Shown here in pieces: positions 1 through 64,000 of a DNA stretch of 64,000 nucleotides. Below the pieces are notes generated by a model. That model was not told the DNA's origin and ran no database searches. It was given only the letters and a program-made list of their open reading frames with translations. Positions within the stretch are counted from its first letter, which is position 1. The number at the start of each line of letters is the position of its first letter. The DNA is taken from contig NC_043009.1 in assembly GCF_006345805.1 (NCBI RefSeq), positions 56,916,001 to 56,980,000 of the forward strand, in the 5' to 3' direction. A program made the position numbers and the translations under genes. Origin of the DNA: Octopus sinensis (Eukaryota).

Positions 1-725
1 TTCTAACCTCCTCTACAAAATTTATATTTTGCCATCCAAATGATTTTGAAGACTGCGAATAAATGATAATCAGATGGGGCAATGTCCAGTGAATATGGTG
101 GGTGGGGCATCGTTTCCAATTCAAACTGCTCCAGTTCTTGAAATGTTATCCTCACTGTATGTGGCCAAGCATTATCTTGATGGAAGGACACCTTTCATCT
201 TGAAACCAAAGATGGTCATTTTTCTTCAAGCGTTGACTTAAGCCACTCAAGCTGCTCACAGTCGATCTCCTTTGTTATTGTTTGGTTTGGGTTTAAAAGT
301 TCAAAGTGGGCTAAACCTTTCATATCCCAACAAACAGAAAACAACATCTTATATGGGTGAAGACCTTCTTTAGTCTGGGGTGCCAGTGTTTCTCCTTTCC
401 CTACCCACTGTCTTCAGTGCTTGAGATTTTTATAAAGAACCCATTTCTCATTACCAGTCACTGTTCGGTCCCAAAAAGGCTCATTTGTGAGATGTGACAG
501 CAATGAAGAACACACATCCACTCCCTGTGCACAATAAGACTCAGAAAGTTTGTGAGGAATCCACTGACCCAATTTGCTGACTTTTCCAATGGCACGCAAG
601 TGTCGATGAATGGTTGAATGACTAAATCTAAGCTTCTCAACTAGTTCCTCAACATTTATGATGGGATTTTCTTCTACCAGGGTTTGCAGGCTGTCCTTGT
701 CTAGCTCTACAGATCTTGCAGGATG
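1..725 (-). mobile_element. Degenerate mariner (DD34D) transposase relic
   Basis: Minus-strand frames give HTH region (LQTLVEENPIINVEEL..STIHRHLR), WIPHKL, VTGNEKWVLY and HQDNAWPHT..HPPYSLDIAPSDYHLF, which are canonical mariner motifs; broken by frameshifts and stops. Confidence 0.9.
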
Positions 726-992
726 AGGCGTATCTTCTACCCTGTAGTTTCCAGCTCAGAATTTCTGGAACCACTGTTGAAACTGGCTTACACTTATTGT
801 CTACTTCCCATATACTGCATTAATATTCCTCACGCTCTTTGTTGTATTGATGCCTTTATTAAACTGATAAAGCAAAATATGCCAAATATGTTCCTTTGTC
901 TCTTCCATAATAGCTTTGAAAATATAAATTTTAAAATCAAACTGTACTCTTCAAAACTTGTACTAAAAATAAGCAGAAGGTAAAATTACTAC

Positions 993-1040
993 CTGCTTTT
1001 ATAGCAAGTTGATGCAGGTAATTTATCCTGTCCGCTCCAG
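993..1040 (-). CDS. Candidate exon, 48 nt: xGADRINYLHQLAIKA
   Basis: Donor GCAG|gtagta; first AG after a T9C tract; phase 1-1 open; acceptor context weak. Confidence 0.25.
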
Positions 1041-1094
1041 CTTTTAGTTCATGCAGTTGAAAAAAAAATGCATTATTTATGAGATGACCCAATA

Positions 1095-1447
1095 TATGCA
1101 GGTATGGTTGTGTGGTAAGAAGCTTGTTTCCCAACCATATAGTTTCAGGTTCAGTTTCACTGCATGGCACCTTCGGCAAGTGTCTTCTACTACAGCCTCG
1201 GGCTAAGAAAAGCCTTGTGAGTGTATCTGGTAGGCAGAAACTGAAGGAAGCCCATTGTGTGTGTGTATATATATATATATTTATATGTACATTTTTGTGT
1301 GTATGTCTTTCTTTCTGTTTTTGTCCCCCCCCATCGTCACTTGACAATCAATGTGTTTAGGGCCCCTATCTCAGTGGTTTGGCAAAAGAGATTGTTAGAA
1401 TAAGTACAAGGCTTACAAAGAATAAGTTCTGGAGTTGATTTCGTTGA
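1095..1447 (+). mobile_element. tRNA-derived SINE (octopus-type)
   Basis: Head ggttgtgtggtaagaagctt..caggttcagtttcactg, internal TG/TA tract and tail agaataagtacaaggcttacaaagaataag; same family recurs at about 32630 and 42390. Confidence 0.7.
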
Positions 1448-1459
1448 CATTATTGTATA

Positions 1460-4400
1460 TATATATATTGGCATCCTTTCTGTCTCGGGAGACAATGGAG
1501 TTGCGCATGAAGTAGTCTAGTCCAGCTTTTATATTTCATGTCCTGATACATTTCCTGCTGTGGCTGTGTAGTCCTATCCTGGACAAACACTCCCTCTGGC
1601 AGGTACCGCAAATGTAGCAAAGACTGTTCTTGGCTGGTTGTAGTGCCATAGTCTCTTGTTTACGTCTCTTCCTTTCTTTCCATTTCTCCTCTCTCTCTCT
1701 GTCACTCTTTTGTATTCCCTCTTTTACTGTATGTCGCCATTCTCCACGGTTGCCGGCAACTGCCTCCCAACTGCTAATATTGATGTTGCAGGCCATCATA
1801 TCCCTTTTGCAAACATCCTTGTAACGTAAGATCGGTCTACCCACAGACCTAGTACCCCTAGCAAGCTCTCCGTAGAGTATGTCCTTGGGGATTCTGCCAT
1901 CTTTCATACAGCTAACATGCCCAAGCCATCTCATACGTCTTTGTGTGAGGAGTGCAAACATGCTTGGTATTCCTGCTTGCCTGAGGACATCTTTGTTGGG
2001 GATATGATTCTGCCATTTGATACGGAGGATTTTTCGGAGGCAGCGCAGGTGAAAGATGTTTAGGCGACGCTCTTGGATGTGTATAGCGTCTGAGTACACA
2101 TGCCTGGTAGATCTTCATTTTCGTGGTCTTGGTCAGCTTATTGTTGTCCCAAGCCCGTTTGGAGAGTTGGGCCATCGCAGCACTGCCTTGCCAATGCGTA
2201 TATTGAGCTCAGTGTCAAGGGATAGGTTGTAGGTGACGGTAGAGCCCAGATAGGTAAACTTCTCCACCTCTTGTAATCTGTGGTCTCCAATATGTATGTT
2301 TGGGATGTCCGATGTAGCCTGGCCCATGATGTTGGTCTTCTTAAGGCTGATAGCTAAGCCAAAGTCGTTACATGCTTGCTCAAAACAGTTAATGAGCCTT
2401 TGGAGGGCTTCTTCTGTGTGTGTTACCAGAGCGGCATCATCAGCAAATAACATCTCCTTGATCAGGACGTTTCTGATTTTGGTCTTGGCACGCAGGTGCA
2501 AGAGATTGAACAGTTTCCCGTCACTTCTACTGTGCAGAAACACTCCATCATCTGATGTCTGAAAGGCATGTGAAAGTAAGAGCGAGAAGAAGATGCCAAA
2601 CAATGTAGGAGCGAGGACACAGCCTTGCTTTACCCCGTTTTTTATTTGGAAGGCGGCTGATGTTGAACCGTTGTGCTGTATGGTGTCTTGGATGTCATCA
2701 TGGAAAGACTTGATGATCCTCAGCAGCTTTGGTGGACATCCCATTTTTTGGAGCAGGAGGAAGAGGCCTGTTCTGCTTACCGAGTCAAAAGCCTTTGTTA
2801 GATCAATGAAGGCCATATATAATGGCATTTTCTGCTCTCTGGACTTCTCCTGAAGTTGGCGTATGGAGAATATCATATCGATAGTTGATCTGCTTCTTCT
2901 AAAGCCACACTGCGATTCCGGATAGATTCGAGAAGCAAGTAGTTGTAGCCTGGCCAGGATAACGCGGGCAAAGGTCTTTCCAACAGTGCTTAGAAGGGAT
3001 ATACCACGGTAATTGTTACAATCACCACGGTCACCTTTGTTTTTGTAAAGCGTAATGATGTTGGCATCCCGCATATCCTGAGGGACTGTACCCTCTTCCC
3101 AGCACTGACACAGAAGCTCATGAAGGTGCCGAAGCAGGATGGTGTTTTTGCCGGCTTTGATGATCTCTGAGGGGATGCCGTCTTTTCCCGGAGCCTTATT
3201 TCTTGCTAGGGAGTCAACAGCCTTGGTGAGCTCTGCTATAGATGGTGGACTGTCAAGTTCGCAAATGACTGGCAAGATCTTGACACTCTCGACTGCAGCC
3301 TCAGACACTGTGGTCTCCCGTGAGTAGAGATCCTGGTAGTGCTCCACCCATCTATCCATTTGCTTGCCTTGATCCCTGATGAAATCTCCAGTAGTTGATT
3401 TCAGAGGGGCTGACTTGGTTGCGGATGGACCGAGGGCCTTCTTCAAACCGGCATACATCCCACGGGTGTCGCCCCTGTCAGCAGCTGACTGGATACTCTG
3501 ACAGATTTCCTGCCAATACCTATTTGCACAGCGTCTGGCTGTCAGTTGGGTTTTATTTCGTGCCTTTCTGAGTTCTTCAAGTGACTTTGTAGAAGAGTCA
3601 CTCTTGTATTGCACCAGAGCTGCATGCTTTGCTTCGATAACTGGCTCCAGCTCTGAGAGCCCAGCATTGAACCAATCTGGGTTTTGCCTTTCTCTCATGC
3701 CGAAAGTATCCAATGATGTCGTATACAAGGCTTCCCTGATATAGTCCCACCTACTTTCAGCAGAGGAGGTTGGGCAGCTACTGAGGGCAACCTTGATAGA
3801 AGCAGCAAAACATTTTCGCAGTGTAGGGTCCGAGGTTTTGGCGGTGTTGATGCGTGGTCAGCCCACTTTCTTGGAGCGATGGACTTTTTTAGGCAGAATC
3901 CTCACCCTGCTTCAAATTAGTGAGTGGTCTGTGTCACAATCCGCGCTGTGGTAACTGCGGGTCAATAGAGTAGAATTCAGAAAGGATCTCCGTGTAATGA
4001 TGAGATCCAGCTGATGCCAGTGGTGAGATCTTGGATGTCTCCAGGATGCCTTGTGGGATGGCTTGTTGGTAAAGAATGTGTTTGTGATGCACAGGTTGTG
4101 GTATGTGCAGAATTCGAGTAGTCTCTGACCATTGTCATTCATGTTGCCAATACCAAAGTGTCCAACACAAATGAGCCACGAATCATGGTCAGATCCCATG
4201 CGAGCGTTAAAATCCCCTAGAAGGTAGATATTTTCAGTCGTTGGTATATTTTCTATGACACAGTTGAGATCTTTGTAGAACTGGTCCTTGGTCTCCTCTG
4301 AGCTGTAGAGAGTGGGAGCATAGATGCTGAGTAGATGTACTGAGCCAGAAGAAGTCGAGAGGCACAGTGAGAGGATACGCTCAGTGCCTCCCGATGGTGG

Positions 4401-5125
4401 TTCTATTGAGGAGAGTAGTGAATTTCTCACTGCAAAGCCAACGCCATGTTGACGAGGTTCTTCTGGATCTCTTCCCTGCCAAAAGAAGGTGAAATCCTGC
4501 TCTTTGAGTTTGCTGTTTGAGGGAAGTCTTGTCTCCTGCAGCCCAGCAATATCTATGTTGAGCCTCTTTAGTTCACGGTCAATGATGGCCGTTTTCCTTG
4601 TGTCTTCAATTCTGAGAAGATCATCAGATATTCCAGGACACATGGTCCTGACATTCCAGCTTGCCAACCGCAGAACTGGTGTTTTCTTGACTTTTAGTTG
4701 CTTGCCTGGTGCAGAGGTTGCAGGCCGCTTTTCGAGTCATACTCTTAGCTCCAAACACCCAATGGAGCAGGCGGCTTGTGGCGGGTCAGCACCTTATTAA
4801 CTGGGGGCTGCCCAGCTTGAGGTGGGCAGTAGCTAACCAATAGGACACGGAAGTCCCTCCCACCGTCAGAGGTAACCCGTAGCGCCCATATTTTACGCCA
4901 ATCTGAATGGACTTATCACTCGTGACTGTTACCTCCCGTGTTGTTTCTGCAGCTTTCTACAGCAGCACTGAAGTGTCCTCTCCAGTTTTGTGCAGGCCTG
5001 GGCTATAGGTAAGAAAGTCCTGGGTAGTCCAATCGTCAGGTTTCCTCTCTCGACCTTGCTGATGTAGTCCAGTGGAGTGCAGTGCATTACGTTTGGCACA
5101 GCTTGGTTGCAGGAGCTAAACCCTC
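1460..5125 (-). mobile_element. Near full-length RTE-clade (BovB/Expander-like) LINE, APE + RT + C-terminal zinc finger, disrupted
   Basis: APE ORF 3912-4667 (SWNVRT, LQETRL, GDFNAR, ADCDTDH), RT ORF 2133-3728 (NYRGISLLS, FIDLTKAFDSV, GVKQGCVLAPTLF, LFADD), C-term 1536-2175 ending CGTCQRECLSRIGLHSHSRKC; frameshifts near 3910 and 2170, in-frame TGA near 3860, small deletion near 2095. Confidence 0.93.
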
Positions 5126-5164
<39 letters not shown>

Positions 5165-5252
5165 CATTATTATTATTATTATTATCATTATTATTATTAT
5201 TGTTGTTGTTATTATTATTATTACTATTATTATTGTTATCATCATCATTACT
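5124..5252. repeat. (TTA)n microsatellite
   Basis: Direct reading; source of the poly-L/poly-I ORFs. Confidence 0.95.
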
Positions 5253-5682
5253 CTGTTTTTATTCATTTCTACCATTTTTTTGTCCATTTATTTATTAATT
5301 TAGTTGACCCTGTCCCTTCTTTTCATTTGATATAGTTTCATCTCTTTCAAGCTTTCTCTGCTCTCTTATCTACACAACCAATCCATTTTCTGCCCCCTGC
5401 TCTTTCTCTCTCATCCATTTCCCACTTTATTGATATTTTACTCCTTCTGGTTACATCCTCTCCACATTTAGTAGGCAACTTAGACTGCCCCAACCAGATA
5501 TCTCTCATTTTGCACATATTTTGAAATATCTTAACTGAAGAAGATTTTGCATGAGAAATTGTTTTCTGTCAATTGTGCAGTGATCTGAAACATGCATATT
5601 AAATGCATTCAGAATATCATTACTTGGTTTTATTTCATCAATGCATATTATATATGAACACATAAACCAAAAAGCTACTTAC

Positions 5683-5688
5683 AAAAGA
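5683..5688 (-). CDS. Candidate 6-nt micro-exon (TCTTTT)
   Basis: attcctttttgactctatatag|TCTTTT|gtaagt; frame-preserving, but such a short match can occur by chance. Confidence 0.25.
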
Positions 5689-5812
5689 CTATATAGAGTC
5701 AAAAAGGAATGCAAGTAAAGCACAATATGATGAAGACAAGCAAGCCGAAACTTCAGTCTGCCATTTCCTTGTAAATGGTACTATACATAACATGGAATAA
5801 AAACGCATATTA

Positions 5813-5814
<2 letters not shown>

Positions 5815-5849
<35 letters not shown>

Positions 5850-5929
5850 GTGTGTGTGTGTGTGTCTGTGTCTGTGTCTGTGTGTGTGTGAGTCTGTGTG
5901 TATGTGTGTGTGTCTGTGTGTGTGTGTGT

Positions 5930-5963
<34 letters not shown>

Positions 5964-5975
5964 TGTGTGTGTGAT
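5815..5975. repeat. (TG)n microsatellite
   Basis: Direct reading. Confidence 0.95.
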
Positions 5976-6134
5976 AGGAAGAATTGATAATGTATACATA
6001 CTCATGCAAAGATATACAAATATTAACACACATATACTTACAAAAAACATACAATGCTAACAAAAATACACACATAATAACGATGTACAGTCACAACACA
6101 TAACATGCATAATATGGAATAAGTTGAAACTTAC

Positions 6135-6149
6135 CTAGAGAGCGTAAAG
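6135..6149 (-). CDS. Micro-exon, 15 nt: (A)LRSL
   Basis: Acceptor gtttttattttttag|CT, donor CTAG|gtaagt; positionally paralogous to the 18-nt exon. Confidence 0.72.
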   Translation of the reverse strand, partial: LYAL

Positions 6150-7263
6150 CTAAAAAATAAAAACAAACAATTTAATAATATTTTTAACTGATATCAACAC
6201 ACACACACACGCACAGACAATCAAAAATGGGCGTGCAATTACAATATGTAAGATAATTTTTGTCCTTCAGTAGTAACTGTTATTTCTTATTTGCTTACTA
6301 CTAGAAATTATGAAAAATGGCTAATATTTACTTCAAGCTTTGCTTTTGTTACTTTTATTCAAACCTCTGAAAACCAGTCGCAACACATGGCTCTGATGCT
6401 CCCCCACCATTCCTGCTCATGATCAGAGAGATACACATATTGGAAGTCATTATGGAACATTCTCAAGTGGTTAAGGTCAAGCAACTAACAAGCAAATATT
6501 TGGTATGAAAGAGAATATTTTCTATAACAATGTCTCTTCTCCAGCAAATCACCACCTGAATCTGTCTGAAGTATAATTGGATATCGGTCAGTCTCAAAGC
6601 ATTGATGTCAAAGTCGCAAAAGCAAAGTTTGAAGGGAATAGCAGCCAGTTCCTTTGATTTCTAGATAGAAGCAAACTGAAAATAACACTTACTGACCAAA
6701 GGCAACAAAAAAAATTGTTACACAATGTTATATATACAAGCAAATTGCACTAAAAAAATTGTATGAATGCAGGTAATTAAAGAAACATAATAAACAAATT
6801 ACATACAGAACAGAGGGAATTGAGAATGTAAAGACTATGACCCACATCTAAGGACTGAAGCACATGCATCAAATATGATCTACACATGAAGCTTGTGATT
6901 CACATGTGAAGACTCCAATCCAGATTGGAAGAATGTGATCCACCATGTCAGAAGAATGTGGTCTACAATTTAAACCATTGCTATCACAATAAAAGCTGGA
7001 AGATATCATAGATTCTGGACATGTGTCACTAAACAAGCCTTTACACAGTTTCTCATCTTGCTACAGATACTAACCAAATATCCCTATTATGATATAGCAC
7101 CAATTAAAAAAAATTAGACAAAGCATTCGATTTCAAAATAATATGTGACGATAAAAGAGAGAATTGCAAAGGCTTCATTGTCTTTGACCATAAATGTATG
7201 TCATTAGAACTTAATCACAGCCAAACAACAACAAAGAGAACATGAGAAAAGAAACATTCATAC

Positions 7264-7296
7264 CAGTTAGGGTCCTCTCAATGTCATCTGAAACAC
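7264..7296 (-). CDS. Micro-exon, 33 nt: (G)VSDDIERTLT
   Basis: Acceptor tttttcttttgtttag|GT, donor ACTG|gtatga. Confidence 0.75.
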
Positions 7297-7355
7297 CTAA
7301 ACAAAAGAAAAATATTAATTAGGAAATGAAAATATAGTCTGTGCAATAGCATATT

Positions 7356-7392
<37 letters not shown>

Positions 7393-7439
7393 AAATGTAT
7401 GCTAGTACCACCTGAATGGCACTTGTGCCGGTGGCACAT

Positions 7440-7760
7440 TGAAAGCATCATGTGAGGATGGTCGATGCCTATACTGCCTCACAGGTTCCTATGCTGGTGG
7501 TGTGTAAAATGCACCATTCAAGCGTTGTCAATGCCAGTGCCACCTGACTGGCTCCTGTGCTGGTGGAATGTAAAAAGCACCCACAATACTCTCAGAGTGG
7601 TGGCATTAGGAAGGGCATCCAGCTGTAAAAGCCTTGCCAGATCAGACTGCAGCATGGTGCAGCCTCCTGGCTTGCTAGCCTCAGTCACACCATCCAACCC
7701 ATGTCAGCATGAAAAGTGGATGTTAAATAATGATGATGATGATGATGATGATGATGACTA
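7440..7760 (+). mobile_element. RTE 3'-tail-derived short element ending in (GAT)n; copies at about 13180-13550, 13810-14130 and 61095-61240 (+), about 8560-8870 and 63480-64000 (-)
   Basis: Shared core ggcattaggaagggcatccagctgta..gccagatcaga..ccaacccatgccagcatggaaa + (gat)n, the same as the 3' UTR of the RTE copy at 25058-25982. Confidence 0.75.
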
Positions 7761-7874
7761 TGACGAGATATGCGTATGAAACTCTGTATGCATAAATTTC
7801 ATTCGTACATTAACTGTGTCTTTTAACATACGACAGGATTGTCATGAATGGAGTGCTTGTAACCATAAATCTAT

Positions 7875-8550
7875 ATTCTCATCAAATCATATTATTCTGT
7901 GACCCTGAATTTGGAAACTTGTCGTAGTTGCATTTAATGAGTACAAGCTAAATAACCCGTAATACTACTCCCCACTACCACCACTTCTGTTTCGAAATGT
8001 GAGGAATTTAAACCCCACACATCAAGGTATCGTACTTTGAGTCACATAGAAATAGAAGCTAAGACAGAGTCTTCCGGTGAGCAGTCAAGGGTATTTTCCA
8101 CTACCGCTGACTCTGATACTACCACAAGCCCCATAATTCAGTCAGATACTAGAGCCAAACATCTCATCACACCCCAATCAGGTACTACAGATCATTACTG
8201 GCAACTACCTCTCCTCCTAAACACAAGTATAATTTCAAACCTGGGAAAATATATCCCTTGAATGGAAATTGTGACCAAGCTAATGTACTGTATGAGTGTT
8301 TGGTACCTTTCTGGTTCTATCACTAGATCTTAAACCAGATTGATTACTAATCCTGTGAACCTCAGAATCTCAACCCATAGACACGCTCCTTGTAATGATA
8401 GTCTGAAATCCAATATCTTCTTAGCTGAACATTTTCACTCACTCAATTCCGAAATGCTTGGTTCAGGCCAAGGCCCAACCTTCTAGTGGTAGCAAGATAT
8501 TTTGCAAACTGCATCTTCTTGAAGTTCTGTTTGTGGAATAATTGTAACAG
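7875..8550 (+). mobile_element. Penelope-like element relic (RT thumb/linker/GIY-YIG); copies at 9590-10430 and 14650-15405
   Basis: WCNPPFANN..HRYYIIFD (thumb/linker), YPLNGNCDQTNVLYK and ITRSYIRLITNPVKLKITTHRH..LAEHFHSL (degenerate GIY-YIG). Confidence 0.7.
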
Positions 8551-9072
8551 ACTAACTATCAGTTAGCACATAAAAAGCATCATTCAAGTGTGGTCGATGC
8601 CAGTGTCCCTGGACTGGCTCCCATGCTGATGACACATAAAAAGCATCATGTGAGTATGGTCGATGACAATGCCACCTGAGTGGATCCCATGCTAGTAGAA
8701 TATAAAAAGGACCCACAACACTCTCAGAGTGGTTGACATTAGGAAGGGCATCCAGCTGTAAGAACTTTGCCAGATCAGACTGGAACCTGGTGCAGCCTCC
8801 AAGTTTACCAGTCCTCAGTCGAACCATCCAACCCATGCCAGCATGAAAAGTGGCCATTGAATAATGATGATGATGATGACGATGACGAGATATGCGTATG
8901 AAACTATGTATGCATAAATTTCATTCCTACATAAAATGTGTCTCTTAACATACGATAGGATTGTCATGAATGGAGTGCTTTTAACCATAAATCTATTTGA
9001 TTAGGGCAGACTTGCAACAAAAAAACAAACAGAACATGGTAACAGGATAATAATATTAAAATAAATTCATAC

Positions 9073-9099
9073 CGGGTGAATGAAGCTTTTTCTCTTCAT
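9073..9099 (-). CDS. Micro-exon, 27 nt: xEEKKLHSP
   Basis: Acceptor ttctcgtttttgcag|AT, donor CCCG|gtatga. Confidence 0.75.
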
Positions 9100-11135
9100 C
9101 TGCAAAAACGAGAAAAATATTAGAAAATGAAAATATAATCGTGTAATCAGTTCTAATGAAGGGACGAGGGATAAGAATGAATACATATATGTTCATAGAT
9201 ACAGATTTTGGTGTGTGCAAAAGCATATGAAAGTGTCAGTTTTCATGTAAATGTATGTATATACATGTGTACAAATGTGTATGAATCTATGTATGTGTAC
9301 CTGTCATAAATATATACATACATGTATATATACATATATACTCATATGTACATGAATGTCTATATGCATGCATATAAGTGCATCTGTAAGACAACCTCCC
9401 AAGGACTAACTGCATTTGATACATCTGCTAAATCTCATAAGTGTGGAAATAATTAGCCATCCATAAAGGCAATAGTAACTATAATCTAAGATCAAATGAT
9501 ACAAAAAAACAGGGAGGTAGTGGTGACACCCAGAATGCTGAGCTTCCAACAACAGATCAAATCCCAGGGGAATGGGAAGTCATAGGAATACAAACACCAG
9601 CAAATCTAGGAAGAATCAAGTAGGTTGGTGTAACCCTCCCTTTGCTAATAACATAAAACATCCTATAACAAGGACCTTTAATAACCTGTCAGAGAAAAAA
9701 CATCTCCCTTCAACATAGGTATTACATAATCTTTGATAGAAACCATCAAATCATATTATTCTATGATCCTGAATTTGGAAACTTGTCGTAGTTGCATTTA
9801 ATAAGCTCTAATGACTCTTACTACTACTCCCCACTACCACCACCACTTCCGTTTCCAAATGTGAGGAATTTAAACCCCAAACTGCAAGGTATCTTACTTT
9901 GAATCACATAGAAATAGAAGCTAGGACTGAATCTTTGAGTTGGGCAATCAAGAATATTTCCCACTACCGCTGACTCTGATACTACCACAAGCCCCATAAT
10001 TGAGCCAGATACTAGAGCCAAACATCTCATCACACCCCAATCAGGTACTACAGATAATTACAGACAACTACCTCTCCTCCTAAACACAAGTATAATTTCA
10101 AACCTGGGAAAATCTATCCTTTGAATGGAAATTGTGACCAAACTAATGTGCTGTATAAGTTTTTAGCACCTTCTGGTTCTATCACTAGATCTTACATCAG
10201 ATTGATTACTAATCCTGTGAAGCTCAAAATCACAACCCATAGACATATTCCTTGTAATGATAATCTGAAATCCAATATCTTCTTAGCTGAACATTTTCAC
10301 TCACTCAATTCCGAAATTGTCAGTTCTGGCCAAAGCCCAACCTTCTAGTGGTAGCGAGATATTTTGCAAACTGCGTCTTCTTGAATTTCTGTTTGTGGAA
10401 TAATTGTAACAGACTAACTGTCTATTAATGTAAGTATATATTAAGATTTACATTCAAGAACTTTACGAGAAAGAATATAAAACCTACTTTATTGCATCTC
10501 AACTTGTTCAAATTCATTCCTTGTTTTATTGCAACTTACATGGTGCCTTTGTTTAGTTTCCATTGTAAATTACATAAATTATCTTGCATTTCTTCATCAG
10601 CTTATGATTGAAAGTAAGAGTGATTATACAAAGAAACAAGTGTGCATGTTACACTGGGAGCACATACATGAAAAACATTTGAATCCCTATTTTGTGTATC
10701 AGTATGTATGTGTGTGCAGGAATACTACACAGTTGTGCATACGTATGTGTATTAAAGGCAATCATCCGAAAGTTGGCAAGAGTATCCATATAAGCATACA
10801 AAATTATTTCATATATGTATGAGCTTGCACATATTGGTGCTTGCAAATGAGCATGCATGCACATATCTATGCATGTTCATGAATAAATGCATGTGTGTGT
10901 GTGTGTGTGTGTGTGTGAATGTTAGGGCAAGTTGATAATGGATACATACTCATACAAGATATAAAAATATTTACATCAAAGATACTCACAACAAACAACA
11001 CAAATACATATTCTCACAATATACAAACACCAGAAACATATATCACCAGCAATACAAATACACACACAATCACAATGAACTCAGTCACAACACTTAAACA
11101 TGCATTAACACTTAAAGAAATAAATCAAAACTTAC

Positions 11136-11153
11136 ACAAGACACTGGCTGTAA
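11136..11153 (-). CDS. Micro-exon, 18 nt: xTASVL
   Basis: Acceptor gtttttattttttag|TT, donor TTGT|gtaagt. Confidence 0.72.
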
Positions 11154-12094
11154 CTAAAAAATAAAAACAAAAAAAAAATTAATTAGACTTTCAATTAATA
11201 AGTTTCACACACACACAAACACAGGGAAATGGGCATGCAGTTAGATTTGGTAAAATAATTTTTGTCCTTCAGTAGTAACTGTTATTTCTTATTTGCTTAC
11301 TACTAGAAATTATGAAAAATGGCTAATATTTACTTCAAGCTTTGCTTTTGTTATTTTTATTCAAACCTCTGAAACCCACTCTCAACACATGGCTCTGATG
11401 CTCCCCCACTATTCCTGCTCATGATCAGAGAGATACGCATATTGGAAGCCATTATGGAACATTCTCAAGTGGTTAAGGTCAAACAACTAACAAGCAAATA
11501 TTTGGTATGAAAGAGAATATTTTCTATAACAATGTCTCTTCTCCAGCAACTCACCACTGAATCTGCCTGAAGTATAATTGGATATCGGTCAGTGTCAAAG
11601 CATTGATGTCAAAGTCACAAAAGTAAAGTTTAAAAGTAGTAATAGTGACTTCATTTGATTTCTAGATAGAAGCAAATGGGAAATAACACTTACTGACCAT
11701 AGACAACAACAAAAAAAAATTGTTACACAGTGTTATGTATACAAGCAAATTGCACTAAAAAAATTGTATGAATGCAGGTAATTAAAAAAACATAATAAAC
11801 ATATTACATAGAGAACAGAGGGAATTGAGAATGTAAAGACTATGACCCACATCTAAGGACTGAAGGACATGCATCAAATATGATCTACACATGAAGCTTG
11901 TGATTCATATATGAAGACTCCAATCCAGATTGGAAGAATGTGATCCACCACGTCAGAAGAATGTGGTCTAAACCTGAGGAATGTGACCCACATCGGAAGA
12001 ATGTGATACAGACCCAAATAATGTGATCTGTGTTGGAAGGTTGTAGTCCAAATCTGAAGCTGAATATAATACAGAGAGACAATCTGTAACTTAC

Positions 12095-12103
12095 AAGGGC
12101 AAG
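12095..12103 (-). CDS. Candidate 9-nt micro-exon (CTTGCCCTT)
   Basis: Strong donor CTT|gtaagt with long pyrimidine tract upstream; the AG giving 9 nt is the second AG (the first gives 17 nt). Confidence 0.3.
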
Positions 12104-13058
12104 CTGGAGCACTTGTAAGTAAAGAAGAAAACAAGACACATACTATCTCAATAAAATAAGGTGGATATATAACAAAATATAGTAATTTCAGAATATTCAG
12201 AGGAGTAGTGAAAACATATTTCAAATGATATTTGAAATGAGAAGTTAAATATCATTGACATTTGAAGTAGATGAATGTGTTTAATGTTAAATTCCACATA
12301 GGCTCTGGTTCAGTACACCTATGATTAAAGCTCTTGTCTTTGAAAACATCAGGTCTACATTATCCAGTATGGCCTTCCTTTCCCAAGACAACTGAATGTA
12401 ATGTCCAACAGATTTCACTGCCATTTTTAGCAGGTCAGTCAACAACAAAAATCCTGCCCTGTTCCCTCCTACATAAATATTAGGTGAAACACAGTTCATT
12501 CCTTCAGACTAAATGGAAACTAAATATATTCTAAAACTTGTTGGGTTGTCATGTAAATTGTAGAGGTTTTAACCTTAATCCTCTCCTACATTCTTAAAAG
12601 AGAGAAGACACATTGAGTAATGTAGCCCAGAGTATCCAATGTCTAAGATGATTAAACATCATCATCATCATTGTTATTAAAGTCTGCCTTTAATGCTAGC
12701 ATGGGTAATACTGATGCTCAGGTAAATTTAATAAAAGAAAGCCAAAATTTAATGTTTAAACCATTGCTATCACAACAAAAGCTGGAATATATCATAGATT
12801 CTTGATATGTGTCACTTAACAAGCCTTTACACAGTTTCTCATCTTGCTAGAGATACTAACCAAATAGCCCTATACACTACCATCTAAAAAAAAGTGACAA
12901 AGCATTCAGTTCCAAAATAAGGTATGAAGATAAAAGAGAGAATTGCAAAGGCTTCAGTGTCTTTGACCATAAATCTATGTCATTAGAATTTACTCACAGC
13001 CAAACAACAACAAAGAGAACATGAGAAAGGGTTATAATAAGAAAAGAAACATTCATAC

Positions 13059-13079
13059 CAGTTACAGGGCTCACATAAT
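13059..13079 (-). CDS. Micro-exon, 21 nt: (D)YVSPVT
   Basis: Paralogue of the 33-nt exon; ancestral acceptor tttag is now ttttg, and the next AG 9 nt downstream (ttttaag|AT) keeps frame; donor ACTG|gtatga. Confidence 0.6.
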
Positions 13080-13736
13080 CTTAAAAACCAAAACAAAAGA
13101 AAAAAATTAATTAGGAAATGAAAATATAATCTGTGCAACAGCATATTAAAGTGTGTTTGTTTGTGAATGTAACATTATGCCAGTGACACCTGATTCATGC
13201 TCATGCAGGTGGCACAATAAAAGCATCATTTGAGTGTGGTTGACGCCCGTGTCTCTTAACTGGCTCCCATGCTGGTGGCATGCAAAAAACAACATTCAAG
13301 CATGTTCATTGCCAGAGCCACCTGACTGGCCCCCATGCTGGTGGAATATAAAAAGCATCCATAATACTCTCAAATCGGTTGGTGTTAGGAAGGGCATCCA
13401 GCCGGAAAAACCTTGCCAGATCAGATTGCAGCCTCGTGCAGCCTTCTGGCTTGATAGTACTCAGTTAAACCATGCAACCCATGCCAACATGGAAAGTGGA
13501 CGTTAAATGATTATGATGTTGATGATGATGATGATGACGACGACGACAACAAGATATGCGTATGAAACTTTGTATGCATAAATTTCATTCCTACATAAAT
13601 TGTGTCTTTTAACATACAACAGGATTGTCATGAATGGAGTGCTTGTAACCATAAATCTATTTGATTAGGGCAGACTTGCAACAAAAAAACAAACAGAACA
13701 TGGTAACAGGATAATAATATTAAAATAAATTCATAC

Positions 13737-13763
13737 CGGGTGGAGGAAGCTTTTTCCCATTAT
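13737..13763 (-). CDS. Micro-exon, 27 nt: xNGKKLPPP
   Basis: Acceptor ttttttcgtttttgcag|AT, donor CCCG|gtatga. Confidence 0.75.
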
Positions 13764-14314
13764 CTGCAAAAACGAAAAAAATATTAGAAAATGAAAATAT
13801 AATCATGTAATCATGTGAGGATGGTTGATGCCTATACTGCCTCACAGGTTCCTATGCTGGTGGTGTGTAAAATGCACCATTCAAGCGTTGTCAATGCCAG
13901 TGCCACCTGACTGGCTCCTGTGCTGGTGGAATGTAAAAAGCACCCACAACACTATCAGAGTGGCTGGCATTAGGAAGGGCATCCAGCTGTAAAAACCTTG
14001 CCAGATCAGACTGCAGCATGGTGCAGCCTCCTGGCTTGCTAGCCTCAGTCACACCATCCAACCCATGTCAGCATGAAAAGTGGATGTTAAATAATGATGA
14101 TGATGATGATGATGATGATGACGATGACGAGATATGCGTATGAAACTATGTATGCATAAATTTCATTCCTACATAAAATGTGTCTCTTAACATACGATAG
14201 GATTGTCATGAATGGAGTGCTTTTAACCATAAATCTATTTGATTAGGGCAGACTTGCAACAAAATAACAAAGAGAACATGGTAACGGGATAATAATATTA
14301 AAATAAATTCATTC

Positions 14315-14341
14315 CGGATGAAGGAGGCTTTTCCTCTTCAT
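14315..14341 (-). pseudogene. 27-nt micro-exon copy with dead donor: xEEEKPPSS
   Basis: Acceptor ctcatttttgcag|AT intact; donor reads CCG|gaatga versus CCG|gtatga in the two paralogues. Confidence 0.7.
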
Positions 14342-15739
14342 CTGCAAAAATGAGAAAAATATTAGAAAATGAAAATATAATCGTGTAATCAGTTCTAATG
14401 AAGGGACGAGGGATAAGAATGAATACATATATGTTCATATATACGGATTTTGGTATGTGCAAAAGCATATGAAAGTGTCAGTCTGCATGTAAATGTATGT
14501 ATATACCTGTGTACAAATGTGTATGAATCTATGTATGTGTACCTATCATAAATATATACATATATGTATACAAATATATATACACATATTTATATGAATG
14601 TCTATATGTATGCATATAAGTGCATCTGTAAGACAACCTCCCAAGGGGAGTGGGAAGTCATAGGAATACAAACACCAGCAAATCTAGGAAGCATCAAATA
14701 TGTTGGTGTAACCCTCCCTTTGCTAATAACACAATAGATCCTATGACAAGAATCTTTAATAACCTATCAGAGAAAAACATCTCCCTTCAACATAGGTATT
14801 ACATAATCTTTGATAGAAAACCATCAAATCGTTTATTGTGTGACCCTGAATTTGGAAACTTGTCGTAGTTGCATTTAATAAGTACAAGCTAAATAAGTCG
14901 TAATGCAACTCCACACTACCACCACTTTTGTTTGCAAATGTGAGGAAATTAAACCCCAATCTTCAAGGTATCATACTTTGAGTCACATAGAAATAGAAGC
15001 TAAGACTGTGTCTTCCGGTGAGCAGTCAAGGGTATTTTCCACTACCGCTGACTCTGATGCTACCACAAGCCCCATAATTGAGCCAGATACTAGAGCCAAA
15101 CATCTCATCACACCCCAATCAGGTACTACAGATCATTACTGGCAACTACATCTCCTCCAAAACAAAAGTATAATTTTCAACCTGGGAAAATCTATCCTTT
15201 GAATGGAAATTGTGACCAAACTAAGGTACTGTATGAGAGTTTGGTACCTTCTGGTTCTACCACTAGATCTTAAACCAGATTGATTACTAATCCTGTGAAG
15301 CTCAAAATCACAACCCATAGACATGCTCCTTGTAATGATAGTCTAAAATCCAATATCTTCTTAGCTGAATATTTTCACTCATTCAATTCCGAAATGGTCG
15401 GCTCTGGCAAAAATTCTCATCATTCTATCAGAAACCTTGCTGTAGATGTACGTGTTTAATGTTAAATTTCGCATTGACCCTGTACTATGATATTGGATTC
15501 ATAAGGCTATAACAGTAGTTTTCTATTATATTTTGCATAATATATATTCTGTCTTTCTACAATTATTTCATTATCATCATTGTTATTTTTTTTATTTACC
15601 CATTACTTGCTATTGTACATTATCTTATTTTATTATCTTATTTTATTTCATTTTACTTTTCTTCATTCCATTATACTTTTTCTAACAATGATTGGTGTTC
15701 ATTAAAGATTTCCCTTGACCCACTTTCCAAGGATCAAGA

Positions 15740-16790
15740 TAAGCAAAACGTGGCATAATTAATAATCCTTCTCTACACAGCAATCACTAATGGTGACACA
15801 CTTCTCCCATTGCTTAATGCAGCTGTGAAGATCTCATCCGTAGAAGTCAGTAGGTTGTGTCTGGAGCCAAGACTTTAGCTCAAATATAAGTTCTTCATCA
15901 TTCAAAAAGTGCTTCCCCTTCAAAAAAGACTTCATGGTTGGAAAGAGGTGGACATTGGATGGTGTGAGATTGGGAGAGCAAGAGAGATGAGGGAGAATTT
16001 TATAGCCACAGGGGAATACTTTCATCCGGGCAATGTGCACATTGTGATCTGAGGTGTTGTCTTAGAGGAGGCAGACTCCCTTGGTCAGCACATCACACCT
16101 CTCTGCTTTGATAGCATTCTGCAAATTCTGCAGCAGAGAAGCATAATATGCCACATCAATTGTGATGCCCTTTGCCAGAAAAATCTATCACCATTACTCC
16201 ATGCAGGCTCCAAGAGACTGTGAGCATCACATTGCTTGCTGAGGGTTGGACACAAGCCCGCTTTGGAGGTGGTGAGTTATTATGCTTTCATTGCTTTGAC
16301 TGGACTTTAGTCTCACGATCATAGCAATGGATCCATGTTTCATTCTATGTGATAAGTACCAAAAATGTCCTTTTTATTTTCTTGACACATTGCCAAAAGA
16401 ATCTGGGAGCAATTGGCTTGTTCCTACTTCTGAAAAGGTGTAAGCATCTGGGGAATCCATCATGCAGACAACTTTTGCATGTGAAAATGGTCATGAAGGA
16501 TTTTTTCCACAGACCCTACATTTATCTTCACTGCTTGGGCTAGTTCCCAAATAGTTATGTGGCAATCCTCCAAAATAGATGGATAGCGTCATCATCAGTG
16601 GTGCAATGCAGTCATCCAAGAATAGGAGCAGTTTCCACCATCATCCGACCACATTTGAACTGGCAATGCCAGTGCTTGACTACATCATATGATGGTGCAT
16701 CATCACCATAAACTTCGTGTATCTCATCAAAAGTCTCTTTTGGTGTAAATCCTTTCCACTATAAGAATCTGATCACTGATCTGCATTCAA
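15740..16790 (-). mobile_element. Degenerate mariner transposase relic
   Basis: LPHLSCSPNLTPSNVHLFPTMKSFLKGKHF (PxYSPDLAPxDxxLF motif), plus ITYRMK/WIHC region upstream. Confidence 0.8.
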
Positions 16791-16895
16791 CTACCTCCAT
16801 TATAACACCTTAGTCCACTTCAGCAGTTGTAAAATGCAAATGAATACTATTGGAAAGCTGCAATTTACAACGTGTCATGTAGAGACATGTATGAT

Positions 16896-16981
<86 letters not shown>

Positions 16982-17014
16982 TTTATATTCAGGGCATTAC
17001 TATACATAAATGCC

Positions 17015-17200
17015 TCCTCTAATATGTGGCACTTGGTGAAGAATGGAGTTTGATGTAGCTACCCTCATTTGCACCTCTTGCCATGAGGTAGGTTCATCTG
17101 GGACTCTCGACAGGAAGAGGTCCAGCCTTGACTTAAAAAGCCCTACATCTACTTTGTGCAGGTTCCTCAGGCCCTTTGGGAGAATATTAAAAAGCTTTTT
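17015..17200 (-). mobile_element. CR1/L2-like LINE 3' end fragment
   Basis: [42 protein letters not shown], a typical CR1/L2 C-terminus. Confidence 0.7.
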
Positions 17201-17204
17201 TTTA

Positions 17205-17230
17205 CGAATATATATATGTATATATACATG

Positions 17231-17292
<62 letters not shown>

Positions 17293-17310
17293 TTATATAT
17301 ATATATATAT

Positions 17311-17343
<33 letters not shown>

Positions 17344-17483
17344 GCATATATATGTGTATATATATATATAAATATATATATACATATATATGTGTATATA
17401 TATATATAAATATATATATACATATATATATATGTATATATATATATGTATATATATGTATATATATATATATATATATACAC

Positions 17484-17534
<51 letters not shown>

Positions 17535-17810
17535 CATATATATATACATATATATATACATACAACCATACATACATACAACCATACATACATGCATACA
17601 TACATACATACATGCATACATACATGCATACATACATACATACATACATGCATACATGCATACATACATACATACATACATACATACATACATACATGCA
17701 TACATGCATACATACATACATACATACATACATGCATACATACATTCATACATACATACATACATACATACATACAACCATACATACATGCATACATACA
17801 TATATATGAT
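17205..17810. repeat. Compound (TA)n/(TACA)n microsatellite
   Basis: Direct reading; source of the YI/MYVC ORFs. Confidence 0.95.
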
Positions 17811-17945
17811 ATTAGAACTTAGGACTAAAGACATGTAACTGAATACACCTCTTACTATAAAAGACACTGAATCTCATACTGTACTGATTCTTCCAATCCA
17901 TTCACACTGAACATAAAAAGAGCATTAAAATGGGTTCATACATAC

Positions 17946-18035
17946 TGTCTGTAAGTGTTAAGTCAGGCATATCTGCAGGTTTTAAAGCATCTTTGATACT
18001 GTCAAATGATGTAGATTCTGGACGTGATCTTTTTG
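17946..18035 (-). CDS. Exon, 90 nt: (T)KRSRPESTSFDSIKDALKPADMPDLTLTD
   Basis: Acceptor tgtgtatattgttag|CA, donor GACA|gtatgt; phase 1-1; corresponds to the middle of track ORF 17902-18117. Confidence 0.8.
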
Positions 18036-18085
18036 CTAACAATATACACAGATACAAAGATACATATATAATATATATATACACA

Positions 18086-18224
<139 letters not shown>

Positions 18225-19000
18225 CAAATGTATAGAAAAACAAAAGACGAAGACAAGTGTAGGAATGACAAGTAGGTGTATTAGCTAAATGCTCAGGAAA
18301 AATGGAAGAGTCTTTTATGTTTCAAGCCTATGCTCTTCAACAGAATGGAATAAAAGGTAAAAAATTTAAGAGAAAATGAAAAAAATGAAGAGAGATGTGG
18401 TAAGGTGGTTTTTAGATGGTGGTGAATGTGGAGGAGGAAGGATTTACAAATAGGCATGCTGTAGAAAGGATGATAAAAGAGAAAAAAAGAGAAATAAGTT
18501 TAAAAGGCCAGAGGATGGCAAAGTTTTTAATGTATGGAGTTCAAAAGTTCAGAAAGTTCAAAAGTGATGGTAGATTAGAGCAATTTACATCAATGAAAAT
18601 AGCCAGAGAGACCCATGAAGGTAGAGTCCAAAAGAGTATGAAGATCTAGTGGTAATCTGAGTGGAGTGCTGGTATGTGAATGAGGAGATGTACTGAAAGT
18701 TTGGTAAGTGGTCAAGATATACAAGTCCAATAGAGTGGGAAGTTCAGGATCAAACTGGGGTAATCACATGAGCGTAAAATATATTGTTCAAATTTATAGA
18801 AAAACAAACACCAAAGACCGGTGTAGGTGCAACAAGCAGGTATATTAGCTTAACACAAGGAAAAATGGAAAATTGTTTTACATTTTGAGCCTATGCACTT
18901 CAACAGAATGGAATAAAAGGCAAAAAATAGAGAGAGAGAGTGAAAAAAAGAGAGAGTTGTGGTAATGTGTTTTTCAGGCAGTGGTGAAGGTAGAGGATGA
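18225..19000. mobile_element. Penelope-like terminal fragment with direct partial repeat (18225-18400~18785-18960); related sequence at 47700-47850
   Basis: Repeated agaaaaacaaaagacgaagac..gtttc(a/g)agcctatgctcttcaacagaa block, which adjoins a GIY-YIG relic at 47416-47600. Confidence 0.55.
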
Positions 19001-19638
19001 AGAATCACTAAGCAGAAATTTGTATAAACACAAACTTGTTACCATTTCAGATATCACTTATTAAATTCCTGCCACAGTACTGTAACTGGCTGCACTAATT
19101 GGTGGCTCACGATAATGAGCACGACCAGACACAGAAACAGCTGTAGATGGAACACCCTCCTATTTTTCAGATCCTTTTTATTTATTGTTCTTAACCATGA
19201 TATTTTGGGTCACTTTTATCTCATATTTTAGATGTATTACAAATTTTAGATGATTTAGGGGGTCTACCATTTTGAAGATTGACATTTTTATTCCTATATT
19301 TACCAACTTCTCATTCGCTTTGTACCACCCTATATTTATCATGCATAACTTTTTATATGCAGTCCTTATTTATATGTGATTTTATAAGTATTTTTATATA
19401 TTTTTATATGCTTTTATATCTCTCCTATATTTTTATGTATGTTTGGTTTTATTCTTTAACCCTTGGAGAAACTTTATGCCTATACATGCATGATTCATGT
19501 TGATATGTATAAATATACATGATTCAATTACATTGATTGAATATCTTCATTTATGCATTCAGGAATTTGGTTGACTGCCTAGGATTTGCATTTTTCATTT
19601 TCCTCTAATTTGTATTATATAAATATATATATATGTAT

Positions 19639-19700
<62 letters not shown>

Positions 19701-21154
19701 TATCATTAATATATTTTAGGTAAATAACAATTTATCTTCATAATATAATATTTCGTTTTTGGATTTGGTTTGCAAGATTCTTTATATGAGTTTGTGTGTT
19801 GAAGCATATTCTGTTGTGTCTGGGGAGAGTTATTTTCTTTTTGTGCCTTATTATGTAAAACATTCACCGGTAAAATTTCCACTTCTTTCTTATTTTTATT
19901 GTCCTAAAATTTTCGTTGTGTCTTGCAACCTTTTCAATAGTTTTGACTCTCAAAAGTATTGAAAAGGTTGCAAGACGCAATGAAAATTTTAGGACAATAA
20001 AAATAAGAAAGAAGTGGAAATTTTACCGGTGAGTGCGTCACATAACAAGGCACAAAAAGAAAATGACTCTCCCCAGACACAACTTCATAATATAAAATAT
20101 CTTTAAATATCTTGAATTATTTAGTCTGTCTGGCTTTTGGTACCTTGCCAAAACCACCATGCTGCATATTACTACTATCAAGATTATCATCTTAGAGAAC
20201 AAAATGAGCTAGCAGAATTGTTACCACTCCAGACAAAATGCTTAGCGGCATTTTGTCCATTTTCATGTTCTGTGTTCAAATTCTGCTGAGCTTGACTTTG
20301 CTTTTCATTCTTTAGGAGTCAATAAATTAAGTACTAGTTGAGTATTGAGGTCAAAGGAAATAAATTACCCCCTCCCTCGATATTGCTGGCTTTGTGTCAA
20401 AATTCGAAACCAATATTATTATCATCTTAAAAAGATGATCTCAGTGGAATTTAAACTTTGTCAATCTTTATGTTCTGAGTTCAAATTCTGTCAAAGTCAA
20501 CTTCACTTTTCATCCTTTCAGGATTGATAAAAAAAGCACAAGTTGAACACTGGGGGGTTCATGCAATTAACTACTCAATTCCTCCAAAATTTCAGGCCTT
20601 GTGCCTCCTGTAGTAAAAAGGAGTATTATCATCTTCGAAAATGCAATGTATTTTTGTAGTACTTACACCAAATCCCAAATCCCTAATCTCTATATAAACC
20701 AGCATTTGCTCCATTTTTGCCTCTACTCGATTCTCATTGCTTTGGATGATAAACTCGGATTTCAGAAATGTGCAGCTAAGATATTTTGACTCTAACCTAG
20801 TTCATTACCGTTATGCGTTGATCTGTAACCCCTCTCTATTCTTTATCGCTCTATATTTTCTATCTCTCTCTATAGTAAACATGATGCCGCTAGCTTCCTA
20901 TCTGTCTTTAGATGATGCATTTTCTATATTCCTCCTTTATTCCAGGTTGCCTTTTCTTCCCAAATATTCCGGCATTTGCTGTTTTGCGGTTCGCCCGCCC
21001 TCCTACCCCCTCCACCAAAACCGGAAGTTAGTACCTCAGTCTACTTGTGCTTCCCCCCTCCTGTGTACACTCACCCTCACCCCTATTGTAGGGCTTATTT
21101 GATCATATAGCGCAAAAACTGTAATGTATGAAGGTTGTAGTCTAGTGTTTCTTT

Positions 21155-24110
21155 ATGAAATCTGCCAATCGCAAGTCTTCTTTTCAGGTACATTACACTT
21201 CTGCCCCCCATCCCAGGGGCCCACAGGCCCACACCTCCCACACCCTCAGAGTTGGCACACTCAATGTTGGCACATTGAAAGGTAGGTCTGGTGAGATTGT
21301 CGAGCTGCTTGAACGGAGACGTGTGGATTTGTGCTGCGTCCAAGAAGTAAGGTGGAGAGGAGGTTCCGCTAGGTTCCTTACAGGCAAGGAATACAGGTAC
21401 AAGATTTCCTGTGCAAGGAACACTGAAGGGGTTGGGGGCGTGGGTATACTTCTTGCAGAGAAATGGGTTGATAAGGTAGTCGAGGTAGTCAGAGTATGTG
21501 ACAGAATACTTAAGATTAGATTAGTGCTCTGTCATAGGTCAGCAACCATTATCTCGGCATATGCCCCCTCAGCCGGGGCTACCAGAAGGACAAAAAGACC
21601 GATTCTATGACACCCTATTACAGACTACCTCGTTGACAAATGACAGTGACCTTCTCTTTGTGGCAGGTGACTTCAATAGACATGTTGGACGGCATGTCGG
21701 GGGCTTCCATGGCATACACGGGGGCTACGGTTTTGGTTCTCGCAATGAGGAGGGAACCAGGCTGCTGGAGTTCTGCGATGCAAATGACCTTATGATTTGC
21801 AATACCAACTTCAGGAAACCCACTTCTCACCTAGTCACCTACCGTTCTGGCAGACACACTAGCCAGATCGACTACATCCTCGCCAGAAAGAGGGAAAGAG
21901 GGCTGCTTATAAATGCCAAAACCTTTCCAGGCGAGGAATGTAACCCACAACATAGACTGGTAGTTAGTGACTTTAGGATCAGGACTAAGAGGACGGCCAG
22001 AAGACGACCAACATGGAGAAGAAGGATCTGGAAGCTTAAAGATCCTGCAAATGGACAGAGATTTAGGGACATATTACTTGAAGCCTTTGACGAAATAGAA
22101 GGGGATATGGCATCACAAAATATGGAAACCAAATGGAAGTTGCTACGGGACAATCTGCTGAGTGCCACTGACCAGATCTGTGGATGGAGCAAAGTCCCAT
22201 CTTGTCCCAGGGTAACGTGGTGGTGAAACAATGTTGTAGACAGGGCTATTAGAGACAAGAGACAGGCTTGGAAGGACTGGAGGAATGGCAGTAGTAGGGA
22301 ATTGTATCAGACTGCGAAAAGAGAAGCTAGGAGACAGATATATTCAGCCAGAGGGGAAGCAGATAAGAAAAAATTTGCCAATGTTCTGCGCCGTGAGGAC
22401 GAAAGACTTGAGGTGTTTCGTGTTGCAAGTGAGTGAGAGAGAATTGTGATGTGGTAGCAGAGAAATGTGTTCGCATGGATGATGGTTCACTTGCGCTAAA
22501 TGAGGATGCAAAGAGAGAGGTTTGGAGATGCCACTATGAAAGGTTGCTCAACAAAGAGAATGAATGGGATAAAGAGAGTCTGCCGAATGTCGACCCAATA
22601 AAGGGACCAGCTATCCGAGTTGACAGTTCCATGGTAGTTAAGGCAATTAGAAGCATGAAGACAGGGAAAGCCCCAAGCCCATCAGGAATTACTGCTGAGA
22701 TGCTCAAAATATCTGGCAGTGTCAGCTATAGCCTAGTCACCCGTATAGTTAACCAGGTGATACACGAAGGAGTCATACCCAATGACTGGTGTAGTGGCAT
22801 AATAGTCAACTGCTACAAAGGTAAAGGTGACGCCCTAGATACAAATAATTACAGAGGTATCAAGCTGTTGGATCAGGTAATGAATGTTACGGAAAGGGTC
22901 ATAGCCCAACTGATTAGAGAGAGTGTCAACCTGGACGAGATGCAGTTTGGTTTCATGCCAGGGAAAAGCACCACCGATGCCATATTTCTGGTGAGACAGC
23001 TGCAGGAGAAATACCTAGCCAAAGATAAAACTCTGTTCCTGGCTTTCATTGACTTAGAGAAAGCCTTTGACAGGATCCCCCATTCCCTTATCTGGTGGTC
23101 AATGAGGAAACTAGGGATAGATGAATGGTTAGTGAGAGCTGTGCATGCCATGTACAGGAACGCTGTTAGTAAGGTGAGGGTTGGCAACGTGTACAGTGAA
23201 GAATTCCGGGTGGAGGTTGGGGTCCACCAAGGCTCAGTCCTCAGCCCTCTCCTATTTATCATAGTCCTCCAGGCAATAATGGAGGAATTCAAGACAGGAT
23301 GCCCCTGGGAGCTCCTCTATGCTGATGACCTTGCTCTAATTGCTGAGTCACAATCAGAACTCAAAGAGAAGTTTCAGGTGTGGAAGCAAGGATTAGAATC
23401 GAAGGGCCTCAGAGTCAATCTAGCTAAAACCAAAGTCCTAATAACTAGGAAGGTAAACAAATCTCAAACGCCTTCAGGTAGATGGCCCTGCTCGATCTGT
23501 AGAAAAGGCATAGGTAGGAACTCTATAAGATGCACCAAGTGTAAGCTATGGACACATAAGAGGTGCAGCAATGTCAAAGGAAGGCTAACTAGGAATATAG
23601 TTTTTGTATGTGGCAGATGCTCTGGTGCAATAAACACTGAAAATGCGCAGAGACCATCTTCCGCCACATTCCAGAGAGAAAAACTAGAAATAGTTGATAG
23701 TTTCTGTTACCTAGGTGATCAAGTCAGTAGTGGGGGTGGGTGTGCCGAAAGTGTAACTGCTAGAGTAAGAATAGCCTGGGCAAAGTTCAGAGAACTCTTA
23801 CCTCTGCTGGTGACAAAAGGCCTCTCACTCAGAGTAAAAGGCAGACTGTATGATGCATGTGTACGAACAGCCATGCTACATGGCAGTGAAACATGGGCTG
23901 TGACTGCTGAGGATATGCATAAGCTCACAAGAAATGAAGCCAGTATGCTCCGATGGATGTGTAATGTCAGTGTTCATACCCGACAGAGTGTAAGTGCCTT
24001 GAGAGAAAAGTTGGACCTAAGAAGCATCAGTTGTGGTGTGCAAGAGAGACGTCTACGCTGGTATGGACACGTGGTAAGTATGGATGAAGATAGTTGTGTG
24101 AAATTAAGTG
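21155..24110 (+). mobile_element. RTE-clade LINE, APE + RT with a Cys/His-rich insert, 3'-truncated and disrupted
   Basis: GTLNVGTL, CCVQEVRW, VAGDFN, SQIDYIL, PQHRLVV (APE); NYRGIKLL, FIDLEKAFDRI, GVHQGSVLSPLLF, LYADDL (RT); several frameshifts and stops. Confidence 0.93.
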
Positions 24111-24359
24111 TCAGGCAATGCATGACACTTAATTTGAGGTCTCTGTTTGACAGAAATAGTAACCAAATCTGTCTTGAATCATACATTATTATCTTGAGAA
24201 AGTGGGAGAGCATTTGGTATGCTTTGACTAAATCTTATAGAGCATCAATAACATACAAGGTAAGCAAGACCGGAATATTGTCAACATAGGTGTATTGGAA
24301 GAGGAGCTGAAAGGGCTTGATATAATATAAATAACAAATAAATTCAGTTCAATACTTAC

Positions 24360-24482
24360 TCTCATCATGTCCAGTTTTCTTATCATTTTTTTCTTTTACT
24401 CTTTTGCCTTGCTCATTGCCATTTTCATTTTTTTTGCCTTCTTCTTTTTTGCCTTCTTCTGGTTTACCTTTTACGCCATCAT
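24360..24482 (-). CDS. Exon, 123 nt, K/E/G-rich: (D)DGVKGKPEEGKKEEGKKNENGNEQGKRVKEKNDKKTGHDE
   Basis: Acceptor atttcctttaag|AT, donor GAGA|gtaagt; phase 1-1, open, strongly charged low-complexity sequence. Confidence 0.82.
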
Positions 24483-24761
24483 CTTAAAGGAAATATTAAA
24501 AACATAACTTCAGGGTTGCAACTGGATATTGCCCTCATAAAAGCAATGAAATCTCCTTGTCTAATATTCTGTAATAACATTTCTGGCCAAGAAAAACATG
24601 GTCTCGTTTAGATATATGTTTTCCTTATTCTTTTCTACACACACACATGTGGATGCGCGCGCGCATACACACACACACAGACACAAACACTAATAAGTAA
24701 GTCCATATATTAATCTTTACGGGATTTCTCTTCTTGAGAAAAAATTGAAGCCGAATATATC

Positions 24762-24785
24762 TCTAATCAGGACTTTCAGCAGTAA
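24762..24785 (-). pseudogene. Deleted fourth copy of the 66-nt exon (acceptor intact, donor lost): xTAESPD*
   Basis: Compared with the copy at 27977-28042, about 86 nt covering most of the exon and its donor are missing; read-through hits TAG. Confidence 0.7.
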
Positions 24786-25057
24786 CTTAAAAGAAATGAA
24801 AAAGAATAAGGAACTGAACAACAACATATGTACTAAGATGTAAGATACAATATGGATATTATACTATGATATATCCACACATTACATAGTCCTCCAATCA
24901 GTCTCCCCATGATTCAACTTAGTCAAGTTCTCCTACTGTAATGACAGTCATCATATATATATTTTCATAAATATACATACATATACATACATACACATAT
25001 GTGTATGTATATGTGTATATATATAATGTAGATATATATACATATATATATAGAGAT

Positions 25058-25982
25058 CATCATCATCATCATCATCATCATCGTTTAACGTCCGCTTTCC
25101 ATGCTAGCATGGGTTGGACGGTTCAACTGGGGTCTGGGAAGCCCGAAGGCTGCACCAGGCCAGTCAGATGTGGCAGTGTTTCTACAGCTGGATGCCCTTC
25201 CTAACGCCAACCACTCCGAGAGTGTAGTGGGTGATTTTATGTGCCACCGACACAGGTGCAAGACGAGGCTGGCAGACAGCCACGCTCGGATGGTGTTTTT
25301 TATGTGCCACCGACACAGGTGCCAGACGAGGCTGGCAGACGGCCACGCTCGGATGGTGTTTTCTTATGTGTCACAGACACAGGTGCCAGACGAGGCTGGC
25401 GGACGGCCACGCTCGGATGGTGTTTGTTACGTGCCCTCAGCACGGAGGCCAGTCATTGCGGTACTGGCTACGGTCACGTTCGGATGGTTTTCTTATGTGC
25501 CACCGGCACTGGTACCACAAGGATACAAATTCCATTGATGTTCATCTATTTTGATTTGGTTCGATTTGATTCGATACGATTCGATTCTCACTTGCCTCAA
25601 CAGGTCTTCACAAGTGTCACAAGAAGGAAGGTATGCACAGGTGGACTGACTACGTCCCAGGTAGGAGCCACGGATTATGGCTTCACTAGTCTTGCCGGGT
25701 CTTCTCACGCTTCCATAGGTCTCGGTCTCTAGTCATTTCCATGGTGAGACCTAACGTCCGAAGGTCGTGCTTCACCACCTCGTCCCAGGTTTTCCTGGGT
25801 CTACCTCTTCCACGGGTTCCCTCAACTGCTAGGGATTGGCACTTTCTCACACACCTATCTTCATCCATTCTCGCCACATGACCATAACAGCGCAATCGTC
25901 TCTCTTGCACACAACAACTGATGCTTCTTAGGTACAACATTTCTCTCAAGGTACTAACGCTCTGTCGAGTAAGTACATAAAC
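25058..25982 (-). mobile_element. 5'-truncated RTE 3' end with 3' UTR (about 60-bp tandem units at 25240-25500) and (ATG)n tail
   Basis: RRLRCYGHVARMDEDRCV..GRGRPRKTWDEVVKHDL; matches 23975-24105 in the opposite orientation. Confidence 0.85.
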
Positions 25983-26166
25983 AAGCACACACACACACAC
26001 ACACAGACACACACACACACACACACAAAAACACACACACACACACACACACTCATAAGTAAGTCCATATATTAATCTTTGCAGGATTTCTCTTCTTGAG
26101 AAAAATTGACGCCAAGTTTACCTCTAATCATAAGTTATTTTCTTTCAAAATTTGCAGAATACATAC

Positions 26167-26232
26167 CTCCTTGATTGGGTTGCTGTGTGCTTTGTTCTCC
26201 ATTTCCTCCAACTTGAGGACTTTTAGCAGTAG
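26167..26232 (-). CDS. Exon, 66 nt: (A)TAKSPQVGGNGEQSTQQPNQG
   Basis: Acceptor catttcttttaag|CT, donor GGAG|gtatgt. Confidence 0.8.
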
Positions 26233-26359
26233 CTTAAAAGAAATGAACAAAAATAAGGAACTGAACAACAACATATGTACTGAGAGGTAAGATACAATAT
26301 GGATATTATACTATGATATATCCACACATTACATAGATCTCCAATTAGTCCCTCATGTC

Positions 26360-27250
26360 CTAACCTACACACGATGTCCTACTATAACAACACTCATCAT
26401 AGCTTGTCCCTCTACTGGATCAACATTTGGCAGGATCTCCTCCTCCCATTTATTCTCCACATTCAGCAGCCTTTCATAGTGGCTTCTCCAAGACTCTTTC
26501 TTTTCAGAATCATTAAAAACAAGTGCACCGTCATCCATGCCCACACATTTCCCTCCTGTGACATCACAATTTTCTTTCACACACTGTCTTGCAATCTGAA
26601 ATACTTCTGTTCTTTGGTCCTCAAGTCACTGAACATTGGCAAACTTCTTCTTTTCTGCTTCTCCCTTGGCTATGTAGAGCTGTCACACAGCCTCCCTTTG
26701 CCTATCTGTTACAGTTCCCTGTTACCTCCACTCTTCCAGGCTTTCCAGGTCTGTTTCTTTGCTCTAATGCCCTTGTCTACTATATTATTCCACAATCACA
26801 TTTCTCTGGGTCTGGAAGGGACTTTGCCCCAGCCCCACATTTGGTCTGTGGTGCTCAGTAAACTGTTTCGTAGGAATTTCCAACTACTCACTATGTCCAA
26901 AGTATGTGGCTCCCCCTCCCACTCGTCAAATTTCTCGATGACGATCTCCCTAAATCTCTGACTACGTGAAGCGTTCTTTAGCTTCCAAATCTTCTTTTCT
27001 GCATTGGTCTGCTGCTTGGCATTCTTCGACCTCGAGTCTAAAGTCAATAATGACAAATCTATTCTGGGGTTTACATTCTTCACCCAGGAGTGCCTTTGTA
27101 TTTATGAGCAACCCTGTGTACCACTGTCTGTTGACGGTGAAATAAATCTGGCTAGCAGAGTCACATGTTTGATAGGTTATCAACTGGTTGCCTGTCTTCC
27201 TGAAGTTAGTGTTGCAGATTAATAGGTTACATACATATGCGACTATGGAT
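26360..27250 (-). mobile_element. Degenerate RTE fragment (APE C-term/linker); duplicated at 29100-29695 and 30945-31270
   Basis: CNTNFRKT, KIWKLK, WRSHYERLLNVENKW match the + strand RTE at 21800-22600. Confidence 0.8.
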
Positions 27251-27299
27251 GCATTTAACATAGTATGAGATGAGCCTCTGTCACCAGGGTAGACATGAA

Positions 27300-27760
27300 C
27301 TTACATTTCAGATCTTAATCCAGAGAAGTTAAAACATGTTTCTATACGTGAATGTAGATATATGAGTTCCAATCGGAAGGTATTGAGACATTTGTTATGG
27401 TAACAGGATTGACTACACCGAGACTGACCTGCAGCTGTCATGTAGACTCATTAATTAATACATTCACACTCGCATTAGTTATAGCTGTGTTTCACAATAA
27501 ATTGTATGCTCTATGATAATCTTTGATATGACACCTTTTTCTGCTGCCAAGAATCTCATTAATTGTGTTGAGAAAGTCAAAGGAATTTTGGAAATTGTCA
27601 CAAGAAGTGATGACTCATGTATCGTATGGTTATGACCCTGAAACTATGCTAAAAGTCAGACCCCAATACAAATGAAAACATTTCAATATATTCAGGAAAT
27701 CCAAAAGAATGGTCCAAGACAGTTCCTATATATTTGCTACATTAGGAAATCTCTTTGTCT
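27300..27760 (+). mobile_element. Degenerate mariner fragment; duplicated at about 31350-31990
   Basis: gaaattgtcacaagaagtgatgactcatgtatcgtatggttatgaccctgaaact resembles IVTGDETWVYGYDPET. Confidence 0.6.
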
Positions 27761-27810
27761 TCACTCAATTTTTAAATATTCTCACACGGACATACAAAAA
27801 CACACACACA

Positions 27811-27841
<31 letters not shown>

Positions 27842-27976
27842 CACACACACACACACACACACTCATAAGTAAGTCCATATATTAATCTTTACGGGATTTC
27901 TCTTCTTGAGAAAAATTGAAGCCAAGTATATCTCTAATCATACGTTATTTTCTTTCAAAATTTGCAGAATACATAC

Positions 27977-28042
27977 CTCCTTGATTGGGTTGCTGTGTGC
28001 TTTGTTCTCCATTTCCTACATCTTGAGGACTTTTAGCAGTAA
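27977..28042 (-). CDS. Exon, 66 nt: (V)TAKSPQDVGNGEQSTQQPNQG
   Basis: Same splice sites as 28915-28980; two nonsynonymous differences. Confidence 0.8.
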
Positions 28043-28710
28043 CTTAAAAGAAATGAACAAAAAAATAAGGATCTGAACAACAACATATGTACTAAGATGT
28101 AAGATACATTATGGATAGTATACTATGATATATCCACACATTACATAGATCTCCAATTAGTCCCTCATGTTCTAACCTACACACGATGTCCTACTATAAC
28201 AACATATGTACTAAGATGTAAGATACAATATGGATATTATACTATGATATATCCACACATTACGTAGTCCTCCAATCAGACTCCCAATGTCTAACTCACT
28301 CAAGTTCTCCAACCATAATGACACTCATCATATATATATTTTCAAAGATATACATACAAATACATAGATTCACATGTGTGTATGTATATGTGAACATATA
28401 TATAATGTAGATTATATATATACATATATATATATATAGATATAAATACATATATATTTACATTCATATATATATATAAAAATATATCATCCAGAATACT
28501 TGCACTAAAGTAAGCAATGTTGTATCAAGTGTGTATTTTCAGAAAAGGACTACTTTGTGGGGAATACAGTGCTGAAATGATAAGTATCTTGTTTTCTTTG
28601 TCACTGTACGTCACTGTGAGTTTTCATCACGCTTTATATAAATATTTTCTACATTAGGAAATCTCATTGTCTTCACTCACTTTTTTAATATTTTCACACG
28701 TACATAAACA

Positions 28711-28802
<92 letters not shown>

Positions 28803-28914
28803 ATAAGTAAGTCCATATATTAATCTTTGCAGGATTTCTCTTCTTGAGAAAAATTGACGCCAAGTTTACCTCTAATCATAAGTTATTTTCTTTCAAAATT
28901 TGCAGAATACATAC

Positions 28915-28980
28915 CTCCTTGATTGGGTTGCTGTGTGCTTTGTTCTCCATTTCCTCCAACTTGAGGACTTTTAGCAGTAA
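28915..28980 (-). CDS. Exon, 66 nt: (V)TAKSPQVGGNGEQSTQQPNQG
   Basis: Acceptor catttcttttaag|TT, donor GGAG|gtatgt; phase 1-1. Confidence 0.8.
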
Positions 28981-29689
28981 CTTAAAAGAAATGAACAAAA
29001 ATAAGGAACTGAACAACAACATATGTACTGAGAGGTAAGATACAATATGGATATTATACTATGATATATCCACACATTACATAGATCTCCAATTAGTCCC
29101 TCATGTTCTAACATACACACGATGTCCTACTATAACAACACTCATCATAGCTTGTCCCTCTACTGGATCAACTTTTGGCAGGCTCACCTCCTCCCATTTA
29201 TTCTCCACATTCAGCAGCCTTTCATAATGGCTTCTCCAAGACTCTTTCTTTTCAGAATCATTAAAAACAAGTGCACCGTCATCCATGCCCACACATTTTC
29301 CTCCTGTGACATCACAATTTTCTTTCACACACTGCGTTGCTATCTGAAATACCTCTGTTCTTTGGTCCTCACGTAACTGCACATTTGCAAACTTCTTCTT
29401 TTCTGCTTCTCCCTTGGCTATGTAGAGCTGTCACACAGCCTCCCCTTGACTATCTGTTACAGTTCCAAGGTAGCCCCTCTGTTCCAGGCTTTCCAGGCCT
29501 GTTTCTTTGCTCTAATGCCCTTGTCTACTATATTATTCCACCATCACATTTCTCTGGGTCTGGAAGGGACTTTGCCCCTGCCCCACATTTGGTCTGTGGT
29601 GCTCAGTAAGCTATTTCGTAGGAATTTCCAACTACGCACTATGTCCAAAGAATGTGGCTCCTCCTCCCACTCATCAAATTTCTCGATGA

Positions 29690-30900
29690 CGATCTCTTTG
29701 TGCCAGATGATGAGAGATGAGAGTATGACAGAAGGAAAGAAACTATGGCTACCATAGTTGGGGGGAGAGAGCAAGAGAGAGAGAGAGAGAGAGAATTATC
29801 AAGAATGAGAGAGAGTGAGAGTGGAAGAGAATAAGAGTGAGAGAGATGGTGGTGATGTGTCAGGGCATACTCCTAAGCTATGGGAATGAGAATATAAATT
29901 AGATGGTAGAGCATTATTAATGGTACAAGTGGTGAGTAGGGAGATCATGTGAATGCAAAGAAAGGGGTAGGTGGAGAATACATAGAGGTGTGGAGGGTCA
30001 ACAGAATAGCAATGATACAGTGGACAGAGACAGAGCAGTGAGGACATGATTGGACTCTAGGAGTGAGGATGGAGAAATAAGTACTATGCATGAGAAAAGA
30101 AGAAATGTGAGGAAGAGAAGGGGAGATGTAGTTTGGTTTACTGGAGTAGGATGTGTGAAAAATGTTAATGTTTCATCTAAGTGAAACATGCAATGCTTCC
30201 GGAACTCAGTTTCACTCAAGTGAGCTAGTCTTCTCAAGAACCTCATATCATTAGACATCTTGGTTCATTGTCATCTACTCGGTGAGGCCCTCAGAGAATG
30301 ATTTCCAGCAGCTAAGTCCAAAATATAGAGCAAGCTCATACAACACTGTCATACTCTCAGTGTGCATACACAAACATATTATATTAGCCTCTATAGTGTT
30401 TCTCCACCTGCAAGATGTAGCAGCCAAATGTGCTTCTGATTATACCATTGCCTGAGATATATAGTGTGTAAATAAAAGACAAGGTAGGCTTGGCAGGAAT
30501 ATCTTTGATCATAAATCTACAGAAATAGAGGCTGAAGCTGGTATTAAAAAAATAAAAATAACAACAGTTAAGAGAACAAAAATCACATAAATCCAATTAA
30601 ACATCCACTCTCTCCTCGTCCATTACTTGTAGCACTTGGTGTTCTGCTTCTTTGAGCTTCAAAGGAAAATACAAGACAAGAAAAAGATAGCGCATTACCT
30701 TAGAAAAAATATAAAACAATAAATACAATAAACAATAAAATATATAGTATAATATAGAATACAACGTGGGTGTTATTTTACTTTATATTTACCAACCACT
30801 TAGTTTTGGGGTTCAATCCCACTGTATGCCACCATGAGCAAGTGTCTTCTAGTTTAGCCATGGGCCAATGAAAGACTTATGAGTAGATCTGGTAGATGTA
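29690..30900. repeat. About 1.2-kb near-identical duplication of 38440-39650 (carries the 42/30-nt exon)
   Basis: Base-for-base match from ctttgtgccagatgatgagaga onward with only scattered substitutions. Confidence 0.95.
30627..30656 (-). CDS. Exon, 30 nt: xQRSRTPSAT (paralogue of the 42-nt exon whose original donor is mutated)
   Basis: Same acceptor as 39399; original donor reads CGAG|gagaga; upstream ACAA|gtaatg gives a frame-preserving 30-nt exon. Confidence 0.45.
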
Positions 30901-32629
30901 AACCAAAAAAGGCTATCATATATGTATGCAACTACCCTCTATGTCCAAACTATGTGGCCCCTCCTCCCACTCATCAAATTTCTCTATGACGAGATCCCTA
31001 AATCTCTGATCATGTGAAGTGTTCTTTAGCTTCCAAATCCTTCTTTTCTGCATTGTTCTGCTACTTGACATCCTTCGACCTTGAATCTAAAGTCAATAAG
31101 GACTAATCTATTCTGGGGGTTACATTCTTCACCCAGGAGGGTCTTTGTATATTTGTGTAACCCTGTGTACCACAGTCTGGTGAGGATGAAATAAATCTGG
31201 CCAGCAGAGTCACGTGATTGATAGGTTATCAAGTGGCTGCTCGGCTTCCTCAAGTTAGTACTAATAGGTTACATGCATCACAGAACACCAGTAGCCTACT
31301 TAGATGCATTTAACATAGTATGAGATGAGCCTCTGATACCATGGTAGCGACGATCTTACATTTCAGATCTTAATACAGAGAAGTTCAAGCATGTTTCTAC
31401 ATGTGAGTGCTTATAAATAGATATATGAGTTTCAATCAAACACTATCAGGGCATTTGTTGTGGTAGCAGGATTAACTACGTGGATACTGACCTGCAGCAG
31501 TCATGCAGACACATTAATTAATACTTTCACACTCGCATTGGTTATAGCAGAGCTTCACAATATATTGTATAGTCTATAATCATCTTTAAAATGACACCAT
31601 TTTTCTGCTGTGAAAGATCTCCTCAATTGTGTTGAGAGAGTGAAAGGAATTTTGAAAACGGTCATCACATGTGATGAATCATGTATCTATGGTTATGACC
31701 CTGAAACTATGCTAAAAGTCATACCCCACTACAAATGAAAATATTTCAATATATTAGGGAAATCCAAGAGAATGTTCCAAGACAGTTCCTTGCTGTCATA
31801 ACAAAGAAGAACTGAGAATGCTTGCACTAATGCCAGCAATGTTGTATGAAGTGTGTAGTTTCAGGAAAGGACTACTTTGGGGGAGATACAGTGTTGACAT
31901 TATATGTATGTTGTTTTCTTTCTTACCATAAGCCACTGTGAGATTTCATAACACTTTATATATGCATTTGCTACATTAGGAAATCTCTTTGTCTTCATTC
32001 AATGTGCAGCTCCCGCAAACATGTCCAATTCAATACCGAATTACTTCAAGCAACATTTCCACGGATTTTGTCACAACTCTATTTCACTTCTATCAAGTTC
32101 AGATATTAATAATATGAATTCTCCTCTCTGCTGTGTTCTACCTTGACCAACTTTCTCATCATTCTCTATGCCCTCAGTTATCTACTATACTTACCACTAA
32201 GCCACTTCTGTATATTTAACCATCACCTGCTACATTCACCACTTCCCCAACTCTAAACATTTCCCCCAACACTTTTATGTAACATACCCCTCTTTCACCC
32301 CTGCCCACTCTAAATGTGCAATCATTTGTCCCACATTCCTTTATGTTGATGGAAACATAAAGACACAGCTTCCTAAACAACTAATGGACTTCGCTGAAAC
32401 GAATCAAGTGTCTTTTGGTGCCTATTTCAAAATCATGACACCAGCTTAACTGGCCTTCCTTTTTGCAATTTTGCAGATGCAAGATGCAATTTTTTCATTT
32501 ACTTTTACTCCCACCATGCCTGCAAAAATCTAGTGCTAATTTTTGTGACTTCGGAGTATTTTGACTCCTACTCTTGGCAAACGCTTGCTTGTCAATAGCA
32601 TCCTTGTTATATATAATTCTTATATATCT

Positions 32630-33000
32630 AGGTGCAGAAGTGGCTGTGTGGTAAGTAGCTTGCTTACCAACTGCATTGTTCCAGGTTCAGTCTCACTGCA
32701 TAACATCTTGGGTAAGTGTTCTCTACCATAGCCTCAGGCCGGCTAAAGTCTTGTTAGTGGATTTGGTTGATGGAAACAGAAAGAATCCCATCATGAGTAT
32801 ATGTGTGTGTGTGTGTCTGTGTTTGTCCCCCCACCATTGCTTGACAACCAATGCTGGTATGTTTACGTCCCTGTAACTTAACAGTTCAGTAAAGAGACTG
32901 ATAGAATATGTACTAGGCTTACAAAGAATAATTCCTGGGGTCGATTTGTTCGACTAAAAGCAGTGCTCCAGCATGGCTACAGTCAAATGACTGAAACATA
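32630..33000 (+). mobile_element. tRNA-derived SINE
   Basis: ggctgtgtggtaagtagcttgctt head, ggttcagtctcactg B-box-like segment, cagtcaaatgactgaaaca tail. Confidence 0.75.
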
Positions 33001-33618
33001 TAAAAAATAAAAAAGAATAAGAAAAAATATATCTATTAGTTTTGCCTATACGGTTTTTAGCTTGCAGTCACAAACATTAATATCTCTCATGAGTATTAAT
33101 GTTCTTTATATATTTTATACACATATGTATGTATATATATTTCTATGGGTCTATATGTGTGTATATTTGTGAAACTTTGTCATCACATCACTTGATGGTT
33201 GCAAATGAACATCACCATCATACAAGCAATGCTCTTCTTTTCAAGCCCTCTGTAGAAAACATGCCTGGCCAGGAAAAAATATTACCTTATTTAGAAACAA
33301 AAACGTTATAATCAAGGCAATACATGAACCTCTCTAGAATTTCTCCACCTGCCTGAAGTAGCAGCCAAACCTACTTCTAATCATACTCTAATCTCTTCAG
33401 AAATTTACAGAACACATAGCATACGACATGAAAGATATACAGTCTTATTATAAAACAAGATAGATAGAAGTATAGGCACAAATTTATATTAAAAAATGAA
33501 AATAAAAGCAGTCCCCATGTTCAGTATTTTTGCCATCGTTTCTATCATTTTCTCATAAAGCAAAAGTCAAACATAGAATAATAATAATAATAATAATGAT
33601 AATAATAATAATAATAAT

Positions 33619-33656
<38 letters not shown>

Positions 33657-33667
33657 TGATGATAATA

Positions 33668-34104
33668 AAGTATGGCCTCCATTGACTACAAAGTATGGCC
33701 TGGATTGACTACAAAGTATGGCCTGGATTGACTATAAAGTATGGCCTGGATTGACTACAAAGTATGGCCTGGATTGACTACAAAGTATGGCCTGGATTGA
33801 CTACAAAGTATGGCCTGGATTGACTACAAAGTATGGCCTGGATTGACTACAAAGTATGGCCTGGATTGACTACAAAGTATGGCCTGGATTGACTACAAAG
33901 TATGGCCTGGATTGACTACAAAATATGGCCTGGATTGACTACAAGTATGACCTGGATTGACTACAAAGTATGGTCTGGATTGACTACAAAGTATGGCCTG
34001 GATCGACTACAAAGTATGGCCTGGATTGACTACAAATTATGGCCTGGATTGACTACAAAGTATGGCCTGGATTGACTACAAAGTATGGCCTGGATTGACT
34101 ATAA
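33668..34104 (+). repeat. Tandem 23-bp repeat (aaagtatggcctggattgactac) x about 19
   Basis: Unit is identical to the element's own SMAWIDYK coding segment at about 34257-34279. Confidence 0.95.
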
Positions 34105-36210
34105 TAAAGATCAACTAATGATTAATAAAGCCATAACTGAAGACAGCCACAGAAAGAAGAAAGGCCTCGGTATGGCCTGGATTGAGTATAATAAAGATCA
34201 ACTAATGATTAATAAAGCCATAACTGAAGACAGCCACAGAAAGAAGAAAGGCCTCAGTATGGCCTGGATTGACTACAAAAAGGCATTTGATAGCATCCCC
34301 CACACATGGATCCTCGAAACACTAGCCATTAACAAAGTAGCACCAACAATCATAAAATTCATAGAGCACTCTATGAATAAATGGCAAACAGTCCTACACC
34401 TTCAAACAAAAGAGGGACTCATGAAAACCAAAGACATCCCCATTAGAAGAGGAATATTCCAGGGAGACATGCTCTCTCCACTCCTTTTCTGCTTGGCACT
34501 GTCACCTCTATCTGATATGCTAAATAGAACTGGATGCGGATATAAATGTTACGGCAAAACGATCAGCCACCTTTTATATATGGATGACCTAAAACTATAT
34601 GCTGCAAATGACAAACAGCTGGAAACACTATTAAAGACATAGATATGAAATTTGGATTAGAAAAATGCGCCAAAGTAACCATGAAAAGAGGAAAACTAGT
34701 TAAGAGTAACAACATCACACTAGATAAAACCAATGAAATAAAAGAATTAGACGAAAGCCAAACTTACAAATACTTAGGAATCCATGAACTAGATAAGACA
34801 CAACACACACAAATGAAAGAGAAAATAAAAAAAGAATATTATAGACGAGTTAGATCAATACTAAACACAGAGCTCAATGCTAAAAACAAGATAATAGGTA
34901 TCAACACTTTAGCTGTCCCAGTTATAAGTTACAGCTACAATATCCTTAACTGGACACGAAATGAACTGACCAAAATAGATAGGAAAACAAGAAAATAATG
35001 ACAGCATCTAGGATGCATCACCCAAAATCTGACATAGAAAGACTATATATACAACGTATAGAAGGTGGTAGAGGCCTTATACAGCTGGAAAACTACTATA
35101 AAATAACCACCATAGGACTGCAAAAATATCTACTTCAGAAGGAAGGAAAACTGATCCAGATAGCGGCAAAACACGAGCAAAACAAAAAACTGTTCTCAGT
35201 ATTTAAGGAAGCTGACAAATACAAACAAGAAATCATACCACCTAATAAACATGAAGAAGAAGAAGAAGTTGAAGAAACAACAAAAGCTATAAAACAAATG
35301 AAATCCAAACTAAAAATAGAACAGCAACGAACCATGATAAAACGATGGCAAGAAAAGCCCCTTCATGGTAAATACTGGACTAAACTAAACGCAAAAGAAA
35401 TAGACAAAAAAAAATCCCAGCAATGGTTGAGAAGCTCAGGACTCAAAGCAGAAACAGAGGGATTTTTAATTGCAGCACAAGACCAAAGCCTCCCCACCAG
35501 AAATTACCAAAAACATGTAATGAAAAGAAATATTACAAGTAACTGCAGAATATGTGGAGATGGACAGGAAACAATAAATCATATTATCTCTAGCTGCCCA
35601 GTCCTGGCTAAGAAGGAATATATTCACAGACATGACAGAGTTGGAACCTACATACATTGGAAGCTATGCCAACATTATGGAATAACAACAGAAAAAAGAT
35701 GGTATAGGCACACACCAGAAAAGGTCACAGAAAACGAGAAAGCAACCATACTCTGGGATATGCCGATACACACAGATAGAGAAATTAAGGCCAACAGACC
35801 AGATATAGTTGTCAGAGACCATGAAGAAAAAAAATGCTTTCTAATTGATGTATCAATACCGGCTGATGACAACGTGACTCTAAAAGAAATGGAGAAACTC
35901 TCAAAATACAAAGATCTGGAAATAGAGGTAACTAGAATGTGGAATCTGAAAACAGAAACAATTCCTATCATAGTAGGTGCATTAGGCATGATAAAAAATA
36001 TTCAGACAAATACATAACAAAACACCAGGACTTACAAACACATATAACATACAGAAAATTGCACTACTAGGCACTGCACACATCCTACGCAGAACACTTT
36101 CCATACAATAACCATCAGAGCATCACACAAATCACAGCACATACCAAGGCACACAGAGCTGCGCTCGGTAGTGAAGTGAAAGCACGCTATAAAAATAAAA
36201 CTACTGAATA
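33668..36210 (+). mobile_element. 5'-truncated R4/Dong-like LINE (RT + CCHC + restriction-like endonuclease) inserted in (TAA)n, disrupted
   Basis: AWIDYKKAFDSIPH, GIFQGDMLSPLLF, LLYMDDLKLY, CRICGDGQETINHIISSC, RHDRV, RPDIVV..IDVSIP; (TAA)n at both ends fits the known TAA-repeat targeting of Dong; breaks near 34640, 34996 and 36000. Confidence 0.9.
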
Positions 36211-36272
36211 ATAATAATAATAATAATAATGATAATAATAATAATAATAATATAATAATAATAATAATAATA

Positions 36273-36651
36273 AGTCCTGTTATTGTAGGTACCCTAGGTA
36301 TATATTCCTGTTATTGTAGGTGCCCTAGGTATGATAAGTTCCTGTTATTGTAGGTGCCCTAGGTATGATAAAAAAGGGATGTCAGAACAACCTAGACAAT
36401 ATCCCTGGAAAACCATGTCTCAAGGAAATCCAAAAGATTGTGCTAACAAGTACTGCCCACATCCTTAGAAAAACCCTATCAATGTAAATGTCTGTGTTTG
36501 CATTACATGGAGATATATCTCTACTTCCCCTCCCCAAGCTTTCAGCTATATTTCAACAACTCTTAACCTTCACTTGCCCTAGGGCGCTGGGTGTGCCCCG
36601 GCAGGTGATTGCATCAAACATGCAGATTAAAAGTAAATGACAATGATGATG

Positions 36652-36660
<9 letters not shown>
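36273..36660 (+). mobile_element. Second Dong/R4-like 3' fragment in (TAA)n, with triplicated 5' junction
   Basis: PVIVGALGMIKKGCQNNLDNIPGKPCLKEIQKIVLTSTAHILRKTLSM*; cctgttattgtaggt(a/g)ccctaggtat occurs three times; TAA runs on both sides. Confidence 0.8.
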
Positions 36661-36699
<39 letters not shown>

Positions 36700-37499
36700 G
36701 TAAAGTTAAGGCAGTACACCAGCTATATAATCTATGAGTAGATAAAGATATTATGAGTTTATCTAAAGAAAAAGAATTGCAACTAAGAGTATAATGGGCA
36801 AGTTTAGTAATGAATAGACTTATTTAAAGTTGGATTAGATCAAATTGTTTAATTTTATTTATAGTAATAATTTTAATCAATCTACTTAGTTTACGTTATT
36901 CAACATCATTCAAGTATACACTATTAAGAACAATACAGGGTACTAGTTGTTGAATCAGAGAAAATAATTTCAATAGTGAGTTATTTATATCAAAAAAGGA
37001 ATTTTCATTACTTCTACATTAACTCCCGGACAAGATAGGGTTATAATACAGATTTATAGTGTAGGAAATTTCTATGGATTTAGATATTTTCTTCTTTATT
37101 CTTCAAATTTATGTTTAAGGTTGAATCAGTTTAGCATGTGAAGCTAATGATGGTGAATGGTTAATGGCTCTATATGAACCACACTGTCCCTAAATGAATC
37201 AAATAGCATGTTTAAGAATCCTTCATTTGAAAATTTATATCTTACTATAATCCCATCAGTGGCATATTGCCTGATAAATCTCTATTGGAGTATTACCTGG
37301 CAACATGGCAAGTTATATAAACCTCTTATTGCATGTCAAATGATATGCAATGTGTTGATAATAAATTTTGCTGGTAAAACATGTAATAATTCAACACCCA
37401 GTTGGGTGCTTCTAGTAGACTGCATCTCTGCAGTTTTCCCCAGACAATGCATTATTACTTCTACTAAGATATGACCTGAGAAAATAGTTGGAAATCACC

Positions 37500-37900
37500 T
37501 TAACATTATGGATGGACTTGTGACACGGAGGGCTATTTGTACCCTTTGTTGAGGGAAGCACTCATGTAAAAACACGCTTGAAAGAAGGTAGTCATTAGGC
37601 CATTTGACATTAGGAATCTAGGTTGAAGTCTTCTAGAAGAAATGTGATGGCTGTCATCTAGTTGGTAGTACCTTTTCCATATTTTAAGGCTCTCTTTGAA
37701 CAAATCCCTATGATTTGAAGCATCTGGATGATATGTAGTACATATTACTGTTTTGATGACTTGGTTAATATATGCCATCACTGTGTCACAGACTGAATAT
37801 GAGCAAGAGGAAGCTTACAGGTATGGCATCTTCCCGGATGTACACCACAACGCAACCATGAGTTGTTACCTTCAAAATACGACATAATTTCGTATGTGTA
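37500..37900 (-). mobile_element. Old CR1/L2-type APE endonuclease relic
   Basis: GCVVVYIREDAIP and VICTTYHP resemble the GGVxxYxR and xxYRPP motifs. Confidence 0.45.
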
Positions 37901-38019
37901 TTTCAGCATCTGTTAAGTCAGCTGGAACACTAGTGTGATGCATGGGGTATCAGAAGAGGCCACTGGTCTGACATATCTATAAACACTCACACGCACACAC
38001 ATACACACACACTTATATT

Positions 38020-38056
<37 letters not shown>

Positions 38057-39023
38057 CCTTGTCTTCACATCACTTGATGGTTGCAAACAAGCATCACCAT
38101 CACACAAGCAAAAGTAGTCTTCTATAAAAAAAAAAAACATCTGACCATGGGAAAATGTTAAGGCACCAGCACCTGAGAGATCTATTTTGGTATAGATTTT
38201 ATGGCTGGAAGCCCTTCCTAATGCCAACCACTTTACAAAGAGAGCTGGATACTTTTCACATGGTACCAGCACTAGCAAATCCTGCTTTGGCATGGCTTTT
38301 CATAGTTGGATGCCCTTCAAAATGCCAACCTCTTTACAGTGTGGGCTGTATGCTTTTTACATGGCACAAGCACCAGTGAGATCTCCAAGTAACTTGCAAG
38401 ACAAATATCTTTTGAGAGGGGGAATACTGGATGTGGTGGCTTTGTGCCAGATGATGAGAGATGAGAGTATGACAGAGGGAAAGAAACTATGGCTACCATA
38501 GTTGGGGGGAGAGAGCAAGAGAGAGAGAGAGAGAGAGAGAATTATCAAGAATGAGAGAGAGTGAGAGTGGAAGAGAATAAGAGTGAGAGAGATGGTGGTG
38601 ATGTGTCAGGGCATACTCCTAAGCTATGGGAATGAGAATATAAATTAGATGGTAGAGCATTATTAATGGTACAAGTGGTGAGTAGGGGATCATGTGAATG
38701 CAAAGAAAGGGGAAGGTGGAGAATACATAGAGGTGTGGAGGGACAACAGAATAGCAATGATACAGTGGACAGAGACAGAGCAGTGAGGACATGATTGGAC
38801 TCTAGGAGTGAGGATGGAGAAATAAGTACTATGCATGAGAAAAGAAGAAATGTGAGGAAGAGAAGGGGAGATGTAGTTTGGTTTACTGGAGTAGGATGTG
38901 TGAAAAATGTTAATGTTTCATCTAAGTGAAACATGCAATGCTTCCGGAACTCAGTTTCACTCAAGTGAGCTAGTCTTCTCAAGAACCTCATATCATTAGA
39001 CATCTTGGTTCATTGTCATCTAC

Positions 39024-39056
39024 TCGGTGAGGCCCTCAGAGAATGATTTCCAGCAG
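39024..39056 (-). CDS. Candidate exon, 33 nt: (A)AGNHSLRASP (identical copy at 30279-30311)
   Basis: Good acceptor ctatattttggacttag|CT, phase 1-1 and open, but weak donor CCGA|gtagat. Confidence 0.3.
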
Positions 39057-39357
39057 CTAAGTCCAAAATATAGAGCAAGCTCATACAACACTGTCATACT
39101 CTCAGTGTGCATACACAAACATATTATATTAGCCTCTATAGTGTTTCTCCACCTGCAAGATGTAGCAGCCAAATGTGCTTCTGATTATACCATTGCCTGA
39201 GATATATAGTGTGTAAATAAAAGACAAGGTAGGCTTGGCAGGAATATCTTTGATCATAAATCTACAGAAATAGAGGCTGAAGCTGGTATTAAAAAATAAA
39301 ATAACAACAGTTAAGAGAACAAAAATCACATAAATCCAATTAAACATCCACTCTCAC

Positions 39358-39399
39358 CTCGTCCATTACTTGTAGCACTTGGTGTTCTGCTTCTTCGAG
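39358..39399 (-). CDS. Exon, 42 nt: (A)RRSRTPSATSNGR
   Basis: Acceptor tattttcctttgaag|CT, donor CGAG|gtgaga; phase 1-1, open. Confidence 0.7.
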
Positions 39400-39849
39400 C
39401 TTCAAAGGAAAATACAAGACAAGAAAAAGATAGCGCATTACCTTAGAAAAAATATAAAACAATATTACAATAAACAATAAAATATATAGAATAATATAGA
39501 ATACAACGTGGGTGTTATTTTACTTTATATTTACCAACCACTTAGTTTTGGGGTTCAATCCCACTGTGTGCCACCATGAGCAAGTGTCTTCTAGTTTAGC
39601 CATGGGCTATTGAAAGACTTGTGAGTGGATCTGGTAGATGTAAACCAAAAAAGGCTATCATATATGTATGCATGTGTGTGTGTATACATATATATGTGTG
39701 TGTTTTGTGCAAATTATTTTGTATTTTCTTTGTTATATGTTTTTTTGCTCACTCCTTTGTGAACAATAGCTTTGCTAACTCAATAATAAATTGCTATAGT
39801 ATCATATTACTCAAACAAGTAGAAAATTTGGGTGGGTATTGGGAAACCT

Positions 39850-40200
39850 CCCTAATGGCTTTTGAGGCACACCATCATGCTTGCAGCATTGCTGCAGGTT
39901 AGAGCAAGGCTGATGCACTGGGACAACCTGGCACCCTCACAAGCTTCACCAGTCGCCTCTGCTAGGCAAACTGCCAGTGAAGACAGGTATCTGGAAGTCG
40001 CTGGTCCGACCCCACCAAACATCTCAAACACCACAGAATGGAAAATGTAGTTGGCCAACAGATTGTGGTATTTCAGATGTGATGGGAAAAGACCTAACAG
40101 CCTCTCCTTTGTCCCTGGTCGAAAGGCAGATGCCTTGTCTGGGATGTCACAGTTAGTAATTCCTTTGCTTCTTCTCACGTTCTGGATGTTACAGTCAGGG
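39850..40200 (-). mobile_element. CRE-like non-LTR element C-terminal relic
   Basis: KYHNLLANYIFHSVVFEMFGGVGP..LSQCISLALTCSNAASM resembles the RLE-type KY..F.P...E..G..G..LSQR.S.A.QRGNA motif. Confidence 0.6.
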
Positions 40201-40254
40201 CAAGATCCACAGAATTGATAGACAAGACTATTTAAGAATTTTATCTAATCAATT

Positions 40255-40668
40255 TCATCCTATGGTTGCAGAACTGTTTCCAGAGGGAAACGCAATCTTT
40301 CAGGATAATAATGAACTAATTCACACAGCTTAAAGTTGTTACTGAATGGCACAAGGAACATTCTAGTGAAGTGGAACATTTTATCTGGCCACCACAGTCC
40401 CCAGATCTCAATATTATTGAACATTTATGGTGCTTTTTAGAAAAACAAGTAAGGAGAAGATATCCTCCATCGTCATCACTACAAGAACTGGAGACTGTTT
40501 AAGCTGAAGAATGGACAAAAATTCCTTTGGAAACAATTCAAACTTTGTATGAGTCCATACCTTGTAGAATTCAAGCTATAATTATTGCCAAAGTTGGTCT
40601 TACTCCATATTAAAATAAATTTGTTTGAAATTTTAAGGTGTTTCCATTATTTTGTCCAACCCCTGTAT
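40255..40668 (+). mobile_element. Tc1-family element, 3' part with terminal repeat
   Basis: FQDNNELIHT..WPPQSPDLNIIEHLW..IPLETIQTLYESIP; ends tccattattttgtccaacccctgTA. Confidence 0.88.
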
Positions 40669-40829
40669 TTGTAAGCCATTCAAGAACACTCAAAAACCAT
40701 TAGTTTCACTTCAACATTTAAATTTCATTTGTGTCAAAATATATTTATTGCCTAGAAACCATGACCTGTTCACTGATAAAACTTCACCAATTTTTGACGT
40801 ATGTACATATATAAATATACATATATTAA

Positions 40830-41850
40830 CAACTTGCACTAAGCATGGGTTCAGGACAGCTGTATCAGACAAGCCAACCTTCACTTGACAATACCTTGAC
40901 TTCAATTCTCACCATTCATACAGTGAAGAGAGGGATTGCTCAGTGCCTAAAACATCGAGCAAAGAATATAAGTAGCAATCCTGATACACACCATGAATAA
41001 ATGATCAAGCTAAGTAACAATCTATTTAGCAACAACTACCCAAAAAACATACTATCTACTCCAATTAGGAAGTAGAGAGAAGACGAAACCCATAAATTGA
41101 CCAGTCTGTCTATCCTATGTGAAAGGCTACTTGGAAAAAGTACAAAAGATATGCAGTCCATATCATATCAGGACAGTATTCAAAAGGAATACTACTCCTT
41201 ACAACTGCCACCTTCGAGTAAAACCACCAATAGAAGAGAATATGACCAAAGAATGCATGTGCTCCATCCCATGCAGTTGTGGGAGGTTATACAAAGGTGA
41301 AACATGCTACCTACTCAAAATAAGGGTAGAGAAACATCGTAAAGCTGTGACATGAGGAGATGTTGAAAAATTGGGTATAGCTGATCAGCTATGGAAAAAC
41401 AGAGACCACCTAACCCTGTGGGATGTAGTTAAAATAATAGACAGAAAGCACCCCTGGAAAATACGAAAAGTAAAAGAGGCAGCACATATGCTAGGACACA
41501 ACAACCTCCTAAGCAGACCTAATGCAGATATGAGTAGAATATGGGAACTGGTATTAAGGAAGGATACAAAAATATTAGGTTTATAATCCCTGAAATTCAC
41601 TCTATAATTGCCTATGGATATATAGTGTAAGGGTTAAGAGCACGATCTACTAACCCTAAGATTCCGAGTTCAATTCCAGGCAGTACTTTGAATAATAATA
41701 ATAATGATAATAATAATGATGATGATGTCAGCAAAAAATGAGAACCCAGGGTTGGGTTCAAAATTGCATCAGGACACCTGATGAAGGCTGGAGAGAAAAT
41801 CAGCCGAAATCTGTGGTAAGAACAAACAAGATAAGGGCACATATACGTCC
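40830..41850 (+). mobile_element. Penelope-like element 3' part (GIY-YIG), degenerate
   Basis: CMCSIPCSCGRLYKGETCYLLKIRVEKH..IADQLW..RKVKEAAHM. Confidence 0.8.
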
Positions 41851-42389
41851 AATGTAAATAATGTAAATAATCACAATTTGTATATGACGTCTTTCCATGT
41901 TAGGTACATTATTAAACATACATACATGTACACACACATATGCGTATGTAACAACTAACATGCGTGAATGTATGTCTCTGTGTGACTAAGTAAATGTGTG
42001 TGAGTGTATATCAGGAACTTTTTATAACACAACGATGATGATGTTACATTTTGTATATGAGTGTGTATCTGTCTGTGAATGTATGAGTGTGTGTGTGTGT
42101 GTATCTGTGAGCCTGTGTGTTTCCACATTGCATATATTATTAAACACCACACACACACACACACATCTACACATACATATACATATGTGATGACTGACAT
42201 GCCTGAATGTATGTATGTGAGTGCTAGAAGTGAAACTCTTGAAAAAAAAACTATTGAGGTGGCAAGATCCAAGGTATATATCAAAATATACATTTATTGT
42301 TCCATTACCAGTTAATTAATTATCGCAGCAGTTACAAGGTTGCATATTAATATTTACACTTACATTAAGAAATTTATCTTATATATACA

Positions 42390-42780
42390 GGCGCAGGAGC
42401 GGCTGTGTGGTAAGTAGCTTGTTTACCAACCACATGGTCCCGGGTTCAGTCCCACAGCGTGGCACCTTGGGAAATGTCTTCTACCATAGCCTTGGGCTGA
42501 CCAAAGCCTTGTGAGTGGATTTGGTAGACGGAAACTGGAAGAAGCCTGTCGTATATGTATATATATGTATATGTATATATTTGTGTGTGTGTGTTTGTGT
42601 TTGTCCCCCCAACATCGCTTGACAACCGATGCTGGTGTGTTTGCATCTGCATGGCTTAGTGGTTCAGCGAAAGAGACCAATAGAATAAGTACTAGGCTTA
42701 CAAAGAATAAGCTCTGGGGTCGATTTGCTCAACTATAAAGGCGGTGCTCCAGCATGGCCGCAGTCAAATGAGTGAAAAGA
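42390..42780 (+). mobile_element. tRNA-derived SINE
   Basis: Same family as 32630-33000. Confidence 0.8.
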
Positions 42781-43588
42781 GTATACAATTCTTTGTCTCT
42801 CTGTAATAATTATTGTGGTATTTACCATTAAATTAGCATTTTCATACATGTGCTTCTATTTTGTTCATTTCCTTATATTTCGTCAATTTACACTGCATAC
42901 AAAAATACACACATACTATATACATACCACGAGGGAAACCATTTTACCTTATTTTTTCAAGTAATTCACTACTACATATTCTCATGTGACTGCATAGGGT
43001 CACTTTATGTGTCTTATTCTACAGCCACACCAACAATCCAATGTCAACACTTCACCTTCTGCATCATTTCAACAGTTCACTTCCCCGTTGTCATCTCCCA
43101 TTGCAGCCCATTTCCAGAATGAACCCATTTACATACAATATCTCCATTACTCCCATTCGTTTGACTGTCAGCCATACGATGGGTCGTGTTACATGCAGCA
43201 CTGACCACCTCCAAGGTGAGTATATCCACTGACAACTTTGCAGTGAGTTCAAAAATTACATGCCCCCTTACAACTCTTAAGGTTAGGGCCTGATGTATAA
43301 CATGTCGCTAAGTTGAATTAGACCATCATTTACTCTACAAATGTTTTGTCATCAATGCTGCACTTTCCTGTATCACCTGTTTCAACATAACTGTAATATA
43401 CGTGTACAAACTATACCATTTTAATCCCGAGCTACGCCGGGTATCTCTGCTAGTATACATATATAATCTATATACCAAAATACACATAGAGAAAGAGGCG
43501 CCAAAAAAACTGACAAGACAGACTGAAGAGAAAGGATAAAAAGAATTGATATAAGGTTGTGTTAGCATCAGGCAAAATTCAAAAATAC

Positions 43589-43768
43589 CTTTGGATTTGC
43601 TTGGATCAATTTTCACGACTGGAGGACATTTAAAGTCAGTTTTCCATTGTTGATCATCACCACATATTAATTTCTGAGAACTCTTAAATGGTGAAATACA
43701 CTCACTGCCAATTACTGTTTCACTACAGTTTACTGTTCTATTGCAGATGGAAGTAACGTTGGGACAAA
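43589..43768 (-). CDS. Exon, 180 nt, sushi/CCP-like domain 2: (V)CPNVTSICNRTVNCSETVIGSECISPFKSSQKLICGDDQQWKTDFKCPPVVKIDPSKSK
   Basis: Acceptor ttttccacccttccag|TT, donor AAAG|gtattt; paralogue of 46106-46252 with all 6 Cys and the Trp conserved; sequons NVT, NRT, NCS. Confidence 0.85.
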
Positions 43769-43893
43769 CTGGAAGGGTGGAAAAAAATTAATTTACAATA
43801 AATAGCTATCTTCAATCAGAAAATACATATATACACACCCCTTCAAATACACACATACTTACAAATGTATATATATATATGGACATCTTCATA

Positions 43894-44112
43894 TACGAAG
43901 GAGTGCTGAAAAGTTCCTGGCTTTGGGTAAAAGAAAATACAGGAGGATCAGTTAATTATAATGTTATTCAACATATCCCCCTCATATTCACACACATATT
44001 GCAACATCTTTCAGTTTTTCTAAGCCCTGCAAAAGAACTCGGGAGATTGGGCCTCCAGCCAGGCCTTTTGCTATACCCGTAATGTCAGGAAATTTTCAGC
44101 TCTCCCCTTGTA
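43894..44112. mobile_element. Mariner-type MITE, about 220 bp
   Basis: TIRs TAcgaaggagtgctgaaaagttcctg / caggaattttcagctctccccttgTA with TA flanks. Confidence 0.75.
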
Positions 44113-44251
44113 TGTGTATACATAAGAATATGATATAAATAATATATATCTATAGGACAGCCCTGAAAGAAAAGAAGGATGATCATGTGTGGAAAAGAAT
44201 GATGGACAATGGTCACATGTGAGCAATGAGAGAGAGTAAAGGAGAAAGAGG

Positions 44252-44283
<32 letters not shown>

Positions 44284-44479
44284 AATAGACAGGCAGACTG
44301 ACAAAAAGGCAGACAGACAGACAGATAGAAAATGGTGAAGGGGAGAAAAAAGGAATTAGAGAAAGAATGAGAGAGAAAACAATAGGTGGGGGAAACAGTA
44401 TAGAGTAGAGTTGTATCAAAAACATTAAAATAAACTTACTTGGAAATAATATTTATATTATTTATATTATTATTTGATT

Positions 44480-44790
44480 GAACACGATGCAGTCCTGAGG
44501 GACATGGTCTCATGGACCCACGTTTTCATCGGAAACAACACCATGAGAAGACCTCTCATCCAACCTTACTCAGGACCTTATTGTGTTCTTTCTCATTCTA
44601 ACAAACATTTCACCATTGACTGTGGTGGTTCCAGAGACACTGTCTCTGTTGATAGACTTAAAAGGGCCTATACAGATGCACATACCCAGAAACTTCATAC
44701 ACCCTCTACACACACTACTTCATATACATCTTCCCCACCTCCACCCATACATGGAATGACAACCTGTAGAGGCTGTCACATCCATAAGTC
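44480..44790 (+). mobile_element. Gypsy LTR-retrotransposon integrase C-terminal relic
   Basis: PLIQPYSGPYCVL..FTIDCGGSRDTVSVDRLKRA (GPY/F module). Confidence 0.75.
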
Positions 44791-45224
44791 CATGAGACTT
44801 TGCAAGATTATATATATATATGAACTTGCACTAAATGACTGTCGTTTTCTCATTTTTGTATATTTGCCTTTTATTGTATTTGTAATATTGCTTTTCCTGA
44901 TGTATTTGTGTATTTACCTTCTTTGAACATTTCACACTGCATTTTTTTTTCTGCATTACTGTTGCATGTATCAATTTGCAATGTCAGTGAAGGGTACTGT
45001 AGCAAGTCAGAAAAGCTATTTTTGTTATCATATTGTAGCCTAGTTCTGCAATAGCAACTCCAACCAGCCAGAGCTGAGCACATATTAATGCCAAAGGCAG
45101 CTCTCTGACCGAGAAGAGTTAAGTGGGTGTTTGGACCAGTTAGCAAAAAGACAACAAACCAGCAACATTGGCTGTTAAGCATAGGAACTGCCCCTTTGTT
45201 TTTCTGACCAACTTTGCACTGCTA

Positions 45225-45475
45225 GCTCTGAATTATATCAATTTCTTTACTACCCACAAGGGGCTAAACACAGAGAACAAACAAGGACAGACAAACGGAT
45301 TAAGTCGATTATATCGACCCCAGTGCATAACTGGTACTTATTTAATCGACCCCGAAAGGATGAAAGGCAAAGTTGACCTCAGTGGAATTTGAACTCAGAA
45401 CATAGTGGCAGACGAAATAACGCTAAGCATTTTGCCCGGTGTGTTAACGATTCTGCCAGCTCGCCGCCTTCGCTC
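45225..45475 (-). mobile_element. tRNA-derived SINE (second family); further copies at 54120-54745 (three in tandem) and about 60945-61090
   Basis: Reverse complement gives gagctggcagaatcgttaacac..gttctgagttcaaattcc..cctttcatcctttcggggtcgat. Confidence 0.8.
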
Positions 45476-46105
45476 TGAATTATATCAACCCTCAACCCAA
45501 CTCACATCATGAACAACCTATTTCATTCATGCCAAATTCTGAATAACATCAGCCCACAAATCTGGCTATATCATGAGCAGTATATTTTTGTTTCCACTAG
45601 CACCGTTTTTGTTAGCTTAAAACAACATCCAACTGAATCCATTTTTCCAATGTAAGTTATAAAGCTTTCTCTGATTCATGCACATACACCGGCTATGTTC
45701 ATATAACTTGTCAGCACTCGTTATCCTTTAATAAATTAAAATATTTTATATAAAAATGCCTTCTGATATTTTCATTACACTCACTTCTCAAAAGCTCATT
45801 TACAGGACCTCTCAATGAACACTTACACTAAAGTGGTGATCCTTTATCAACATTCTCTCAATAAATATATATACAATATACCAAAATACACATAGAGAAA
45901 GAAGTACCAAAAAAAACTGACAAGATAGACTGATAAGAAAGGAAAAAGGGAATTGATAAAAAGATGTGACACCAGGCAAATTTTTTTAAAAACTTCAGAT
46001 TAGATTACATCAATCTTCATTTAATTATCAGTTATTGGAATAAAGACATATTCTATCAAGACAATCAAATAAACAAAAGACAATTCTACACAATAAAATT
46101 ATTAC

Positions 46106-46252
46106 CTGGACATTTAAAGTCAGTTTTCCATTGTTGATCATCACCACATATTAATTTCTGAGAAGTTTCAAATGGTAACATACACTCACTGCCAATGATT
46201 GTTTCACGGCAGTTTATTTTTCTGTTGCAGTAGATAGTAGTTTTGTTACACT
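46106..46252 (-). CDS. Exon, 147 nt, sushi/CCP-like domain 1: (E)CNKTTIYCNRKINCRETIIGSECMLPFETSQKLICGDDQQWKTDFKCP
   Basis: Acceptor ttttccaatccctccag|AG, donor CCAG|gtaata; 6 Cys with C-x5-W-x5-C end typical of sushi domains; N-glycosylation sequon NKT. Confidence 0.85.
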
Positions 46253-46590
46253 CTGGAGGGATTGGAAAAAATTCATTTAGTACAAATAGTTGACATCAAT
46301 TAGGAAATATATACATGCACACATATTTATATACATGCATATATACATACATACATGCATACATACATACATATGTCTATACATATGAATAGGTATATTA
46401 GATATGGTGTATATATATATAATATAGATACATATATAGATAGTATGTATATCTATATATGTATGTATGTATGTATATATATATATGTATATATATATTA
46501 TATAATATAATGTATATATATATATATATATATGTAGATATATATATATATAATAGTATCTAATATATAGTATATATAGATGACTATATA

Positions 46591-46637
<47 letters not shown>

Positions 46638-47091
46638 GATATATATATATTTGTATGTATGTATATGTATATGTATATGTATATATACAAATTGAGATGG
46701 AGGTTGTAAATGCAACCCTCTATGGGATAACGTATATCCAATATACTGCTAGTGAAGTACCCAACAAAGTTAATACATAAATGTTAATGATTGCGATGCA
46801 ATCAATTCATTTACTGTATTATATGGGCAAAGGTAAAATGATTTACCACAAATTACTAATACAAGATAAGAAAATGGAGAAACACATCTAAATCAAATAG
46901 CAATTACCAGATAATACTCAATCACATACTTTATTAAGCCACCACATAAGAGACTGTAGGGTAAATATAAAAAGCAGAACAATCAGTGTACATAAAGGAA
47001 TGCCATAAAAAAGTGTACATAAAAGAGTAATGTATAATAAGTAGAATATATTTAAAAAAGAATATAAGATCTAATGTATGCTTATATTTAT

Positions 47092-47191
47092 NNNNNNNNN
47101 NNNNNNNNNNNNNNNNNNNNNNNNNNNNNNNNNNNNNNNNNNNNNNNNNNNNNNNNNNNNNNNNNNNNNNNNNNNNNNNNNNNNNNNNNNN
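47092..47191. other. Assembly gap (100 N)
   Basis: Direct reading. Confidence 1.
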
Positions 47192-47199
47192 GGGAAGGG

Positions 47200-47648
47200 T
47201 GACGATGAATGGAGAGGGGGAAGGGAGAAGGTGGGTAGGAGTGAATAGAACAGAGAAGGAGGCTAGGAGTGAAGAGAAGTAGGAGTCGGAGCAAGAGAGG
47301 AGAGGTGGGTGGAAGGAAGTAGGTGTGAGAGGAGAAGGGAGGAGGGTTAGATGAGAGGGGAGGAGAGTTGAGCCCATGTGGTGCAAAGGAGCGAAGAGAG
47401 ACGATTAATCTTTATTCACAGCGAAGACGAATGGCTCCAGTGCAAGAACAATCCGAACACAGACAGGTGTTGCAAAGAGTGACCGGTAGAGCGGAAATGG
47501 TGCGAGACCGGGGTGTCATTGCCGAGTCGGATGTCTCGGAGTTGTTCCGCGAACCGGTCAGCCAAGCGGCGTCCCGTTCGCCCGATGTATAGAGAAGGAC
47601 AGAGAGGTATACATACCCACACACACCACACACACACACACATATATA

Positions 47649-47698
<50 letters not shown>

Positions 47699-47860
47699 TA
47701 TATATATATGAAATTTACAGAAAAACAAAAGACGAAGACAGGTGTATAAATAACAAGCATGTATAAGGTGAGAAACTCTTTTACGTTTCGAGCCTACGCT
47801 CTTCGACAGAAAGGACACAGGAAATAAACAGAAAGAGAATAAAAAGTTTTTGGGATTTAG
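47200..47860 (-). mobile_element. Penelope-like GIY-YIG relic
   Basis: LYIGRTGRRLADRFAEQLRDIRLGNDTPVSHHF. Confidence 0.8.
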
Positions 47861-47866
47861 CGGTTA

Positions 47867-47940
<74 letters not shown>

Positions 47941-47952
47941 ATGCATACAGAG

Positions 47953-48449
47953 GTAAAATCAATCGCCATATCAAAGTGGTTGTTCCATGTTACTACTAAG
48001 TTTAACCCCAGGCAGATCTTCTGCCAGCTGGTTATCGGTGCGACGCTGCACGCTTTAAATACAATATATATTGCTAGCAGAGGTAGCGAACTCCTACCAT
48101 CCTCTAGCAGACAACAGGATCGCAAAACTGACTCAGTTTTGTGCTGCTTGACTCATCTTCATACGCGAGTACCCGTAGCAGCTCAAAACTGAGTCAGTCG
48201 TGATCCTGGCTCCTAGATCACTACTGAATCAGACGCGAGTACCTGGCCTCTAGCAGCTCATAACTGAGTCAGTCTCGCGATCCTGTCGTTTTCTAGAAGA
48301 TGATAGGGATTCGCTCCCTCTGCTAGCAATATATATATTGTATATAAAGTGTACTGCGTCGCACCGACAACCACCTGGCAGAAGATCTGCCTGGGGTTAA
48401 ACTAGTAGTAAAATGAAACAACCACTTTGATGTGGCGATTGACTTTACA
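47953..48449. mobile_element. About 500-bp foldback/MITE with about 190-bp inverted arms
   Basis: gtaaaatcaatcgccatatcaaagtggttgtt..ccccaggcagatcttctgccag on the left matches the reverse complement of 48260-48449. Confidence 0.88.
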
Positions 48450-48507
48450 TTTTAGTATAGTTACTACTCTGATCTCTTCATGAAATTTTAAAACTAGCTA
48501 TCTTGCT

Positions 48508-48564
<57 letters not shown>

Positions 48565-48738
48565 ACGTGTATGTGTATGTGTATATACACATATATATGT
48601 TTGTAGATGTATGTGCTTACACACGCGCGCATGTATATATTTTCAAATTCAAAATGGCTGACGACTAGCATCACACTTGAAACTCAAGAGTACCATCGAA
48701 TTTAAATCAAACTGTTTTAATCTTTGTGTGTGTGTGGT

Positions 48739-48780
<42 letters not shown>

Positions 48781-48815
48781 GCGTGTGTGTGTGTGTTGTG
48801 TGTGTGTGTGTGTGT

Positions 48816-49770
48816 ACAGTGGTGCCTTGACTTCGAGTTTAATTCGTTCCGTGACTTTTCCCCATTGAAATGAATTGAAATGGCATTAATTCGTTCCGGG
48901 TCTCACACACACACACACAAAAAACACCGCAATTTTTTTGTTACATGTTTTAAGAAATGTGTACTTATAAATAACGAAGAGTGTATATAAAAAAAAAATC
49001 TTGCAGTCGCCACTCGCATTGGTGCACAGTGCGAGGGTCAGCCTATCCTTCATGAGTTTGTGACCTGGCATCCTCTCCTCTGCCGTTATATAAGTCCTCC
49101 TTGGCATCTTCTTCCCAAAAAGTCCAGTCTCATGACAGTTGAAGGCTTGCTGAAGGATGTATCCTTCGGCTGCTATAATTCCGGCAAAAGTTTGAGGTAA
49201 TCCTCAGCAGGTGATCGTGCTCGCTGCCTCACCATGCCTGACAAAGGAGTGAATACCGATCCTCATTTGAAAATTCGAACCAGCCCCTAATAGCTTTAAA
49301 TGTCTCGCCCAATGCCTCGTCCGTACAAGTGCCTGGGGTCTGTTGCAGTAAATCAGCGTAAATAGCTCGTGCCTTCTCGCAGATTATAGCCTCCGTCACG
49401 GTGTCTCTTGCGAGCTGCTTGTCCGTCAACCACACTATCAGCAGCTTCTCCATATTTTCATGGATAGATGTCCGCTGTTTAGAAATTATTTTAACGCCCT
49501 TGGTTGGCATTATAGCCTTTATCGACTCTTTCGAATTCAGTATGGTGCAGATTGTAGAAGTGTTACTCTCATACTCCTTCGCCAAGTCGACTACACGCAC
49601 ACTTTGGCTATGTCTTTCGATAATTTCTTTCATTAATTCAATGCACATCATCCGCTTCTTCTTCTCGGCACTGTCTTTCGCACTCACATTCTTCGGACCC
49701 CATGATTGGGAAAACGAAGTTTTTCAAAATAACAACAAGCAAAACACTGATGCTTCAGTAGCCTGCAACT
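48816..49770 (-). mobile_element. Tigger/pogo-like transposon, internally deleted (CENP-B-type HTH + start of DDE)
   Basis: ORF 49229-49687 (KKKRMMCIELMKEII..STICTILNSKE..MEKLLIVWL) and MPRRTYIT..KDRLTLALCTNASGDCK; terminus TAcagtggtgcc. Confidence 0.85.
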
Positions 49771-50031
49771 ATATATACATATGTATATACATATATACAT
49801 ATGTATGTGTGTGTATATGTATGTATATATGTATATATATATGTGTATATATATATATTATATATATATATATATTATTATATATATATATATAATATTA
49901 TATATTATGTATGTATATATATATATGTATATATATATATATGATTATATATTTATATATATATATTGTATGTATGTATATATATATGTATAATATATAT
50001 ATATTATATATATAATATATATATATATTAT

Positions 50032-50064
<33 letters not shown>

Positions 50065-50308
50065 TATGTGCGTGTATGTATGTATATGTATATACATATT
50101 TATGTATATGTATATATATATGTTTGAATGTATGTACGTATATATATGTATATATATATGTGTGTATGTGTGTGTGTATGTATATATGTATGTAAGTGTG
50201 TGTGTGTATGTGTGTGTGTGTACGGATATGTATAAATCTGGATCAAACTATTAATATAGATATTCAACCACAAGATGGATTGAGTGCAATTTTTTTTCGC
50301 CTGTACAA

Positions 50309-50340
<32 letters not shown>

Positions 50341-50678
50341 CACAGGGCGTTTGCGGTTTGGTCAAGAGTCCCAAAATTTTGAAGAATAAACAAATCTATT
50401 GTTTCCCTTATTATGACTGGTTAAGGAATTGTTAGCAGGAGAGAAAATTGAAGAGTTTAAAGGCGGAAGTGAAGAAGCAGAAAAGTAGGATGAGAACGGA
50501 TATGTAAATACATAGCTGCAACGATATACAATTCAATACATACATACATACATACATACATACATACATACATACATACATACATACAACAAACATACAT
50601 ACATACATACATATATCCATACATACATATATCCATACATATATCCATACATACATATATACATACATACATAATACA

Positions 50679-50710
<32 letters not shown>

Positions 50711-50727
50711 CATACATACAACCTACA

Positions 50728-50759
<32 letters not shown>

Positions 50760-51369
50760 CATACAAACATACATACATGAATACAAAACATACATACATT
50801 ACATACATACATAACATACATACATACATACATACATACTTACATACAAACATACATACAACATACATACATACAAACATACATACATACATACATACAT
50901 ACATACATACATACAAACATACATACATACATACATACATACATACATACATACATACATACATACATACATACATGCATACAAACATACATACATACAT
51001 ACATACATACATACATACATACATACATACATACATAAACATACGCGCGCGCGCACACACACACACACATACATACTATATGCATACATACACGCACGCG
51101 CACACATACATACATGCGTAAATACTTCCATACATACATGTATGCATTCACACGCATGTACATTCATACATACGCACGCACAAGCACGTACAGAGATAAG
51201 AACACATAGATACATACATATGTATGTACATACGTACACAAATGCTCATATACACACATGCATACATAATACATACATACACGCGCGCGCACATACATAC
51301 ACATATTTATACATACATATGTATGTACATACGTACAAACATGCGCATATACGTACGTACACACCCACA

Positions 51370-51420
<51 letters not shown>
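49770..51420. repeat. Compound (TA)n/(GA)n/(TG)n/(ACAT)n microsatellite field
   Basis: Direct reading. Confidence 0.9.
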
Positions 51421-51422
<2 letters not shown>

Positions 51423-51828
51423 GTGGGGGTGGTATATGTGTGTATGGATATGTGGTAAGAAGTTGCTTTCCAAACCAAATATTCCGCTTATATATATATA
51501 TACGAGGGGTTTCTTTCAGTTTCCGTCTACCAAATCCATTCACAAGGCTTTGAGCGGCCCGCGACTATGGTAGAAGATACTTGCCCAAGGTGCCATGCAG
51601 TGGGACTGAAGCCGGAACCATGTGGTTGGAAAGCAAGCTTCTTACCACATAGCCATACGCGGCAAAACAGATCAATAGAACAAGTACTAGGCTTACAAAA
51701 AATAAGTCCTGGGGTCGATTTCTCCGACTAACACCCTTTAAGGCGGTGCTCCAGCATGGCCGCAGTCAAATGACTGCAACAAGTGAAAGAATAAAAGAAT
51801 ATGTATGCATATATGTATATATGCGTGT

Positions 51829-51876
<48 letters not shown>

Positions 51877-52479
51877 CACAGCACACAATCATCCTATGTA
51901 TATAGTTACATATATGTATGTGTACAGGTATGTATGTGAGTGTGTATACACCACACCACTATCCTATGTATGTATGTATGTATGTAAGTATGTGCGTGTG
52001 TAGGCATGCACATACACGATTTTTTCATGGGGTATCTGTACGTTTCGTGATGTGACTGGTCTGTACTCATAAAGCCTTTTTCCAAGGCCCGGGTTGGGCA
52101 ATAGCTTTTCATTTATAGAAGACAAAAAGTCGCCCCTGGATGGAATCATTTTCTCTCTTTGCCATTTCTGTTCTCCAAGAGAAAGTCAAGAGCCGATACA
52201 GTTTGACACCAGTGACACAGATAAATACAAAGAGTCAAAATGGCTATTGCAAGGTATCCTGTTCGATGTTCTAATAATTTCATTAATCCACTGCACTGTA
52301 CTGGTTATTATTTATCGATTCCATGACAATGAAAGGTGATGCTGATCTCCTTAGGATTTGAACTCAAAGTGCAAGGAACCAGAAGAAATATAGCAAGAAA
52401 TTCTATGCGATGCTCTAACGGCACATCGAAACACTCACACACTTCATTAAACATCTCTGTTTAAACATCTCTTCATTAA

Positions 52480-52890
52480 ACATCTCTGCGGATCCGTGGA
52501 ATAAGCTGCCAGACGAGATGATGAAGATGCCGACGACCGCTCGGTTCAAAGTCTCCCTTGACATCAAGTGGCCTGAACTCTTTACATGAACACCACCCTG
52601 TACATAACTTCATGTCCCCCTACATAGCCTTGCTTTTTGCTTTTTGAGCCAAAAAATTAACTAACTAACTAACTAACATCTCTAAATATCTCCTTGCACT
52701 TTTACTTAGATATCAGTAAAGCGTTCGATTCTGTACATTCAGATATATTGTTGCCCAAACTTAGGCAAATAAGTTCCTAACAATTGGTTTAGACCATACC
52801 TCTCACAGAGCAAACAGTATGTTTCTGTTGAAGCATCAAAATCACCATTATCTACTATAAAGCTTAGGAATCAGTCAGGGGTCCATACAC
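52480..52890 (+). mobile_element. Two CR1-type LINE fragments (3' end; RT motif)
   Basis: WNKLPDEMMKMPTTARFKVSLD and LDISKAFDSVHSDILLPKL..NWFRPYLSQSKQYVSV. Confidence 0.7.
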
Positions 52891-53319
52891 ACACGCTTAC
52901 ACATACACACACACACACGCTTATACATATGGGCACTATACGCACAAGCACATGAGCAGAGAAACATAGAAACATGATACGCACACATTTAGACACACAC
53001 GCGCACACACACAAATACATGCGTGCACGTACACACATGTACACATGCACTTGTACGCAAAAAACACATAAAGACACACACAGACAGATACAAGCACACA
53101 TTTACCTACACAAACACGCGCACACTCGTTTGAGCACGCGCAGGTACACACGCGTATGCACATACATACAGACAGTTACAAACATGCACACATACACACA
53201 CACACAAACACACACACACATACATACTCACACAAGCACACGCACACGCTAAAATGACATGATTGAATGACATTTAAACATAGAAACATTAAAACATTAG
53301 GCTAATGGCTTTTAACACC

Positions 53320-53720
53320 TTCACCATCGTCACCTCCACCACCACCATCACCACCACCACCACCACCATCACCACCAACTCCACCACCACCACCATCATC
53401 TCCACCACCATACCATCGTCACCACCACCACCATCACCATCGTCACCTCCACCACCACCATGGCCAACACCACCGTCATCGTGACTTCGCCAACACCACC
53501 GTCACCAACACTTTCGCCAGCATTGTAGTACGACACGAATTCATTAAAATAATTAAAAATACACACGTACAACATTATGAACAATAACAATAACAATAAC
53601 AGAAATAACACAACCTGACCACCAAATAACAACACAACACCACCGACGCCGACGTCACCGCCACCACTAACAACAACAACAACAACAACACAAGTAACAG
53701 AAAATGCCATAAACAACACC
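53320..53720. repeat. Degenerate (CAC)n/(AAC)n repeat
   Basis: Direct reading. Confidence 0.85.
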
Positions 53721-53889
53721 AAACATCAAATACATGCTCTCACACTCAGCATCAGGAACATACCGCACGTACATACGCGCGCACACACACATACACACAA
53801 ACACGCGCACACATGTGAACGCACGAACTCACACACATACATATACGCGCACGAACACACGAACGCGCACATACATATACACACGCACG

Positions 53890-53923
<34 letters not shown>

Positions 53924-54999
53924 CTCTCTCTCTCTCTCTCACTGAGGAGACGAAACTACTTTGACTTAGATGTAATTCCTCCACAACACACAACGAAGAT
54001 AGCAAAATAAGAAACGAGCGGAATGACAGCCATTGTGAGAGTCCCTGCTAACATCGCCATTGGTCAACCAAGAACAAACAACAGCAATAGAGTACAAACA
54101 CTGCCCAGATGTCTATTAATCCATCCTACTCTAGGCACAAGGCTTGAAATTTGTGGGGAGGGGGCCCAGTCGATTAGATCGACTCCAGTACACAACTGGT
54201 ACTTAATTTATCGACCTCGAAAGGCTGAAAGGCAAGGTCAACCTCGGCGGGATTTGAACTCAGAACGTGAAGACAGGCGAAATACCGATAAGCATTTCGC
54301 CCGGCGTGCTAACGTTTCTGCCAGCTCATCACATTAAGGAACAATAAATATTCTTTTCTACTCTAGGCATCAGGCCCGAAATTTGGCGGGAGGGGGCCAG
54401 TCGATTAGATCGACTCCAGTACGCAACTGGTGGTACTTTATTTATTGATCCCGAAAGGATGAAAGGCAAAGTTGACCTCGGCGGAATTTGAACTCAGAAC
54501 GTAACGGCAGACGCAATCCCTATTTCTTTACTACCCACAAGGGGCTAAACACAGAAAGGACAAACAAATGGATTAAGTCGATTATATTGACCTCAGTGCG
54601 TAACTGGTACTTATTTAATCGACCCCGAAAGGATGAAAGGCAAAGTCGACTTCGGCGGAATTTGAACTCAGAACGTAGCGGCGGACGAAATATGGGTAAG
54701 CATTACGCCCGACGTGCTAACGTTTCTGCCAGCTCGCCGCCTTTCCTAGATGTCTATTAATGGTTGTCTCACGTGTCCGAGAAAGACGATTCGGCGATTT
54801 TTTTTTTTTTTTTATTTCTGAACGACCTGCCCAGATGAATTGTTTATAGAGATCAAATGTACGTGCTGCACATTACCTTATTCCATCCCATCAAATCGAC
54901 ATTACCTGAACAGGTGCGCGGTGTAGCACACCTCAGACGTTGAAGCGATTGCAAAGTGACGTACTCGATTTAGTTTAGTACAGCAACATTTGTTTGCCT

Positions 55000-55960
55000 A
55001 GCGGAGAATAAATCTCTCTGTTTTGTCCAATGCAAACTTCGTTCTTTAGTTATTATTAACCGTGTTCATACAACCTCTTGTAAGAAGAAGCATATTTAAT
55101 CTACAAACGTTTCCCCAGCGCAGCATAGCAAGCGAGCTTACTTGTCACCTGCTATGCCAGTCCTACCTGGACCGTACCATCTCTCTACAAGAAACTGCAG
55201 TAAACTAGAAAGAACACAACACGGCTTACGGCGCCTGCACCAAGTGAACTGCTTTGACTAAGCACCAGAATTCCTGCAATACCATTATCTGAAATGTCAA
55301 GGATGCTTTCGAAACCTAGTTCATCCTTTTATTCATTTATAAAAAGGGTTTCTCGCAACGTTATGGAATCCTTCTTCCTTCGACTTCTTAGCTATGAAGG
55401 TTCTGTAAGCAGTTCTATTGCATAGGAAAACCTTCCGCAATCGCTGCCATCTGCTTGGCATCTAAATCCACGCTGGAAACGTTAGGTAAATCTCCTCTAA
55501 TATTATTTTTTTCCACTCTACCAGGTTCATCTCCAATACACCAATACGAAAACATCTTTGGTCGCTTGAAACCAACGAAGTTGGGCATGGATTCACTGAA
55601 GCTCCGGCGTTTGGCGACGGACTTGGTAAACACCCACAAAGTTATCAACCACCTCACCAACAACAACACTGAACACCTTTTTGACCTCCATGTGTCTAAC
55701 ACACGTGGACATGCCTACAAAGTCAGAAAAACAATACAGCTCCCATGACTTTCGGAAACATTTTTTCACGCTCAGAGTTGCTGAAGCATGGAATAAACTG
55801 CCTGCGTCAGTTGTTGACTGCCATGACACTGCATCTTTTAAGGCCCTCATGCTTTCCGAAATCCGCCGAAACTTCACCTGATTATATATACACTTTAGAT
55901 GAGTTGTAGTGCACCTGAGCACTGTACACAATTATTATTATTATTATTATTATTAAGTCA
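55000..55960 (+). mobile_element. CR1-type LINE 3' end with (TTA)n tail
   Basis: LKLRRLATDLVNTHKVI..NTRGHAYKV..FFTLRVAEAWNKLPASVV. Confidence 0.85.
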
Positions 55961-56057
55961 CTTACTCTAATAATGTGCCTCATATAATGCACCCCAGAGC
56001 AAGTCAAACTCACCAACCTCTCACTCGATCTCTCTTTCTCTCTCTTACACACACACA

Positions 56058-56095
<38 letters not shown>

Positions 56096-56224
56096 ACCGC
56101 TTTCTCTTCACGCTCGAAGCCCCCCGCTGTCCTACATTCATTATCTGCTGCAGCCGGTTTTTCTAACTTAGAGAATGAAATACTCTACTATCTCCCATAA
56201 TTTTCTCTCTTATCAGCTTTTCCC

Positions 56225-56720
56225 TAAAGAAAGACTCTGGAAGAGATTGTCAGTTAATGTGACACCTATCAGAGATGATCGTATCTCTCGACGATCAACT
56301 GTGGTGATATAGAGAGAAATCAGGATGGGGACTGCTGCTAAAATTGCAGGAGTGCTGAACGAGATATTCTTGGAAAGAGGCCAGGTGGACGAGCTACTGA
56401 TGAACAACAGCACCGCATTTAGTTCAGGGCTAATGAAGGAAATGCTCGACGGGTGGAATGTCAGATGCTTCTTCAGGAATTGCATATGGGCCGAGCAGAA
56501 GTGAAATTGTAAAAAGACACAACATAATCAAAGTTGAGGCCGAGAGAAGGCGACTTTCTCCCATTGAGGTAGTCTTCTGATACAACATGTAGTGTTGCCC
56601 AGGGCAGGAAAAACTGACGAGTCAATCCTACGAAAAACAATCCTCAGATAAGAACGGTGACACCTGAGCAGAATAAAGGCAAAGTTTCGAGGAAAGGGGA
56701 AGGACCTGTGTGGTTACGGA
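56225..56720 (+). mobile_element. Gypsy-type integrase core relic
   Basis: LWKRLSVNVT..VLNEIFLERGQVDELLMNNSTAFSS..WNVRCFFR, a degenerate rve core. Confidence 0.65.
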
Positions 56721-57849
56721 ACGGGATTTGCGAGTTTCATAAAAAAAAAAAGAACCGCGGGAGAAAACTGAGGGAACTTTTATCCGTTAGAGTTATGTCC
56801 CTTGAATAGTACTTCACTCTTCCAATTATTCTGAGTTCCATGATTTATTTACCAAACTCTCGTGCACAAGACTGATTGGTAAACTCGGCTGAAATTAAAT
56901 GAGTCTATAATACCTCATTTGTGTGTGTGTGTGTACGGGTGCGTGCGTGCATCTGTCTGCTACCTCTATATCCGTCGATCCATCAGTCTTTCTCTCTCAC
57001 TTTATCTACCTCTCTACCTATCTATTTATCCATCTGCTATCTACTATTACACATAGACAGGCTTCCGTTTATCCGTCTATTAGCCTGTCTATCTATCTGT
57101 CCATCTATCTACCTGAGATGTTTAGGTTTTTCTCACAAATATTAATTACGTAAATGAAATGAAATTAAATGGTTTCTGCAGAACTCGAAACTGCATCGAC
57201 ATCTCAGCTCACTGTTTACTAATTGAGTTGTTGGCCTTGATTACGAATCGAACTAGCCAGACAACTTCTGCTAACCGAAAAATCTAAAATAAATCATAAA
57301 AATAATGCAAACACAAATAATTTAAAAACTTTTGGGAGCGAGTAGGGTGCAGTGATAGGCAGTGTGGTTGATGCCGGACAGATTTATTTACTGGCGTAAG
57401 GGCATTTGTTCCACCCAGGAATCGAAACTGCACAAGAGTGGCTTCATTCCCTAACATTTCATCTGTACTGCTTCGTCGGAGATACCTAGAAATAATATAT
57501 TGACCATTCATAAAGACACTAGAATATTTATAACGAGCGGGGAGGGGAGAAGAAATTATACGTCGATGGTGCTCTTCCTCTTTCGAAAACAAATAAACAT
57601 CTTGAGTAAACAAACTTCAATCGGAAAACAAATCCTTTTTTTTTTGTTGTTGTTGTTGTTTTGCTTTTATTTATTTTTATTTATTTTTTGCATTCTTTCG
57701 ATTGGCATAATTTTGTTATATCTATAGTCCATAAATACATTTAAAAAAACAGGACAGGCACACACAGACACAGACAAGAACAAGCACACACACACACAAA
57801 TAGAGGAACAAGCGCGCACGCATGTACAACCCATTAGCTTTCCTCCCAG

Positions 57850-58162
57850 TCATAGAAAGAGCCGATTTCGGTGTTTTGGTCCATCGAGTTATATCGAAAG
57901 AATGTCTTTTTTTTTTCACAAGATACAAAAACTGTTATCTATTTGACCGGTGGACGTTATGTGACGTTCATACTTTCCTCAATAACCTTAGTGCCATAAA
58001 TGAAGTGAAATAGCTCCAGCGGGAAGTCGGAACCATGTGTCTCGATTCAGATATAAGGGTACCCGCGTAATTTCACTCACTCTTAATTCATGTGGAAATA
58101 ATAACGTTGGATACATTTATTGATGTTACACCGCCGGCGTGGTACGAATGCTGTTCTCTGGG
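57850..58162. promoter_or_regulatory. Probable CpG-enriched promoter / 5' UTR exon of the ATPAF1-like gene
   Basis: Local CpG enrichment, Ets-like cgggaagtcggaa at about 58020, and a + strand donor TGGG|gtaagg at 58163 upstream of the ATG exon. Confidence 0.4.
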
Positions 58163-60606
58163 GTAAGGTCAAATGGTTTTATTCAATATCGACAAAATAA
58201 ACATTGATATGTTCTTTATTTAAACAGCGAAACATGTGAATTATTATTTTTAAATAAACGACAACATTCATTTAAATGTTATTAATCGATAACAAGATTA
58301 CATCAAGTTAACTGTTCAAGAGTAAATATTACCGTCTGTGATTTCATTTTACGTAGTTTAACTACAAAATAACCTTATTGATATAATTTTTCAATCCAAA
58401 TTATTTATTCATATAAATTTGCCTAGAATATTGATTATTCTCTAATCTTAACGCTCCATTTATTAGCTTGTTGTTTTTTTATTCTACTTTATTATTATTT
58501 TCCTTCCTTTCTGCAAATGATGTTGACTACTTGCGGTGTAGTTAAACGTGTGCTTTTAATTTTGAAATACAGCCTTATCGAACAAGCATATGATAAAAAA
58601 AAAACGTGCCAGTCGTGACCATTACAGGGAGTACATGTAGAACCAGCTTATTTAATGCTCCCTTTCCAAAGACTGTAGTGTCTTATATGAGGGTGGTTTG
58701 ACTTCTATTTTAAATGACACAGTGTAACGAAGCCTTTGAATTACAACTACAGCCCAATAAACAAGCGTCTACAGTTTTCACCTATCCATTTTACATCTGT
58801 TTGGTTGGCCCATGATACCACACGGTGTGATATTGAACTCTGCATCTCAAGATTGCTAACTGGTATACATATGTATGATGGGTACAGCCATTGAGTTGTG
58901 GTTAAAAACTTTGTATCATAACCACATAATTTCAGGTTGGCCCCGAACCCAACCTTGCTTTGAGAGAAACTATGTGTATATCATCATCACTTTCCATGAT
59001 TGCATGGTCAGAAGCAATTTGTTGAGGCAGAGTTTCTGCAGCCGGATGCTCTTCCTGTCACCAACTCTGACTTGTTTCCAAGCAAGGTAATATTTCCCCC
59101 ATGGCCAAGATGCTCATTTACAACCCTCATGTGACGTCAAGATAAGGGTGCACACACACACATACACATACACACACTCAACAAGCTTCTCTTTGATGTG
59201 CTCAGGCACAACTGTTCTTATCTCTGTTCATATGAGGTCTGATTCCAAAGTTGAATGATCCTCTTCTCCCACATCCTTACAACCTTATCCACCATCCTCC
59301 CTCATTCCTCTGTACCCACACCCTCTTCTATACATTCTTTGGACATATGACCTTGAGAGTATGTTCGGGCACCTTATCATCACGATGGCTCCATTTCAGC
59401 CACTTCCATCCGCCTATGTGAAATGCTGGACAATCATGAGTCTCTTCCATAATTGTAAACCAGTTCCTACTTCCCTTGTCATACTTTAACTTCTCAACCT
59501 CTTGCCTGAAGCATCCCCCCCTCTCTCTCCTATTCTCCTCCACCAAGGTATTTCTTTAGTCTTGCAAGTTACAAGGTAACCTCATTAGTACTGGTTAGTA
59601 TTAGAAAGGACATCCAGCCTTGAGAGCCATGCCAAATCTAGGACACTGGAACGAGACACGGTCATCTGACCTGTTGAATCCAGTCAAAACATCCAACTCA
59701 TGCCAGCATGTAAAAGAGAACGTTAAATGATAGCTGTGGCACTAGTGGTGATTGCTGCTACCACTATCAATTATTATTTTGTATATACCACAATATATAC
59801 ACTCTGTTTTGACTGAATCTCAAGCTTGGTAATTTGATTTGTTTTCTTCGACCTCTGTGGACACATCTGATTTTCAAACCAAGTTGTTGTTTAGTAACCC
59901 TTCTTTGTATACATTCAGACTGGAATAGTTTCATAACCTAAATGGGATTTTACTATACATTTATGAAGGAGTTTAAATGCATCTGTGTTTAAGTATTTAA
60001 AAGTTCTTACTATTATACACCGTCATATTTACCTTTTCGTTTTGTTTTTCCAATGTATGTTCTTCAATTTTCAGTTTCTTTTTTTATCTGTTATAAATCC
60101 CTGAATTTTTATCTCCATTTTTACTTTCTAAATATATAACTAAGTATCTGTCTATAGATTTCATAATTTGTGTTAAAGCTGGGTGGAGTTTATTTATACT
60201 TGGACCTAATTGTATGCCTTAGACTGAATTGGTTACAATTAGCTAGGGTTCTTTAACAATCCAGGAGAATTACAATGCAGACAGTAGTCCAGAATGTGAC
60301 AGCAGAGCGAGAGGTTTCCAGGAATCATGGCTTGGATGCGACCCGTCCCTTAGAGTGTAAGGAGTTGAGGGCAAAAACATTTGCGTGACATGAGGCTTCT
60401 CTAAAGACCTGCTGTTCAGCTCTCCCTAGTTTCTTACTACCGATATATATATCTAGCAGTGTATGATTTTATGGCTAGATGTCTTTTGTTAGGATAATTA
60501 TTCATTAAGATTTTTTTTTTCTGTATGAAAATTAAAAATTGATATTTTCTTTTTTACATTTTCCATACTAACAGCTATAAAATCCTGAATTAATAAACTG
60601 TAAGCA

Positions 60607-60833
60607 ATGTTGCAGTTATTGCACCGAGGAAGGCAGTGTTTGCACCAAGCTGCTATTGTTTGCAACAGCTGCAACCTGATGCGTACCTTCACTGCACTTC
60701 CATTCACAAGAACACAAAGAAACTTCCAAACAGATTCTGTATATTTACAAAAGAACAAAACTGAACCTGAAATTGACCTTCAAAAAAATCCTTATTATGA
60801 GAAATACACAGAAAAGTTGAAGGGACTCCAAGA
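60607..60833 (+). CDS. ATPAF1: ATP synthase mitochondrial F1 complex assembly factor 1 (ATP11), first coding exon
   Basis: Arg-rich, acid-poor N-terminus typical of a mitochondrial presequence, then DLQKNPYYEKYTEKLKGLQ, matching the ATPAF1 NP(F/Y)Y.(K/R)Y..K motif (recalled, not searched); donor GA|gtaagt. Confidence 0.8.
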
Positions 60834-61280
60834 GTAAGTGTAGAGAATTTTTTATATACAACCATTCCGTCAGCTCACCTTCTTAATAATAGTAATAATA
60901 ATAATAATAATAGTAATAATAATATTAATAATAATAATAATACTTTCTACTAAAGGCACAAGGCCTGAAATTTTGTGGGAGAAGACTAGTTGATTACATC
61001 ACCCCCAGTGCTTGACTGGTACTTAATTTATAGACCCAGAGAGGACAAGAGCCAAAGTCAACCTCAGCAGAATTTGAACTCAGAATGGAGTGGTTGGTGT
61101 TAAGAAGGGTATCCAGCTGTAGAAACTCTGCCAGATCAGATTAGAGCCTGGTGCGGCCTCCTGACATGCTAGTCTCCAGTCAAACCGTCCAACCCATGCC
61201 AGCATGGAAAACGGACATTAAACGATGATGATGATAATATAACAGTGTTATTATATATTATAATGTTTATTGTATTTCAG

Positions 61281-61419
61281 AACAGACCCTGAAATATACA
61301 GTAAAAAGCTCGAGGAATTAAAAGAAAGTTTAAAACCAAAAGCAGCCCCTGCTGTGAACCCTAAAACAAAAGAAAAGGTACAGAAGAAACCAACTGAGAA
61401 AAAAACAGTCCCTAAACTG
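61281..61419 (+). CDS. ATPAF1: ATPAF1-like, second coding exon: (E)TDPEIYSKKLEELKESLKPKAAP..TVPKL
   Basis: Acceptor ttgtatttcag|A completes the phase-2 codon GAA; donor CTG|gtaaga; TDPEIYSKKLE parallels SDPAAFESRLE. Confidence 0.8.
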
Positions 61420-61879
61420 GTAAGATTGTCTTATGGTAAACAGTGGGTGGTGGGCAGTGGTTGAGAGGTCACAGAGGTGACAGGTTTAATGGACCTACAT
61501 TGTTGATCATTTATTTAAGACCTGGGCAAGGTTGCATGGTTGAAAAGTTCTCTTTCCAACCACAAGGTTTTGATTTCAGTCCCACTATGGTATCTTAAAC
61601 AAGGATCCTCTACTAAAACCCTTGGCCAACCTAAACCTTGTGAGTGGTTTTTGTAAATGAAAACTAAAAGAAACCTGTCATGTTTAAATATATATATATA
61701 TATATATATATATACCGCCTGACTGGCCCTCGTGCTGGTGGCACGTAAAAGCACCCACTACACTCTCGGAGTGGTTGGCGTTAGGAAGGGCATCCAGCTG
61801 TAGAAACTCTGCCAGATCAGATCAGACGCTAAACGATGATGATGATGATAATATATATATCCGTACATGACGCTGCTGT

Positions 61880-63235
61880 TGCCCTTCCTAGGGTCTCACG
61901 GGCCCACACCCTCAGAGTTGGCACTCTTAACATCGGCACACTGAAAGGTAGGTCTGGTGAGAATGTTGAGATGCTTGAAGTAAGGTGGAGAGGAGGTTCC
62001 GCTAGGTTCCTCAGGCAAAGAACACAGGTACAAGATTTTCTGGGCAGGGAACACTAGCAGAGTTGGAGGCGTGGGTATACTTCTTGCGGAGAAATGGGTT
62101 GATAAGGTAAACGAGGTAGTCAGAGTATGCGACAGAATACTTAAGATTAGATTAGATAATTGGTTAGCAACCATTATCTCAGCCTATGCCCCTCAGCCGA
62201 GGCTACCCGATGGCCAGAAAGACCGATTTTATGACACCCTCTTGCAGACTACCTCATTGGAAAATGACAGGGACCTTCTCTTTGTGGCTGGTGACTTCAA
62301 TGGACATGTTGGACAACATACAGGGGCTTCTATGGCATACATGGAGGCTACGGTTTTGGTTCCCGCAATGAGGAGGGAACCAGGCTGTTGGAGTTCTGCG
62401 ATGCAAATGATCTTATGGTTTGCAATACTAACTACAGGAACCTGCCAGTCATCTAGTCACCTACCATTCTGGGAGACACACTAGCCAAATTGACTACATC
62501 CTCACCAGAAAAAGGGAAAGATGGCTGCTTATAAATGCCAAAACTTTCCCAGGTGAAGAATGTACCCCGCAACATAGATTGGTAGGTAGCGATTTCAGGA
62601 TCAAGGCTAAATGGATGCCCAGAAGACAACAAGCATGGAGGAGAAGGGTTTGGAAGCGTAAAAGATCCTGTGAATGGACAGAGATTTAGTGATATTACTC
62701 AAAGCCTTTGATGAAATAGAAGGGGATATAGCTTCACACAATGTAGAAAACAACTGGAGGTTTCTACGAGACAACCTGCTGAAGGCCACTGACCAGATCT
62801 GTGGATGGTGCAAAGTCTCTTCTTGACCCAAAATAACGTGGTGGTGGAACAGTGTTGTTGACAGGGTTATTAGAGAAAAGAAACAGGCTTGGAAGGACTG
62901 GAAGAACAGTGGTAGTAGGGTATTGTATCAGACTGCCAGATGGGAAGCTAGGAGACAGATTTATTTAGCCAGAGGGGAAGCAGATAAGAAAAAATTTGCC
63001 AATGTTCTGCGCCGTGAGGACCAAAGACTTGAGGTATTTTGTGTTGCAAGACAGTGTGTGAGAGAGAATCATGATGTCGTAGGAGAGAACTGTGTCCACA
63101 TAGATGATGGTTCACTTGCACTAAATGAGGCTGCAAAGAGAGATGTTTGGAGACACCACTATGAAAGGTTGCTCAATAAAGAGAATGAATGGGAGAAAGA
63201 GTCTGCCGAATGTCGACCCATTCAAAAGTTGAAAT
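61880..63235 (+). mobile_element. Degenerate 5' part of the same RTE family as 21155-24110, in an ATPAF1 intron
   Basis: HTLRVGTLNIGTLKGRSGE, LAEKWVDKV, VAGDFNGHVG, HHYERLLNKENEWEKES. Confidence 0.88.
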
Positions 63236-64000
63236 AATGCAAAGCACATTGTGATCAGTGATGTATAACAATATCAAATTGTCTTGTCAGTCACATGACT
63301 TGATATACATGTGTGTGTGTGTGTGTATGTAGAAGGTTGGAAAGTAACACACGAGTTAATAAAAGAGAGAGAGAAAACATGGAAAATGTCCTACCTATTT
63401 GAAGACTATGAAAATATTTTTAAAAACATTTCATTTAATTTTTCCACAATTTAATTGCTTTCCTTGCTTTATTCATCGTCGTTGTTGTTTAGCACCTGCT
63501 TTCCATGCTGGCATGGGTTGGACGGTTTGACTGAGGACTGACAAGCCAGAAGAAGGCTGTACTAGGCTCCAATCTGATCTGGCAAGGTTTCTACAGCTGG
63601 ATGCCCTTCCTAACGCCAACCACTCCAAGATTGTAGTGGGTGCTTTTCATGTGCCACCGACACGAGGGCCAGTCAGGCGGTACTGACAACAACCATACTC
63701 AAATGGTCCTTTTTATGTGCCACCAGCACAGGAGCCAGTCAAGTGGCACTGACAACGATCACACTCGAATGGTGCTTTTTATGTACCACCAGCATGGGAC
63801 TAGTCAGGCAGCACTGGCATCGACAACGCTCAAATGGTGCTTTTTACATGCCACTTGCTCAGGTGCCATTCAGGCACGGCAATGACTTCACTTAACGCAA
63901 TAGGTCTTCACAAGCACAGTTTATTGCCCAATGATTGAAGGGTACTCATATACTACATAGGTTATGGTTACGGTCTCACTTGGCTTACCAGATCTTCTCA

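Follow-up and report, generated by a model that had tools for sequence, protein, structure and literature searches.

The micro-exons of schistosome MEGs make up most of the coding region, between conventional 5′ (signal peptide) and 3′ exons, and the transcripts of these genes include exon-skipping variants coding for secreted proteins. The micro-exons are symmetrical and 3–81 bp long (bioRxiv 10.1101/2023.06.21.545858), and the genes, apparently confined to platyhelminths and without exception furnished with a signal peptide, combine long TE-rich introns with tandem duplication and accelerated evolution (PMC4350168). The locus analysed here, in a repeat-rich 64-kb stretch of Octopus sinensis DNA (the window), resembles them in its very short symmetrical candidate exons, of 15–27 nt, as well as in long TE-rich putative introns, tandem duplication and accelerated change. 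Unlike them, it belongs to an octopus and not to a platyhelminth. A search of the minus strand from 14.4 to 40 kb gave no convincing signal-peptide-like phase-1 first exon, although the ends of a gene could lie beyond the window, and the predicted peptides matched no protein at E ≤ 10.

In multigene families under balancing or diversifying selection, introns are homogenised and exons diverged, as for MHC class II exon 2. The octopus locus likewise has mosaic identity tracts in non-coding flanks that adjoin a short segment, the core, diverged between paralogues; however, one tract boundary lies inside the core and not at its border, and the core is a candidate coding segment only. Snake venom PLA2 and three-finger toxins with ASSET segment switching show accelerated evolution with conserved introns; in the octopus cassettes the flanks are 3–6 times less diverged than the cores. 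Those toxin genes have ordinary-sized exons, known secreted proteins and a demonstrated KA ≥ KS, whereas here KA/KS is not significant and there is no sign of a toxin or of expression.

Titin PEVK exons (~75–100 nt) are tandem small exons of disordered P/E/K/V-rich regions, and we know of no report of PEVK exons outpacing their introns. The octopus array is built in the same way from tandem units of a putative short in-frame exon plus intron, with a charged, proline-rich predicted peptide; no Ig/Fn3-type exons or other titin-like sequence were found in the window. For neural (SRRM4/eMIC-type) microexons, which are 3–27 nt long, exon and flanking introns are both strongly conserved; length and conserved flanks fit our cassettes, but here the core is the least conserved part. 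In Dscam-type arrays, tandem paralogous exons are included one per transcript through competing RNA pairings; the octopus cores are also tandem, in the same phase and 21–27 nt long; the cassettes share a weak consensus fold (−4.7 kcal/mol), which relies mainly on pairs without variation. We read the locus, at a rough probability of 0.45, as a set of symmetrical micro-exon cassettes with fast-diverging cores, which multiplied when SINE and microsatellite sequences served as sites of unequal crossing-over.

Splice-like cassettes in a segmental duplication

We observed five copies of a ~200-base cassette (c and D types, Table 1), each with a 21–27-base core and splice-site-like borders; the nhmmer search of the whole window returned no cassettes beyond these five and a truncated sixth. 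The three 27-nt segments described in the sequence-only reading (c1, c2 and c3) were confirmed on the minus strand, as part of a minus-strand set of at least five, and probably seven, cassettes. Read on that strand, c1 runs ttttgCAG, then ATGAAGAGAAAAAGCTTCATTCACCCG, then GTatga; the c2 core, within the same borders, is ATAATGGGAAAAAGCTTCCTCCACCCG, and the c3 core is ATGAAGAGGAAAAGCCTCCTTCATCCG. The c1 core differs from that of c2 at 5 of 27 positions (9079, 9081, 9093, 9095 and 9097) and from that of c3 at 4 of 27 (9076, 9081, 9084 and 9091).

Table 1. Coordinates of the cassettes, their candidate cores and the associated repeats (positions within the window).
Feature	Positions	Strand	Description
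c1 core	9073-9099	-	candidate micro-exon-like core, 27 nt, CAG/GTATGA borders
c2 core	13737-13763	-	27 nt, CAG/GTATGA; cassette ends at 13813, where the next SINE copy starts
c3 core	14315-14341	-	27 nt, CAG acceptor intact, donor GA for GT (14313-14314)
D_A core	7264-7287	-	older paralogous cassette, 24 nt; CAG, then ATGACATTGAGAGGACCCTAACTG, then GTATGA
D_B core	13059-13079	-	older paralogous cassette, 21 nt; AAG, then ATTATGTGAGCCCTGTAACTG, then GTATGA
E_A core	6135-6149	-	micro-exon-like, 15 nt, unrelated to c/D; tttttattttttAG, then CTTTACGCTCTCTAG, then GTAAGTtt
E_B core	11136-11153	-	E_A paralogue, 18 nt; borders identical, core nearly unalignable
22-nt motif, c1	9119-9140	-	GATTATATTTTCATTTYCTAAT, with CTAAT branch-point-like site
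22-nt motif, other cassettes	7318-7339, 13110-13131, 13783-13804, 14361-14382	-
Cassette c1, extent	8958-9150	-	nhmmer with five-copy profile
Remaining cassettes, extents	13622-13814, 14200-14392, 12940-13142, 7161-7350	-	nhmmer with five-copy profile
Sixth cassette copy	7836-7876		truncated, core deleted; nhmmer with five-copy profile
SINE-like repeat	8566-8890	+	dispersed, with a (GAT)n tail; immediately 5′ of cassette c1 on the + strand
Equivalent SINE-like copies	7434-7757, 13225-13550, 13810-14127
Segmental duplication	5944-15412		block A 5944-10890, block B 10892-15412

Each c- or D-type cassette is laid out like a small symmetrical exon, with a CTAAT resembling a branch point, a U-rich tract, an AG and a GTATGA (in c3 with GA for the GT). 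GTATGA in these types, and GTAAGT in the E pair, form donor-like borders, and the enclosed cores are 15–27 nt long. The CTAAT lies ~20–31 nt upstream of the AG, in a 22-nt motif that each of the five cassettes keeps with no more than one mismatch, though the c and D flanks are only ~70% identical; a search for this motif gave 6 matches when 0.02 were expected. The best-kept flank elements are those that splicing requires, namely CTAAT, U-tract, AG and GTATGA. A UGC beside the putative 3′ splice site (TTTTTGCAG) is confined to the c type. For D_A, the TAG upstream could also serve as acceptor and would give 33 nt, again a multiple of three; the AAG acceptor of D_B is weak. The borders of the E pair (tttttattttttAG and GTAAGTTT) are both fully conserved. 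It is from these splice-like borders that we infer the exon status of the cores.

The seven core lengths (27, 27, 27, 24, 21, 15 and 18 nt) are all multiples of three. Across the window, splice-like micro-exon candidates are uniform in this respect: sorted by length modulo 3, the 32 candidates of the minus strand number 12/11/9 and the 19 of the plus strand 6/6/7, with a chance rate of splice-like pairs of ~0.3–0.5 per kb. The only AG..GT pairs retained in both duplicated blocks are those of c, D and E, and all enclose multiples of three. As a rough estimate, chance would make every one of the five independent values (core lengths and differences in length) a multiple of three with a probability of 0.004–0.04. 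One phase is open through all seven cores, which translated in series give 52 codons free of stops; a common open frame is not significant in itself (P = 0.46 for five independent random segments). In phase 1-1 and in genomic order, the predicted serial peptide would read EEEKPPSS-D-NGKKLPPP-D-YVSPVT-V-TASVL-Y-EEKKLHSP-D-DIERTLT-A-LRSL, which is charged, proline-/serine-rich and disordered-looking.

Both blocks of the segmental duplication have the order E, D, SINE, c-type cassette, SINE, c-type cassette, TA-rich tract and X, and in block A the core of the first c-type cassette is deleted (7874/7880). A SINE-like repeat with (GAT)n stands at every c-type unit boundary. The SINE parts are ~20% diverged (c0 and c3 being 97% identical) and the adjoining unique DNA 0–5%, so that dispersed repeats lie at the junctions and their ancestry is unlike that of the unique DNA between them, as in repeat-mediated segmental duplication. 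Because of this difference in ancestry, we discarded the SINE parts as a reference for neutral divergence. The flanks form a mosaic, c1 being identical to c3 over 8864–9022 and to c2 over 8982–9078 (run test, p = 0.011). Such tracts are of the kind left by unequal crossing-over or by gene conversion, the latter proposed in the sequence-only reading; a restriction of conversion to the intron was not supported, since the c1/c2 tract stops within the core, between 9078 and 9079, and not at the putative exon–intron border.

We propose that an old tandem duplication, suggested by the mosaic, may have given rise to the c and D types, that a SINE would then have inserted between them, and that unequal crossing-over at the SINE and (GAT)n would have multiplied the unit into blocks A and B. 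The similarity of the flanks would be due to the young age of the duplications, to homogenisation by conversion-like tracts and probably to constraint on the splicing signals.

Divergence of cores and flanks

We then compared cores with their flanks among paralogues. For the c-type pairs, the cores are 15–26% diverged and the flanks 1–6%. For D_A and D_B, the core (defined in advance for this test) differs by 30% (8/27) plus a 3-nt indel, compared with 4–9% (9/158) in the flanks (Fisher, 7e-4). Between the c and D types, the values are 52–63% for the core and 28–33% for the flanks, with a significance of 0.002–0.014. The unique 260 nt common to c1–c3 vary at 21 sites, of which 8 belong to the 27-nt core (Fisher, 3.9e-4), and a permutation scan statistic over every 27-nt window confirmed this clustering (P = 0.003).

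The contrast extends to more distant DNA, with the caveat that these comparisons involve small numbers and a heterogeneous background: 30% plus the indel for the D core against 4% (6255–6965) to 12–15% (6995–7195) in the block, ~70% for the E core (the two copies being ~30% identical) against ~22%, and 15% for the c1–c3 core against 4.6% over 540 nt. Altogether, substitutions and in-frame 3-nt indels accumulate in the cores at 3–6 times the rate of the flanks, and also above the regional background; the D and E cores appear replaced rather than point-mutated. The claim that the cores outpace their flanks thus held in the paralogue alignments for the c, D and c–D branches and again for the unrelated E pair. 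It is the non-coding flanks that are the more conserved between paralogues, the coding nature of the cores being a candidate one.

Two further parts of the sequence-only reading held in part. Near-identical flanks were found for c1 and c2 (no difference over the 97 nt from 8982 to 9078 and, on the acceptor side, 2 substitutions in 50 nt) but not for c3, where the 50 nt of putative intron adjoining the donor differ from those of c1 at 4 places. Similarly, the amino-acid changes reported were correct in the frame then used: all eight changes are nonsynonymous in frame 2 (EEKKLHSP), with 0/8 synonymous and a chance of ~0.15, but 3/8 are synonymous in frame 0 (MKRKSFIHP). The nonsynonymous excess therefore depends on which candidate frame is chosen and is not significant.

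Competing explanations

The strongest alternative, although we consider it doubtful, is that the locus is non-coding duplicated DNA, intronic or intergenic and TE-rich, in which mutations cluster and the borders, lengths and open frame are a coincidence. Multi-nucleotide mutation, indel-associated or template-switch mutation beside homopolymers, or short conversion patches from diverged paralogues would then be the causes. Four other places in the duplication where substitutions are densely packed but AG/GT borders are missing (6634–6654, 7942–7962, 8073–8092 and 10147–10167) point in this direction. So does c3, whose specific changes form one 87-nt patch (9023–9109) that crosses the core border into the putative intron and removes the donor, and so do the end of the c1/c2 tract within the core, the abundance of splice-like candidates and an open frame expected by chance.

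The negative searches for proteins and for other exons are also in line with a non-coding origin. When the predicted peptides were joined in several orders, in each of the two open frames, and compared with a collection of 5.8 billion protein clusters, nothing matched at E ≤ 10, and no protein had three or more of them in series in either frame; a composite of all cassette read-through ORFs on both strands, aimed at related genomic ORFs, gave no match at the protein level. No conventional exon was recognisable anywhere in the 64 kb. A candidate 107/108-nt exon (6553–6660 and 11555–11661) was ruled out by its 1-nt length difference, and a fourth exon family in the X repeats (7957–8034 and 9822–9896) by a stop in the shared frame of the third copy and inconsistent donors. 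Exact look-ups of 12 transposon ORFs of the window found none on record; the closest named relative of its LINE is from Octopus bimaculoides. The conserved 22-mer matched five metagenome contigs, all by chance and with unrelated flanks. We also ruled against an RNA gene and against a hotspot driven by hairpins: the window had no Rfam hit at gathering thresholds and no tRNA, an E-value scan of 5.5–16 kb gave sub-threshold repeat-like mir-297/466 matches in TA-rich tracts only, and single-strand folds of the cassettes were no better than shuffles (z = 0.16 and −0.41).

Against a non-coding origin, three independent branches have the excess at one and the same homologous position, and the unrelated E pair repeats it; since substitution patches occur about once per kb per comparison, this recurrence is unlikely without a position-specific cause. 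The lengths, all multiples of three on a uniform background, and the conservation of precisely the splicing elements of the flanks also argue against it.

We hold it unlikely that the micro-exons are real and the cores evolve neutrally, as a dispensable or redundant disordered segment or as pseudo-exons, the flanks being slowed by purifying selection on splicing signals and by homogenisation of introns through gene conversion. This corresponds to the second option of the sequence-only reading. The conversion-like mosaic, the concentration of conservation on splice signals and the non-significant nonsynonymous excess agree with neutral cores, as do the copies that seem to be decaying, namely c3 with its lost donor (probably a decayed or skipped copy), D_B with its AAG acceptor and the copy whose core is deleted at 7874. 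However, the D, E and c1–c3 cores diverge more than both their near flanks and distant, presumably neutral block DNA, although on small numbers.

An assembly artefact (mis-assembled haplotypes, or collapsed or expanded repeats with sequencing errors as differences) might be suspected from an N gap in the scaffold (47092–47191) and several further local duplications in the window, but it is highly improbable, as the gap is 32 kb from the cassettes, the copies differ by 5–20% with many indels and different junctions, far above error or allelic levels, and the pattern recurs in the D and E paralogues.

For the micro-exon cassettes that we favour, the faster change of the cores would most likely reflect selection for variation in the encoded peptide segment, or at least its freedom to vary. 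Diversifying selection is only plausible, because the exons are candidates, the nonsynonymous excess is frame-dependent, the c1/c2 tract ends in the core, the c3 patch crosses its border and borderless clusters exist elsewhere.

Implications for cephalopod genes

A more far-reaching possibility, which we put forward tentatively and regard as rather unlikely, is that of an unannotated cephalopod gene of tandem symmetrical 15–27-nt micro-exons, with cores driven to diversify and introns kept alike, which would be an independent, non-flatworm counterpart of the MEGs and would have SINE-mediated unequal crossing-over as its generator of new variable segments. This genome is known for SINE expansion. 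If the cassettes are not spliced, the locus would be a clear case of recurrent, position-specific clustering of substitutions in neutral duplicated DNA and a warning against calling exons faster than introns from splice-like motifs alone. If they are spliced, a MEG-like architecture would have arisen independently in a cephalopod, the copying of exon-plus-intron cassettes by repeat-mediated crossing-over would be a general route to variable peptide modules, and the locus would flag a class of genes missed by standard annotation.

Divergence of the cores and their flanks

Each of the three 27-nt micro-exon-like cores (c1, c2 and c3) forms, with its flanks, a cassette of about 200 nt. In c1 and c2 the core is preceded by tttttgCAG and followed by GTatgaat. 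The five differences between c1 and c2 (at 9079, 9081, 9093, 9095 and 9097) and the four between c1 and c3 were confirmed, and the amino-acid changes listed for them in the sequence-only reading are correct. The near identity that it reported for the flanks holds for c1 and c2, which are identical over 8982-9078 and have two differences in the 50 nt beside the acceptor, but not for c3, which shows four differences from c1 in the 50 nt by the donor. Two points had gone unmentioned: the c3 donor is GA, not GT, and all three cores can be read without a stop in either of two frames. In the frame originally chosen (EEKKLHSP, NGKKLPPP and EEEKPPSS for c1, c2 and c3) every one of the eight independent changes replaces an amino acid; in the alternative frame (MKRKSFIHP, IMGKSFLHP and MKRKSLLHP), however, three of the eight are silent and the changes by codon position rank third > first > second. 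The claim that every substitution changes an amino acid is thus true of one frame only, and even there eight replacements out of eight have a chance probability of about 0.15, so that an argument from replacements alone fails.

The clustering of the changes is significant in itself. Within the 260-nt unique part of the c trio, 8 of the 21 variable sites fall in the core (Fisher, 3.9e-4; P = 0.003 in a permutation scan of all 27-nt windows). The proposal that cores diverge more than their flanks was borne out in every type of comparison between paralogous cassettes (c-c, D_A-D_B, c-D and E). For the c-c pairs, substitutions reach 15-26% in the core vs 1-6% in the 5' and 3' flanks. The older paralogous cassettes, D_A and D_B, differ by 30% substitutions plus a 3-nt indel in the core vs 4-9% in the flanks (Fisher, 7e-4, with core limits set beforehand). 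Between D and c types, whose flanks are about 70% identical and whose cores align poorly, the values are 52-63% vs 28-33% substitutions (0.002-0.014). In the unrelated pair E_A and E_B, the borders tttttattttttAG and GTAAGTTT are identical, and the cores are about 30% identical vs about 78% for the flanks. Since the excess is seen again in the D, c-D and E comparisons, it is a recurrent property of these positions and not a lone chance cluster. The cores are more diverged than the near flanks and than segments farther away in the same blocks (4% over 6255-6965, 12-15% over 6995-7195 and, for c1-c3, 4.6% over 540 nt). The original observation is real and extends further than was first described.

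Features of the cassette region and of its genomic setting
Feature	Position	Strand	Remarks
c1 core	9073-9099	minus	27 nt
c2 core	13737-13763	minus	27 nt
c3 core	14315-14341	minus	27 nt
D_A core	7264-7287	minus	24 nt, older cassette type
D_B core	13059-13079	minus	21 nt, older cassette type
E_A core	6135-6149	minus	15 nt, from scan for splice-like short segments
E_B core	11136-11153	minus	18 nt, from the same scan
SINE-like parts of duplicated units	8566-8860, 7434-7729, 13225-13520, 13810-14093
Dense patches without splice borders	6634-6654 vs 11635-11655; 7942-7962 vs 9806-9821; 8073-8092 vs 9935-9955; 10147-10167 vs 15225-15245
Near-intact LINE	1536-4800	minus	endonuclease ORF 3912-4667; reverse-transcriptase ORFs 2133-3728, 1536-2099
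Second LINE	21155-24289	plus	endonuclease and reverse-transcriptase ORFs
Fragment of second LINE	61977-63220	plus	87% identical, close to window end
Transposase-like ORF remnant	1-1000	minus	presumably mariner-type, from motifs
HTH domain-like ORF remnant	49229-49723	minus	presumably pogo/Tigger-type, from motifs
GIY-YIG-like ORF fragment	47416-47760	minus	presumably Penelope-like, from motifs
Integrase C-terminus-like remnant	44474-44926	plus	presumably LTR retrotransposon, from motifs

Exon status of the cores

In each c and D cassette a branch-point-like CTAAT site, 20-31 nt before the acceptor, is followed in turn by a U-rich tract, AG, the core and GTATGA. A 22-nt motif containing CTAAT is present with at most one mismatch in all five of them (six matches vs 0.02 expected), and the splice-like signals of the E cassettes are near consensus. 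The window holds 32 splice-like micro-exon candidates on the minus strand and 19 on the plus, evenly spread in length over the three classes modulo 3. The only AG..GT pairs kept in both blocks of the duplication are those of c, D and E; their lengths (27, 24, 21, 15 and 18) are all multiples of three, a pattern to which a non-coding model would, on a rough estimate, give a probability of 0.004-0.04. Linked in their genomic order, the seven cores yield the stop-free translation EEEKPPSSDNGKKLPPPDYVSPVTVTASVLYEEKKLHSPDDIERTLTALRSL, but chance alone would produce an open frame this long in about 46% of trials. The AAG acceptor of D_B and the lost donor of c3 count against the exon reading. A large protein collection gave no match to the serial peptides (both frames, several orders) or to cassette read-through ORFs, in a search where only chains of at least three cassette exons would score detectably. 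No upstream signal-peptide-like exon was found on the minus strand from 14.4 to 40 kb, and no conventional host exon is recognisable across the 64-kb window. That the cores are exons is plausible, though unproven; they probably are, or recently were, spliced micro-exons (roughly 0.6-0.65).

At 9020-9140 (minus strand) and in the equivalent segments, base pairing is possible in all five cassettes between an upstream TTCATTTYC and the donor region GGTATGAA; such pairing would leave the acceptor and the core in a loop. All pairs but one are invariant, the exception changing on a single side (U-G to C-G); as the energy is weak too, a role in splice regulation is only hinted at.

Duplication and mosaic ancestry

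The cores c1-c3 lie inside a segmental duplication (5944-15412) made of block A (5944-10890) and block B (10892-15412), with sub-duplications. On the plus strand each block runs E, D, SINE, c-type cassette, SINE, c-type cassette, TA-rich tract and the X repeat. Searched with a cassette-derived profile, the window yields five full copies, a truncated one and nothing more. Five metagenome contigs containing the conserved 22-mer were rejected as further copies, their flanks being unrelated. The first c-type core of block A is deleted (unit c0, junction 7874/7880), and in block B the next SINE cuts off the c2 cassette at 13813. From unit to unit the SINE-like parts differ by about 20%; only those of c0 and c3 are closer, at 97% identity (7447-7874 vs 13810-14238). 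The adjoining unique DNA is only 0-5% diverged, which places an abrupt change of ancestry at the (GAT)n tract.

The flanks are mosaic as well, c1 being identical to c3 over 8864-9022 (p = 0.011 in a GENECONV-like run test) and to c2 over 8982-9078. The mosaic and the SINE divergence are consistent with repeated rounds of unequal crossing-over or conversion in which SINE and (GAT)n served as anchors. Gene conversion restricted to introns, one of the two causes first proposed, gains some support from these mosaic flanks, but the core itself contains one end of the c1-c2 tract, and a single 87-nt patch (9023-9109), which takes in intron and donor, holds all eight c3-specific changes. Four other dense patches show 33-60% differences within duplicated DNA that is otherwise 90-96% identical; they lack consistent AG/GT borders, and clustered substitution is thus a general feature of the duplication.

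The window is eukaryotic DNA densely filled by repeats: LINE endonuclease and reverse-transcriptase ORFs, long tracts rich in TA/CA, and a dispersed SINE-like element tailed by (GAT)n. We take the SINE-like repeat to be the common octopus SINE, and the octopus relative of the near-intact LINE agrees with this. A full HMMER scan gave XP_014776570.1 of Octopus bimaculoides as the closest named relative of the larger reverse-transcriptase ORF of that LINE (79% identity), and this match is the sole evidence on the taxon. Local duplication is not unique to the cassette region: the stretches 25986-31790 and 38440-39672 hold two further pairs, 25986-26948 vs 28733-29696 (96% identical) and 29696-30930 vs 38440-39672 (98.5% identical). 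A scaffold gap of 100 N lies at 47092-47191.

Explanations and known systems

In the reading that we prefer, the cores would be coding segments under selection for variation, or at any rate free to vary, and the flanks would stay alike through recency, conversion and splice-signal constraint. Should the exons be real, two explanations would be viable: diversifying selection, the other cause first proposed, and neutral cores. An RNA gene or a hairpin-driven hotspot was rejected: there is no RNA family match above threshold and no tRNA, no fold beats shuffles, and the five-cassette consensus fold is weak and rests mostly on never-varying pairs. Mis-assembly is unlikely given the 5-20% divergence and the different junctions between copies.

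Neural microexons are conserved, whereas the cassette cores do not behave so. Schistosome micro-exon genes (MEGs) combine very small symmetrical exons, long TE-rich introns, tandem duplication and accelerated evolution (PMC4350168; bioRxiv 10.1101/2023.06.21.545858). The architecture of the cassettes, as putative exons, is like theirs, but the cassettes do not belong to the MEG families: they are not homologous to them, the search for a signal-peptide exon came up empty, their host is no flatworm, and their expression is only putative. In venom genes, introns are more conserved than coding segments and exon segments are swapped (PMC7285919); the cassettes resemble them in the contrast between conserved flanks and diverged candidate coding cores.
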